From Euglena gracilis (lineage: Eukaryota): a DNA stretch of 64,000 nucleotides. Location of the stretch: positions 45,487,847 to 45,551,846 of the forward strand of contig CP154954.1 in the NCBI GenBank assembly GCA_039621445.1. Reading direction: 5' to 3'. The notes below the pieces were generated by a model. The model made no database searches. It was not told the origin of the DNA and worked only from the letters and a program-made list of their open reading frames with translations. Both the position numbers and the translations under genes were made by a program. Below, piece by piece: positions 1-64,000 of this stretch. How positions within the stretch are numbered: the stretch's first letter is position 1; each line of letters starts with the position of its first letter.

Positions 1-551
1 AGGTCAGCTGCGGTGGGAGAGCCATGTGATTTGGCTGGGCAATGTCTTGTGTCTCTCCGGGGTGATGCTAGATGTTGCGGGTCCTGTCCAACTTTGGTGC
101 AGCATCACCGCGGTCATTGCACAAAAAAAAACAGAAAAGAATGAAACATTTCAACAAGACTCGCGGAACCTAGCCACTCTTTCAAGGTAAATTTTGTCAC
201 TTCGTTGAAAACTTTTTAAATGGAAATCCTTCACGATGACAATAGAAGGACCCAAAAATCGGACGGAATTGTCAGAATTACAGCCGGCGCCCCTATTTTT
301 TGAAACGCTTTGACACATTCTTGAAACGTTTTGACAGAGCTTTTGAAATATTTTGACGGTATTCAGGAAACGTTTTGACAAGGTTTTTGGACGTTGCTGT
401 GCGCAAATTTTGAAATACTTTGACAAAATCTTTGAAATGTTTTGACAAAATCTTTCAAACAAATTTGACAAAATCTTTGAGACTTTTTGACAAATTTTTG
501 GTGCATTTCCATGTCATTATGTCATTGTATGGCCAATGTCTGTCCCGCAGG

Positions 552-3500
552 ATGCCTCGTCTGAGGTCCACCAATGTCCGCCGACCAAGGATTGCACCTG
601 CAGTGTTGCGTTCTTTCAAATTGTTTGTCATTGAGCATCCTGATCATACATCTCTTTAACCACCTTGAGAAGAGTTGCTTTTGGAATGTGCATGTGGCGG
701 GGATTCAAAGGAAGGTCCTGGAGGGGGATCTCATAAGGTCCTGGGACTTTCTCCTGGTTTGTAAAGGAGGGGGGGGATGGGAAGTTCCTGGCCTCCTTGG
801 GGGGAGGGCTTATGTTTGCCCTCCTGAAAAAGGCAGAAAAGGGTTCCAGGGAAAAAGGGCAGAATGTGCTCAAGCATGATTGCATTTCTTGTGTGCAACC
901 CATAGGCTGTTAATGAGAAGTCTGATCTCGATGCCAACCTGCGTGAGCTCATGTCACGATCCTCAATCAATGTTGGTTGAATTGTATTTTGTTGTACCTT
1001 CATTCAAAAGATAGATTTTTTGATCCGGTGATGGCTGGGGGTAAAAAGTGTTCAACTTTTTTCTGAATTGCAACCTTAAAACTAACACGGCATTCACCGT
1101 CTTTTTGGAAAGCCTCAAGGATTGCGAACTTCTTTTAAACATCCGTTAAAAAAATGACTTACTTTGAGCTTTCCTTCATTTGAAACTGTTTTCCCGCTGA
1201 TGCCGTCAACCCACAAAGGCCGTTGGCAATGAAGGTGGTTGTTCTTCAAAGACACCAACAGTGTGATCAGTGTGTCGCTTGCGTGCTGAATTAATTGAAT
1301 CTGGCTTTAGTGATCACTACCATGTTGCTGAACGTCCTGGATCTAAACGTGCAAGGAATTTGCTCATGGAATCGAGAGTCAAGAAGATCTTGACGCAAGA
1401 TTGTTCTCTTTCCCTTCGAGCCGTGAAGCGCCGTCTCAGGCGACGAGCAGAGCCTTTTCTCAGTTTTTTTTTTTTCGGACAGTTTTCATTTTGATTGGGT
1501 GAGTGGGGGGTAATCACCTCGTCTGAGCTAAAATTCAAATACACAGCGTTGTAGAGTTGAATATGAATTTTTTCTGAGAAATAAAATGGAATTATTACCG
1601 AATATTCAGATTTCCTTAATTGTTTTCCGAAAAATGAAATAGAACTATTTCCAAACTTTCAGTTTTCCTTAATTAATTGGCACTCAACAGATGACAACCA
1701 ATTGTCGATGAGACTTAGAGAGGGCCTGAGGTTGTTTCCACATCCTTGCATCTGAAAGGACCATCAGGAGGACGTTGAAAAATATGGGCTGGAGCAGGAA
1801 GCGTACATCTCGTGTTCCTGATGTTCGCAACTTGCAGGCAACCCTTTTTTGGATTTCAACTTTTTTTGTTTGTTTTCTGGGAACCAAAAAACGTGCTCAA
1901 CATTTTATTAACCAGCACAAAAAGAAGGGTTGTTGTCATCAAAACCTGGTTGCTCGAAAGCAGTTTGCAATTTGCATCTCTCCACTCAACAACAACCAAT
2001 TGCTTTATTTGGATGAAACCGGATTTAACCTTTGGACGATGCCATTGTTCGGCTGGTCTCCACTAAACCAGCGTGCAAATCAGTTGGTTACTTCACAGCG
2101 GGGATGCGTTTGCATCAACTCTTCTTACTTGTAGTAAGGTCACAATTTTTGATTTGGATTTCCGGTCAGCGTTGATGCAATTCCAACGTTTCAGTTCTTG
2201 TTGTTCTTCATCGGAATGGTGTGCTGTACACAATTTACAAAAAAGCCGTCAGACTGCTTTCCACTTACAATTCACAAACCCAAAAAGTTCTGATTACACC
2301 CCCCTCCCCCGACCGAAAGTGTCAATGTTGAGGGGTCACGGGATCAGCAACAAAGGTATGTGGAAGGCAGGCAGAAATGCTCAGCGTTTCATTGAATTTC
2401 TAAACGTTGTCCTCTTTCCTTGGATTGACGTACAGCCTGTTGTACAACGGCGTCTCATTCTGGAACACAGTTGTGCCATGTCTGCTAATGGAATCATTTT
2501 CACGATGACTTTTTTTTTCATTTGGCTCGTCCCATTCGCCTACCAGATTTTATTTCAAAACAAATTTTTGTTCCAACGGTTCGTGGTAAAAACACATGCA
2601 GCATTGGGCAAGGGTCAACCACAATTGTTTTAAACGGTGAAGTGCCATCGCTCACTCAAACTGTGGCACAAGGGTGATTCTGACAATGTCCGCTTCCACA
2701 AGACTGCAGCTGTGCGTGCCCTTTTTCCACATGCTGCATTGGATTTGGCGTACCTTCCCACATACTCTCCTCATTTGGGGAACTGTTTGTTTGTTGTCAA
2801 TGGAGCCAGGGGAGGTCGGCACACCCCTCCCCCCCCACCGACCCCCTCGCCATGCCATGTCAGGCCCGCCAAAGAAAATTTTCTTGGCAAACCCTCGCGC
2901 ACCCCTCCCCCCCCCATCCGGGACCCCTCGCCACGCCAAACCCCCCCTCCCCCCCCCCTAGCCGGACCCCTCGCCACGGCGTGCCGACCCCCCTAGGGAT
3001 TGCTCCCCCTCACTTACCATGCCCCCCTCCAAAAGGTCAAAATTTTTCTTTCGGCGCTTCGCACTGAAAATTTTTAGCAGTTTTGACCAAATTTTTGCCC
3101 AAAAAATGCCCGTCAATTTGGCCCTAAAAATGGCCAACTTTGATCGCACACCTGTAGAGGAGGGGGGTGTCCCGCCCACCCCCCCCCCTGCTAGCCCACA
3201 GGGAGGACTGGATCACCCTGCCCCTCCTTTCCTGATATTGAACCCTGGCCTACACCCCTCCTAAACGTCAGTGTTCTCATTTCTTCAGCCCCGTTGGCCT
3301 CAAGGAAAACAGAGGTCGGTGCGTGTCATTTTGCTCAGTATGTGGCAAAGGAGTTTCCCACGACCAGTTGAACGCAGTTGAACAATTATTCGGCGTGTTG
3401 AAGCACCGAGTGCGCTCACATCGACCACATCCCACAAACACCGCACAACTGACCAAGGTTTTTTTGCTGTGATTTGACGTTTTGAATAAACTTAGGGATG

Positions 3501-3747
3501 ATCAACTTTTTGTTGTGATGTGTGTGTTATTGCCGGTGTGTTAATTCGTTGAGTTGCAACCTTTCCACAACTTTCATAATTAGTAGGTGGTGTTCAATGT
3601 TCAAAATAGAAAGGGAAAAAAACTGTGGCATTGATGACCCTCATCAGATTGAAGCTCGATGAGCTGGGGGCTGAGCCGCTGTGGCCGTTCTTCAACAACA
3701 CGCGTGAGTGGCTCGATAAGGCCGCCCGCATGATAAAGTTCTTGTAA
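552..3747 (+). CDS. DD34E transposase, 11 exons, 358 aa (exons 552-645, 683-714, 906-964, 1269-1444, 1734-1835, 1938-2107, 2185-2250, 2376-2462, 2682-2772, 3366-3450, 3633-3747)
   Basis: Exons sum to 1077 nt with consistent phases. The spliced protein has an HTH (SLRAVKRRLRRRFHILASERTIRRTLKNMGWSRKR), LYLDETGFNL, QRGCNVSVLVVL, LILDNVRFHK and YLPTYSPQLNAVE, with 34 residues between the second D and the E. The ATG is preceded by an AG (tcccgcagg). The first two junctions are the least certain. Confidence 0.88.
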
Positions 3748-3776
3748 GGGTTCAGTCCTGTGTGATCTGTACAGTC

Positions 3777-4216
3777 ATGGGATTGCTCAGTTGTATCGCC
3801 TGCATTTTGGTGACGGTTTTAGCTGGAAAAGATTCTTGGATGTTTGTGTGAAACAGAAAAAATTGTTGCACATATTTGCACACCACACTGTCCAGTCCTG
3901 TCATCTGTCCTCACATTTCAACTGCTGGCAATTCGTACAAAAGGCACAAATTTTACTTTGCATTATGGGTGTTCTTTTGCAAGTGTTTGGGAGAAAGCAA
4001 ATCATCACCAAAAGCATTGCGGCGTGGGACACGGAAGTCATCCCACACTTGAAACGCAGATTTGGCATGGCCATCTCTGCGTGGCTTGAAAGATACATAC
4101 CCATGTACATCCTCTGAGCTCATATTTTTATGTTCCTATGAAGCCACTGGAGATACATGGGCATGTGATTGAATCACATTGACACATGCTGCAAGTGGTT
4201 TTTCAGTTTATTTTGA
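3777..4216 (+). CDS. Putative second small ORF inside the transposon (91 aa after removing 3842-3877, 3935-3984, 4093-4170), unknown function
   Basis: AG at 3773-3774 then ATG. Three stem-forming segments in the same +4/-6 register splice to one open frame, MGLLSCIACILVTVLAGKDSW...KQIITKSIAAWDTEVIPHLKRRFGMAISAWLERNHIDTCCKWFFSLF*. Confidence 0.4.
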
Positions 4217-6420
4217 TCAATTCAACATCCCTGGAAAGGCGCTCCTGCATTTCACTTTCATCAGTTCCATCCACCATTTCACATTTTTGTTCATTGTTGC
4301 AGTCTATTTTAAGATTAACATCCTGTAGCACAATGAACGCGACTCTTCCTCCCATTCCACCAATGACAAAATCCACCCCCCCCCTCAAAAATGTGGATGC
4401 TCAAAAATCGCGCCCACAATGGATCAAAGATTGTGTCCAGAACGCTCCAAAGATTTTGTCAAAATATTTCTGGAATTGGTCAAAATCTTCCTAAAATTTT
4501 GTCAAAAAAATCCAAAGATCTTGTCAAAAAATTTCAAGAATCGAGTCAAAGTCATGTCAAAGATTTTGTCATTCTTGACTCAAGAATACGGGCGTTAGCT
4601 GTAGTCAAAAAAAAATGGCAAAATTGTGTGTACCATGCCCCCCCCCCCTCCCGAGCTATTCCCATAGGGGGGGGGGGACGGGAATAGCTGTCATTGCACT
4701 TTTCACCAAGGAATTCCCCAAAAAGTTGTCAAAAATCGACGTTTTTGGGACGTTTTCAGAAATCACTTTTTGGCAAATGTGTTTTTCGGGGGTTCGCGAC
4801 TATGAAGGACGGGGCCCAGGTGGCCAATTAGGGGGGGTAACCCCCCCCTAATTGTCCCCCCCCCTTATTGGCCAGAAGGGGGGTCCGGGCCGCCCGGGGG
4901 GTCACGTTATTGGTGTTGGTAATCGTAATCCTGAAAAAAGCCCAGGGGGGTCCCGATAAAACCCGATATATTGACCCCCCCGGTATCCTCGATAAATCCG
5001 ATAAATTCGATGTGGAGATGGGAAAAAAAAGACCCAAGTACCATGCCCCCCCCCCCCGAGCTATTCCCGTCCCTGGGACCCTTTACGGCCCAATGGGAAC
5101 AGTACGGGGGGGGACAGCTTGGGGGGGGGGCCTAGGTCCCCCTGTTGCGAGTGGGGAATTCATTAGGTTGTATCAAATGCTGCCGGTTTCATCTGACGGC
5201 TGGTGCAATGCCATCTGCCGCCTCAACGAGCAGAAGCACGGGGGAGGGGGTGTTGGCTGGGACCACCAACCGCCGCCTGAGGGACAGTGGAATTCAAGAT
5301 TGTTACCCACATGACGCAGCCATGCGCCATCTGCTATAAACTGATCACCCCTAACTTCATCTCCTCTAAAGTACAAGTCATTTATACACCCCTTTGAGCA
5401 AGGATGGACATTGATAACCGTGACCCCCCCCTATTTGTCCCCCCCCCTAATTGGCCAGAGCCCAGGTGGCCAATTAGGGGGGGGGGTCCCCATGTGTATT
5501 AACCCTAGTTGGGCGGCTCTTTGGGGTAGCAGGTACCTTGTAGGGGCCAATTTATCACGTTTCTGAACAGCCGGCTGTAGTCCTCAAAAGCCGGGGCTTA
5601 AAAGTTCACAAAGGGGGGGATTGCGAGAAAATGGTGGTCGGCCCGACCGTGGTAAGGGGTGGGGGGTTACTCATTTCAAGGGAAAATGCATTTATTCGGG
5701 TGCCTAAAATTGACCCTTTTTTGCGAACGTCCAAAAAAGTTGCCAAAAATGACCCCTTTTGGGTTGCCCGAGGGTCGGGTATGGGAATTGGCAGTGAAGC
5801 GTGTGTTGTGGGGATGGAGGGAGGCAAAAAAAGCCCTGCAGACGAATGGGTGACACTGCATAGTCTGGGGTTCGGCATGTCTGACGAGGACCCTCGGCCA
5901 CCAGGGGGGGGGGTCTCCATTTTGCCGTGCCGAGGGGGGGTCCACCGTGGCGGACAGCCTGAATTTCCCAAAGGAAAATTCATTGGTATGGTTCGGCACA
6001 TGCTGTGAGGGGGGGTCAGCTGACGGGGGGGGGGGTCCCATTTTGCCGTGCCGAGGGGGTCCGACCACCTGGGGGGGGGTTGCCAAACCTCCCATGGTGC
6101 GCTATAGAGGCAGCAATTTTTTTTCTGGAACTCCACCCACGGTCGTGGTGTGTGGCAACCGCGCCTCCCAATGATGACCCCTTGCATGCAAACAATATCC
6201 TTGTAGTTCTTTGCGACCACAAGCAAACCGTCGTCTTGGCAACCACGGTTGAACAGTCACCTTGGCTTTCCATTGCTCTCTTGGTTTTACTTTTAGAAAA
6301 CCAGCAGGAAAATGTAACCAGCCTAGGCATGTCCAGGAGGCATCAATGTAGCATTCATCCCCTCTAGATGCACTGGCGCTTTCCAAGTGATGGATTTTGT
6401 GGTGGACAGGCCTTTCTACA

Positions 6421-6536
6421 CACAAATTGTGGCTGAGTCCAGATTTCATCCTGAAAACGTGTTCAGGAGGGGGCCCCCGAAGGGGGCCCCCTGAACACGT
6501 TTTCAGGCTGAAATCTGGGCTCAGCCACAAATTTGT
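6421..6536. repeat. ~115 bp foldback hairpin / MITE (second copy ~27926-28041)
   Basis: ACAAATTGTGGCTGAGTCCAGATTTCATCCTGAAAACGTGTTCAGG is inverted at CCTGAACACGTTTTCAGGCTGAAATCTGGGCTCAGCCACAAATTTGT. Confidence 0.85.
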
Positions 6537-8605
6537 TTAAAAACGTGTTCAGAGCCCGCCAAATGCCTGCCCTGAAATTCGTGGTCATGATTCACGCAAG
6601 GGGTCAAAAACGCGAAAATGTGAAGTTCGGACCCCAAAAAACAGCGCCCTAATGGAAAACGTGCCAGACCACAAATGCCTTAATGGAAAACGTGTCATTG
6701 CCACAGATGCATTAATGGAAAACGTGCCTGACCACAGATGTCTTAATGGAAAACGTGTCATTGCCACAAATGCCCTCACTGAAAACGTGTCACCCCCCCC
6801 CCTTTTTCCGCAGCCCTCCTATTATGGCTAAACACACGGCAAACTTTGTGAATGGTCTTTTGATGCCAAGGAGCGGGGGGGGGGAAATGTGTGTCGCATT
6901 TTTTCGCATTTTTGCGTTTTTTTTTGCGCATTTTCTGGATTTTTGGGAAAATGCGCATTTTTGCGCATTTTTTCGCATTTTTTGTGCAATTTTTCGATTT
7001 TTTCGCGCATTTTTTCGATTTTTTGCGCATTTTTCGATTTTTTTCGCGCATTTTTTTGCATCTTAAGAATTTCCGGCTTTTTTTTAACATGTTGCAGTTT
7101 CATTTTGGTTTTTTTTATTTTGATTGTGTATTATCAAATTGCTCTTTGACCAATGTTGCATTGATGCTGAGTTATGTTGTTTGATTTGCGCTCTGTTCGG
7201 CTTTTTGCGCATTTTTTGCATTTTCCCACCTTTTTTTTCACTTTTTGGAGGCATTTTGTCCATATTCAAGAAAAAAGCTTTGGGTGATGAGGTGTGGGTG
7301 TTCATCTAATGATGATGAGGACACTAGGGTTTTCAGAGACCCCGCATCGAATCCTACTCCCCTGGTCACAAGTAAGAAGCACCATGGCTGACATTGTTGG
7401 TTATGGTGAACAGAGAGTGACGCCTTGCTGATGCATTTTTTTTTGGCCAAAAATGCCTTCATTTCAGCTGTTTTTGGTGATTTTGGTTTAATTTTGGGCT
7501 CATTGTTGGAAATTTTCTAAGTCCTTTTTCTCTTAGGAATGTACAAACTCAGCGCATTTTTTGCGCATTTTTTTTGCGCATTTTTTGCACATATTTGCGC
7601 ATTTTTGCGAGGGCCACCCAGCGCATCCCCCCCCCCCCCTGCAAGAAGCCGAAGGTTGACCCCCTTGCTGGCACAGGGCAACACGAAGAAAAAGTCTGGC
7701 TCCGTAGGTGCAGAGCTTGCTGCTGTTGCCAACTGTTTGGAGTTCGCCAAACTGTGTCAACATCGGCAAGCCTCTTATCCTGAGTTGGATGCTTTCTTTG
7801 TTGCCTGGACGGGATGGGAGCTGGAATCCAGCCTCCCATCAGCAGCTCATCATCAGCTACGGCGCGGAACGTTGCTCGGTGGTCAACTTGGGCAAATTTT
7901 TGCGCCCCGCCAAGTGAGGAACACTCGGTCGAAAATCAGGACCTGACTGATGTTCCGTCTGTGTTTCCCACCGCCGAGCAACGTTCCGCTCCTGCTGTCA
8001 GCAGCTCCGTAGCGCCTCCCTCCCCTGACCAACCCCCTGTGCCTCGTGCTGTGTCCCGACTGCCTATAAAACAGGAGAAATGTGGTTTTTGTGGTGTTGC
8101 CATTCCCAAAAATCCAAATTGTGTGGAGCTGAACAAAGTTGTGTGTGACGCCTGCGGTTTGGAATATCATTTTCATTGCCAAGATTTGCGGTGGCCACCA
8201 AAGCATGGCTCTTTTTTGTGTAAATCGTGTCGTGTTCCGTGATGTCCGCCACTCCGTGTCGGAGTGCTCCAAGGCAACGTCTAGCCTTCTGTTGTGTTGT
8301 AGAGTGCCCCCGACCCGCCTCACTCATTGAGGACCACCTCGGCCTCTCAACTGCTCACCGATTTTTCGTGATAGCGATTTTTGCTTCTTGCTCGGGGTTG
8401 CCACAGATGCCTTAATGGAAAACGTGCCTGACCATAAATGCCTTAATGGAAAACGTGTCATTGCCACAGATGCCTTAATGGAAAACGTGCCTGACCACAG
8501 ATGCCTTAATGGAAAACGTGTCATTGCCACAAATGCCCTCATGGAAAACGTGTTCATGACCATGAATTTCAGGGCAGGCATTTGGCGGGCTGAACACGTT
8601 TTTAA
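6537..8605. mobile_element. TTAA-bounded TIR element (Kolobok-like TTAA|RR termini) carrying a PHD-finger ORF
   Basis: TTAA-AAACGTGTTCAGAGCCCGCCAAATGCCTGCCCTGAAATTCGTGGTCATGA ... TCATGACCATGAATTTCAGGGCAGGCATTTGGCGGGCTGAACACGTTT-TTAA. There are 31-32 bp subterminal tandem repeats (TAATGGAAAACGTG core) at ~6648-6790 and ~8400-8555. Confidence 0.75.
7814..8242 (+). pseudogene. PHD zinc finger (C4HC3) ORF fragment in transposon, probably frameshifted from the upstream segment
   Basis: CGFC...VVCDACGLEYHFHC...FLCKSC at 8081-8230. The upstream frame (KSGSVGAELAAVANCLEF...HQLRR) needs a frameshift near 7862 to join it. Confidence 0.7.
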
Positions 8606-8755
8606 GGTTTGCCGTCGGTTACTTTTATGTTTCTTGGCGGGGTACCATGCCCCCTATATAAGACCCCCCCTCGGGAGCCAAAGTCCCAGGGGGGGTCTTA
8701 TTTGGGGGGGCATGGTACCCCGCCAAGAAACATAAAAGTTACCGACGGCAACCTT
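8604..8755. mobile_element. Foldback MITE (second copy ~30273-30425)
   Basis: AAGGTTTGCCGTCGGTTACTTTTATGTTTCTTGGCGGGGTACCATGCCCCC is inverted at GGGGGCATGGTACCCCGCCAAGAAACATAAAAGTTACCGACGGCAACCTT. Confidence 0.85.
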
Positions 8756-8839
8756 GAAACCTTGAACCCGGCCAAAGGGACGGCCTTCGGCCGGCCAGGG
8801 GGGGGGGTCTTATATGGGGGGGATGGTAACCAAATTGCT

Positions 8840-9370
8840 TCGATCAAACCGTGGGTCACCCCTTCTCGCTGTGACGTTGTCTCGTGGGTGTTAGATGCCT
8901 GGGAACAACTGCCCGTAAACGTGTTGGAGAAAGGCATGACGAAGCATGTCCTTGTCCCAGCAACCACAAACCCCAACCTGCCTGCACCTGACATTCCCCT
9001 GCCACCTGTTCCATCCCAAATAGATGAGGTATTGGCAACACTCTCGAACTTGGCCTTACCCCATGAGGCTGGGGAAGAAGAGCAACGCCAAGATGATGCA
9101 ATGGATATGGGTGGCCAAGATACACCAAGGGGGTCCCGGGGGACCCACTCAAAGACAGGTCTCCCAATTGGCACCACAACATGGCAGATGTAGTTGTCAT
9201 AGTGTCCACAATGGAAAGCAGTCTCCTGCACCTTCTCCTGGCGTATATTGTCTGTGAAACACCAAAATACAGAGAACATGAAGTTGGCACGGGGTATGTG
9301 TCATTGAATGCTGTGACATGTGCAATGTACCATGGAGAAAATGGCATTTTGGGCATGGGAGAAGTGCGGT
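8840..9370 (+). pseudogene. Pogo/DDE_1-type transposase C-terminal remnant followed by a decayed PHD-like segment (second copy ~30500-31030)
   Basis: TPSRCDVVSWVLDAWEQLPVNVLEKGMTK resembles the pogo-family PSRxxVxxWVxxAWxxI helix. Downstream GVYCL* and VIECCDMCNVPWRKWHFG are PHD-like. Confidence 0.55.
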
Positions 9371-10155
9371 TGACACAAGGTGTGTTTCACGGACCAACCT
9401 GTCAAACACAAGGGGGGGGGGGTAGCTTTCGTCAATGCATATCACGTCAGTATGTCAAAGCACACCCAACTCCTAGAAAGCCCTCTCCCCCGTAAGCAGT
9501 TAATTGGTGCCTGTTTGTCCGACAGCATTAATGGCAATAGAAAGATCGGTTGGTTGGTACAAGAATTATGCAGCAGTTTGCTTTCTCGTTGTAGAATGCT
9601 CTTTAAAGCAAATGGATGTGCGGGTGGGTGGGTTTATCGGGAAGCAGCTGTGGTGAATGCTTTGGGCCGTCTCTTTCTCTTTCTTAGCCCATCGACAGGG
9701 ATGGCCTTTTTGGGGGTTTTTTTCTTCTTCAAAAAAAAAAAAACAACAAGAAGTGCTTTTGTTGGTTTCAAAAAAACCACTGTCCATTTTTTTTTGGATT
9801 TGGAATTCGCGGCGGGGCATATGGTTGTTTTTTTTTTTTTTTTTTTTTTATTCGCTTCTTTCTTTTTTTTTTTTTTTTTTTTTTTTTTTCCATCTGGTTG
9901 TCTCCTAATGAGAGTTGAGGATCCTGGGAGACGCTGGTTCTGTCCTGAACCCGAACGCCGGTTTAATGCCAAAAAAAATCATGTGTGCTGAAAGGGGCCT
10001 GGCCTGAGCGAGCCGAAACACAGGCGTTCAACCATCTTGCAGAACAATTTTTATGAAGTCCTACAATTCAAGGATCACCTCCATTGCATAGACGTTGCTT
10101 GACCACCTGAAAATTCAAGCCTCGTATACTTCTTTCTGGCTTGCCAGGTATCAGA

Positions 10156-10228
10156 AGGCGAGTGGCCCAGTGGTAGAGCGTGCGGTCGTTGACCCTGCGG
10201 TCGTAGGTACAAAAGAAAACCTCGTCTT
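10156..10228 (+). pseudogene. tRNA-like pseudogene (Asn GTT-like)
   Basis: Acceptor stem AGGCGAG/CTCGTCT, A-box TGGCCCAGTGGTAGAGC, GTT at the anticodon position. The T-arm/B-box is destroyed (GGTACAAAAGAAAA). Confidence 0.5.
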
Positions 10229-10282
10229 TTTTGGTGGGACTTTTATTGGTAAAAATAACTTGTGGAAAAGGTGAAAAGGGTT

Positions 10283-10354
10283 CGTACATGGTGGGAGTCG
10301 AACCCACGACCTCGTACTTGTGAAACGAGCGCTTTACCGCTAAGCTACATGTGT
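10283..10354 (-). tRNA. tRNA-like gene, Val(CAC)-like, probably pseudogene or SINE head
   Basis: Reverse complement ACACATGTAGCTTAGCGGTAAAGCGCTCGTTTCACAAGTACGAGGTCGTGGGTTCGACTCCCACCATGTAC. D- and T-arms are intact, the acceptor stem pairs 5/7, and the anticodon stem pairs poorly in canonical register. Confidence 0.6.
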
Positions 10355-10960
10355 GTTTACGTTTGTAGAACATTTTTCATTATGGCCTCCGTCACCAACA
10401 TTGGGATGTGGGTCTTGGGAACTGACGTGATGAGATGTTAATCTTGTGTTTTTGTGGACCTTTTTTTGTGGTCCGAATAATCCCTCCCCCCCGAACAATT
10501 CGAGACCGCAAACGATTAGTCGATTGATCGATGAATCGAATCCACCCTGATCCACACAGACGGTGACCCATTCTCCTTCTAAACACTTGGCCACCCTTGA
10601 ACGCTCCGATTGGAACACTTCATCTAGCAGTGTGGTGGATATAGTGTGCCTGCAAGGAACTTTCGTACTGGTCTCAGAGTGCTCTTCAACCACATGAAGG
10701 GAAGGTTGTTGGCAAATATAAAACGGGCGATCTGCACGTTGAAGAGCGCACTGTGCGCCTGTCCATGGAGCTTCTGGGAACCGCCACTGACGACAGCTTC
10801 ATTTTCTTCAACTCCAAACAACCATCAGCATGTGTTTTGGCTCGCACAGTGACAAGAGACACTTCGGCTCCACAACCTTTGCACATCTGTACATAACACA
10901 TCTTGCCGGCCTTGGAAATCTTTGGTCCGAAGCACCTCCACACAGCCCCCCACGGGTTTT
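10340..10960 (-). pseudogene. hAT transposase remnant (BED finger plus start of catalytic domain), frameshifted
   Basis: WRCF...CKGC...KTHADGC is a BED-like finger. In another frame: KVPCRHTISTTLLDEVFQSERSRVAKCLEGEWVTVCVD. Confidence 0.7.
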
Positions 10961-11594
10961 CTGGACGCCGGTCTGTCCTAAATCCCGGCGTTAGGAACGC
11001 CGGTTCTGTCCAAAACCCAGTGTCCGTTTTTCATTCCTAAAAATGTCATCAAAAGTGTCCAAAAATGGCCTTAAGGTCCTGATATGATTGTTTTAACCAT
11101 GTAGGACAATGTATTTTGTTGCCATTTGCTTGAAAGCTTCCAAATTGTGATGGATTTGTGGTATGATGTCAAAAATTGCCACATTTTTGTCAAATTTAAT
11201 GCCATCTTTCAAAAAAAACAGCACTACCAGCTTGCCGCCCAAAGGGGAGCAAAAAAAAACAAAAATGTTCAAAATGGGCCATGTCAAGGATCTCCCCCCC
11301 CCGAGAAAACTTCTACACCCCTGGTTTCCCCCCCAGAGTGGCCATTTGGGGGTTTCACGCCGCCCGCAAGGTGGCCACCTTGGGGGGTGAGGGCATTTTG
11401 AGTAGTTGGAGGTTTTTTAATTTTGGGTGGGGTCATTTCGGGTCACGACTAGCTCAGTTTGGAAGGGGGGGGACCTTTGAGGATTGTGGGGGGGGTTGGA
11501 ACGAACTAGATCACTGGGGTGTATGGGACGCGGGGGAGACGCCATTTCTGGGACGGTGAAAAATTAGGAGTTTGGTTAGAAAAAAAATTTTTTA

Positions 11595-11720
11595 GCCAAA
11601 TTAGGATTCTGCCACCCCAAATTAGGAATCACCCACCGCAAGTTAGGAATCACCCACACCAAATTAGGAATCACCAACCTCAAATTTGCCTGAAATTAGG
11701 AATCAGCCTCCCAAATTTGG
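11595..11720. repeat. 21-bp tandem repeat (CAAATTAGGAATCACCCAC..) within a MITE-like segment
   Basis: About five adjacent AATTAGGAATC units, mostly at 21-bp spacing. Confidence 0.7.
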
Positions 11721-11896
11721 CTGTCTCGAGAACAAAATTTTGGTTCCAAAGTGGGACGCCTGGGACGCGGGGGGGGGGGGGACGCGGGGGAGACACCCCC
11801 ACTTGGTCTCCTTCACAGATTCATTTTTGGAGGCTTTTTTAAGACTTCAATTGAAAGAACATTCATTCCCACAGTTTCTTTCTTTTGAAGTCTTGG

Positions 11897-14800
11897 ATGG
11901 ACCAACTCATTCCAATTGTGAACAAGCTTCAAGCGGCCTTTGGAGATGTGGGCATGGTTGCAAAGATTGACTTGCCCCAAATTGCAGTTGTTGGGGCACA
12001 GAGTTCAGGCAAGAGCTCCGTCTTAGAAAGCCTGGTTGGGAGAGATTTCCTCCCCCGAGGTTCAGGTTTGCCCTCTTCTCCCATCGAGCGAACAAAAGCA
12101 AAAAGACGTTGAATGTGGCTTGTGAATGGCTTATCTTAACAAAGAAAAGGCTCTATATCAAAAACTGCATCTTAAACTCAAATGGAGGTTTGGCATACCA
12201 TGACCCCCCCCTCTAAATGACCCCCCTGAATGACCTCATCTGGGGTGCAGCTGAGCTTTTGGGATGCCGGTCCATGGAAATATCTTTTGGAAGAGTTACT
12301 CTCCCCCCCGCAAATGACCCCTTCCCCTAAATGATCCCTTGGGGGGTCCTGAAGTAATATCAATAGTGTCATTTAGAGGGGGGTCATGGTACCCCCCCCC
12401 CCCTAGGTTGGACATTCTCGGCACGGCAAAGGGGTACCCCCCCCCTTGGTTGGCTGACCCCACTTCACCGGTGAAATTTGCTAGCCATTGGGTTGTGCCT
12501 ATTTAACCTTTCGGGCGGCTGAACGATTCACCTCGTTTCAAAGTCTTTGCACTTCCCTCTGTGGCCTTAGGGCACCAGGCCACATCCTCATTATCTGTTA
12601 CGGGACTTCTAAAAAGAAAAACGGCACGTTTGAACAAGTCAACTCCGCGTAAAGTGCGAGATTAAATTGGCTGCCTAATCTTTCGGCCTGGTGCTTCGCA
12701 CCAGGCCAATAATTGGTCACCCCGACCGCGCCACTGTTCAGGCGGGGGGTTCCCCCCCATCCTGGATTGGAGGAGAGGGTTGATCCCCCCACCTGCTGGA
12801 TGCAACAGGCAGGTGGGGAGTGGGGGGGGTCAGGTTTTGGTTAGTACTCGAGCACTCTGAAAATGGCCTTCTCGAAGGAAATCCGCCTGGGTTGGTTGGG
12901 GCTGGGACCCAAAATTGACCCTCCGGGGCGGAGCCTGCTCTGTCCAGGCACCCCATAGCACAACGCACCTCCCCCCGGCGCAGGGGTTTTTGTAGTCTTG
13001 GACCCCCGGGGGGGGGTAGGGTGGGTGGGTCTGGCCGGTCTGGTGGGTGGGTCTGGCCCCCGGAGGGGGATATACTTTTTGGCGCCGAAAATGTTTGAAA
13101 AAGGTGCTATTTTTGTTAGCATTTTCGCGATTTTTGGCCATTTTCGGGGGGGAAGTGAGCGGGTCCCCGGGACCCCCCGGCTTTTAAGAAGAACCCCTGC
13201 CCCGTCCCTGGGTGGCAAACAACCGCCTGCCCCCCGGGATCGCCCTCGGCCTGTTCTTCGCCGGGTCGTTCTGCATGGCGGTGAACGACCAGGCTGGGCG
13301 GAAGAGGGCAAGGGGAGGCCGTTGCCAGCGGCGACAGGGATGGCGTCCTGCGTGTCCAGCCCACAGCACGTCGCCTGTGAGAAAGGGGGACCGGCGTACA
13401 AAATTTTGCTTGCGGGTAGGGTTTCTTGTAAACAGAACAAAAAAAACTCAACATTTACAAAAAATGAATAATTATTTATCACATATATTGAAGCCATTTT
13501 CAGTCCACGATGTACAGTGCCGTGGAAGACTGTGTTCAGCCCACATGCGAAGCGTTAATAGACGTGGTGAGTGGGTTTTTTGATGCTATGCACGTGAACA
13601 AAACCTTTTTTTCCCGCAGAAAGCCGTTTTCAGCACACGTTTTTTTTTGGCAGTACAAGTGAACAAACACGATTCTGGGGAAAAACCGTGACAATTTAAC
13701 CCCCTCCCCAATAAGTGCACGGGTGCGCGAATTTTTTGGACATAGTTTTGGACTCCAAGGCATGCGCACTTATTTGGGCATTGCACATTTATTAGGACAA
13801 AGCACAACATACTTGATTTTCCACCACTCTTTTTCAGTTTTCCCCCTTCTTGTGATGTCAAGCAATGAGTCAATTAATTACGTGTCAAATGTGGGCTTGG
13901 ACGATAGAATTCTTTGGTTTGAGAAGGACAAATGAATATCGTGAAATAATAACACAGAAAAAATACCGTGAAATAACGGTTTTTTTGGGGGGGTGACGAA
14001 CTTTTTTTGTTTTTTTTGGCCGATTTTGGGATTCACCAAATCATAAAGGGACACGAAATGACGGGTTTACCGACCTTTATCGAGGACATCGGGGTGTCAA
14101 TCCATCCAAATTTATCAGGACCCCCCCCTGAACCCAATATCAACATCCATCCTTGTCGCGGCAGGCTTCCGACTTTTCCGCTTTCAGCCCTTTTTTGTGT
14201 CAAAAAATCAATTTTCCAAGATTTCTCAAAAATGGTGGGGAGTCAAAGGAAATGTCCGGAGACCAAATTGAATCCCCTGAAATGTCCTATCTGGCAGTAT
14301 TTTGATTTCCCTGCAACTCCACGCCTAGCCCGAGTTACGGCCATTTTTCAGCCAATTTCACCATTTTGTGCAGTTTTGGCCTGTTTTGATTTGGCCGTTT
14401 TTAGCCATTTTTCTTAGGTGAAAAAAAACTTGAAAAAAATCGAAAAAATTTTGCCCAAAACGATGTTTTTTTGGCCTCCCGACCCCGGGAAAACTTTTTT
14501 TGGGCCGAAAATGAGCGTTTTTCGGCTCATGCATTTCGGCCGGGCTGGGCCAGGCTGGGCCGCCAGACCACCAGCCAGGCCGCTGGGCTGGGCCGGGCCG
14601 CCGGCTGGGCCGGGCCGCCAGGCTGCCAGCTGGACCTGCCGGGCCGGGCCGCCGGGCCGTTGACCGCCTCAAACATCTGCCACACACATGAAATATCTGC
14701 TGCAGCGCACCATCACACATGCAAAGAGATCAGCACTACACAAAGCTTTAATGGTAGAGTGGTGGTGCCAGTGGTGCCTGTTCTGGAAAATTCGACACCA

Positions 14801-17800
14801 ATGTCTGTTGGAAATTCAACGTCTCAGATGCATTGGCGTTCCTCAATTGAACGCCCTTTTTCAAGAGCCTTCGACAGGTGGCCTCAAAATTCAGTGACAA
14901 CGACCATGTGCTTTGACAGAATTTCAAAATGTCTGGTCGTTGCTGGTCAGTTCAGTTGCCATGAAGCCCATTGATCAAACGTTTTTTCAAGGGCTTTCAA
15001 CATATGCCCAGAGAACCTAACCACGGAAGACAGAACTCTTATCCCGGATAGATCACCGAACATTTGGAGGTTAGGCAGGGTGCTTTTTTTATTATGAGAT
15101 GTTTTGATTATTATATTGTTCAATATAGTTTTGATATTTGCCCATCTTCCCATCTGTGTGTCTAACTTTCCATCCATCCATCTATCTATGCATCAGGCCT
15201 CTATGTGAGTGGGTGCTATGGGCAGGCAGGGGTGGTGGGGCATTTTCGACCCCTTCCCCCGGGTGGTCGGGTTTGTGGGTGGGTAGTGCCATAGCCTCAA
15301 AATGCTCAAAGTCTACTGCCTGATCTCTTTTACCCCAAAGGGAATCATTTCAGCAGGGCTTTTTTGTGTGGAAAATTATGAGTTTCCACAAATGACTCAT
15401 AAATTTCCCACTCTGGACTGGGGTTTTAAGGCATTTGGGTGCCCCTATTCCTTCCCCCAAGCTGTTCCCATGTGCACTGCCAAGCTCCAATGAGCTGTTT
15501 CCCTCCACCCCCTCCCCGACCAAAGGCCCAAATCTGACCAATCTTGGGGACAGTTGGGGGGAGCAGGGCTTGATATAAGGACTGTATCCTGGCAGTGGTG
15601 GCCACTTTCGGCCTCTCCTGGCCAACCCCCCGGGGGGTTCTGGAGCCAAAAACAAGCCAGTCACTGCGAAAAAACCAGTCAGTCACCCCCCCCCCCTAGG
15701 GGGCAGGGTCAGACATGCCTTAAGCAATGGTATGGTCCGGACCCCTCCAAAAGTTCAGGAGGCCCCATCCGGCTGGCGCTGAAGGTGCCGGAATTTTTTT
15801 GGGGTGGCCAAATCCATTGATTTTCAGCCATTTTCGGCCGAGTGGCCAGGGTGACCCCCTGGGGGGGTGGTTGGAACTGGTGACTAGTTTTTGAAAAGTG
15901 ACCAACTGGGTTTTGAAAATGGCAAGCGGCCCCCTGGGGGGGGACCAGACCCCTCCCCCTCCCCCAAGGGGGATGGGTTTCATGGGGACTTGGAAAACTC
16001 TGGGGAATTGAAGGAAAGTTTCTTACCCGCCCCCCCCCCCTTGTCCACCGACCACCCCTATATACCGACCACCCCCCGGTCGGGGGTTGCAGGTTGAGGG
16101 GGGTGTACGACCACCCTCCCTGGTCGGGGGTTGCAGGTGACCACCAAAATTTTTCCTCTCATGTGCTTATTGACCAGCTTTTTTCCCGTGTTTCCTGTCC
16201 ATTGAGTGTTCGTCATGTTCCCTCCGGGGAGTCCTGTTTTGTTTGAGTGTAGTGATGGCATTGCTCCCTCACCTAATGGGGAGAAATATTACCGTTATGA
16301 AATTGCACCTTTTTTGGCTTTTGGTTTTGTTTTGGCCCCTAGTGGTACGACCACCCCCCGGTCGGGGGTTGCAGGTTGTGGGGGGTGTACGACCACCCCT
16401 GGTCGGGGGTTGCAGGAACCCGGTCGGTGGACAAGGGGGGGGGGGCAGGTAGCTGCCTTGCTCATTTTTCCGCTCAGGGATTGTAACTCGAAGGCCCCTC
16501 ATCCTCCAACTACTCACGATGCCCAAGGACAGCCCAGACCCCCGGCCATGGGGAGAGTTTTACCACAAACCTGGGACACGCTTCCATGACTTCATTGAAA
16601 TCCGTGCAGAAATTGTCCGAGCAACAGAGCAAGAGGCAGGTGGCGGAAAGGCAATATCGAAGAAGCCCATCCAGCTGAAGGTTCATTCACCTGATGTACT
16701 CAATCTCACCCTTGTGGACCTCCCCGGCATCACAAAAGGTATCCAACATCCTCAAGAACCACTTTTTTTAAATTTATCTTTTGTAAACAAAAAACTCATT
16801 AAGGGCTCGGGGAACTTTTTTTTCGCCTGAAGTCTAAGCTGCGATGCTTGGGTGATGCAACGCCAACACTTGGAAAGGAGGGAAACAAGAACAATGCAAC
16901 ACTTTATTTTGCGCAAAAAGTTTTTTTATTAAAAAATCAAGAAAAGAATGCTAGCTATGTCAACAATTGAAATGAAACATGGTCCTTGAAGATGGGCAGC
17001 TGATGGAAGGGATGGGTGGGTACCCGCCCAGTTGTCGCCCCCAGGGCGACTTTTGGGGGGGCGAGACGTAAAGAGGGGAGGGTCAAGGGAGTTCAACGAG
17101 TCACTTCTTGGGATGCAAATTTGTATTTTGGGGGGCACAATGAGGAATGTTGTTCTTTAAAAGCCATAAAAACATTGCACATGGGTCCAATAATTTGGTG
17201 ACAAATTTTAAGTTTTGTGGGGACATATTTTTGGCATATCCTGGACGACATTTTGGAAACCATATATATATATATATATATGTATTTATGTATGTATGTA
17301 TGCATGTATGTATGTATGTATGTATGTATGTATGTATGTATGTATGTATGTATGTATGTATGTATGTATGTATGTATGTATGTATGTATGCATGCATGCA
17401 TGCATGCATGCATGCATGCATGCATGCATGCATGCATGCATGCATGCATGTATGTATGTATGTATGTATGTATGTATGTATGTATGTATGTATGTATGTA
17501 TGTATGTATGTATGTATGTATGTATGTATGTATGTATGTATGTATGTATGTATGTATGTATGTATGTATGCATGCATGCATGCATGCATGCATGCATGCA
17601 TGCATGCATGCATGCATGCATGCATGCATGCATGTATGTATGTATGTATGTATGTATGTATGTATGTATGTATGTATGTATGTATGTATGTATGTATGTA
17701 TGTATGTATGTATGTATGTATGTATGTATGTATGTATGTATGTATGTATGTATGTATGTATGTATGTATGTATGTATGTATGTATGTATGTATGTATGTA

Positions 17801-20800
17801 TGTATGTATGTATGTATGTATTGGTATAAATGTTTTTACGCCCTGTTTATGGGTTATGGCCCACAATTCACCTAGAAAGCCCTAGCGCCTTCCCTGTTTT
17901 TCGTTGATGCGCTTCATGCCAAGGTTTCGGGAACTGCTGTTCACGCTCTGTTTCGTGAACGTGAAAGAGGGAGAACAAGAAGGCAGAGTGGTCAGCACGT
18001 CTAACAATATGTATTATAATAAACAGGAGCAAAATCAACAAGTTTAAAAACAGCGATGGACAACAACCATACTGTGCAATGGCATGTGTAATGTCACTCA
18101 GGCGAAATGTGACCTGTCAAAATGAAGGGCCTCTGTGTTCCCCTGCGACCCCCCTCTGACTCTTGGCGCCTTACAAACATCCCCATTTTGAGTGGAGATG
18201 GGTTTGCAAATCCTATGCAAAACCAATAACCCTAACCCTAATCCTAACCCACTGCTACGAGTTGTACCATGTCTTCCTCTCCGGCGAAATGAAACATACG
18301 CAACTTTGTGTTTGGGCCATCTTGTTCAGTGCAAGGTTTTGGCCAGACCCCCTTCTTCATCACTGGCCCCCAGAAGACAAGGGGTCCGTGCTTCCGGGTT
18401 TCCAAAAAACATTTATTGTTGACAGAAAATGCACATGCATCGCACATCTTCCCATTCTCTGCCAGTGGCCGTTGGTGACCAGCCTGCAGATGTGGAGCTC
18501 CAAATCCGCGAGCTGGTGCTGGACTACATCAGCCAGAAGAACTGCATCATCCTGGCAGTGACCGCCGCCAACCAGGACCTGGCGAACTCTGACGCAATCA
18601 AGATCGCCCGCGAGGTGGACCCCAACGGAGATCGGACCGTAGGGGTCCTGACAAAGCTGGACCTGATGGACAAGGTTGGTGATGTGCCATTCTCTACATT
18701 TGCGAGCTGTGGATGAGGGTTGACCCCCGCCACGTCCCTAATTGTTTACCCCCCAAATAGCATTCCCCTGCCCCTGGGACCCAATTTCGGCCGCCCAAAC
18801 AATATCCCCCCCATTTTCTCACTGACTGCCACAGAATAAAATCAGTTTCCTGGGTGCTGGAACCATATTTTTGTGCAAATGTAACATGGTTTCTCCAATA
18901 TTTGAAAATGGAAGGGAAAATGTCAAATTCACATTTCTGAGACAAAAAATTGCATGTACCTTGGATTTTGATGGTGCTCAACATAGATACACTGCATTTC
19001 GCGGTCAAAAAATTCACCCAAAGAAGCAGGAAAAATTTGTCAAATAATGTCCCCCCTGAATATTATTCCTCCCCTGGGGGTGGGCAGACCAATAATGTTC
19101 CTGGGGGGGGTTGGCGACATTATTTGGGGGGTTCACCCCCACTTCATTAGACGCCCCAGAAAGGAGAAAATGACTACAACTCCCACTTGCGCGTAATAGA
19201 AGCCCCGCCCTTTTGAGAATTTCACCAAAGTGCACAATAGTAGCCTCATCGGCCTTCCATTTGGGGATTTATTTTAGGATCCTGTCACTGTTTGTATTTC
19301 ACAGGGCACTGATGCAATGGATATCTTGATGGGGAAAGTGGTGCCACTGAAGCGCGGCTACATTGGGGTGGTGAACCGCGGCCAACAGGACATCAACACA
19401 AACAAGGACATCAAGAGTGCCCTGAAAGCCGAAGAGCAGTTCATCCAGAGCCACCCTAAGTACAGCCGGTATGGCAGTTTCCATAACATTGTGCAGAAGC
19501 GCTCAATGAACCAATCAATCAGCACTCCAGCAATTATTATTAAATTTGCAACATCTGAAAGATCTCCAATTGAAAATGCGCATTTGCGAAATCTGCGCAT
19601 TTCCCTGGTGATTGCATGCCCAAGCAATATTGCAGGTGAGAAGCACACAAAAGATCTCTCCAGATGATTTTCGCCCATCTTCTTATTCATTCAACAACCG
19701 AGAGCCAACCCAGGGGGGGGGGCAATGCTGCAACGTTTCTGTTTCCCCCAATCTACCAATTTGGCATTTATTCAAGAAAGAAGAAATACAGAGAAGAAGA
19801 AGAAGAAGAAGACGAAGAAGAAGAAGAAAGAAGCACCATTTTGTTGGTTGTCATGGCAGGTCTACGCAGGCTTCTTTCGAAAGAAGATTGCACCCTGTCA
19901 ACAGCTATTTGCAGTCGTCGCTCAAGCCAGAGGGCACTCCATTCCCTCAGGGGAGGACCAGAGGACCCCCCTCGGCAAGTTAATTATTTTGCAGCCGCCC
20001 GAACAAGGCGCTAAAAATGAACCTCCTGGGGGGGTCCGCCAGCCAGCAGCTTGTTTCCAGCCAGCAGCATTTTTCCAGTCCTGGACCCCGCATCGACGAG
20101 TTTTATTTATTTTGCAGCCCCCTGAAGAGCGGCAGGATGGTAACGGATTTCTGGTTTTCAGGGGTGCAAAAATGGGCAAAAATTGGTCGGAATTGGGCTG
20201 GCTAGGGATAAAGTTGGGGTCAAAAATCGACTTTTTGCACAATTGGCTGTTTTTGGGCTTTTTTTTTGCAGTGCCAATTGCCCAGTTCCAGTCCCATGAG
20301 TCAGCTGGTAGCCTTTTTCCAGCCAGCCAAAATTTTTCCAGTTTCTGAACTGGGCCCCCGGGATGGGCAGTGTTGTTGTCCATTCCCCTGGGGTCGGTTT
20401 TGTGTCCTGGCCGCCTCAGGCTTTCCCTTGAAATGCCACGTTCAGGCCCTGGGACTGGAGTGCAGGCACCCTACAGCCCCTCTCCCCGGGTTTAACCCCC
20501 TTTCCTTTCAATTAGGTTTTGCCTTGGGGGGGAACAGAAACCGCAATGTAATTTTACCCGGGGTTAAGGACAAAGTCTACACAAGGGGAACAGCTTGTAC
20601 TGCCATTTGGGGCCCTCTTCCACCCCTCCAAAACTATCGATATCTGGATAGTTTTTTGACATCCGCATGTTTTTCACACCCGTAGGCACTAATCCAGCCG
20701 GCACATCAAAATAGCTATCCCGGTGAACACAATGGGAACCCCCAATCGGTTTCCAGTTTTGGGGCCAAATCACGGTTTCCCATGCACACGGCGCATGGAG

Positions 20801-22183
20801 GTTGCTCTTCGCGTGCCACGGCAGCATCGCCAACCGGATGGGGACCCCCTATTTGGGGAAGCTGCTCAACGCCATCCTGCTGCAGCACATCCGGGAGACG
20901 CTGCCGGAGCTGAAGGGGAAGATTCATGACCTGAGCCAGTGGCCTCCTGGAATCCCACAGTGCCGTGCCCCTCCCTTTGGACCAGTCCATTTTTTTCCTT
21001 CATCTGAAGCACTGAAGCATTTGTGGGAAAGCGATAGGACGAACGGGGCTGTCGAGCACAGCAACCACCAGATGTGATTGGATGATCCACAGTGAGAGAA
21101 TATTTTTTTCCATGAGCTGGTGCATTTGCTTGTAATTGTCAGAAATGGAATAAGGCCGCCAAGAAGGAACATTTTCATCACAAAATATCAACTTTTTTGC
21201 CTCAATGGTCCCTCCTACAATGGTGGAGTGGTTCAATTTGTTTGATCAAGTTCACGTTGTCAGTAGATATTAGATATTGCAAAAGAAATACATTATTTTT
21301 TTTACTCCTTTTGTATTTTGTTTTTGACAGATGGCTGTCACTTGGTTAGGAATTAGTAACGCAAGGTTGACCCAGATCAGGGCGTCGCTTAAGCCAAAGT
21401 GACCTCATCTCTCCCCAGACCCCCTCCCCCCCATCGACGAGTTTTTGACTATTCTACACCCTCCCAAAGGGAAGCTGGATGATAATGGATTTGGCTTTTG
21501 GGGGTGCAAAAACGGGCCAAAAATGAGCAAAAAATGGGTCGGATTTTGGCAGCAGGACAAATTCTGGGCCAAAGAATCATTTTTTTTTCACATTTGGACG
21601 TTTTTGGACATTTTTGCCATTTTTTATTTTTTTTGGCACCCAGTTCAACCCCGGGTCGGGTCCAGTTCCCACTCTTTGGGGGGGGGGGTGCTCAGCCAGC
21701 AGCCTTTTTCCAGCCAACCCAAGTTTTCTGGCCTTTGAGCTGCACCCCCCCCCAGGGGGTCACTAAGCCACACCATGACCCAGACCGAGCGATTGAATGA
21801 AGGTCCACCAAACCGAACATGCATTGGTTTTTTTCAGAGTGGCTGACTGCTTTTTGGCTCCACATCCAGAAAGGTTTTGGCTCAGAGATTTTTTGAGGTT
21901 GTCCAAAGAATGATCCATAATGCCCATTGGCCGGAGAAGTCATTTTTTTGAAATTTTTTTTTGGCCAAAGTCCATTAATTTTGAGCCATTGAGCCCATTC
22001 AGCCAAAGTTGCCAGAGGGGCTGGAAGTGGATGTCTCTTTTTCGACAAGTTGCTGATTGGTTTTTGAAAGTGATGGGCAACCGCCTGCCGTAATCAATGG
22101 TATGACGGACACTGCAGCCATCGCCCAGACAAACACTGTGCTGCGCCAGCTTGGAGATGACCAGACAATTATGTCAGCCGGAG
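11897..22183 (+). CDS. Dynamin-related GTPase (DRP1/Vps1-like), 5' part only: exons 11897-12065, 16478-16738, 18466-18674, 19305-19468, 20825-20933, 22120-22183 (~325 aa)
   Basis: [19 protein letters not shown] (G1), [10 protein letters not shown] (G2), LVDLPGIT (G3), TKLD (G4), [27 protein letters not shown]. Introns 1-4 are GT-AG with matching phases; intron 5 is non-canonical. No rest of the stalk or GED was found. Confidence 0.92.
12196..12391. mobile_element. TA-flanked MITE (TACCATG...CATGGTA family)
   Basis: TACCATGACCCCCCCCTCTAAATGAC ... GTCATTTAGAGGGGGGTCATGGTA. Related TACCATGCCCCC ends occur at ~3016, 4631, 5039, 8643 and 55486. Confidence 0.8.
13690..13900. repeat. Interspersed repeat, homologous to ~23285-23470
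   Basis: Shared AATAAGTGYACGGGTGCGCG...TTTTCCACCACTCTTT...TGTGATGT.AAGCAATGAGTCAA blocks. Confidence 0.75.
14240..14660. repeat. Dispersed relative of the terminal tandem-array family
   Basis: GCCTAGCCCGAGTTACGGCC and TTTGGCCTCCCGACCCCGGGAAAA..GCCGAAAATGAGCGTTTTT motifs are shared with 58-64 kb. Confidence 0.75.
17278..17820. repeat. Compound (TATG)n/(CATG)n microsatellite in dynamin intron 2
   Basis: Three TATG blocks alternate with two CATG blocks. Confidence 0.98.
19790..19832. repeat. (GAA)n microsatellite
   Basis: Direct reading. Confidence 0.85.
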
Positions 22184-23599
22184 GTGCTGAACCTTTTCTT
22201 TGCCTGGCCCAATCAAGGCCCAAACAAGAAGATCTGACTGTGTTTTTTTTTAAACCTCCAATTTATGAATACCCCCAAATACCCTTCCCAAGACCAATAC
22301 CCTTGGGTCTTTGCTGAAAATCCCAAGGGGCGATTTTTTTTTGGCCGATAAACGAGTCTTCTGGCAGGAGGGTCCAAAAATAGGCCAAAAAAGCAGGATA
22401 TTTCACCGTGAAAAAAAATGTCTCCAAAATGGCTGTGCTATTTTTTCCCTCAAACACAGCAAAAAAATGTGGAGAAATTGAATGAAATTCGAAAAAAATT
22501 CAAAAAACCATCCATTTTGTGCACAACCATTTTGTGCACAGCGATTTCCAGCATTTTTTTTTGCTGTTCTTTTGGCAGTCGAAATTGGACCTCAAGCTGT
22601 CAGGGGTAATCCCCAGTATGACAACCCCCCCACACACAAAAACTGCATCCCCCCCCCAAATGGACACCCCGCGATCTTCAAAAAAACAAAAAAAAGATTG
22701 ACTCGAATGAATGAGTCAGCACATTCCAAAGAAAATACATGTGCAAAGTGTCCTGAAATTGTAAAAAAAAAAACAGCCTGGAGGAGCTGGCAAATTTGTT
22801 TTGAGGTCAAGCTTTGAGTTTAAATATTTTATGCAAGTGACAATCACTTGAAATTCTTGAAACAAAAAAAATCAAGCAAAACACAATTTCTGTTGGAAAG
22901 TGTTTATGCCATGTGCCAGATTCCACTTGCCATGATGGTATTCTGTTACGCTGGTATTTTTTCTCACATCTGTCTTTTTATATTTTGGAAGATGCCATGC
23001 TCACCTCGTAAAATACAGATGGATTGAGCCACAGCAAAAGACAGTTAAAAAGGAGAACAATGCATTAGTGCATTTTTATTTTCATGCAATTAAAGATGGC
23101 TTCAATTTAATTCAACCAATTTTAAATAGATGCAATTTTTCCAACCGTTTCTTTCATCCTATTTTGCTTATTTTTTTTCTCTGTGGATTGTGCTAATAAC
23201 TTCCAGAAACAAAGCACTGCACACCTTCCAACACATTTTCTTCTTAAGGGGCAACTGGCGGCATAGAGGGGGCATATGCTTTCCTAACCTACCCCCTAAT
23301 AAGTGTACGGGTGCGCGCATTTTAAGGACGTTGTTTCGGACCCCAAGGCGCACTTGTAAAGACAAAGCATAAAATGTGTAATTTTCCACCACTCTTTCTT
23401 AGTTTCTCACCTTCTTGTGATGTAAAGCAATGAGTCAAGTGATTATGTGTCAAATTTGGGCTTCGAGGATGGAAGTATTTGGTTTGGGTGGGACAGTTCT
23501 GAGAATAATGTGTGCTTTCCAACCTGAGACGTAACAGTGATTTCTCCTTTGGGGGGGGGTGCGCACTTTTTAGAGAGGTAATTTCGGACCCTTGGGGGG

Positions 23600-24025
23600 T
23601 GCGCATTTATTAAACCCCCAAAAAATAAGACCCCCCCAAAATAAGACTCCCCTGGGCCAATCGAGCAAAAATCCAAAAATAAGACCCCCCAAATAAGACC
23701 CCCCCTGACGGCGGAGATAGTGAAAATTTACCCTGAAAAAATACCAAAAACCTCAATTTCACACACAAAAATGAAGAAAATTCAAAAAATTCTGATCGTT
23801 GGGGTGCAAAAAAACATGCTAAATGTCAACTCACACCAATTTTCACATGGCGCGCAGCACCGAAGGAAAATTTTTGATGCTTTTTGGAACCTGAAAAATG
23901 ACCTTTTTTTCGGGCCCGGGTCGGTCAAGAAAAAATCCAAAAATAAGACCCCCCAAAATAAGACCCCCCCCTGGAGGTCTCCAGCAAAGGACCCAAAAAT
24001 AAGACCCGGGTCTTATTTTTGAGGG
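23600..24025. mobile_element. MITE-like element with AATAAGACCCC repeats (related copy ~25975-26050)
   Basis: Multiple AATAAGACCCC units, ending in inverted GGGTCTTATTTT. Confidence 0.6.
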
Positions 24026-26356
24026 GGGATTAGGGCACTGCGCATAATTAGGGCACTGCGCACTTTTTGGGGGGTTACTTCCAAAAGAAGGCCGCCAGTG
24101 ATGATGAAAAGCCTCCATATAGAAACAACCATTGATTGTGGATATTTTTTTTTAAAGTTGGTTCAATCTGAAAAATTTTTATCTCTTGCTTCTTCTTCTT
24201 TCTTCTTCTTCTTCTAAAGCTTTTCTTGCCCAAAATTTTATGTTTATATTATATACTGAAAAAAAGGAAACACCACAAATATTCCTAATCCCCCCAAAAC
24301 AATTTGTCCCCTGGAAAGTTAGTGGACCGATCCTTTTGATCCCAGCAGGATTTGGGCTGTTTTGCCTATTTTTTTTTTTTGGTCGAACCACCTCCCTCCC
24401 TAGACCCCCCGGGGGGTCCAGTCAGTGCCTTTTTCCAGCCAGCCGGTTGGACCCCTCCCCTGCAGGGTCCTTGAGAGATTCCCTTTTTTTTGGGCACGCA
24501 GTGCTCTAAAGTTATTTCGGGGGGTTCATACCATTTTTGTTGATGCTTTCACCCATTTTTTTTCTCCTCCATTTTGTCGCAACCAAAGCCACCCGCGCCA
24601 TCCCCTCCAATAAATCATAAACCCCCCAAATAAGACCCGCCCCACAAACTGGACCCGCAAAAAATAGCAACCCCCCTGGCCGGTACTGCCCAAATAACTT
24701 TGCAAGGGGTCAGGATCAGGCTTTTGCTCAAGGACCCCCTGGGGGAGGGGGGTGCTGGCTAGCCAATCGGCAAGACACTGGAAAAAGGGGACTAGCTAGA
24801 CCCCGGGGGGGGGGGGGGTCCGGGGGTCCCCCGAACTGGAAAAAAACTTTCCTCCGGCGCTGTGCGCGGAGGAAAATTGTGGTTTTTAATAGGTTTTTGG
24901 CTGATTTAGTTCCAAAAATTCCCAAAAATGGCCAAGAACGGGCATTTTTAGCCATTTTTGGGGGGTCCCAAAAAAATTTTCTGCGCTTCGCGCCGGTCAT
25001 TGGAAAAAAAATTCCACTAGCTAGCCCTGCTAGCAGACCCCCCCCCGGGGGGTCTGCTAGAAATTCCACGAGCCAAATTTGGACTAGCTGCAGTCCAGCC
25101 CCCCCCCCCCGGGAGGGGTACTGCAATCCCTTAAGCAAAAGCCTGGTCAGGATCATGCATTTTTCAGCTAATTTTTTGACGTGAACCCCCCCAAAAACGC
25201 ACCAAAAATGGCCATTTTTTGGCAATTTTGACCACTTTTTCAAGAATTTTGGCATTTTGTGCCGGAATTTTTTGGTAGAGACCGGCTTCGCCGGGCTGCG
25301 AAAACTTTTAACCGCTCGACCCGGGGGGTCGCAGCCCGGTGCTGGCTGGAAAAAGGTGTCGGCTGCCTGGACCCCCAGGGGGGGGGGTCCGGCTTAAGAA
25401 ATCCCCTGGCCAAATAACTTTGTGGGGGAAAGCCGAAGAAGATCAATCCAAATAACTTTGCCCCCTCTTTTCAATGAAAATGCGTGAAAAGTGGTGCATC
25501 TTTTGATGCATCTTTTTTTGGTTTTGGTTTTGGTGCATCCTCCAAGGAAAACAACCAGGGGTGGTTAGCACAAAAAAACTATCTAAAATGCCATAATGTA
25601 TTATTTGATGAATATATTATGTTGCAAACATTAACTAACAGCATATGACAACAAATCTCTTTTAAGAAACGTGGTCAATCGGTCCGTCAATGGTCCAAGC
25701 AAAAAATCCATGACATAGACCCCTGCTGGCGCGAAGCGCCGGATTTTTGATAAATGGGACATTTTTTGGGGGGGGGGGATAAATCTGCCATTTTGGGACA
25801 GTTTTTACAAAATTCAGCATATTTTCCCCCTATTTGTCTCTGTCTGGCGTGTCTGGCGCGAAGCGCCAAATTTTTCGAACATTGGTATTTTGGGGTGCAT
25901 TTTTGGACATTTTGGGGGGTCGAAAATTTTTCCAGCAAATATCCATAAAATGGACCCCCATAAAAAAGTAATTAAAACAAATAAGACCCCCCCTCGGGCT
26001 TTGCAGCAACCGACCCATGGACCTGGGGTCTTATTTTGGGGGTTTTATGGTGTGGAAAGGCACATATGCTGTATCACTGCTGAATTGCGGGGGGAAATAC
26101 ACCTGAAAGCGGCAAACATTTGCCTGGCAGCAAAAAAAAAGCCACTTCATTTATTAAAACAATTTTCTGTGAGACAGTCAGGGAGACATATGATGCTGCA
26201 AGGTTCAAAAACAACGACAATTTTTCTATTTGATTTTTTTTTGCTTCATTTCATTTTTTTTCCTAACATTTTTTTAATACAAAAATGGACCTTTCCCACT
26301 TGCATGTGTGAGGAGGTGTGCGTTAGTTCGCCCGCGTGTACACACATGTATATTTG

Positions 26357-29300
26357 TGTCCCCCCCCCTTATTGGCCAGAAGGGGGGTCCGGGCCGCCCG
26401 GGGGGTCACGTTATTGGTGTTGGTAATCGTAATCCTGAAAAAAGCCCAGGGGGGTCCCGATAAAACCCGATATATTGACCCCCCCGGTATCCTCGATAAA
26501 TCCGATAAATTCGATGTGGAGATGGGAAAAAAAAGACCCAAGTACCATGCCCCCCCCCCCCGAGCTATTCCCGTCCCTGGGACCCTTTACGGCCCAATGG
26601 GAACAGTACGGGGGGGGACAGCTTGGGGGGGGGGCCTAGGTCCCCCTGTTGCGAGTGGGGAATTCATTAGGTTGTATCAAATGCTGCCGGTTTCATCTGA
26701 CGGCTGGTGCAATGCCATCTGCCGCCTCAACGAGCAGAAGCACGGGGGAGGGGGTGTTGGCTGGGACCACCAACCGCCGCCTGAGGGACAGTGGAATTCA
26801 AGATTGTTACCCACATGACGCAGCCATGCGCCATCTGCTATAAACTGATCACCCCTAACTTCATCTCCTCTAAAGTACAAGTCATTTATACACCCCTTTG
26901 AGCAAGGATGGACATTGATAACCGTGACCCCCCCCTATTTGTCCCCCCCCCTAATTGGCCAGAGCCCAGGTGGCCAATTAGGGGGGGGGGTCCCCATGTG
27001 TATTAACCCTAGTTGGGCGGCTCTTTGGGGTAGCAGGTACCTTGTAGGGGCCAATTTATCACGTTTCTGAACAGCCGGCTGTAGTCCTCAAAAGCCGGGG
27101 CTTAAAAGTTCACAAAGGGGGGGATTGCGAGAAAATGGTGGTCGGCCCGACCGTGGTAAGGGGTGGGGGGTTACTCATTTCAAGGGAAAATGCATTTATT
27201 CGGGTGCCTAAAATTGACCCTTTTTTGCGAACGTCCAAAAAAGTTGCCAAAAATGACCCCTTTTGGGTTGCCCGAGGGTCGGGTATGGGAATTGGCAGTG
27301 AAGCGTGTGTTGTGGGGATGGAGGGAGGCAAAAAAAGCCCTGCAGACGAATGGGTGACACTGCATAGTCTGGGGTTCGGCATGTCTGACGAGGACCCTCG
27401 GCCACCAGGGGGGGGGGTCTCCATTTTGCCGTGCCGAGGGGGGGTCCACCGTGGCGGACAGCCTGAATTTCCCAAAGGAAAATTCATTGGTATGGTTCGG
27501 CACATGCTGTGAGGGGGGTCAGCTGACGGGGTGGGGGGTCCCATTTTGCCGTGCCGAGGGGGTCCGACCACCTGGGGGGGGGTTGCCAAACCTCCCATGG
27601 TGCGCTATAGAGGCAGCAATTTTTTTTCTGGAACTCCACCCACGGTCGTGGTGTGTGGCAACCGCGCCTCCCAATGATGACCCCTTGCATGCAAACAATA
27701 TCCTTGTAGTTCTTTGCGACCACAAGCAAACCGTCGTCTTGGCAACCACGGTTGAACACAGTCACCTTGGCTTTCCATTGCTCTCTTGGTTTTACTTTTA
27801 GAAAACCAGCAGGAAAATGTAACCAGCCTAGGCATGTCCAGGAGGCATCAATGTAGCATTCATCCCCTCTAGATGCACTGGCGCTTTCCAAGTGATGGAT
27901 TTTGTGGTGGACAGGCCTTTCTACACACAAATTGTGGCTGAGTCCAGATTTCATCCTGAAAACGTGTTCAGGAGGGGGCCCCCGAAGGGGGCCCCCTGAA
28001 CACGTTTTCAGGCTGAAATCTGGGCTCAGCCACAAATTTGTTTAAAAACGTGTTCAGAGCCCGCCAAATGCCTGCCCTGAAATTCGTGGTCATGATTCAC
28101 GCAAGGGGTCAAAAACGCGAAAATGTGAAGTTCGGACCCCAAAAAACAGCGCCCTAATGGAAAACGTGCCAGACCACAAATGCCTTAATGGAAAACGTGT
28201 CATTGCCACAGATGCATTAATGGAAAACGTGCCTGACCACAGATGTCTTAATGGAAAACGTGTCATTGCCACAAATGCCCTCACTGAAAACGTGTCACCC
28301 CCCCCCCCTTTTTCCGCAGCCCTCCTATTATGGCTAAACACACGGCAAACTTTGTGAATGGTCTTTTGATGCCAAGGAGCGGGGGGGGGGAAATGTGTGT
28401 CGCATTTTTTCGCATTTTTGCGTTTTTTTTTGCGCATTTTCTGGATTTTTGGGAAAATGCGCATTTTTTTGTTTTTTTTGCGCATTTTTTTTTTTTATCT
28501 TTTTCTTTTTTTTTGTTTTTTTGTTTTTTCTCTTTTTTTTTTTTTTTTTTCGCATTTTTTTTGCAATTTTTGCGCGGCATTTTTTGTTTTTTTTTGCATT
28601 TTTTTTGTTGCAATTTTATTTTTCGCTTTCGCGCATTTTTTCGAATTTTTTTTTTCTTTTTTTTTCCGCGCATTTTTTTTTTTTTTTATTTTTTTTTTTT
28701 TTCGATTTTTTTCGCGCATTTTTTTGCATCTTAAGAATTTCCGGCTTTTTTTTAACATGTTGCAGTTTCATTTTGGTTTTTTTTATTTTGATTGTGTATT
28801 ATCAAATTGCTCTTTGACCAATGTTGCATTGATGCTGAGTTATGTTGTTTGATTTGCGCTCTGTTCGGCTTTTTGCGCATTTTTTGCATTTTCCCACCTT
28901 TTTTTTCACTTTTTGGAGGCATTTTGTCCATATTCAAGAAAAAAGCTTTGGGTGATGAGGTGTGGGTGTTCATCTAATGATGATGAGGACACTAGGGTTT
29001 TCAGAGACCCCGCATCGAATCCTACTCCCCTGGTCACAAGTAAGAAGCACCATGGCTGACATTGTTGGTTATGGTGAACAGAGAGTGACGCCTTGCTGAT
29101 GCATTTTTTTTTGGCCAAAAATGCCTTCATTTCAGCTGTTTTTGGTGATTTTGGTTTAATTTTGGGCTCATTGTTGGAAATTTTCTAAGTCCTTTTTCTC
29201 TTAGGAATGTACAAACTCAGCGCATTTTTTGCGCATTTTTTTTGCGCATTTTTTGCACATATTTGCGCATTTTTGCGAGGGCCACCCAGCGCATCCCCCC

Positions 29301-31481
29301 CCCCCCCTGCAAGAAGCCGAAGGTTGACCCCCTTGCTGGCACAGGGCAACACGAAGAAAAAGTCTGGCTCCGTAGGTGCAGAGCTTGCTGCTGTTGCCAA
29401 CTGTTTGGAGTTCGCCAAACTGTGTCAACATCGGCAAGCCTCTTATCCTGAGTTGGATGCTTTCTTTGTTGCCTGGACGGGATGGGAGCTGGAATCCAGC
29501 CTCCCATCAGCAGCTCATCATCAGCTACGGCGCGGAACGTTGCTCGGTGGTCAACTTGGGCAAATTTTTGCGCCCCGCCAAGTGAGGAACACTCGGTCGA
29601 AAATCAGGACCTGACTGATGTTCCGTCTGTGTTTCCCACCGCCGAGCAACGTTCCGCTCCTGCTGTCAGCAGCTCCGTAGCGCCTCCCTCCCCTGACCAA
29701 CCCCCTGTGCCTCGTGCTGTGTCCCGACTGCCTATAAAACAGGAGAAATGTGGTTTTTGTGGTGTTGCCATTCCCAAAAATCCAAATTGTGTGGAGCTGA
29801 ACAAAGTTGTGTGTGACGCCTGCGGTTTGGAATATCATTTTCATTGCCAAGATTTGCGGTGGCCACCAAAGCATGGCTCTTTTTTGTGTAAATCGTGTCG
29901 TGTTCCGTGATGTCCGCCACTCCGTGTCGGAGTGCTCCAAGGCAACGTCTAGCCTTCTGTTGTGTTGTAGAGTGCCCCCGACCCGCCTCACTCATTGAGG
30001 ACCACCTCGGCCTCTCAACTGCTCACCGATTTTTCGTGATAGCGATTTTTGCTTCTTGCTCGGGGTTGCCACAGATGCCTTAATGGAAAACGTGCCTGAC
30101 CATAAATGCCTTAATGGAAAACGTGTCATTGCCACAGATGCCTTAATGGAAAACGTGCCTGACCACAGATGCCTTAATGGAAAACGTGTCATTGCCACAA
30201 ATGCCCTCATGGAAAACGTGTTCATGACCATGAATTTCAGGGCAGGCATTTGGCGGGCTGAACACGTTTTTTAAGGTTTGCCGTCGGTTACTTTTATGTT
30301 TCTTGGCGGGGTACCATGCCCCCCTATATAAGACCCCCCCTCGGGAGCCAAAGTCCCAGGGGGGGTCTTATTTGGGGGGGCATGGTACCCCGCCAAGAAA
30401 CATAAAAGTTACCGACGGCAACCTTGAAACCTTGAACCCGGCCAAAGGGACGGCCTTCGGCCGGCCAGGGGGGGGGGTCTTATATGGGGGGGATGGTAAC
30501 CAAATTGCTTCGATCAAACCGTGGGTCACCCCTTCTCGCTGTGACGTTGTCTCGTGGGTGTTAGATGCCTGGGAACAACTGCCCGTAAACGTGTTGGAGA
30601 AAGGCATGACGAAGCATGTCCTTGTCCCAGCAACCACAAACCCCAACCTGCCTGCACCTGACATTCCCCTGCCACCTGTTCCATCCCAAATAGATGAGGT
30701 ATTGGCAACACTCTCGAACTTGGCCTTACCCAATGAGGCTGGGGAAGAAGAGCAACGCCAAGATGATGCAATGGATATGGGTGGCCAAGATACACCAAGG
30801 GGGTCCCGGGGGACCCACTCAAAGACAGGTCTCCCAATTGGCACCACAACATGGCAGATGTAGTTGTCATAGTGTCCACAATGGAAAGCAGTCTCCTGCA
30901 CCTTCTCCTGGCGTATATTGTCTGTGAAACACCAAAATACAGAGAAGAAGTTGGCACGGGGTATGTGTCATTGAATGCTGTGACATGTGCAATGTACCAT
31001 GGAGAAAATGGCATTTTGGGCATGGGAGAAGTGCGGTTGACACAAGGTGTGTTTCACGGACCAACCTGTCAAACACAAGGGGGGGGGTAGCTTTCGTCAA
31101 TGCATATCACGTCAGTATGTCAAAGCACACCCAACTCCTAGAAAGCCCTCTCCCCCGTAAGCAATTAATTGGTGCCTGTTTGTCCGACAGCATTAATGGC
31201 AATAGAAAGATCGGTTGGTTGGTACAAGAATTATGCAGCAGTTTGCTTTCTCGTTGTAGAATGCTCTTTAAAGCAAATGGATGTGCGGGTGGGTGGGTTT
31301 ATCGGGCAGCAGCTGTGGTGAATGCTTTGGGCCATCTCTTCTTAGCCCATCGATAGGGATGGTGATATGGGGGGTTTTTTTCTTTTTCAAAAAAAAGCAA
31401 CAACAAGTGCTTTTGTTGGTTTCAAAAAATCCACCGTCCATTTTTTTTTTGGATTTGGAATCGCGGCATCTGGTTGTCTCC
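26357..31481. repeat. ~5 kb composite repeat, copy 2 (TTAA element 28042-30274; PHD ORF 29482-29910)
   Basis: Near-identical to 4853-9906 except for small indels and a poly-T-expanded tract at ~28465-28700. Confidence 0.95.
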
Positions 31482-31616
31482 TGTTTCTTTGTCCAGGTCC
31501 GGCAACAAGGCCCATCGCGCAAAAATTGATTTGGAAATGAAATTGATAGCAAACAAGGCAAGCTAGTGCTAAACTGCTGTGAGCCTCTGGACTGTTCAGG
31601 TGCCTCGCGGAAAAGT

Positions 31617-34600
31617 TCATGTGGCAGCAGCCAGCCGGTCCACCGTGGCCTGCAGGATTCGTTTCTGCAGCACGCGGAATCGCACGCACGTCCGCACGTT
31701 GGGCGACAGCTGCGGGTCCTCCAGCAGCGCGAGGTCCTCGGCGACGGTGGTGGGGTAGGCGGCGAGCAGCTGCCGGCAGCGGGCCAGGACGACCGCCTCG
31801 GGGAAGCCCCGGCTGTGGTCCAGGCTGTGGAGGGCCCGGGTGCTGGCATGGCGCCGCCTGCAACCCGGCCTGGCAACCCGGCCCGGCAAGCCGGCCCGGC
31901 AACCCGGCCCGGCAACCCGGCCCGGCAACCCGGCCTGGCAACCCGGCCCGCCCAAAGAAAAGGGACCTCTGCCCTCCCGGAACTCCCAGCCCATCCCCAG
32001 TGATGCGGCCTGGAGGCATCCGCCAGGGGGCACCTGGAAGTTGAAAGGGGGGGGGCTCTCCAAAGAGGCGATGGGCATCCTGAAAATGCATTTGGTTGCT
32101 GCTGAGAGATGTTGCATGAGTATCGACTTTTGTGCGAGCTGCTGACAAACGAAGGTGGTATGAACCATTTTGACTCCCAGAAACCACCCCTCCCAAATGC
32201 AGCCCCACCCACCCCTGGGTCTTTCATTCTGGCTACGAGATGTAGACTCCCAAGAAATGCCGACAGGGTGAAGCTTGGAAGTCGGAAGGCATCAGACGCG
32301 AAAATTCTCATTTTGCTTCGCTGGTTACTAAAACTTTCTGTGAAGAAAACAACCTTCAGTGATTGAAAGCTCACTATGAAAAGTTGCATGAGAAATAATG
32401 ATGATAATAATAATAATAATGCCTTTTGGATTGCAGAAATGAAAAAATGGAAATGGGAAAAAAATAGAAATGAAGAATGGAAAATTTGCTTGAAAACGTA
32501 GCCATAGTGAATCTGAGACCCAGAAAAATGTCCGATTGTTCTGCAAAACGAAAGAATGGCATATTTTTAGAGGAGAGAATTTGTGTCTCTCTTTTGGAAC
32601 TGTCAAAGATAATTTACTGGAACTGAACCCGCCCATCAGGTGTCGCTTTTTTGCCTTTCCACGGTTTTGCCCACAACAAGATTGATCTGAACTGGAAATA
32701 AATGCTGGTCATGAGGGAAATATAAAAAACATTAGGTTGAAAGAAGCTGGAATGCAATTCCAAATGCTGTGCTTAAAAATTTCCTGGGAAATAATCTATC
32801 TGCAAGTCCCAAAAGACGCAAGACAGGCGTCCGGGGGAGATAACAAGGAAAATAATGATGCGAAGTCAAAGTGGTGACCTCTGATTTTGCTTCCTGTCGC
32901 ATTTGCACATACTGTCAAGCAAGGAACGAATGGCTGCCTGAAACCTCAAGAGGCACCATGGATGAGGCGCCCATCCACCATTGAGGCTGCAACAAATAAC
33001 CGGCAAGGCTCTGAGTCAAAGCCAATCCTGACTTGATCTGGGTCTTGTGTAAATAAAAAGGCGCACACTCACGCACTACCTCGGGCCTGCACGAGTGTCC
33101 GAGTGAACTGCTCCAAAGCTGAAAAATTTGGTTGGCTCTGGCTGGGAAAAAAAACTGAATGGTGCTGGGGGGGGTTAGGGGGTAGACAGGGGTAACTTCC
33201 CTCTGAGTGATCCCTGTCTGGAACCCCAGGGGTTTTTGTGACAAACTTGTCGCTTCCACGTCAAGGGTCAGACTCAGAGCCTCTGCCTATTCAAGCTCGG
33301 GCTACAAACGGCAGAAATGCCCCCCAGGCTGTACTTGGAGGTGTTGGAGTTGTGTTGGAGTTGTACTTGGAGGGTTGACTCTGGACAGGGGCTAAATTGT
33401 GCTTGAGCTTCCGCTGTAGGTCCTTGGCCGAGACCCAGCGCCACCTGTGAGTGGGTGGGTGATGGCACTGGGGATGGGGCAAGCCAGAGGTTGAGAAAGC
33501 GAGGCACAACGGGCTTCAAGCCAAAAGGCCAAAAGGCTGATGAAGGAAAGGCAGGCGATGGCGGGGTCATGGACCTGCTGGCCAAGAATGTGGAGCAGAA
33601 CTCGGCAAGGTCCCGGACCCGCTCGAACACGACCACGTTATCGTACGGGTTGTGGTCCAACACAAATCCGTAGGAGAGGTAGAGTACCCGGTTGGGAAAC
33701 TTGCCATATTGGACAGTGACCTCCTGGCTGCAGGGCACCCATCATGACTACGCAAAAGCTAACATGGATATTGCATGAATGTGCATATTATTCTAAAGAA
33801 AAATATATACATACATTCATATTCAAAGTAAACACTTATATGGGAGGGTGACATTTGCCCCCCAAGGTCCTGGGCTAATTGAAAGAATGGGGTTGGGGTC
33901 GCTTAGCTCTTGTCTCTTCAGAGGAAGAGCGAAGCTGGCCACTGGGGAAAAAGGGGGGGGGTAGAACACCCCTACCTGACTCATCTACCGAGGGGCTGGG
34001 GGGGGTAGAACCCCCCCCCCTGGTAGGTGATGAAAACTGCAGATCATCATCAAGACCCCAGTCCCGTCCCCTGGACTGTTTCCGGATCACCTCCATTTGA
34101 ACCAAACTCCCTGCCAGGCCCAAGCCATTCACCCGTGAAGGGGTCCAAACTGGGTAGGATTCACCAAATCCGACTCTGTCATTTCGCAGGGGTGAGATTT
34201 CGGTCAAAGAATCGATTTTTCGAAAATATCTCGAGAAAACGTACATTATCTAATATTATTATTATTATTATCGTGTCGGCAAGACGAAATGTGCCCCTGG
34301 AGGCCCTCTATCGCTCCCCATTCGCCATTTTGGCCGCCGACACGCCTGGCCTGTGTTCCAACGCGCTTTTTGGCAAAACAGCCATTTTGGGGTGATTTTT
34401 GGGCCGTTATTTTTTTGGTAAAAAAACCCTGATTTTTTCAAATTCAATTTTCTCGACAATGAAGCAAAATCAAAGGAAATGTTTAGAGACCAAAAATGAA
34501 GCCCTTTGAATAGCCTATCCAACCATGCTTCAGTTTTCTCCCAATTCTTCGTGTAGCCTGAGCTGCGGCCATTTTTTTGGCTAATTTCGGCCCATTTCAT

Positions 34601-37574
34601 TTTTGGACTCTTTTTGGGGACAAAAAAATCGCTGTTTCCATTATATCTCGGAAATGAAGCAAAATAAAAGAAAATGTCCAGAGACTGAAATTGAAGCCCT
34701 TTGAACGCCCTATCTAATGGTATATTGGTTTCCCTGTAACTCCCCGCAAAGCCCGAGATATAGCCGATTTTAAGGCCCAAAAAAAGCTTTTGTTTTTGAC
34801 ATTTCGGGCCAAAAAAAGGAAACAATCAAAATTTTTGCTCAAATCGATGTCTCTTGGCCTCCCGGACCCAGAAAACCTGTTTTCGAGCCGAAAATGAGCG
34901 TTTTTTGACCCCTCATCCTGTTTTCGGCCCAAAACCCATGGCCCGGGGGGGGGGGGGCCAGCCGGCGGCCCGGGCCGGGGAAGCCCAAAGAGACGGCTTT
35001 GGGTAATTTTTTCCGATTTTTTCGACATTTTTGACCTGGAAATGACCCCAAATGCAAACCAAGGGCTGGGCCGGGCCGGGTCGGGTCCCCCTGGCTGCCA
35101 CAAGCCTCAAACATGTAAAGAGCTCAGCACTACACAAAACCTGGTTAGGCGTAACGTTAAGCATAACTCCTTTGCCCTAACTAAAATAGATGCATGCATG
35201 CATGCATGGGAAAAAACCAACAAATGACACCAGAAAGTGTCGAAATACAATGTGTTCTGTTTGTTTTCACCAAATGGAGTGCTCTGCTAGGCCCCTTTGT
35301 ACACCCGCGCTCCCGGTCACCAACTGGACGGCAGGCTTGTCTGAGGAATCGAATTTCAAGACAGCGTTGGCGGCGAAACTGTGGTTGGCAAATTCACGCA
35401 GCAGGATGGCAAACGGAACTTACGCTCCGTAGGGGGACCCGTGGGACCTCCGTCACTTTGCATGGAGCTGCATCAGACTGCCAGAAGGGGTGGGGTAATT
35501 TTCTCAAAAGATCCAGAAATTTTGCAAATGGCATTGGTTTTTTTGGGGGAAAGGAACACCTCAAAAAAAGACAACGATGGCAAAGAACATACAGTGACAG
35601 AAATTTTGGCAAAATACCCAAATTTTGCCGTAATTTCTTTTCTCGTAATTTTCTCACTCCGTCGGTTTCCGACGCCCTCTTGGGAAGCCGCAAGCACAAT
35701 GCTGGGACGGTCATGCTTTGACTTCTCAGAGTCAATGAGGACGCACTGTGTCTTAGTGGTCCGCAAAACAACCGTCACACACAAACTCGTCACAGCGAAC
35801 GCACTTATGGGCTGTTTGTGTGCTACATTCACAAGGATGTGTGGGCTCAGCACGAAGGGATGCTTTGAGGCAGGGCGGTTCAAAAGCAAATAAAAAAAAC
35901 TCCGCTGTCACAGCACATTCAATGAAAAATCCATAGAGAAACATCTTGCACCTCAGCCATTTCGGAATCTGTCAGAATACGCTTGCGGCCACGTTTTTCA
36001 TGCCGTAATATGAACCATTGTCCTTCCAAAATTTCAAGCAGCGATTAACTGTACTCCAAGGAAGAATAATCTCTTTGAACTCACTCTTGGCATGGCGATC
36101 AATAGCTCCTCGAATCCCATGTTGGCGTGCCCAATCTGTGACGGTTTTTGTGTAACCGTCTGTCCAAACATGAGGTTTTGCCTTGGAAGATGCAACCTCA
36201 TCCAGCACAACACGTGGGACGGCATGTGAATTCATGGCTAAATTGGAGAAAATGAGAAACTGAAACTTACTTCTTTTAATAAGCAGAGGGAAGAAAGAAA
36301 TTTTTTAGGAAAAAACCAGATTTTGCCAAAATTTATTTTGCCAAAATAAAAAATTTGCCAAAAATTTTTTCTCGTATTTTTTTTGCCGTAATTTTTGTTT
36401 TCCGTAATTTTTAGCCACACTGTAAACGAAAAAATACATATTCTCGAGGGTGATGGTATAAAACCCCCAAAAATACCAAAAAAATCCTAAAAATCACAGG
36501 AATTGTTTCCCCCTTATTCTGGGGGCATCTCTGCCCAAAAAAAACTCTGTCTGTCCAAAAAAAAAATCAAAATTACTCACTCCCCAAAATGGGACAATGA
36601 GAAAACAACTCAAATACTTCAAACCCGGGTTCTTCTTAAGGACTGCTGGGGGGGGATGGAAAAAGGTTATGGTTGGAAAAAAGGTGCTGGCTGGACCTTC
36701 TCTGGGGGTGGGTTTGGGGGGGGGGGGGCAGCCAGTTGGCAGCTGGACATGCCTGGGACCCGAAAACAGGCAAAAAAAATCCAAATCCAGCTTGGCCGGA
36801 TTTTAGCCAAAATTCTGAGGCAAGAACCCAAAACCCCTCAAAAATACCATCCTTGACCCCCCTTTTCAAAAATTTAGTGTTTTGTGCCGAAACTTCCAGC
36901 GCTGCTCCGCCAGGCTGGTAACAACTTTCAGTGGACCCCAGGGTGGATCCACAGCCTGGCTGGGAGCTGCTGGATGGGGAAAACATTGCTGGCTGGATCC
37001 CCCTCTCCTGGATCGCCCCCCTCCGGTTGTCAAAACCCCTGCTTCGGACACAGACCGAGACAAAAACGTTTGACAGAAGAGAAGAAATAATAGAATTTCG
37101 AGAAGAGCAGGAAGTTATACAGGGAGATGGCAAAAGAGAGGGAGAAGCGCACATTCTGCAAAATTAAAAAAACACAAAAAGTAATTAATTATCTCTGATG
37201 ACCTTTAGCCAGCCATGCTCAGAAATAAAGGTGTCCAAGACATTGGATTTCAGGTATTTGCAAGGGATAAAAACAAAATCCTTGCTGTTGTGCAAAATTT
37301 GGCTCAAGCTTTTTGCTTTGCCATCCTTGCCCCCCAAAACTTGCATCGGTACGCTCCTTTTAGGAACCAAATTTCGGACCTCGGGGCTGCGCACTTATTA
37401 GGGGGTGTGCGCAATTAGTATGGGGTGAAGCTTGACGATGCTGTCAAAAAAAAGACAATCTTAGGCGGCCTAATTTGCACTTAGCTCGTAAAAATGGACT
37501 TGCCTTGTGCAATCGAAAACGTTTCTGAATTCATTTATGGACTTTATTTCTTTATTAATGGACTTTTATTTATT

Positions 37575-37641
<67 letters not shown>

Positions 37642-37662
37642 GTTATTTATTTATTTATTTAT

Positions 37663-37703
<41 letters not shown>

Positions 37704-40700
37704 CAGTTATTTTTTTCATTTATTTTTCATTTTTTCGTTTATTTATTTATTTATTTATTGATTGATTGATTTATTAATTTATTTATGGAATTTGATGTCG
37801 TTTCTGGGACCCATTTTTATGCATCTATTTATGAAAAGCAAAAAAAATACAAATCAGGGAGAGGTCCCAGTGAGGATAAATCAACTGCATCACTTGCGCA
37901 ATTGCGCAACTGCGCAAAAAAATCTGAAAACTCACTTGAGCAATTGCACAAACAGATGCAAATGTGGCAGCGCCTCTGCAGCGCCAGTGCAAAATAGACC
38001 GCCTAAGACAATCTCAAACTCAATTCCACTGGCAAACTGACCACTTGAGGACTGCAATGAAATGGAGGATTGAAACGTTGCTCTTGATTTGTCGGTATTG
38101 CGAAACTGCAACCCCCCCCCCCCGAAAAAAACAGCAGCAACACTAGCAGCAAGCAGCAACAAACCGCCACCACCACCATCAAGTGTTTGAGGAGCCTTGC
38201 CCGCTTGAACTGATTCCTATCACAATCCGCCAGCTGAGATGATTGAGCTTGAGGCGTGAGGGACCCAGCAGGCACCGTGCCATCCTGGACTACTCCTGGG
38301 CTCAGCACCCCACCGTCGGAGCCAGGCTGTGGGATGGCGATTGCGATGATGGTCAGGACACAGGCGGAAGCTCCCTCACATGAACAACCTCCATGGATTG
38401 AAAAACCGGGCCAAGAAGTGTGAATCAGCAAAAACAGCCCTCGAAACGAAAATGGGGATCAAATTAACAATTCATTGATGAGAAATGAGATTTGAAACGT
38501 CAGGATTACGTAATACCCCGTACCGTTTGGAGCACAATGTGCACAATATGCAGCTATGTGGGGCGGCCAGGGGGAGGCGCACCATGGCCACACAGCGAGA
38601 GCCAAGGATGGAAATGGCCCAGCAAAAGTCAGCAAGAGTCGCGTCGCGCCGGACCTCAGCCAGGCCGCCTTGGTCCGCAAATTCAGAGCAGTTGTTGGAG
38701 GCAAACTCTCGTGATTGGAAGGTGAAGTTCTGGGTTGTTTTTGAGGCTCACGGGCAGTTTCTTTCTTCCCTTCCCATTCGTTGGAGCAGCTAAGAAGGTG
38801 GTTTTCACCGGGGGGGGGGGGCAAAAACTGCACACGGGCAGGTCAAAAACTGCACTGCAAAAAACTGCAAAAAAACTGCAAAAAAAAAACTGCAAAAAAA
38901 ACTGCAAAAAAAAACTGCAAAAAAAAAACGGCAAAAAAAACTGCAAAAAAACTGCAAAAAAAACTGCACATCAACAAAAAAAAACTGCACATCAACAAAA
39001 AATAACAATAAACACGCTGAAATGGTGTGCATATGCAAAACAACGTAATTTGTAATCACATGAGAACGCCCCAATTCACCTAAATTTTGCACAACTTTGG
39101 AGCTGTTGACAATAAAAATGAAAGCAATCAATCAAGGTACACTGTACATGGGTTTCCATGCACTGAAACGCAAGTCATGTGTTTGGTTTGGATGCTGGTT
39201 CACGCTGGTTTTCCTGCACCAAAGCTTGTGACGGCCATGCCCACGGAGGTGCCAAACAGCTAAATATGGAAAAAATGCACACACCCATATGCAGAAAGTT
39301 TCTATGCTTTTAATTCGTCTTGCCCCCAACTGTTTTGCCAACTTCCTTGCCTCTCGACACAACAGAAATTGTTGTAGCCACCATTCCAAAAAAAGCAGAT
39401 TGTTTCGGTGACAACGCCACAATTTCTCCCCAACCAAAATCGCTCCATCTCCAACTTGTGCATGTGGTGACAGATGTCACGATGCTTATTTTGGCAATCG
39501 TCATTTGCACACTCCTGAGCAGATTCAACTAATTATTTTGGGATTCCTGGGGACTAAATCCAAAAACTGTTTTTTTTGTGTGCAAATTTTGGTTGAAGTT
39601 GGAGTTTGCGAGATTCGTGGAGACGCAAAGGAGCACGAGCTCCTGTAGAAGATTGGGCCTTGTCCCAAGCATTTTGGCCAAATATCACACAAGCCAAATG
39701 CTTCAAAGAAGTCATTCTTATTTGCAAGGAATTCCCAGACCATTTGGCCATCCCCTAAAGACAGTATTCAAAGTTTGTGATGGTTGTTGTAGATTTTTTT
39801 TAGGTTTGAAGATTTTTAACATCGTGATATGGGTGATGGACCGAAAGTTCCAAAACTGAACATCCCATGCAAGAACTGGTGGGATTACTGTAGACAACAC
39901 AACTCATGAAGAGATTTTTTGAGAGAGGCTTTTTCTTGAGAAACACCCTTCAAACAATATAATCCAGCGTAACAAGGACAGAGCACCAAAAAATGAGCAC
40001 CTCAGGTTTCCTCAAAACTGAAATCAAAAAAAAAAGCTGCAAAAAAAAACTGCAAAATTCTGCAAAAAAAATGCAAAAAAACCCAAAATGTGAAAACTGC
40101 AAAAAAACTGCAAAAACTGCACGGTGCATATTTTGCCCCTCCCTGTTTTCACATTCCTGCGGACGACAGGCAGGGGTGTGAGGCAGGGGTTTTCAAACAA
40201 TCATCATGCAAAACCTCTAAGAAATATACTAAAAAATGTTGATGGGATGTGCAAACTCCTTCTGGGTCAAGAAAATTTACCGGTTGGTAGAAATGCATGC
40301 TCTTTTTGGTCTTCCAATTTAGAAGGACCCTGTCTGATGACGATTTCCCCATTTATAACGAACCACTGAAAAATTTCCACCAATTTGACTGCAGGCAAAA
40401 CAGGCATGAAGCTGACACTGAGCATTGAGGCTCACACAAAAATGAAACATGAAATATGAGCCGCTGGTCTGCTTTCTAGGAGCTGAGCCCTCAAACGATT
40501 TTGGAAATTAGGGGATAAATTTTGCTGGCCGATTTTGGTGCTGGCAGGAATCCCAGGTAATCCTGGCATAATCTGGTATTTGTCCCCAGCGAACAGCAAA
40601 CAAAATCTCAATTTCAAAATACCTGGCCATTTCAAACCTCACAACCTTAAAAAGGGGCCAGGGGATGCCTTCAGCTCCACGGTGCAGACACGCAGCTTAA

Positions 40701-43700
40701 AAAACCTCCTGAGGGCCTGTTCAGAAAGATTACTTACAAAATGGCCATTGTTTGTGGGGTCCTGGTCAGAGAGGTTGGACACTGGAAAATCAGGGCCGGT
40801 TGGAAAAAGGATGGCACCCGCCTCAAGGGGGCTGGCTGGAACCCGGTCTCAACTGGCCCAGGTCCCTCCGGTTTTATATTGGGGCGGATATTTCAAGACC
40901 CCCACAGGGGTTTTACATTTGGGAGGGGGAATGAATGGGGGGAACCCAAACTTCTGGCGATTGTCTGCCCTTTTCCATTTTGTCCCTCGTAGCTCTTTTG
41001 TGTTGCTTCCAACAAAAAATACCTCTCCGAAGACACCCCGATGTCTCGCTTTCGGTCGTTTCGAGTGCCAAGGCCACTGAATCACCAACATCCGAGGAGT
41101 CAGGAGGTGATGGATCCGAATCTGATAACTTATTTTGGGAGGGTTTTATATTTGGTTGCCAAACCAAACGCCCCAGGGGGGTTTTATACTTGGGGGGTTT
41201 GTATTTGGGGGGTTTCTGTTTGGGGGGGGGGGGTTTACATCCAGGGAGCTCCGGAAAAAAAATTCATGCAACTAGGGGCTTTTGTGTTTATTTACCTTTT
41301 TCCATTTTGTGTGTCGCGATTTCCAAGGGAGAACGGTGTGTTTCCCTCTTGCATCGGGGGCCGCATCAGGGTTTTCAGGTGGCTGGTGCAAATCATTCGA
41401 CTTAGTCTTGGACCTCCTCCCCCATTGACGATCTCTCTGCCCAGCGGCCGTTCAGGCAGCTGAAGTAAAGGATATTGAGCTTTGTTGGCTGTCAATAAAT
41501 CAATAGGTCGGGTATAGGTTAAAAGAAATGGGTCGAAAAGGGCGACCAATCAGTGTTTTTGGGAAATGCACTTTGCATTTTCATTTTTTTTTGAATCCAG
41601 GTTTTTCCAGCTCCTTCAGATTAAATTTCTCGTTATATTAACTCGGTTTTGATATACATTTTGATGACATATGATGTTGGGCACATAAAAATTCTGAAAG
41701 GTATGAATTTGTTTGCCATTTTTTCAAAAGTCACAAAAGTTTGATAAAACGCTCGGGGCGGGAGGGGGGAATGCGTTCTTTTCTCCTTTGTGTGTGTGTG
41801 TTTCGATTTTTGCAAATTTTGTGGGTTTGCTCTGTTTCAATTCTTTGTGCAATTTCTTCCCCTGGCAATTTTTCGTTTTTTTGCGTTTTTTTTGAGAAAT
41901 TTTTTTCAGCTTAAAAAATTGTGCATTTTGTCCCCGATTTCCCCCGGAGGAAGGGCCCAAATAATTTCAGAATTTTGTGGTGAAAGTCCAGTTTCAGACA
42001 TCAGTATCAAGGGCGACCAACTGTTCAAATTAGGCGGAATCAAACACAGCCTGTGCTCAGGCCCCAGACCCTGCCAGCATTCTTCTGCAAGGCGTCGCTG
42101 AGTCGATCGCAGGGCGGTGGCCCTCAATTGAAGTGTAACGCTGAGCCTTGGAGGCCCACTGAATGTCAAAAGAAGCTCCTGGACCTAACCAAGAAAGCGA
42201 CTTTTCCGAAAAAGGAAGGTAGCTTGGCAGTTGGAATGCTTCAAAATCCACAAATCACAAGCTGGTGGTTATGAGGGTGGCACAGAGAGGGACGTTTTTA
42301 GGATGATGACTACCACAGAATTGCCTGAAAAGTTATTCATTTGCTGCGCTTCCTGGAGGGAGAAATTCCGACCACTTGTTCCCAGAAGAAATACACTGAA
42401 AGGGAAGAAAAAAAGAGAAGGCTCGACTTTCAAAATACTTTGTGTGGTTTTTGTGGTATTATCTGTGTGGTTTAGAAAATAGAAGTGTGGCAGCAGCCTG
42501 GAGAAAGCAGCGCGCAAGATGTTCGCATCCTGGAGGTGCTCAAGCTCCTCTGCCCCGTACTGAAATTCAGGCATACAGCATTCCCGTGGCAACCCAGCAA
42601 GATACAACGGCAATTCCCCTCCCTGAACGTCATAATCCCCCCAAAGCAGGTGCAGGGACTGCCGGCATAGACCAACCTCTGGAGGGGAGTCTCGTGACCT
42701 GGAGTGCCTGAGAGGCAGGAACTGTCCCCAGGGAGAGGGTTGGTGCCTGTCTGGTCATGGGCCCCAAAATGAGCCGTTTCTGGGCTTCCGTGCCTTCGTC
42801 ACAGGAGTGCTGAAGGCACTTTTGGCACTTTTGGCCATGTGCTCCCCCCCCCCCCCCGAGGGTTGGATCTGGGGGCCTTGGACGGCCTGCCCAGCAGCCG
42901 AGAGCCGAGGTGGGTGGGCCATGCCTTAAAACCCAGCCTGGTGGGGGGCCGGGTTCTGATGAGAGTGGAAAATTTAAATGCAAAGGCAGCCACGCACAAC
43001 TGCTTTCCAGTCCAATGCACCACGCGAGACGAACCCGTGTGAAAAAATTTGGAGTGTTTTAAATTTGCTTCGCCGCATCGGCCTGGTCTCCCCGACAGGT
43101 TTCCCTGGGATTCCAGGATGAGGAGGAGGAGGACTGACTGGAGTCCACTCCCGGCTTTGCCGCCGGTGGAGAAGGTCGAGGGCCATCAGGGCGAGCCCAG
43201 GGGTGGTTTTGGACTCAGGCTCCCGGATGAACATGCCCTCAGGAACCGCCAACAGCACCTGCAAAAGGAGTGACTTCCAAAAGGGTTCCTCGGAGATGAT
43301 GATTACCCGATTGGTTTGGGACCAGGGATGTATGGGAAGCTATGAGGGGGGGGGGGTCGGACCCCCCAACAAGGAGGGGTCCGACCTCGAAACTGAAGCT
43401 GGCCGAGAAAATTTTTGGTTTTATGGACCGGCAAAGGGCCGGAAACCAAGCCAAAAATGTACAAAAATCCCTGACTTTTCTTTGAATCTAAAATGGTCGT
43501 TTTTGAACACTTTTATGGGGAAAAGTGTTCAAAAATTACATCAAAACGTCAAAAAAAAGTGCAATATGCTCAAAAGCAGGGGTTTTCTCAAGGACCCCGG
43601 GGGGTCCCGTGCAGGGGATTTCTCAAGGACCCTGGGGGGGGGTCCCGCGGCCAGCTGGAAAAAGGTGCTTGTTGGACCCATCCCCTAGGGGGGGGGGGGC

Positions 43701-45119
43701 AGAGGGGGGGGAGCTGGACATGATGGGTACGCAAAAAAATGCTCCCAAAAGCCCAAATCCAGCTGGGCTGTGTTGAGCCAAAATTAGAGGAAAAAAACCA
43801 AAAACCACCCAAAAATGCCATTTTTGGCCATTTTTGACCCTGTTTTCCAAAAATTTCGGCGCTTTGCGCTTTGCGCGATAATTTTTCGGTCCAGCCCAGC
43901 TTTGCCGCATATTTCAGCAGACCCCCGGGGAGTGTCCGCAGCCCAGCTGGGAGGTGCTGCCTCAGTGCCTGGAAAAAAGACGCTGGCTGGCAGGACCAGG
44001 GGTTTTTTTTCAAGACCAAGGGGTCCCCCCACCCACCCACCCCCTGGGGGGCCCCCAGGGGGTTCCCGGGGGACCCACTCACTATTCCCCCGAAAATGGC
44101 CAAAAACCCGCGAAAATGCAGAAAATAGCACCTTTTCAAAATTCTCGGCAACGCTTGAGCACAGATGATGGTTGCATTTTTGGCGTTGGATAATCACCCT
44201 CATTGTCTGTTACACTGGCATCTGCAGGACGCAATGGAACCTGCTCAGCGTTTGGCTGGGGGGATCACCTTGTGTGGAACCTTTGAGGATGTGTTGGTTG
44301 GTTCATTGGGGGGCATACCTTTTCATACACCTCAACTTTTGTGGATCACACCCAGGCGTCAAATTCTCTGCCACCCTGTGGGCACCATCGTGGTCCAGAC
44401 CCCCCCCCCCCGACACCCACCTCAAAACCAAACGGCTTCCCATCTACCCTGTTTGGGACCCACCAAAAGTTCATTTGGAGGGGTTCCCTTTATTAAAATA
44501 AAAAGTGGAAATACATGGGAGAGTGGCAAGGATCCAAGGATTCCGAGGGTCCAAGGATACCAGAAATCTCTTCCCCCCCAAAATTGACCCCTTTTTGCCC
44601 AGATCCAGCCATTCAGGTGAATTTCTCACTGAATGTGCTGGGATGGGAAAATTTATTTACCCTTAACGACGTCCTGTCTGCACGCCCCACACCCTTGGGT
44701 AGGATATTGACTGTTTTTTTTTTCTTTGGAGTGACGGACTGGTTTTTGGCTCCAGACCCGGGGTGGAGAAAGATTGGCCGAAGTGGCCCACCCAGCGCCG
44801 AAGGCCAAGAATATTCCTTGGCCCAAACCCATTGACTTTGAGACATTTGAGCTCGAGTTGATGTTTTGCTTGACCCATGTTCATCTAAATCCTGAGATCG
44901 CTCAACCATCACCAGCTTCAAACGATGGACGGTGGCATCAAACGTGATGCACCTGGTTGGCGGATATGTCCTGGGTGGCATAGAGACCCCGCAGTCCATT
45001 CACATCTGTTTTCAACTCAAGAGGCAAGTCTGGGGAGCCGATGCCAATTTCAACGAGCCATTGAATGAGAGAGCATGCTCCATCTGCTACATGCCCTTCT
45101 TCGACCAATGTTGCTGACC
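31617..45119 (-). CDS. SET-domain protein-lysine methyltransferase of the Rubisco-LSMT/SETD3-SETD6 type, multi-exon, incomplete model. Recognised exons: 45119-44953, 43258-43140, 42605-~42510, ~42118-42050, ~36950-36858, ~33726-33575, ~33443-33400, ~31858-31617
   Basis: LIQWLVEIG..NGLRGLYATQDISANQ|VLLAVPEG..LALMALDLL..EWTPYLAGLP..EELEHLQ; ALEVSAQNTKFLKRG|QEVTVQYGKFPNRVLYLSYGFVLDHNPYDNV; C-terminal CRQLLAAYPTTVAEDLALL..VRFRVLQKRIL*. The 5' exon(s) and the SR..P..D..NH exon were not located. Confidence 0.85.
31860..31950. repeat. 13-bp minisatellite (GGCAACCCGGCCC)n
   Basis: About seven adjacent units. Confidence 0.85.
33895..35090. repeat. Diverged dispersed member of the terminal tandem-array family
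   Basis: Head GCTCTTGTCTCTTCAGAGGAAGAGCGAAGCT, plus AAATATCTCGAGAAAAC, AGCCCGAGATATAGCCG and CCGAAAATGAGCGTTTTT motifs. Confidence 0.75.
35100..36424 (-). pseudogene. Decayed pogo/Tc1-type transposase in SET-gene intron
   Basis: N-terminal HTH-like TVTDWARQHGIRGAI..LPWSTVNRCLKFWK, then KHDRPSIVLAASQEG. A possible end TA|CAGTG lies at 36418-36424. The 3' part (AAAGAG.TCAGCACTACACAAA) is homologous to ~14720-14750. Confidence 0.5.
37565..37775. repeat. (TTTA)n/(TTAG)n compound microsatellite
   Basis: Direct reading. Confidence 0.95.
38805..40146. mobile_element. hAT-like TIR element with AAAACTGC subterminal repeats and decayed coding interior
   Basis: CCGGGGGGGGGGGGCAAAA ... TTTTGCCCCTCCCTG ends, (AAAAAACTGC)n near both ends, and a minus-strand DICHHMHK fragment. 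Confidence 0.5.
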
Positions 45120-45262
45120 CTGTCAAAAGCAGAGAGAGCTTGATATTTCACATCTTAAATGTTGCTCTCATGCACATTGCGCAAACAGTTTTCTAAATGC
45201 AAATCCATGGGAATGTGGCTTTAAATAAATAAATATGTACACGTGCACAGATTCCATAGTTC

Positions 45263-47757
45263 AGGCTCCAGGGAGGCTCCAGGGAGGCTCCAGGGAGGCT
45301 CCAGGGAGGCTTAGGTAACCAGCCTCCCTGGAGCCTCCTTTTTAGGGAGCCTCCAGGAGGCTCCAGGGAGGCTCCAGGGAGGCTCAGGTAACCAGCCTCC
45401 AGGGAGGCTCCCTTTTAGGGAGCCTCCAGGAGGCTCCAGGGAGGCTCCAGGGAGGCTCAGGTAACCAGCCTCCCTGGAGGCTCCAGGGAGGCTCGGGTTA
45501 CCAGTTTTGTGCACAGGCCGACAATGGGAGAAGTCGTGGGCCGTGATGCAATCGGTGGTGTTGTTGACTCGAAATGCATGAATCAGCAGTTACTCGCCGG
45601 GGATGTGACATGGGATAATGCAGGCACGGCGAGGCACAAGAAGAAGAGACGTGAAACATCTGGACAACGTCTGCATCTTGAATAGCATTCAATCTTGTCC
45701 GGTGTCTGAATCTTGTCCAATGTCAACGTCTTGTCCAGTATTTGCATATTGTGTGGTCTCTGCACCTTGTCCAGCATGTACATCTTGTCCAACATCTGCA
45801 TCTCGTCCAATATGTGCATCCACTGCATCTTGTCCAGCATATGCATCTTGTCCAGCATCCGCATCTTGTCCAGCATCTGCAACCACTGCATGTTGTCCAA
45901 CATCTGCATCTTTTCCAACATCTACAACCAATACATCTTGTCTAGCATTTGCATGTTGTCCAAGGAACTGTGATTGAAGCTCTGCGAACTGGTCTGCAGC
46001 AGGAAAATTTCTGGTGTTGTTGTTCTGGAGTTCTGAGATTTGCTTTTTGGCTAATTTCAACATCTGCATCTTGTCCAACATCTGCGTCCACGACATCTTG
46101 TCCAGCGTCTGCATCTTATCCAGTGTCCACATTTTGTCGAGCATCTGCATCTCGTCCAGCATCTGCAACCACTGCATCTTGTCCATCATCTGCATCTTGT
46201 CCAACAGCTGCATTTTGTCCAGCATCTGCATCTTGTCCAGCATCTCCGTCCACTGCATTTTGTCCAACATCTGCATCTTGTCCAGCATCTGCATCCACGA
46301 CATCTTGTCCAGCATCTGCATCTTGTGCAACATTTGCATTTTGTCTAGCATCTGCATCTCATCTAGTATCTGCGTCCACGACATCTTGTCCTGCATCTGC
46401 ATCTTGTCCAGCGTCTGCATTTTGTCCAGCATCTGCATCTCGTCCAGTGCCTGCGTCCACTGCATTTTGTCCAGCATCTGCATCTTGTCCAGCATCTGCG
46501 TCCACGACATGTTGTCCTGCATCTGCATCTTGTCCGGCGTCTGCATTTTGTCCAGCATCTGCATCTCGTCCAGCATCTGCAACCACTGCATCTTGTCCGG
46601 CGTTTGCATCTTGTCCAGCGTCTGCATTTCGTCCAGCATCTGCATCTTGTCCAGCATCTACGTGCACGACATCTTGTCCAGCTGCATCCTGTCCAGCGTC
46701 TGCATTTTGTCCAGCATCTGCATCTCGTCCAGTATCTCCGTCCACTGCATTTTGTCCAGCATCTGCATCTTGTCCAGCATCTCCGTCCACTGCATTTTGT
46801 CCAACATCTGCATCTTGTCCAGCATCTGCATCCACGACATCTTGTCCAGCATCTGCATCTTGTGCAGCGTTTGCATTTTGTCTAGCATCTGCATCTCGTC
46901 TAGGATCTACGTCCACGACATCTTGTCCTGCATCTGCATCTTGTACAGCGTCTGTATTTTGACCCAAATTAGCCCATTATTTGCCCAAATCAATGCAAAT
47001 TAGCCGAAATTAGCAAACAAAACAAAACCATTTTGCAAAAAAAGCCAAGATGGGTGAAATGGGAGGCTGGGAGGCAACATAGAGCTTAATTGAAGCCAAA
47101 AATGACTTTATTCGGCCAGAATTGTACCTAATTATTTGCCGTGCAAAAAAAAGGGTCATGTGAAATCCAAAGTGGTGTTTGTTTGGCTGTGCCCGGGGGG
47201 GAGGGGGGAGGGGGGAGGCGGGAGGGGGGAGGGGGGCGGGGGGCCCCCCGCCCCCCCCCCCCGCCCCCCTCCCCCCCCCCCCCCTCCCCCCCACCCCCCC
47301 CCCACCCCCTTCCCCTCCCCCCCTCCCCCCTCCCCTGCTCCCTAATAACAACATCCTTTTGTGTGGACAAAATTTGGCGGACAAAGCGTAAATAGCAAAC
47401 GGGTAAACGGTAAAAGCAAATTCAGGCGGACATGGCGTCTTTGTGGCGAATGGACAAATGGTTTTCAATTCTTTCTGCAATTGGCGGGGCATGGCATAAA
47501 TAGCAAACAAACAAACGTCATTTGTGTGTGTAAATATATAACGGATGCAAAGATGGAGGGTTGAACATGGCCTGTGTACAAAATTGGTTACCTGCCGGAG
47601 GCTCCAGGAGGCTCCAGGGAGGCTCCAGGAGGCTCCTCAGGCAACCAGCCTCCATGGAGGCTCCTTTTTAGGGAGCCTCCAGGAGGCTCCAGGGAGGCTC
47701 CAGGGAGGCTCAGGTAACCAGCCTCCCTGGAGCCTCCCTGGAGGCTCCAGGTAACCA
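45263..47757. mobile_element. Element with complex (GGAGGCTCCAG)n termini and inner inverted repeat, enclosing an 18-bp minisatellite
   Basis: GGAGGCTCCAG/GTAACCAGCCTCC arrays lie at 45263-45497 and 47590-47757. TTACCAGTTTTGTGCACAGGCC (45498-45519) is inverted at GGCCTGTGTACAAAATTGGTTA (47569-47590). Confidence 0.7.
45655..46960. repeat. 18-bp minisatellite (GCATCTTGTCCAGCATCT) with 27-bp variants, interrupted by ~95 bp of unique sequence at ~45965-46058
   Basis: Direct reading. It produces long repetitive ORFs (MQMLDK, DADAGQ, ICILSS, ASCPAS frames). Confidence 0.95.
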
Positions 47758-50700
47758 AAAGTGAGGATTCCAAATTTTCTGGGACCCTCAACGGAGCGCA
47801 AAGGCATTGATTGCTGTCTTGTGAGTGTACGACACCCCAGCTGATTATGACCTGGACTTGAAAACCACAGAAACAGCCAGAGGCAAGAGCATGGAGTCTG
47901 GTCCCATGAAAATGATGTTCAATGAAGGGGAAAAAATATCCAGAACCAGTTGGACAGAATTGTTTACAGCGAATCAATGTGGTCCAGCAGTCTGATGATA
48001 CACCCCCCATCTGAGCTGTTGATTTTCGACTGAAATGTGGAACCTCACCAGCGTTTGAAAGGGGATGCAGAGAAAGTAATCTGAAATATTATGAGACAAC
48101 AATGATTTTCCGGTTGCGCCAACACATCATGCAAAAAATGTGTAACGAGAAAGGAATCGAGGAGGCAATGGAGTTTCAAAGGCGTTTGCGCGTGTCACTC
48201 CACCTGGTCAACTTTTCACTGAAATGGCACATTAACCCCCCCCCCCTGCTGAAACCCCCCCCCACTTTTAACCCCCCTCGGGCCGACCAACCAAACCTTG
48301 ACTTATAACCCCCCAGGGAAGGAAAATGAAAACTGCCAGGACGATTTCTTCGGCCGCAAACCACCCAAAAATGATTTTTTGGCAATTTTTTGAGACCGAC
48401 CATCATCAAAAAAAAATGCCATTTTTGACCAAATTTGCCAAAATTGCCGATTTCAGGGGCTTTGGGGATCATTTGGGGGGGATTTTCACCAACGATTCCT
48501 TGACTTGTCAACCCCCTCCCTACTCATAACCCCCCCTTCGGCCGACCAAATGGGGGGGGGTTATATCCGCCACTGCCGACTGACAGTGTGCCTAAGGTGA
48601 CCCTCTGGTGCCAAAGAACACTCCTCAAATATCTTTTTCTCAAACAGAATTTTTTTATTTGCAACCCTCTGAGCGATAATGGTTCAAGTTCCGAAGGGAG
48701 ATTGGGAGAACACTCTCACTTCCTCCTCTCCCTCCAGTATGTGGCAAACAATCATGACACATTTTCAAGCTTGTGCAAATTAGCTGTACACAAGCCCGGG
48801 ATTGAGAACATTCAAAGCTGCACACATCAGGGGAAGGAACACAACATGGACCCTCCAAAAATGCGACGCAAAAAAGCGCCAAAAAAAAAACGCTAAACAC
48901 ACAAAAAAACGAAAAAATGCAAATTGCATGTAAAAAATCCTTAAGGAACTCCCCCAACCAAATCATGAAGTTTTCATGTATTTTGCCTTTAGACCCATTT
49001 CAAACCATTTTTCAATAATCCCACGATATGGGGAAAAAATTTGGAAGCTTTTGCCACAGAATTTTTGCCAACAATTTTTTTTGCGATTGAAAGCCTTTGA
49101 AAGACATGTTACCAGAGTTTTCTTAAGGATCCCCGGGAGGAGGGGTCCCACGGGCCAGCTGGAAAAAGGTGCGGGCTGGACCCCCACTGGGGGGTAGGGG
49201 GTCCAGGTGGGCGAAAAGGCCCAAATCTAGCTAACATTCTTCAGCCAATTTTGAGGTGGAAACCGAAAACCCACCCCAAAAATGCCATATTTTCGGCGCT
49301 TTGCGCTGAATGTCGGTCCAGCCCGGCTTTGCCAGGCTGGCCAGAACCTTATTTGTGCGGACGCCCCACCCGGGGGGGGGGGGTCAGCAGCCCGGCTGGA
49401 GGTGCTGGCTGGACAAAAAAAAGTGCTCACTGGCTGGGTCCATTTGGGGGAGAGTCCCCTCAGGTTTATGTTATAGTGGCCATCACAGCCCATCTAGATG
49501 TGACCATGGTGAAATGCAATTGAACAATCGTGCCGGGTAAATGAAATTCATGACTAAATACACTCCCCCAAATGGAACCCCTTTTTCAAATGGAACCCCT
49601 TTTGGGGGTCTTGAATTTCCCCCCAAATTTAAAAAGTTCGCTTCTGTATTTGGTGGATTTGATGATGCACTAAATGCCAATGAGCATAACGTTCTATACC
49701 AGTAGTCGAGAGAATGACGAAAGCTTGGGGTGCAACTTCCGCAGCACGTAATGATTTCCATACTTTCCAAAGAACATAGAGTCCTGCACAAGAAGGATTT
49801 GGGGGGAATGTTCACATAAAATAGCAAAACAATGCAAAAGCAGCAAAAAATTAAAGATAATCTATCACATATCGCGATTGCAGTAATTGTTAATTTGTTT
49901 GCCCAAATTATCAAGCTTTTTGGATGGAAGTAATCAAACAAATTTTACATGACCAAAAAACCTGCTCCAAAAAACATTCTTTCAAATGAGGAACCCAGAC
50001 TACCCATCCAAATAACTGTCCAATTCAAAGTTCTGAATTTTTACCAAAAATCAGCAGAATAAATTTTTTACTAAAAATAATTCTTTACCTTAATTTTCAT
50101 CTGCCGCAGTTTTTGTCCACCTGTTTGTGGCCAGACGTTTCCTTTCTCTCCATCATTTTCTGCATGGTGTTTCGTGATATGATCCTGCTATCACTGAAAA
50201 ACTGGAGCGCCGAAGGGGACCCGGGGCAAATTCCCACCCAAACAACTCACAGAAGTCGTCCGAAGATGAACCACACGACCTCGTTAGCCTCAGAGTAGGA
50301 CATTGAGCAGGCAAACAGGGTGCCTGTGGTGATAGGCCGGGACCAAGAGGCACCCAGTCCAATAGTGCTGCGGGTCCAAATAATGCCGCACCCCCCGCCG
50401 CCGGAGGCGGCCGTCCAATAGAGCTGCGGGTGCAATACTATTTGGGGAGGGTTTACAGCGTCCTGAGGTAAACCATGCACAAATCCACCTGATTCGCGCA
50501 AAAAATGCGATTATTATGCACACGTGTACAACACGTTTGGGCAACACGTTTTTTTTGACAAAAAACGTGTTCAGGACACAGTTTTTCGGCAGATAAACAC
50601 GTTCAGTCCACGTGTACACGGTCAAACAACGCGTTCATCTCATTTTTTTTTAAAGATGTGTTCTACCATCTTTCGACATCTTTCACTCTCCCGCAAGATC

Positions 50701-52693
50701 TGGAAGGCGAGGAATGGCTTGAAGGCCAAATTATTGAAGGGCACTTTGGGGGGGGGGGACTGGGCACCAAAGGCGCCCGGTCCCTCCCCCAAGGGCCCAA
50801 TGCTTGGCGTTGAAGCGATCTTCGGCTTAGTGCTTAAAGGTGTGGCATGTACCTAATTGGAATTCCCTCATTTTCCATTCTCCCACTTGTCTCTCAGCCA
50901 TTTGCGCCTGGCAAACCTCGCTGGGTGCCAGATGCCACCACGGTAACGGAGTTGTGGATGCCCTCCAAAAGGTGAAATCTCCTTGGTTTTATTTCATCTA
51001 TTCCGCTCCTTCTGTCTCCGTTTCCCTGTGGATGTCCATTACTCTCACTTTTCCCAACATCGACCCCTTTACATTGAATAGTGAACACGGTTTTTTTGGC
51101 GGATAACATGATCAGCTGTACATTGTGGACTGACCCGGTTTCAAGTGAAAGAAACGAACCTTTCAAACTCCGACAACAAGGGGGAGATATGCAACAAGGT
51201 TCCTCAAAATATGCAATAAAAAATGTAAAAAAAAATGTTAAAAAAATGCAAAAAAATGCCAGTTGTGCATAAATTCCTTTGGGAGCTCTCTGGGGGTGTA
51301 CACTTTTCCACTGTGAAATGCAACATTAAAAGAGAATGTAATGCAAGCTTGTAAAATGATATGGTTGATTCATCTGGTTGCATCCAGTCATATTTCATAA
51401 TGCAACTACTGCAAAAAAAATGCAAAAAAAATGCGACTTTTCACAGAATTCTCATTACGACGCTCTTGATGACCCGCGACAAGGGGTTCCAGTGGGGGGT
51501 CGTTAGATGCTTTCATTCTGATCAAATGATATTGGTTGACAAAAATGAGAAATTGAAAACAGAAAATCTCTAGCGCTTGATGTTAGGTCCCTGGCACCTT
51601 CCTTTGATTGGCCACCATTTTTGGCATATTTTGAATCTTTGAATTTACCCAAAAAATGCAGGCAAAAACAATATAAACTGGGACGTATCAACTTCCAGGT
51701 GCGCAGCTGGCCCTGGGGGCCTGTACAGGGTGATAGAGGGTCCCTTGGGCTTCATTCAGGTTCCAATGCTTTGATTGGCCACCATTGTGGAGATATTTTG
51801 AATTGTCAATTTTTTGGCATAACAACGTCTGTGTAAACCCTCCTATGTGGAATTGTTATTGTCTCATTTTTTTCTGACGACGTTCGCGGATGTGCGGACC
51901 TGTGTGGATGGGTGGGTGGTGTGGCCGTCATTCCAGGAAGGGTTGTACGCATGGCCCCCATCTACCCCCAACCCAACCGCCAGGCCGGTCCCTCTTTAAT
52001 AATCGTGACAGGTGAGCTTCTTTCAAAAACACTGTTTCAAACGTTTTGAAGAGTTTGGAAATTGTGATGTTCTCATTGAAGCTACAAGAATAATTGATTT
52101 CTTTTAAAAAAAAAGAAAAAATAAAAAAGGATCACTCTTCTTCGAAGAGGTAGAAATTGGCAGTGTTGGCTTTTGAAAATTCAAGCTTAATAATCAGCAG
52201 GATTTTGTTTTTTTCTTGCACTGAGGATTCGCAGTACACCCCCCAATCAGCTAAAAAAGACAAACTGTGCCCACAGGCAAAGATGAAAAATCATTTTTGG
52301 TCACAAGCTGCAATTGACAGGGAACAAATGATAACAATGATTTTGGGTACCAATTTTATGTCGAAAACAAAATGCAATAATATTTATAATATTTATTTAG
52401 AGTATTCATAATTCTAATGTCGACGTGCACAACTTCGGCTTTTCTGGCAGCAGGTAATATTTTGATTTCATTTTGATTTTATTTTTTCCACTGGCTCGAA
52501 TTCTTTCCTTCTCAAATGCAACACTTCGGTGAAGAAATCCGGAAGTCAAAAACATCTGGGAGAATCGCCGACCGACAAACAAACAGAAATAAACAAGATA
52601 TATGTATATATTTTCATATATAAAATATAATATATAATTATAATATACACAACACATTCTAAACATATAACATATATAATTATATATAATGGG

Positions 52694-52941
52694 TATATGG
52701 CAGCTGCCGACTACATGCCCCCCCCCTGGGGGGGCAAGCAATAGGCACAGGGGTGGGTCATGTGTTATTGATGGAATCGGGTTAGGGTTAGGAGATCGGC
52801 ATAACTTTCGGCCTAACTTGACCTAACACCGATCTACAAGTTAGACCCTATATTCCATCAATGACCCAAAAAACCCGACCCTCCCTGGGAATGCTCATTG
52901 CCCCTCAGGGGGGGCAGTGAGCATCCAGCTGCCATGTATAT
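52694..52941. mobile_element. Foldback MITE inserted in a TA-rich tract
   Basis: TATATGGCAGCTG ... CAGCTGCCATGTATA, with inner ATTGATGGAAT/ATTCCATCAAT and AGATCGG/CCGATCT inverted pairs. Confidence 0.7.
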
Positions 52942-54159
52942 GTACATACATATATATGTATAGCAGTATATATGTATATGGATATTCTATATAATATATA
53001 TTCACATGAAATTGAATCCTTAAAATTCAGGGTGAATTCCTGAAACGCCTTTTTAAAGCAGATGGGAAAGGTTGTGAACAAAAAGATTTTTATGGAAAAA
53101 GTTTTTGAAGGTAATTTACATGTGTTGATAATTGATAATTGTGCTCCAGAATTAGAAAACCATCAAAATCCTAAATTGGAAAAGATGGATCGCTTTTCCA
53201 TTCCCCGAGCTGTGAAAAGCTATTCAAGTGGCAACCCTGTCCTCAGTCCCAGGTGGATAGGTTGAACGTTGGCCGGATGTCGATCCCGACTTATCAATGA
53301 TGTGTTTTTTGAACCATGGGAGAGGGTGGGTTTTTGTGAGCTTGAACCCCCCCCCCCCCCGGATGTGGCACACCCAAATGGTGGGGTGCACTGATTCTGA
53401 AAACCCAGAAATCAAACTGGGGTTTTACGTGTTTGGGGAGCGTTATATTTGGGGGGAGGGTTACGAGTAATTCTCTGGAAATTATGGTGATTTTTCAAAT
53501 TTTTAATTTCCTGTATTTTATTCAGATTGTAAATGGCAGAGTCAAAAGTAGGGGGGGGGAATCTCACCAATTCAGAGCCTTATCAGCTGGACACCCCCAC
53601 ACCGTAAATGCCTAACTTATCTTTTTGTCCATTTTGGTCAAAAACGACCATTTTGGGGATTGTTGCCGGGGGGAAATATGTAACTTTCATAAATTGCATC
53701 TTTCCATGATCAAAAACCTTGAAAATTTGCACTTTTTTGCATAATTTGTATTTTTTGCATTCCTGCAAAAGGTCTACAGGGCACCAGGATGTCCACGCCT
53801 CCCACCACATACTTTTCAACGGTCTTTTCCTTCTTCTTTGCCAACTTCTCCATACCCTATGTCGTTGGTGCTATTCAGGGAAAAAAAACAAAAAATTGGG
53901 AGGATATATCAATTTTTCACCAGAAACCGTCCATTTTGGACAAAAATTGCAGATTTTGGGGGGAATAAGAGGTAAACAACGAAAATTTGGCATAAAAAAT
54001 CTGCACAAAAAAATTGGCATTTGACTGCAGTTGGAGGCCACCGGAGTTTGCATAAGCCACCCAGAAAATTTTGCTTTCCCCTAAAATATAAAAGCCCCCC
54101 CCAAACAAAGCCTCCCGCTGGGTGCCTTGAGATCCTGCCCAAATATAAAGCCGGGGGTT

Positions 54160-54800
54160 TCATATTTGAGGATTAGTTTTTTTTTGTAGAAAATCGTTTC
54201 TCCAGAAAACAAGCTCATTTATGTCTTTTGGAAGAAGAACACCGTTCTCTTTGCGAGAAATTGTCAAGGCATTCAGAATAGAGGGTGCCACCTGTGATGC
54301 GTTTTTTTGAGGAGGAGGAGGGAAATCCATACTTTCTAAGGAATACCGGGGGGGAAAAAATCTGACCGGGAACAATTGCCGACGGGAAAAATTCTGCCGG
54401 GAAAAATATTGGACGAATCCTTAAAATGCCGGGAAAAATCCTGAACGCTCGCTTAAACCAGGTGGGAAAAAATATTACACAGCTGAAAAAAAAAGCGCAA
54501 AGGTTTTGCGCTGACCAGCAATTAAATGAGAAAGCATGACTGCACCTGGTGAAACCAAACAGAAACCACAGTATCGGCTAGTTTTCATCTCCCTCTCCAT
54601 TGGTGTACCTTCCACACGAGCACCATCAAAATACTTCCTTAAAACAGCAGTTTCCGACTGCGTCATCAAACCAGGGCGGCCCACTTTGCCGATACTGTCA
54701 CCCTTTGCCAACTGGTTACCCTAAAAATGGATGGTTGACTTTGGTGGGTGCTTCCTGCCATACTTCAGCTGCACCGCAAGAAAAAGAAATATTCCTGCTG
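54160..54800 (-). pseudogene. Pogo-like transposase N-terminal remnant
   Basis: PKSTIHF*..KVGRPGLMTQSETAVLRKYFDGARVEGTP resembles HTH/GRP/CENP-B-type HTH; further down, LTISRKENGVLLPKDINELVFWRNDF. Confidence 0.45.
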
Positions 54801-57800
54801 CAAATCGGCGCGCAGCGCCGAAGATTTTTGGGGGGGTCATTCACTGGAGGAAATTGGACTTTCCTTAAATCTGCCGGGAAAAATCCTGGACGGATCCTTA
54901 AAAAGGCGGGAAAAATCCTGGACAAAATTTCGTCCAGAATTTTTCCCACAACATTTTTTCCCATACAAATTCCCCCCCCCGGTAACCCTCTCAAACTCAC
55001 AACCCCTCATCCAATGACCCCATCACCTGCTGTTGCTTGCAAGGTTCAAAAATTTGAGAAAAATAAAATTTTTAAACCCACTCCACAGGCTCCCCTGGGC
55101 TTGCCCACAATTCTTGACATATGAAAAGCAATAGACAAAATAGGCAGAAACGTGCATGGAAGAAGTGGAAATTCAGTGGAAATCTGGTGGAAAAGAGTGA
55201 ACAAAAAATGGATGAAAAAAAACTCAAAAGGTGCAAATGGGAAAGAAATCGATGGAAAATAACGGGAACACGATGAAAGATAAAAATAAAAATATAAACA
55301 TTTCAGGGGAATAGCAGAAAATACCACCTCCCTCCAAAACTCACCCCCCCCCAGATGACCACGGGATCATCTGGGGGTGGATTGTTTGGCATGGACGTGT
55401 CTTCAAGAAAGGCAACAAATTTCCATTTGAGCAAAAAAAAAGGTGGAAACAAGGTGCAGATGTGAAATGCAAAATAGGTGGAAAATACCATGCCCCCCCC
55501 CTACTATCCCCCCCCATTATGGGAGGTGGCATAGCACTTTTTATGTACAAAATCTTCTTACGCAAGAAGCTTGGGGAAAATTGTTGATTGTGCTAGCGAG
55601 GCATGCGAAGCCTCGCTCCTCACCCCACCTAACCCCAGCAACCACTGACTTAATCTCCTTAATGCTAAAAGAATGTGTTGTTTTGTCCCGAATCCCGGAC
55701 TGAATTGAGTTGATACAAGAGGGTTGCATTCATGCATTGTGCTTTTGTACCTGCTACCTGCTTGCGGGGTCCTCAAGGCATGATGGGAACAGCGAGGGAG
55801 GGAGGACAAGCTCCCCCCCCCTGCTGCCCAGAACGGCAGGGGGGGGGGTAAATGTGGAACTAGGAATAAAAACGACAACGTTGGGGAGAATTGTGAAAAA
55901 AAAATGGAAATAGGGTTGAAATAATAATGATAAATATGATAAAAACTTTAATATGGTGAAAAAATGCAAATAGGTTTCAAAAAAAATGGATCAAAACCGG
56001 GGGAATTTGCGGAAAAAAAGATTTCAGTGAACTGGGAGAATGGGCGAAGAAAAGTGGAAATAAATGCAGAATTAATTGTAAAATAGTGAAAAGGTTGAAT
56101 GGAAATTACATAAAATAATTGAGTTCATTGGAAAAAAATATGCAAAATTATTTTTAAAAAAGTTCAAAAAACGCGAAATACAGGTGCAAAATCTTGTCTC
56201 CCAACCCACTACAGCGTGGGGGGGGGGACAAGGTTTTGGACGGTGACATAAAAATCTGCAAAAAATGCAAAACTCAATGCACCCTACAGGCATGAAACCA
56301 TTGTCCCTGATGCAGTTTAATGTTAGTCGATTTTCCAAACAGCGCCTATTTGTGTCAGCTCATTAAAGACAACCTTGGGTATATTTTGCCCCGAACTCAA
56401 ATATTTTCCCCACCCGTCCCCGGAATTTTCGCCGCCCCGGCCAAATATTTCTGCCCCCCGTGCAACCATTTCCCCCCCTGTTGCACTTTTTTTTTGACCC
56501 AAAGTCTCGTCATTTTCGCATTGACGCCTGTGCAAGGCAAGGAGGACCCAGATGGTAAACTGGGGGGGTAGTGGGTGGTCGGCCGATTACCCAATTGGTC
56601 GGCCGACTAGGCCTGGTCGGTAGCTAGTCGGCGAGACGGGATGCGGGGGGGGGGGTGTAGTGGGTAGTCGGCCGACTACCCACTCTAATGTGCCAACGGG
56701 TCAAGTTCGCCGACTTTTAAGCCCCCCCCCTCAAGAAAAATATTGTCAAAATCATCCCAAAACCAGTGGAAACCCACCCAAATGGCTCTAGTGCCCCCCA
56801 ATCGGGGTGAAAAATCTCCGTTTTAGCCATTTTTTATAGTAAAGTTTCATGTGGCAAGTTCAAAATAACCCCCAAACAAAATTGCCATAAAGGGATTTTG
56901 TTGGGCGGGAGCCCCCCCCCCCCCGCGAGGAGGCCGTAGGCCGACTAAATTTGCACTCGATCAATTGGAGGTTGGGGGGGTGCGGGGGGGGGATGGTAGC
57001 CTTAAACCAGACAGAAGCCAAAGTGCATCTAAGGGGGGATGGTAGCCCCCCCCCCCCGCCCATGTCAAATTGGCCAACCAAAAAAGGACTTTGCCCCCCG
57101 AGTATTTCCAACATAAAGGGATTTTGTTATTTGAGGGGGGTGTGGGAAGGGGGGGCGGTAGCCCCCACCCCCCTTCGCGTGAGGAGGTCTAAACCTGTAG
57201 GCAGGGGGGGGGGGTTGTGTGGTAGGACCCGGGTCCCGGTTTTCGGATTTTCCGGTCCTTTCCACCCAGGAAACACAGGTGTTTGGAAGAGTGGAAGTGA
57301 GCCCCCCCCAGAAAAAATTGTATGGGTGTGTCCCCCACATGTGCCGATGCGTATGATTGTGCCGTGCAATGTGAATGTGTCGTTCCGGGCTGGATTTTCC
57401 AGTCATGGACAGGGTTTGTTTCTTCATCAGAAATTTTTGCCAAATGCACATGGGCTGTCTAAGGTGTTTAAAGGTACGAAATTGCGCAAATTTCTGTGGA
57501 TTTGGGGAGAATGGGGTGTTATTTAGAGGAATGGGGTCGGGCCATCTTCAAACACTTGCCATACATTGCAGCCCCAATGGCCGACGGGCCACAGGGAGCC
57601 CTTTCTTTTTGCTGAGAACAGCTGGATATCGGTCAAATTTGGCATTTTTTTCAGGCAAAACACGTTTTCAAAACTTTTACGAAACGGGGACCCCAACTTC
57701 CGGCCTAATTTTTCCCTTGGGGGGAATGGAAATGGGGCCAGTTTTCGGTGCGCTCGTCCGAACCCTGTGTGGGAACGTCGTCTGCATTTCCATTGGCAGG

Positions 57801-58132
57801 CCGGATATGTCCCACGGGGTGGTTGTTGCAGGCGCTTTTGGCCCCGGCAGGAACGTGGAGGGTCGAAATCGGTCCAGAATGTGGCCTAACTTCTCCCTAA
57901 ATTCCTAAAAAATTGCAACCTCCAGAAATTCGGTAAGAACCTTAACCCTATCCCGAACAATAACCCCAACTTCCCCAAAAGTGGGACCTGGGCCACCATA
58001 CAACCCCCCCCCTGCCTACAACTATAGGCCCCCCCCCCGGGGGCCAATACCCTCACCCCCCCTATTTGGCTTATGGCCGGGCCCCTTCAGACCCCCAATT
58101 AGCCAATTGGGGGGGGGGGACAATTAAGGGGG

Positions 58133-61100
58133 GTCGCTGAGCTCTTATCTCTTTAGAGTAAGAGCGAAGCTTACCACCGGGGCCGGAGGGGGGGTCGGAC
58201 CCCCCGCCCCCCCCCCGCCCCCCCGCCCCCCCGCCCCCCCCTGGGTAGGTAGTGAAACCCCGGGATTATCGATGTGACTGGATTTCGTGACCCCAAAGTG
58301 AATAGCCTATAGGTTAGGAGAGGTTTCCTAGTACCTCCGGAGCCCTTCGGTTACCCGCAACTCTCCGCCAGTCCGGAGATATGGCCCGAGCAAAAAAGTT
58401 GTGTACCGTTTTTTTTTCCGGGGAAATTGCAGGGTCATTTTGGGGGCAAAAAATCGATAATTTCAAAATATCTCGAAAACGCCGGGGAGTTGCGAAAAAT
58501 TAAAGAGGACGTCATTCCACAACTTTGGGACGCCCGATCGATCGGTATGCGCGGTTTGGGCCAACTCCCCGCCTAGCCCGAGATACGGCCGTTTTGGGGT
58601 TTTGGGCCAGTTTTGGCCATTTCGGGCCTGTTTGGGCCCGAAACCGTAAATTGGCCGTATCTCGGGCTAGACGGGGAGTTGGGGCCCAAACCAGGGGGTC
58701 AATCATTAGGTTTAGGGGGGGGGGGTTGGTTTTTTGGGGTTCCCGGGGGGTTTTGTTTGGGACATTTTTGGGTATTCGGGGACTCGCGTTCGAGGGCTGG
58801 GGTCCGTTTATTTCGAAAACGCTGCGGAGTTGAGGAAAAGTGATGGCGCGACGCCCTATCTGGACGGAAGCGGCCGGCCCGGGGGTTTTGGCCAGTTTGC
58901 CCAGGGGCCCGTTGCCGGGCCGTAAGGGGCTTGGCCGTATCTCGACGGGGGTTGGGACCCAAACTGGGGGTTAAACATTATTTTGGGGGGGTTTTGACCG
59001 TTTTTTTGGGGTTCCCGGGGTCTGGTTGCGCGATTTTGGGCCAGTTTTGGGTATTCGGGGATCCCTGCGGGGGTTCGAGGGCGCTGGGGTCCAAAAATCG
59101 AAATTCAAATATCTCGAAAACGCTGCGGAGTTTGGAAAAGTGATGGCGATTTTGACCCTTGGAACGCCCTATCGATCGGTATGCGCGGTTCAACAACTCC
59201 TTGCCTAGCCCGAGATACGGCCGTTTTGGGGTTTTGGGCCCGTTTTGCCAGTTCTGGCCCGTTCAGGGCCCGAAACCGTAAATTGGCCGTATCTCGGGCT
59301 GGACGGGGAGTTGGGACCCAAACTGGGGGTCAAACATTAATTTAGGGGGGGGTTTTGACCGTTTTTTGGGGTTCCCGGGGTCTGGTTGCGCGATTTTGGG
59401 CCAGTTTTGGGTATTCGGGGACCCCTGGCACCGTGAGGGCTGGGCGAGGGGGGTCGGGTGGCAGGTCGGGAAAAATTTGAAAAAATTTTTTCGCTCAAAA
59501 ACACTTTTTTTCACTTCAGAACATCAAAAAACGTGTTTTTGAGCGAAAAAAAAATTTTCGACCCTGACCCCCCCCCCATACCCCCCCAAGGATCCCCCCC
59601 CCCCCCTGGCCGGTGGACTTAGCCATTTTTGGGTCAAAAAGTCAAAAAATTCAAAAAAAAATTTTTTGCCCAAAACCATGTTTTTTGGCCTCCCGGACCG
59701 AAAAACATGTTTTTGAGCCGAAAATGAGCGTTTTTCGCCGGCCGGCCGGAATGGTCCCCCAAAGAGCTCAGCTCTACGTCACACACCCTGGTCGCTGAGC
59801 TCTTATCTCTTTAGAGTAAGAGCGAAGCTTACCACCCCCCCCCCCCCGTCCCCCCCGCCCCCCCCCCCCCCCCCCCCCCTCGCCCCCGCCCCCCCCCCCT
59901 GAGTAGGCTCGGGCCCCCGAGGATTATCGATGTGATTGGATTTCCGGGCCCCCAAAGTGAATAGCCTGTAGGTTAGGAGACGGTCCCTAGTTTGTCTAGA
60001 GCCATTAGGTTGCCCCGCAACTCCTCCGCGCCAGCCGGAGATCTGGCCGAGCAAAAAGTTGTCTACCGTTTTTTTTCCAAAGAAATTTTGTTGGACCGGC
60101 AAAGGAGACCGCAAATCAAAAGGGTCATTTTTGGGGTCAAAAAATCGAAAAATTCAAAATATCTCGAAAACGCTGGGGAGTTGAGAAAAACTAAAGAGTA
60201 CCTCATTCCACAACTTTGGGACGCCCTATCCACCGGTATGCGCAGTTTGGGCCAACTCCCCGCCTGGCCCGAGATATGGCCGTTTTTCGGTCCAAATGGC
60301 CGTTTTGTACACTTTTCCCACTGTCCGACTTAGCCGTTTTCGGGCCAAAAAGTCGAAAAAAATCGAAAAAATTTTTTTCGCCCAAAACCATGTTTTTTGG
60401 CCTCCCGGACCCGGAAAAAGTGTTTTTGGGCCGAAAATGAGCGTTTTTCGACCCGCCAGCGCCCCGTTTTGGTTCGCCAACCCATTGACTTTGGGTCAAA
60501 ACCGGGTCAAAAAAGTCGAAAAAAATCGAAAAAAAAACCATGTTTTTTGGCCTCCCGGACCCGGAAAAAGCGTTTTTGAGCTGAAAATGAGCGTTTTTCG
60601 ACCCGCCAGGGCCCCGTTTGGGCCGCCAACCCATTGACTTTGGGTCATAACCGGGTCAAAAAGGTCGAAAAATATCGAAAAAAATTTTTTTTGCCAAAAC
60701 GATTTTTTTTTGCCTCCCTGTACCCGGAAAACATGTTTTTGAGCTGAAAATGAGCGTTTTTCGCCGGCCGGGCCGGAATGGTCCCCCAAAGAGCTCAGCT
60801 CTACGTCACACCCTGGTCGCTGAGCTCTTATCTCTTTAGAGTAAGAGCGAAGCTTACCACCGGGGCCGGACCCCCCCCCACCCCCCCCCCCCCCCCCCCA
60901 CCCCCCCACCCCCCCCCCCCCCCCCCCCCCCCCCCCGGCCCCCCATGGGTTGGTCGGGGGGGGCACACGGGATTATCGATGTGACTGAATTTCGTGGCCC
61001 CCAAAGTAATAGCCTATAGGTTAGGGGACGGTCCCTAGTACCTCCAGAGCCCTTCGGTTACCCGCAACTCCCCGCCAGTCCGGAGATCTGGCCCGAGCAA

Positions 61101-64000
61101 AAAAGTTGTCTACCGTTTTTTTTTCCGGGGAAATTGCAGGGTCATTTTGGGGTCAAAAAATCGAAAATTTCAAAATATCTCGAAAACGCCGCGGAGTTGC
61201 GAAAAAGTAAAGAGGACGTCATTCCTCAACTTTGGGACGCCCGATCGATCGGTATGCGCGGTTTGGGCCAACTCCCCGCCTAGCCGGAGATACGGCCGTT
61301 TTGGGGTTTTGGGCCAGTTTTTCCAATTTTTGCCCTTTCGGGCCCGTTCGGCCCGAAACCGTAAAACGCCCGTATCTCGGGCTAGACGGGGAGTTGGCCC
61401 AAACCAGGGGGTCAATCATTAGGTTTAGGGGGGGTTTTGACCGTTTTTTGGGGTTCCCGGGGTCTGGTTGTGCCATTTTGGGCCATTTTTGGGTATTCGG
61501 GGACCCCTGCGGGGGTTCGAGGGCCGCCGGGCTGGGGTCCAAAAATCGAAAATTTCAAAATATCTCGAAAACGCTGCGGAGTTGAGGAAAAGTGATGGCG
61601 ACCTTATTTGATGACCTTGGAACGCCCTATCGATCAGTATCCGCGGTTTAGGACAACTCCTTGCCTAGCCCGAGATACGGCCGTTTTGGGGGTTTTGGGC
61701 CCGTTTTGCCAGTTTTGGCCCGTTCGGGGCCCGAAACCGTAAATTGGCCGTATCTTGGGCTAGACGGGGAGTTGGGACCCAAACTGGGGGTCAAACATTA
61801 CGTTTAGGGGGGGTTTTGACCGTTTTTTGGGGCTCCCGGGGTCTGGTTGTGCGATTTTGGCCAGTTTTGGGTGTTCGGGGACCCCATCGCGCGCCGTCAG
61901 GGCGGCTGGGTGAGGAGGGGTCGGTCGGGTGGCAGGTCGGGACCCAAAATTTTGAAAAAAATTTTTCGCTCAAAAACACTTTTTTTCACTTCAGAACATC
62001 AAAAAAAAGTGTTTTTGAGCGAAAAAAATTTTTCCGACCCGGACCCCTCCATGCCCCCTCCCCCCCCCCCCCCTGGCCGGTGGACTTAGCCATTTTTGGG
62101 TCAAAAAGTCCAAAAAAAATTTTTTCGCCCAAAACCATGTTTTTTGACCTCCCGGACCCGAAAAAAGTGTTTTCGAGCCAAAAATGAGCGCTTTTTGACC
62201 CGCCAGCGCCCCGTTTTGGGCCGCCAACCCATTCACTTTAGGTGAAAACCGGGTCAAAAAAGTCGAAAAAAATCGAAAAAAATTTTTTTGCCCGGAACAA
62301 TGTTTTTTGGCCTCCAGGACCCGTAAAACCTGTTTTTGAGTCGAAAATGAGCGTTTTTTCGACCTGCCAGCGCCCCGTTTTGGGCCGCCAACCCATTGAT
62401 TTTTGCTCAAAACTGGATCAAAAAAGTCGAAAAAATTTGAAATTTTTTTTGCCCAAAACGATGTTTTTTGCCTTCCCAGACCCAGAAAAAGTGATTTTGA
62501 GCCGAAAATGAGTGTTTTTCCGGGGCCGGGGTGGTCTCCCAAAGAGCTCAGCTCTACGTCACACCCTGGTCGCTGAGCTCTTATCTCTTTAGAGTAAGAG
62601 CGAAGCTTACCACCGGGGCCGGAGGGGGGTCGGCCCCCCCCCCCCCCCCCCCCCCCCCCCCTGCCCCCCCCCTGAGTAGGTCCGGAAACCCCGGGATTAT
62701 CGATGTGACTGGATTTCGTGGCCCCCAAAGTGAATGGCCTATAGGTTAGGGGACGGTCCCTAGTACCTCCAGAGCCCTTCGGTTACCCGCAACTCCCCGC
62801 CAGTCCGGAGATATGGCCCGAGCAAAAAAGTTGTCTACCGTTTTTTTTTTCCGGGGAAATTTCAGGGTCATTTTGGGGTCAAAAAATCGATAATTTCAAA
62901 ATATCTCGAAAACGCCGGGGAGTTGCGAAAAAGTAAAGAGGACGTCATTCCTCAACTTTGGGACGCCCGATCGATCGCTATGCGCGGTTTGGGCCGACTC
63001 ACCTCCCCGCCTAGCCCGAGATACGGCCGTTTTGGGGTTTTGGGCCAGTTTGGCCAGTTTTGGCCATTTCGGGCCCGTTCGGGGCCCGAAACCGTAATTT
63101 GCCCGTATCTCGGGCTAGACGGGGAGTTGGAGCCCAAACCAGGGGGTCAATCATTAGGTTTAGGGGGGGGGTTTGACCGTTTTTTGGGGTTCCCGGGGTC
63201 TGGTTGTGCCATTTTGGGCCATTTTTGGGTATTCGGGGACCCCTGCGGGGGTTCGAGGGCCGCCGGGCTGGGGTCCAAAAATCGAAAATTTCAAAATATC
63301 TCGAAAACGCTGCGGAGTTGAGGAAAAGTGATGGCGACCTTATTTGACGACCTTGGAACGCCCTATCGATCGGTATGCGCGGTTTAGGACAACTCCTTGC
63401 CTAGCCCGAGATACGGCCGTTTTGGGGGTTTTGGGCCCGTTTTGCCAGTTCTGGCCCGTTCAGGGCCCGAAACCGTAAATTGGCCGTATCTCGGGCTAGA
63501 CGGGGAGTTGGGACCCAAACTGGGGGGCAAACATTACGTTTTTAGGGGGGGGGTGGTGTTGACCGTTTTTTGGGGTTCCCGGGGTCTGGTTGTGCGATTT
63601 TGGCCAGTTTTGGGTGTTCGGGGACCCCATCGCGCGCCGTCAGGGCGGCTGGGTGAGGGGGGGTCGGGTGGCAGGTCGGGACCCAAAATTTTGAAAAATT
63701 TTTTTCGCTCAAAAACACTTTTTTTCACTTCAGAACATCAAAAAAAGTGTTTTTGAGCGAAAAAAATTTTTCCGACCCGGACCCCTCCATGCCCCCCCCC
63801 CCGGATGCCCCCCCCCCCTGGCCGGTGGACTTACCATTTTGGGTCAAAAAGTCAAAAAAATTCAAAAAAATTTTTTCGCCCAAACCATGTTTTTTTGACC
63901 TCCCGACCCGAAAAAAAGTGTTTTCGAGCCAAAAATAGCGATTTTTTCGCCCAAAACCATGTTTTTTGACCTCCCGGACCCGAAAAAAGTGTTTTCGAGC
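58133..64000. repeat. Complex tandem array of 1.0-1.8 kb units with hairpin heads and internal sub-repeats; runs off the window end
   Basis: GCTCTTATCTCTTTAGAGTAAGAGCGAAGCTTACCACC occurs at 58141, 59799, 60824 and 62577. AAATATCTCGAAAACGC and CTAGCCCGAGATACGGCC sub-repeats recur within units. Confidence 0.93.

Follow-up and report, generated by a model that had tools for sequence, protein, structure and literature searches.

Structure of the locus

The analyzed window comprised 64 kb of DNA from Euglena gracilis. At positions 281–4601, it contains a probable DNA transposon copy of about 4.3 kb with one gene inside. This transposase gene consists of 11 exons and 10 introns, nine of which are nonconventional and one of which has GT-AG ends. 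The features are listed below in window coordinates; a caret marks borders, Y^R is pyrimidine followed by purine, and differences in bits refer to alternative GT/GC-AG borders.

279–280, no strand: TA flanking the left end, candidate target-site duplication (TA^CAGC at 279–284)
281–505, + strand: left terminal inverted repeat, which includes a 22-bp repeat array (TRF 405–494)
549–551, + strand: possible spliced-leader acceptor, AG after a pyrimidine-rich run and before the ATG, read from sequence
552–645, + strand: exon 1, ATG at 552; copies differ at two synonymous positions and one conservative position
646–682, + strand: intron 1, nonconventional, 37 nt, not slidable, helix 8/9, Y^R at both borders
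683–714, + strand: exon 2, aligns with helix 2 of the first HTH of homologues; weakly supported
715–905, + strand: intron 2, conventional GT-AG, 3′ end uncertain, in-frame AG also at 946–947
906–964, + strand: exon 3, first 39–42 nt doubtful
965–1268, + strand: intron 3, nonconventional, helix 8/9; GT-AG alternative −3.5 bits
1269–1444, + strand: exon 4, putative HTH region
1445–1733, + strand: intron 4, nonconventional, strict N3-CAG...CTG-N5^R code; alternatives −7.1 to −9.9 bits
1734–1835, + strand: exon 5, putative winged HTH; matches to Pfam HTH_33 (E = 2e-4) and positions 93–118 of the NCBIfam IS630 profile
1836–1937, + strand: intron 5, nonconventional, in frame, stop-free, helix 9/9
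1938–2107, + strand: exon 6, first catalytic D (residue 180); Pfam DDE_3 profile 1–34
2108–2184, + strand: intron 6, nonconventional, helix 9/9, fold z = −3.6
2185–2250, + strand: exon 7, three synonymous differences between copies
2251–2375, + strand: intron 7, nonconventional, fits the code (CTG...CAG)
2376–2462, + strand: exon 8, aligned with homologues and compared between copies
2463–2681, + strand: intron 8, nonconventional; alternative −13.9 bits
2682–2772, + strand: exon 9, second catalytic D (residue 263); Pfam DDE_3 profile 86–117 (E = 2e-5)
2773–3365, + strand: intron 9, nonconventional, helix 9/9; alternatives −9.3 to −14.7 bits
3366–3450, + strand: exon 10, catalytic E (residue 298)
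3451–3632, + strand: intron 10, nonconventional; alternatives −4.7 and −8.5 bits
3633–3747, + strand: exon 11 and stop codon, TAA (TGA in another copy)
3748–4389, + strand: non-coding tail from the stop codon to the right inverted repeat
4390–4601, − strand: right terminal inverted repeat, which includes a 22-bp repeat array (TRF 4446–4571)
4602–4603, no strand: TA flanking the right end (GCTG^TA at 4598–4603 mirrors the left TA^CAGC)

Joining of the eleven exons resulted in 1077 nt, i.e., 358 codons plus the TAA, with no internal stop. The original prediction had obtained a stop-free protein of 358 amino acids by removing ten segments, nine of them without GT-AG ends and one (715–905) with such ends, and all of this could be reproduced. 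It had also expected the gene to be hidden from ordinary gene finders, and indeed none of the open frames extends beyond one or two exons, so standard annotation of Euglena genomes will miss transposases of this kind. A spliced leader may be added at the AG before the ATG. Intron 9 holds a C-rich repeat of very high copy number (about 2786–3293), which reached a depth of up to 146,705 in the DNA set X1.

The inverted ends have a length of about 225 bp each, and both contain 22-bp direct repeats (TRF period 22 × 4.1 in the left array). Global alignment of 279–510 with the reverse complement of 4376–4603 revealed 153 identities at 205 positions and a score of 132, compared to 21.8 ± 7.5 for shuffled sequences (maximum 46) and 44 for the direct orientation. 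The terminal six bases and the repeated 16-mer cores are alike in both arms. When up to two mismatches were allowed, eight matches to the 16-mer were found in the window, with a chance expectation of 0.27: three in the left arm (+), four in the right arm (−), and a weak one in intron 9. The 64-kb window does not hold a second copy, and searches of the window with a scripted empty site and with the two 18-nt ends gave no further match. As no empty site was found in the window, we only infer a TA duplication at the ends. The open frame at 3740–4114 in the tail did not match any Pfam family, and Pfam yielded nothing credible for the ten longest open frames of the window and three frames beside the element; therefore, no neighbouring host gene was available for comparison. 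A different high-copy repeat starts at about 4247 in the tail, and a 5-kb segmental duplication in the window starts only 250 bp from the element.

The encoded protein

The predicted protein carries the catalytic residues D180, D263, and E298 with spacings of 82 and 34. The exact DD34E spacing that had been predicted was thus found between D263 and E298, and all three catalytic positions align with those of IS630 transposases. The D, D, and E residues are kept in 25, 25, and 23 of 25 homologues, respectively, and the spacing of 34 residues in 21 of 26 sequences. It is the removal of intron 9 that creates both this spacing and the motif YSPQLNAVE.

Several single exons matched transposase profiles. 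Exon 6 corresponds to positions 1–34 of Pfam DDE_3 (E = 0.06) and exon 9 to positions 86–117, each staying below the DDE_3 cut-off of 28.6 bits when taken alone. The matches to the NCBIfam IS630 profile (299 positions) are collinear, with exon 5 at 93–118, exon 6 at 139–178, and exon 9 at 230–260 (E = 6.5e-6 for the latter). Exon 5 reached 21.3 bits with HTH_33 (cut-off 25) and E = 0.05 with HTH_Tnp_Tc3_2. In the profile comparison proposed earlier, exons thus matched DDE_3 and HTH_33, with single exons staying below the cut-offs. The N-terminal region aligns with the HTH regions of homologues, except for an insertion of 11 residues in the first HTH.

A 134-aa open frame consisting of exon 5, the in-frame intron 5, and exon 6 was used as bait and retrieved 62 proteins at E ≤ 1e-3 among 1.84 billion. 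With the best homologue, the spliced protein scored 239.6 bits and the bait alone 63.3 bits. End-to-end alignment with the best uninterrupted homologue gave 130 identities at 343 positions, and the nearest relatives are 38% identical at best. All five full-length homologues that were tested passed Pfam DDE_3, with 99–119 bits. A search for longer homologous proteins with exon 6 gave no match, a sequence search of the PDB with the same exon gave chance-level matches only, a cyanobacterial plasmid searched for reference IS630 genes lacked a DDE_3 match, and two metagenome scans, one using the exon 6 peptide and one a two-repeat DNA pattern, yielded no hits. Based on the profile matches of single exons and the end-to-end homologues, the deduced protein is a DDE_3/IS630-Tc1-type DD34E transposase, as had been predicted.

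Characteristics of the nonconventional introns

All nine introns without GT-AG ends had been predicted to form a stem that pairs position +4 onward with position −6 backward, and this was the case. In the register +4...+12/−6...−14, 74 of 81 positions pair (7–9 of 9 per intron), whereas 5000 random placements of the same lengths yielded 30.4 ± 4.7 pairs with 48 as the largest value, and a shift of one side by one base led to 36–43 pairs. Positions +4, +5, and +6 form three pairs with −8, −7, and −6 in six introns and two pairs in the other three. The GT-AG intron 2 shows no pairing in the +4/−6 register. Four short introns were folded with RNAfold, and all of them had the terminal helix in their minimum-energy structure. 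A pyrimidine-purine step is present at 8 of 9 5′ junctions and at 8 of 9 3′ junctions (background 0.22), and the downstream exon begins with a purine in all nine cases, although these junction statistics are partly helped by slidable borders. For eight of the nine introns, the borders can be slid by 1–3 nt without changing the mRNA, and therefore, the exact register is partly a choice. Non-canonical borders, an end-closing helix, and Y^R junctions are listed for euglenid nonconventional introns in PMC11282704 and PMC12501133. The register, the Y^R junctions, the slide, and the folds agree with these published hallmarks, and the assignment to this class made by the original prediction can be upheld.

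The strict code N3-CDG...CH'G-N5-6^R is present in only two of the nine introns, 1445–1733 (CAG/CTG) and 2251–2375 (CTG/CAG). The other seven contain the trinucleotides CAA/TTG, TGC/GCA, CAC/GTG, TGG/CCA, CAT/TTG, or CAA/GTG. The CDG/CH'G trinucleotides were needed in knock-in tests, and the strict code covers 61.2% of the nonconventional introns of E. agilis, while 38.8% are without it (PMC12501133). Because of this latter fraction, a missing strict code is compatible with membership in the wider class. The lengths range from 37 to 593 nt. Only about 1% of the nonconventional introns of E. gracilis are shorter than 60 nt (PMC11170887), and intron 1 with its 37 nt is unusually short for the class. 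An origin of the introns as MITE copies of the element's own ends was considered and rejected, as they have no similarity to these ends; TA adjoins the stem in one of nine introns at the 5′ side and in none of nine at the 3′ side.

In E. gracilis, 57% of the introns are nonconventional; in E. agilis, with its roughly 12.6 introns per gene, the fraction is 71.8%. Since they are the majority class in Euglena, nine of ten is ordinary for the host. The view that the intron load is unusual thus holds for a Tc1/IS630 transposon, but not for a host gene; the unusual point is that a Tc1/IS630 transposon is the carrier of such a load.

Homology and the positions of the splice borders

Stop-free in-frame GT/GC-AG alternatives exist within 20 nt of every intron. 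Therefore, the open frame alone is no proof of the borders, which were proved by homology. With a profile of 25 uninterrupted homologues, the model with nonconventional borders reached 312.9 bits. For introns 3–10, all 21 GT/GC-AG alternatives had lower scores, with losses from 3.5 bits to 22.9 bits; the two alternatives for intron 6 lost 19.8 and 22.9 bits. The homologues match in two stretches that skip intron 5, and none of the 25 has an indel at this junction. The comparison with homologous proteins thus shows the borders of introns 3–10 to lie at the nonconventional positions. Splicing of introns 3–10 exclusively at GT/GC-AG sites is ruled out by the profile scores; in the 5′ region, it may occur.

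Exons 2 and 3 have uncertain borders. In 24 of 25 homologues, just two residues correspond to amino acids 43–55 at the start of exon 3; the resulting insertion of 11 residues falls in the turn of the first HTH. Because of this insertion, it is doubtful where the GT-AG intron ends; a model with 715–947 as intron 2 gained 0.7 bits on the homologue profile.

RNA evidence

No splice joints were listed for the RNA reads placed on the window, with a listing threshold of three reads. Coverage was very low, with 11 reads of run X21 (in about 5% of a 42-Gb run) and only three partly placed reads of run X24, which were uninformative. The screen for sequencing runs that contain the window yielded no RNA set, and 20 runs with partial matches (shares 0.06–0.27) were left out of the evidence. 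The 11 reads are in at least 18 non-contiguous pieces, and therefore, several of them must be split. The support from RNA consists of arithmetic on binned depths and involves about seven reads. The first_mate_on- depths of X21 (20 + 43 + 116 + 0 + 121) equal two 150-nt reads across exons 7, 8, and 9, which requires that 2251–2375 and 2463–2681 have been removed. The first_mate_on+ depths (18 + 29 + 43 + 58) equal one read that joins 3450 to 3633. Depth is zero in the bin 2532–2658 within intron 8, with covered exons on both sides, and all purely intronic bins have zero RNA depth, except for the repeat in intron 9. The values disagree with the GT-AG alternatives 2475/2672 and 3466/3647. They fit with removal of introns 7, 8, and 10 from the RNA at the nonconventional borders, and presumably all ten introns are spliced. 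In two RNA reads from a variant copy, some 19 nt of intron 7 appear to be present, which may represent retention or another border.

Other copies and selection

The element had been predicted to carry its introns around the genome. In X1 and X7, DNA contigs with 1–8 differences from the window cross exon/intron borders in the unspliced form, the variant contigs spanning 1694–1867, 1990–2128, 2023–2150, 2066–2208 (an X7 contig that contains intron 6), 2312–2434, and 3490–3645. At least introns 4–7 and 10 are therefore common to other copies, and the position of intron 4 is also interrupted in the relative P0022. No intron-less joint was seen in the DNA reads. Exon 6 is represented by at least three haplotypes in X1, and the variant contigs are 95–99% identical; they might also be alleles or segmental duplicates. 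Two variant haplotypes are frameshifted in exon 6 (+1 after 2040 and −2 at 2053), and thus, part of the family is dead.

Between the copies, 25 exonic differences were found, 18 synonymous and 7 non-synonymous, although just 33% would be expected to be synonymous (P = 7e-5). Seventeen of the 25 are at codon position 3. In the other two frames, only 7 of 24 and 3 of 25 differences would be synonymous. As judged from these copies, the spliced frame is shown to be under purifying selection.

Interpretation

We consider it likely that 281–4601 is a copy of an IS630/Tc1/mariner transposon, the transposase of which depends on nonconventional splicing by the host. The helix from +4 and −6 would draw the intron ends together, and nine introns would be removed by a non-spliceosomal (or non-canonical) host pathway and one as a conventional GT-AG intron. 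Production of a working transposase would require prior removal of all ten introns by the host. Its putative N-terminal HTH domains would probably bind to the 22-bp repeats, which are predicted binding sites, and every DNA copy made by the element would take the introns along. We infer that the transposase binds these repeats, that TA is duplicated, and that the element is mobile today. The original prediction of a possibly autonomous transposon is supported in that the gene lies in a transposon-like element with TA^CAG...CTG^TA ends and long inverted repeats.

A structurally intact but immobile copy of an inactive family, which is spliced and may lead to a protein, is conceivable, but rather unlikely. 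The identity of the arms of 75% could be too low for transposition, the copies differ by 1–5% with frameshifts in some of them, and RNA coverage is very low. However, IR/DR-type Tc1 elements normally have long degenerate arms in which the internal repeats are conserved, the terminal six bases and the 16-mer cores were kept in both arms, and the selection signal indicates function during the divergence of the copies. Strong purifying selection could also be explained by a domesticated, host-co-opted family of transposase genes, the copies of which would be paralogues or alleles that have arisen by duplication instead of transposition. The intron load would then be due to a long stay as an ordinary Euglena gene. 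The segmental duplication close to the element is in line with this, and the gene resembles host genes in how many introns it has and of which type (PMC12501133, section 5). We nevertheless regard it as improbable, because the DDE triad with its 34-residue spacing is intact and some haplotypes are frameshifted. Furthermore, domesticated transposases normally lose their terminal repeats, whereas the long inverted ends, TA^CAG...CTG^TA, and the 22-bp motifs on both sides were all kept here.

It is extremely improbable that the copy is a decayed relic in which the segments are inactivating insertions, the open frame is an artefact of the cut points, and no functional mRNA is formed. The stop-free alternatives around every intron show how easily open frames can be obtained, and no RNA joint reached the threshold of three reads. 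In contrast, the homologues retrieved with the two-exon bait validated the other exons, all comparisons for introns 3–10 favoured the exact nonconventional borders, the excess of synonymous differences is specific for the spliced frame, the helix register is far outside of chance, and the RNA depth pattern is impossible with contiguous reads. A further idea arises because the ends TA^CAG...CTG^TA share the CAG/CTG trinucleotides of the splicing code: such elements could be the autonomous partners of MITE-like insertions that turned into euglenid nonconventional introns. We believe this to be very improbable. If it were true, a transposase that needs nonconventional splicing would be locked into a feedback loop with that pathway, and the presence or absence of introns among diverged relatives would be a dated record of intron gain, for which the uninterrupted relatives P0001 and P0002 and the interrupted P0022 would be candidates.

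With regard to the preferred reading, a transposon dependent on host nonconventional splicing, the gene structure itself would be no surprise to a Euglena specialist because most Euglena introns are nonconventional. Beyond the original prediction, the gene was found to lie inside an element bounded by TA^CAG...CTG^TA with inverted ends of about 225 bp. The element would show that a cut-and-paste transposon can persist in a euglenid genome, gain a host-like load of nonconventional introns, and still have a transposase under selection. From numerous copies of known relative age with the same nonconventional introns, rates of gain, loss, and slide could be measured. The family would also show which sequence variants are still spliced, as seven of the nine introns are without the published code. 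A transposon tied to lineage-specific splicing would not function after transfer out of the lineage, and this limit would be unusual for a superfamily known for horizontal transfer.

Comparison with known systems

The element shares with the DD34E group of IS630/Tc1/mariner the DDE_3 domain, the D-D-E residues with a spacing of 34, putative N-terminal HTH domains, the TA beside CAG...CTG termini, the long inverted ends, and the internal direct repeats. Its motif LPTYSPQLNAVE matches LPPYSPELNPIE of IS630. The transposase is 27–30% identical over 139–151 amino acids to three annotated IS630 transposases, which were retrieved by tblastn with exon 9 against plasmids. For the NCBIfam IS630 equivalog model, the single exons sum up to 50.7 bits, below its cut-off of 100, and therefore, the element is not a bacterial-type IS630. 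Tc1/IS630 genes have zero or few introns, unlike the gene described here with its ten introns.

The nonconventional intron class is, to our knowledge, known only from euglenids and diplonemids. The non-canonical borders, the +4/−6 helix, the Y^R junctions, the purine at the start of the downstream exon, the slide of 0–3 nt, and the lengths of 37–593 nt of the element's introns agree with tubA/tubB and genome-wide sets of euglenid introns (PMC11282704, PMC12501133, and PMC11170887). However, tubA/tubB and the E. agilis and E. gracilis sets are introns of host genes, whereas the introns analyzed here are in a transposon gene. In the literature on Euglena transposase, mariner, Tc1, or TcMar together with introns, no such element was found; the supplementary catalogues of the genome papers may list it. 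The Merlin transposons of Euglena gracilis are likewise cut-and-paste elements with inverted ends (PMC8101967). Their superfamily is a different one, and the text of that article does not contain the word "intron".

With respect to the dependence on host splicing, plant transposons of the CACTA, Mutator, and hAT types are similar, although they belong to other superfamilies. Their transposases are encoded by multi-intron genes, but with ordinary spliceosomal GT-AG introns. A link between mobile DNA and the spread of introns is also provided by introners, which are transposon-derived introns (PMC11282704), and a MITE origin of nonconventional introns has been put forward as a hypothesis in PMC11282704 and in the Discussion of PMC12501133. 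In the case of introners, the mobile element becomes an intron, whereas here, the introns ride inside the element and are not copies of its ends.

Exon model of the transposase gene

The original prediction interpreted 552-3747 as eleven exons and ten introns, nine of them without GT-AG borders. This model was reproduced. The ten segments lie at the predicted coordinates, nine lack GT-AG and 715-905 carries it, and the eleven joined pieces comprise 1077 nt, i.e., 358 codons and a TAA stop codon, with no internal stops.

Exons 1-11: 552-645, 683-714, 906-964, 1269-1444, 1734-1835, 1938-2107, 2185-2250, 2376-2462, 2682-2772, 3366-3450, 3633-3747
Introns 1-10: 646-682, 715-905 (GT-AG), 965-1268, 1445-1733, 1836-1937, 2108-2184, 2251-2375, 2463-2681, 2773-3365, 3451-3632

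For every intron, in-frame, stop-free GT/GC-AG alternatives exist at most 20 nt away, and therefore, the open frame alone is weak evidence here. Most of the question was settled by four independent tests, namely single-exon profiles, homologues, border scoring, and differences between copies. Single exons matched profiles in collinear order, and the spacings of the NCBIfam matches agree with the spliced model to 0-3 residues.

Profile matches of single exons
Exon 5: Pfam HTH_33
Exon 6: Pfam DDE_3, profile positions 1-34
Exon 9: Pfam DDE_3, profile positions 86-117
Exons 5, 6, and 9: NCBIfam IS630, positions 93-118, 139-178, and 230-260 of 299

Homologues were retrieved with a stop-free frame of the window (1730-2131), which spans exons 5 and 6 together with the in-frame intron 5 between them. 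Among 1.84 billion proteins, 62 matched at E <= 1e-3, mostly in two stretches omitting intron 5. The best homologue scored 63.3 bits with this bait alone versus 239.6 bits with the full, script-built spliced protein, to which it aligned end to end (130/343 identical). None of 25 homologues has an indel at or up to two residues from the junctions that follow residues 154, 211, 233, and 262, and one of 25 has an indel at the junctions at residues 292 and 320. Two homologous predicted proteins, P0001 and P0002, run without interruption across the junctions corresponding to introns 4 and 5. On a profile of the 25 uninterrupted homologues the spliced model reached 312.9 bits, and all 21 GT/GC-AG alternatives for introns 3-10 scored lower, by 3.5 to 22.9 bits.

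The 5′ end is the weak part of the model. The borders of introns 1 and 2 are not discriminated by homology, and intron 1 comprises only 37 nt. Exon 3 begins with 11-13 residues that form an insertion within the first helix-turn-helix relative to 24 of the 25 homologues; an in-frame AG at 946-947 would drop them (+0.7 bits).

Identity of the protein

The residues D180, D263, and E298 are spaced by 82 and 34, so that the predicted DD34E spacing is exact. They are conserved in 25/25, 25/25, and 23/25 homologues, respectively; of 26 sequences, 21 have 34 residues between the second D and the E. All five full-length homologues tested exceed the cut-off of Pfam DDE_3 (99-119 bits), and Tc3-type HTH matches are present in several of them. 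A tblastn search of plasmids with exon 9 yielded 509 records (E = 0.06-1); among the 15 listed, eight are annotated under the match, all as IS630 family transposase. The spliced protein is 27-30% identical to three plasmid IS630 transposases over 139-151 residues, across four exon junctions. By its catalytic spacing, its DDE_3 homologues, and the IS630 plasmid matches, the predicted protein belongs to the DD34E group of the IS630/Tc1/mariner superfamily. Because its exons sum to 50.7 bits versus an equivalog cut-off of 100, it is no bacterial-type IS630 transposase. Its closest relatives are unnamed proteins encoded on contigs 1.2-2.4 kb in length.

Nonconventional introns and their predicted removal from RNA

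The predicted pairing from +4 inward with -6 inward was found in all nine non-GT-AG introns (74 of 81 positions, 7-9 of 9 in each), compared with 30.4 +/- 4.7 for segments of equal length placed at random in the window (largest value 48, n=5000). Moving one side alone by one base lowered the pairing to 36-43 of 81, and the GT-AG intron 715-905 has no such pairing. The terminal helix was part of the minimum-energy structure in each of the four short introns folded with RNAfold. Pyrimidine|purine junctions occur at 8/9 5′ borders and 8/9 3′ borders (background 0.22), and the first base of the downstream exon is a purine in 9/9; both features, which the original prediction had not used, also fit. 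In eight of the nine introns the borders can be slid by 1-3 nt without changing the mRNA, which is usual for Euglena because 84.4% of its introns are slidable (PMC12501133).

Predicted splicing was compared with the RNA run X21, of which about 5% was covered, yielding 11 mapped reads. None of the splice joints reached the threshold of three reads in this sample; the depth pattern, however, fits removal of introns 7, 8, and 10. The binned depths cannot stem from contiguous reads, since at least 18 separate pieces arose from 11 reads. On one strand, successive bins of 20, 43, 116, 0, and 121 bases correspond to two 150-nt reads, which fit exon 7|8|9 after excision of 2251-2375 and 2463-2681. The opposite strand has 18+29+43+58 bases, corresponding to one read that joins 3450 to 3633. 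Two alternatives do not fit, i.e., the GT-AG pair 2475/2672, which predicts 140 in the third bin versus 116 observed, and 3466/3647, which misfits the depths on the other strand. Purely intronic bins had zero depth, with the exception of the high-copy repeat in intron 9, and about 19 nt of intron 7 seem to be present in two reads from a variant copy. The removal of introns 7, 8, and 10 from RNA thus has indirect support, and no more.

Other genomic copies and selection

In the DNA runs X1 and X7, contigs that show 1-8 differences to the window extend across exon/intron borders unbroken.

Spans of unbroken variant contigs
1694-1867
1990-2128
2023-2150
2066-2208
2312-2434
3490-3645

Therefore, at least introns 4, 5, 6, 7, and 10 are common to diverged copies, and no joint indicating an intron-less DNA copy was seen in the reads of X1 and X7. 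The predicted protein P0022 (contig of 1,652 nt) matches exon 5 only in its last 32 residues (75% identity); upstream of these, the sole similarity is to exon 4 DNA, out of frame. P0022 probably represents a genomic-DNA open frame of a diverged relative with introns 4 and 5 at the same places.

The window and the contigs of X1 and X7 show 25 exonic differences, 17 of them at codon position 3. In the spliced frame 18 of 25 are synonymous, including a TAA>TGA stop, compared with an expectation of 33% given 22 transitions and 3 transversions (P = 7e-5); in the other two frames, 7/24 and 3/25 are synonymous. Exon 6 has at least three haplotypes in X1, two of them frameshifted (+1 after 2040, -2 at 2053), and its summed depth, which does not equal copy number, is about tenfold the depth of contigs that match perfectly.

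Whole contigs in both DNA runs (296 and 299 nt, 0 differences) span 963-1261 and nearly coincide with intron 3 (965-1268), which suggests that the flanking exons branch into other copies and that the window's intron 3 version is specific to one copy. In X18, a run labelled with another organism, 0.16 of the sampled words of 552-3747 were found; a related species or strain may carry part of the element, which is only a lead.

Ends of the element and its neighbourhood

The predicted coordinates comprise the coding region only. The 64 kb contain eight occurrences of the 16-mer TTTGACAAAATCTTTG (at most 2 mismatches), versus 0.27 expected by chance, and the flanking matches lie within arrays of 22-bp repeats.

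Occurrences of the 16-mer
Left of the gene: 3, + strand
Right of the gene: 4, - strand
Intron 9: 1 weak match

When 279-510 is aligned with 4376-4603 in reverse complement, 153 of 205 positions are identical (score 132; shuffled sequences, 21.8 +/- 7.5; direct orientation, 44), and both arms start with TACAGC. The inverted arms and these starts thus delimit a unit at 281-4601. Directly 5′ of the ATG, an AG at 549-550 follows a pyrimidine run and could be a spliced-leader acceptor.

Further features of the window
2786-3293: C-rich repeat in intron 9, a nested very high-copy element (contig depths in X1 sum to as much as 146,705, versus about 40-50 for perfect-match contigs), with several internal breakpoints (2840, 2941, 2993, 3171)
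4247-4300: immediately left of 4247 the X1/X7 contigs diverge from the window, with depth leaping to 4,709 in X1; either another abundant repeat starts at about 4247, or an internally deleted derivative shares the element's right part
4853-9813 and 26357-31467: segmentally duplicated sequence of about 5 kb (98.4-99.5% identity); the first copy starts 250 bp right of the transposon end, and the transposon lies outside the duplication
10283-10354 (-): tRNA gene; no other Rfam match in the window reached the gathering score
17263-17821, 46058-46961, 58132-63951: tandem/dispersed repeat blocks (78-93% identity)

The region 17.1-17.9 kb is of low complexity, because all six frames are open there. 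No credible Pfam family was found in the window's 10 longest open frames and 3 element-adjacent frames.

Comparison with known elements and introns

Taken together, the observation and the interpretation of the original prediction were both supported and extended. The element is a structurally complete Tc1/IS630-type transposon, the transposase gene of which has acquired an intron architecture like that of the euglenid host and is still under purifying selection. With one gene, TA-adjoining CAG...CTG termini, and inverted ends that are about 225 bp long and contain internal direct repeats, the unit 281-4601 has the anatomy of a Tc1-like element.

For euglenid nonconventional introns, a helix of +4..+6 with -8..-6, Y|R junctions, TSD-like slidable borders, and a hypothesis of MITE origin have been described (PMC11282704). 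PMC12501133 lists 703,976 introns in 55,727 genes of E. agilis and 71.8% nonconventional ones among 649,158 introns; for E. gracilis, PMC11170887 gives 16,151 of 28,337. By these proportions, a ten-intron gene with nine nonconventional introns is therefore ordinary for the host. The genetically defined code N3-CDG...CH'G-N5-6|R, found in 61.2% of the E. agilis nonconventional introns (PMC12501133), occurs in only 2 of the 9 introns here.

For E. gracilis, PMC8101967 reports DNA transposons belonging to the Merlin superfamily. In the article texts searched for Euglena transposase/mariner/Tc1/TcMar and introns, no description of a transposase gene with nonconventional introns was found. In summary, the intron class itself is not surprising in this genome; within the reach of these searches, its occurrence in a Tc1/IS630 element is new.

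Follow-up and report, generated by a model that had tools for sequence, protein, structure and literature searches.

Nonconventional introns with complementary ends in a Tc1/IS630-type transposase gene of Euglena gracilis

In a 64,000-nucleotide window of the Euglena gracilis genome, the whole stretch of DNA that we analyzed, the transposase gene of a Tc1/IS630-type DNA transposon is interrupted by nine introns whose two ends are complementary to each other in one register. The pairing is beyond chance, and the junction pattern that goes with it is real, statistically solid and already described in print since 2013–2016. We consider the nine to be ordinary euglenid nonconventional introns that accumulated in a multicopy transposase and are removed by the nonconventional pathway of the host, a reading to which we assign a probability of about 0.8. 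The geometry of the stems, their covariation, the junction letters and the open reading frame were obtained in this analysis, and the spacer lengths, the exon purine and the need for pairing were established by others in E. gracilis (PMC12501133). Published papers are cited by their PMC accessions and are represented here by excerpts of their text.

The transposon and its transposase gene

A TA target-site duplication, terminal inverted repeats and a DDE_3-type catalytic domain place the element (Table 1) among the Tc1/mariner/IS630 transposons. The inverted repeats are imperfect and begin with CAGC, subterminal repeat arrays lie at ~297–499 and ~4415–4571, and the empty site was present as the joint 278->4602 in run X7. 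Removal of nine introns from 552–3747 leaves a frame open over 338 codons, and the spliced product scored 310.9 bits against a profile built from 33 homologs of 240–420 aa, taken from the 60 found by an HMMER search; identity to homolog P0001 was 40% over 302 aa. Residues 38–337 of the model align with DDE_3 homologs, and the D-D-34-E spacing was counted from that alignment, while the DDE_3 and HTH_33 matches of single exons were under the Pfam cutoff. A word-index search with exon 5 gave no relatives among 4 candidates, and a metagenome scan for the transposase returned one distant locus, matching over only 25–29 residues. The gene thus resembles the DD34E transposases of Pfam DDE_3 in its TA duplication, terminal inverted repeats, helix-turn-helix region and D-D-34-E arrangement, and dozens of these are 30–40% identical to it; it differs from them in carrying nine nonconventional introns and, in the model, zero GT-AG introns. 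The AG preceding the start codon is probably the spliced-leader acceptor, and the published spliced leader has G as its last letter (PMC12501133, in part).

Table 1. Transposon features, numbered from the first letter of the window. Introns are given with junction letters, the triplets at the two stem arms and the number of pairs out of ten.
Feature	Positions	Strand	Basis or description
Tc1/IS630-type DNA transposon	281..4601	+	Empty-site joint 278->4602 (run X7); end alignment; inverted repeats
Left TA target-site duplication	279..280	.	Sequence; joint 278->4602
Right TA target-site duplication	4602..4603	.	Sequence; joint 278->4602
Probable spliced-leader acceptor AG, just 5' of the start codon	549..550	+	X1 contig aligned from 550
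Transposase gene, 338 aa, DD34E	552..3747	+	Open frame; profile of homologs
Transposase exons	552-641, 930-964, 1269-1444, 1734-1835, 1938-2107, 2185-2250, 2376-2462, 2682-2772, 3366-3450, 3633-3747	+	
Intron 1 (revised)	642..929	+	T|G..C|G, CAT/CTG, 8/10 pairs; opens the whole frame
Intron 2	965..1268	+	C|A..C|A, CAA/GTG, 9/10 pairs
Intron 3	1445..1733	+	C|G..T|G, CAG/CTG (fits published code), 7/10 pairs
Intron 4	1836..1937	+	C|A..C|A, CAA/TTG, 9/10 pairs
Intron 5	2108..2184	+	C|G..C|A, TGC/GCA (TG/CA stem), 9/10 pairs
Intron 6	2251..2375	+	C|A..A|A, CTG/CAG (fits published code), 9/10 pairs
Intron 7	2463..2681	+	G|G..T|G, CAC/GTG, 8/10 pairs
Intron 8	2773..3365	+	C|A..C|A, TGG/CCA (TG/CA stem), 8/10 pairs
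Intron 9	3451..3632	+	T|G..T|G, CAA/GTG, 8/10 pairs

A preliminary description of this DNA had listed nine junction pairs and triplets for introns of 37–593 nt but had given no coordinates, and the mapping of its letters to positions is ours. Eight of the nine map to the open transposase frame. The first, C|A..T|G at 646, runs into stops, at codon 97 as a 37-nt intron (646–682) and at codon 36 as 646–932, and a 37-nt intron at 965–1001 likewise brings an early stop. With intron 1 revised to 642–929, the lengths are 77–593 nt, and only the upper bound of the original range stands. The revised junction yields the motif HPDA as in homolog P0002 (HPEA in P0021), yet intron 1 has the least certain boundary of the set because the profile score does not discriminate at its junction (rank 101 of 116). 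Two other placements, 648–923 and 645–926, keep the frame open but fit the homologs or the depth more poorly; the depth comparison is a weak test, with 6.07 reported and predictions of 6.15 and 6.08, respectively, against 6.04 for 642–929, or 6.07 with 15 extra nucleotides. For introns 5–8 the profile ranked the chosen junction first among 114–124 alternative proteins each (intron 5 best of 114, intron 6 of 119 and intron 8 of 115), and for introns 2, 3, 4 and 9 the chosen junction was within 0.4–2.1 bits of the best score. Intron 4 is 102 nt long, in frame and free of stops; an end at 1940 was rejected, as the depth of run X8 fits a read start at 1937, not at 1940.

Most contigs aligned to the gene were 90–99% alike to the window, and the summed X7 depth was ~80–300 over most of the gene and ~21–25 for two window-identical pieces. 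This suggests the existence of several sister copies of the transposon, the X7 depth itself giving no copy number. The transposon ends (281–520 and 4250–4601) reached DNA depths of 900–6,900, far above the interior, and a deletion joint 564->2748 had a depth of 254; many nonautonomous derivatives are therefore likely. Exon 2 seems ~5 residues short in comparison with homologs, within the first helix-turn-helix, and depth arithmetic, a weak guide, fits 15 extra nucleotides in an expressed sister copy; an in-frame deletion near 952 is therefore possible in the window copy. Intron 8 contains a very high-copy nested repeat (2789–3280, X7 depth 6,000–98,000) with inverted arms at 2809–2832 and 3159–3182.

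Elsewhere in the window, an element of roughly 5 kb that contains long hairpins and 63-nt repeats is present twice, at 4850–9900 and 26350–31480, in near-identical form, and 58100–64000 is a tandem array of units of roughly 1.7 kb and 1.0 kb with internal inverted repeats. Exons of a Rubisco-LSMT-like SET-domain gene (PF09273, E 1e-10) lie on the minus strand at 31620–33741. ARAGORN called a tRNA-Cys with the unusual anticodon ACA on the minus strand at 10282–10355; this is likely to be a pseudogene or a repeat of tRNA origin. A degenerate 18-nt tandem repeat at 45689–47003 is open in several frames, and its 338-aa frame gave no Pfam match.

Pairing of the intron ends and junction letters

In the register +n/-(n+2) with n=4 to 13, the nine introns form 75 of 90 possible Watson–Crick pairs (74 of 90 with intron 1 placed much as in the preliminary description and 67 of 80 without it), in comparison with 18–34 of 90 in ten other registers. 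Dinucleotide shuffles gave 23±4 pairs with a maximum of 41, and 0/2000 reached the observed count. As the boundaries had partly been picked with pairing in mind, we also computed a selection-aware null in which every shuffled intron was scored at whichever of 57 in-frame boundary pairs suited it best; the mean rose to 52.4 and the maximum to 61, and again 0/2000 reached the observed value. When a 5' end was set against the 3' end of another intron, the pairing fraction dropped from 0.83 to 0.34, and among the 362,880 permutations of 5' and 3' ends only one, the true assignment, reached the observed pairing. The stems therefore covary with their own partners and do not share one motif. The proposal of hairpin-ended nonconventional introns in a fixed register, with pairing better than in shuffled sequence, is thus borne out.

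The pairs +4/-6 and +5/-7 are formed in all nine introns by three different dinucleotides, and +10 and +11 are likewise paired in 9/9, with mixed identities; the pair +6/-8 is formed in six and mismatched in introns 1, 2 and 9. The nine introns have 27 positions to which their junctions can slide without altering the mRNA, and the nine in register have 7–9/10 pairs while the other 18 have only 0–6. The earlier account had named a slide to GT/GC-AG or to R|R..Y|R as contrary evidence: the former occurs at 0/27 positions, and the latter form is seen in intron 7 only. Little is gained from folding the introns over their full length (z -0.9 to -2.3 for introns 4, 5 and 6), and the candidate 646–682 folds with z +1.0.

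At the four junction positions, Y, R, Y and R are found in 8, 9, 8 and 9 of the nine introns. The full Y|R..Y|R is present in seven, intron 6 being Y|R..R|R, and a purine opens the following exon in every case. The preliminary description had taken R|R..Y|R for the usual form in Euglena and an upstream pyrimidine for a specialty of this lineage or element. The pyrimidine is indeed there in 8/9, but pyrimidine|purine at both junctions is itself the published consensus for euglenid nonconventional introns (PMC3935182, PMC4770533 and PMC11282704, in the excerpts), with the letters in 49, 51, 49 and 55 of 55 introns in PMC4770533. Nor are the junctions free of a sequence signal, as had been claimed: C stands at +4 in seven introns, and CA/TG at +4,+5/-7,-6, described as most conserved in the available text of PMC3935182, is kept in six (P=3e-6 against composition; 5/8 without intron 1). 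The statement that pairing geometry alone defines the site was accordingly too strong. In introns 5 and 8 the pair +4/-6 is T-A and the pair +5/-7 is G-C, 8–9/10 pairs being formed, and introns 4, 5, 7 and 8 deviate from CAG/CTG on both arms with pairing kept.

The set agrees with the model of Milanowski et al. (PMC3935182 and PMC4770533, as excerpted) in Y|R...Y|R, in the +n/-(n+2) stem from +4/-6 with CA/TG as its commonest base, in the mutual dissimilarity of the introns, in short direct repeats that allow junctions to slide and in the occasional GT 5' end, at times seen among euglenid nonconventional introns and present here in intron 5. It differs in that two stems begin with TG/CA, that +6/-8, always paired in their 55 introns, is unpaired in 3/9 and that CAG/CTG is found in 1/9 against just 33/55 in their housekeeping genes, where compensatory changes are described (P=0.004 for this small, nonindependent sample). 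Against the E. gracilis figure for strict CAG-CTG, 19,403 of 62,894 nonslidable nonconventional introns (PMC12501133), the 1/9 of this element is unremarkable (P=0.18); PMC11170887 gives CCAGG/CCTG for the species, in the part available.

Nomura et al. 2025 formulated the noncanonical splicing code 5'-N3CDG-/-CH'GN5-6|R, and their excerpted text reports for E. gracilis a strict 3-nt spacer, a 5-nt spacer that also works as 6, a preference for a purine at the start of the exon, no constraint on the letter that ends the upstream exon and a need for pairing past the triplet; of two compensated swaps, CTG/CAG kept splicing and CCC/GGG did not (PMC12501133). The transposase introns share the 3-nt and 5-nt spacers, the exon-start purine and the pairing past the triplet. 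Their triplets fit the code only in introns 3 and 6: of the seven outside the class, intron 1 is nnn-CTG and six belong to the large unclassified class (187,325 of 649,158 E. agilis introns in PMC12501133). Two of nine is below expectation from the 61.2% of E. agilis nonconventional introns that CDG/CH'G covers (P=0.02, with nine introns of one element as a small, nonindependent sample).

Our host-gene control was a single gene with five closed introns, the dynamin-related gene at 11897–22183 that neighbors the transposon. It has six exons, four GT-AG introns and one definable nonconventional intron (20934–22119, G|A..C|A) with CAG/CTG in the same register. A tblastn search found no further dynamin exons within the window, and the first ATG exon closely follows a repeat. 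The best hit to the dynamin reached 73%, none being identical; the CAG/CTG intron and the probable leader acceptor would be in keeping with a euglenid host.

RNA from sister copies

A search of sequence runs listed no match recorded as RNA. Four of the 24 runs listed were used: X1 and X4, contig sets guessed to be RNA; X7, a large unlabelled set; and X8, a raw RNA run of which about 5% was used and 27 reads aligned. There were no intron joints among the 15 of 34 joints listed, and RNA support for the introns was calculated from binned depths and from the ends of aligned pieces. As 20/27 X8 reads and 31/34 X1 contigs were <99% alike to the window, they come from sister copies.

The RNA of these copies is consistent with splicing at introns 7 and 9, with reads that skip intron 6 and with the acceptors of introns 2 and 4. 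At introns 6 and 7, four X8 bins summing to 300 letters fit two 150-nt reads leaving at 2462, both skipping intron 7 and one also intron 6; they fix the donor of intron 7 and not the acceptor of intron 6. The alignment of one X1 contig (contig 6) begins at 3632 and leaves 77 nt of the contig unplaced, and the join 3449|3632 at intron 9 agrees with the bin depths, which are 0.18 in X1 and 0.03 in X8. For intron 4, an X8 depth of 0.2 fits one read starting at the acceptor, and another X1 contig (contig 4) aligned from 1267, the left slide limit of intron 2. The depth at 657–820 is wholly accounted for by one unspliced contig, and no spliced contig therefore has an exon at 683; the donor region of intron 1 has indirect support from sister-copy reads. 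Among the matches listed, five contigs, possibly of RNA, are unspliced across the boundaries of introns 1, 3, 5, 7 and 8 and represent pre-mRNA or DNA. No spliced RNA for introns 3, 5 and 8 was seen in the runs aligned; one such contig extends 18 nt beyond the donor of intron 3 and one beyond that of intron 5.

Origin of the introns and the role of the stem

As the preliminary description had stated, the nine introns share no further similarity: the best match between them had E 0.008, the matches were of 9–28 nt and nothing was significant. The absence of conservation between different introns is also described in PMC4770533, in the excerpt. An 8-bp duplication split 3+5 at the junctions was matched at 30/72 positions (P=0.09, not significant; 6/8 in intron 1 and 5/8 in intron 2) and at 17/54 without the junction bases (P=0.39). 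The interiors of introns 1, 3 and 9 have about the depth of the element's own DNA and are therefore not high-copy families at 88% identity. The marks of introners or young MITE-derived introns, a target-site duplication at the junctions and a high-copy family of the intron itself, were not seen in these tests. An independent origin of each intron is unproven, as old introns too would be dissimilar and the duplication test was not significant. The likeliest origin, following a published hypothesis, is old and separate insertions of small inverted-repeat elements, which this set neither shows nor excludes.

In the mechanism that we propose, the two intron ends would pair from +4/-6 outward to about +14/-16, and the cuts would be measured from the base of the stem, with three unpaired nucleotides on the 5' side and five on the 3' side and with a starting purine favored in the next exon. 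CA/TG would be the preferred stem base and other bases would be allowed, stems other than CAG being tolerated, it seems, because the remainder of the stem is long. The introns of the window copy itself would be expected to splice.

A conventional identity of some junctions, as GT/GC-AG introns at nearby in-frame sites, is very improbable. Seven of the nine (introns 2–8) do have such alternatives within 12 nt, and two of these score only slightly lower against the profile, by 1.6 bits for intron 2 and by 2.2 bits for the GC-AG form of intron 6 at 2245–2366, with which the RNA is also compatible; the other five are at least 7 bits lower, however, and every alternative alters the protein, none being a slide with the same mRNA. 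One RNA piece begins at 1267, as the nonconventional acceptor of intron 2 would predict and one at 1271 would not, and the four GT-AG introns of the dynamin gene have 1–2/10 pairs against 7–9/10 in the transposase. Decay of the window copy would explain the departures from CAG/CTG differently, the ancestral stems having been nearer to CAG/CTG and later mutations leaving some introns to splice poorly now. The mismatches at +6/-8 in three introns, the short exon 2 with its weak depth match and the prevalence of RNA from other copies, together with the unspliced contigs, would all agree with this. We nevertheless regard it as rather doubtful: the frame is open throughout, DD34E is intact and four introns deviate on both arms with their pairing retained, unlike random decay.

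A rival to our preferred reading is the earlier proposal in corrected form, in which structure comes first. The machinery would read stem geometry and the exon purine, and CAG/CTG would be mostly a founder fingerprint, replaceable by compensatory change in long stems such as those of introns 5 and 8; we consider this less likely than not. It agrees with the invariable pairing at the stem base by three dinucleotides and at +10 and +11, and with the top profile ranks of introns 5 and 8 despite their T-A and G-C base. The question of signal or fingerprint was posed in exactly these terms in PMC4770533, and a compensated T-A at +4/-6 is not among the variants of Nomura et al. in the excerpts of PMC12501133. 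On the other hand, CA is retained in six introns, more often than composition predicts, the compensated CCC/GGG variant failed in E. gracilis (PMC12501133) and RNA spliced across introns 5 or 8 was not seen in the runs aligned. A search of the literature, covering few subscription papers, found nothing on TG/CA stems, compensatory tests or nonconventional introns in Euglena transposases. The change from CA/TG to TG/CA could have taken two compensatory transitions, each through a G-U pair.

The description of the junctions adds nothing new in itself. Nonconventional introns are reported to leave as circular RNA and later than conventional introns (PMC11282704, in part), and the value of the present set is as test material for the question of signal or fingerprint, raised in 2016 (PMC4770533) and answered only partly in 2025. 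Four short natural introns (77–219 nt or trimmable) combine perfect geometry with triplets outside the code and would suit the existing knock-in reporter; in two of them the +4/-6 pair is T-A. It is possible, though we would not count on it, that nonconventional splicing accepts stems starting with T-A and G-C, as in introns 5 and 8, when the stem is long. If it does, the CDG/CH'G code would be a special case of a rule of geometry plus purine, much of the large unclassified intron class would be explained, and transposon-borne introns might lean further from CDG/CH'G than those of host genes.
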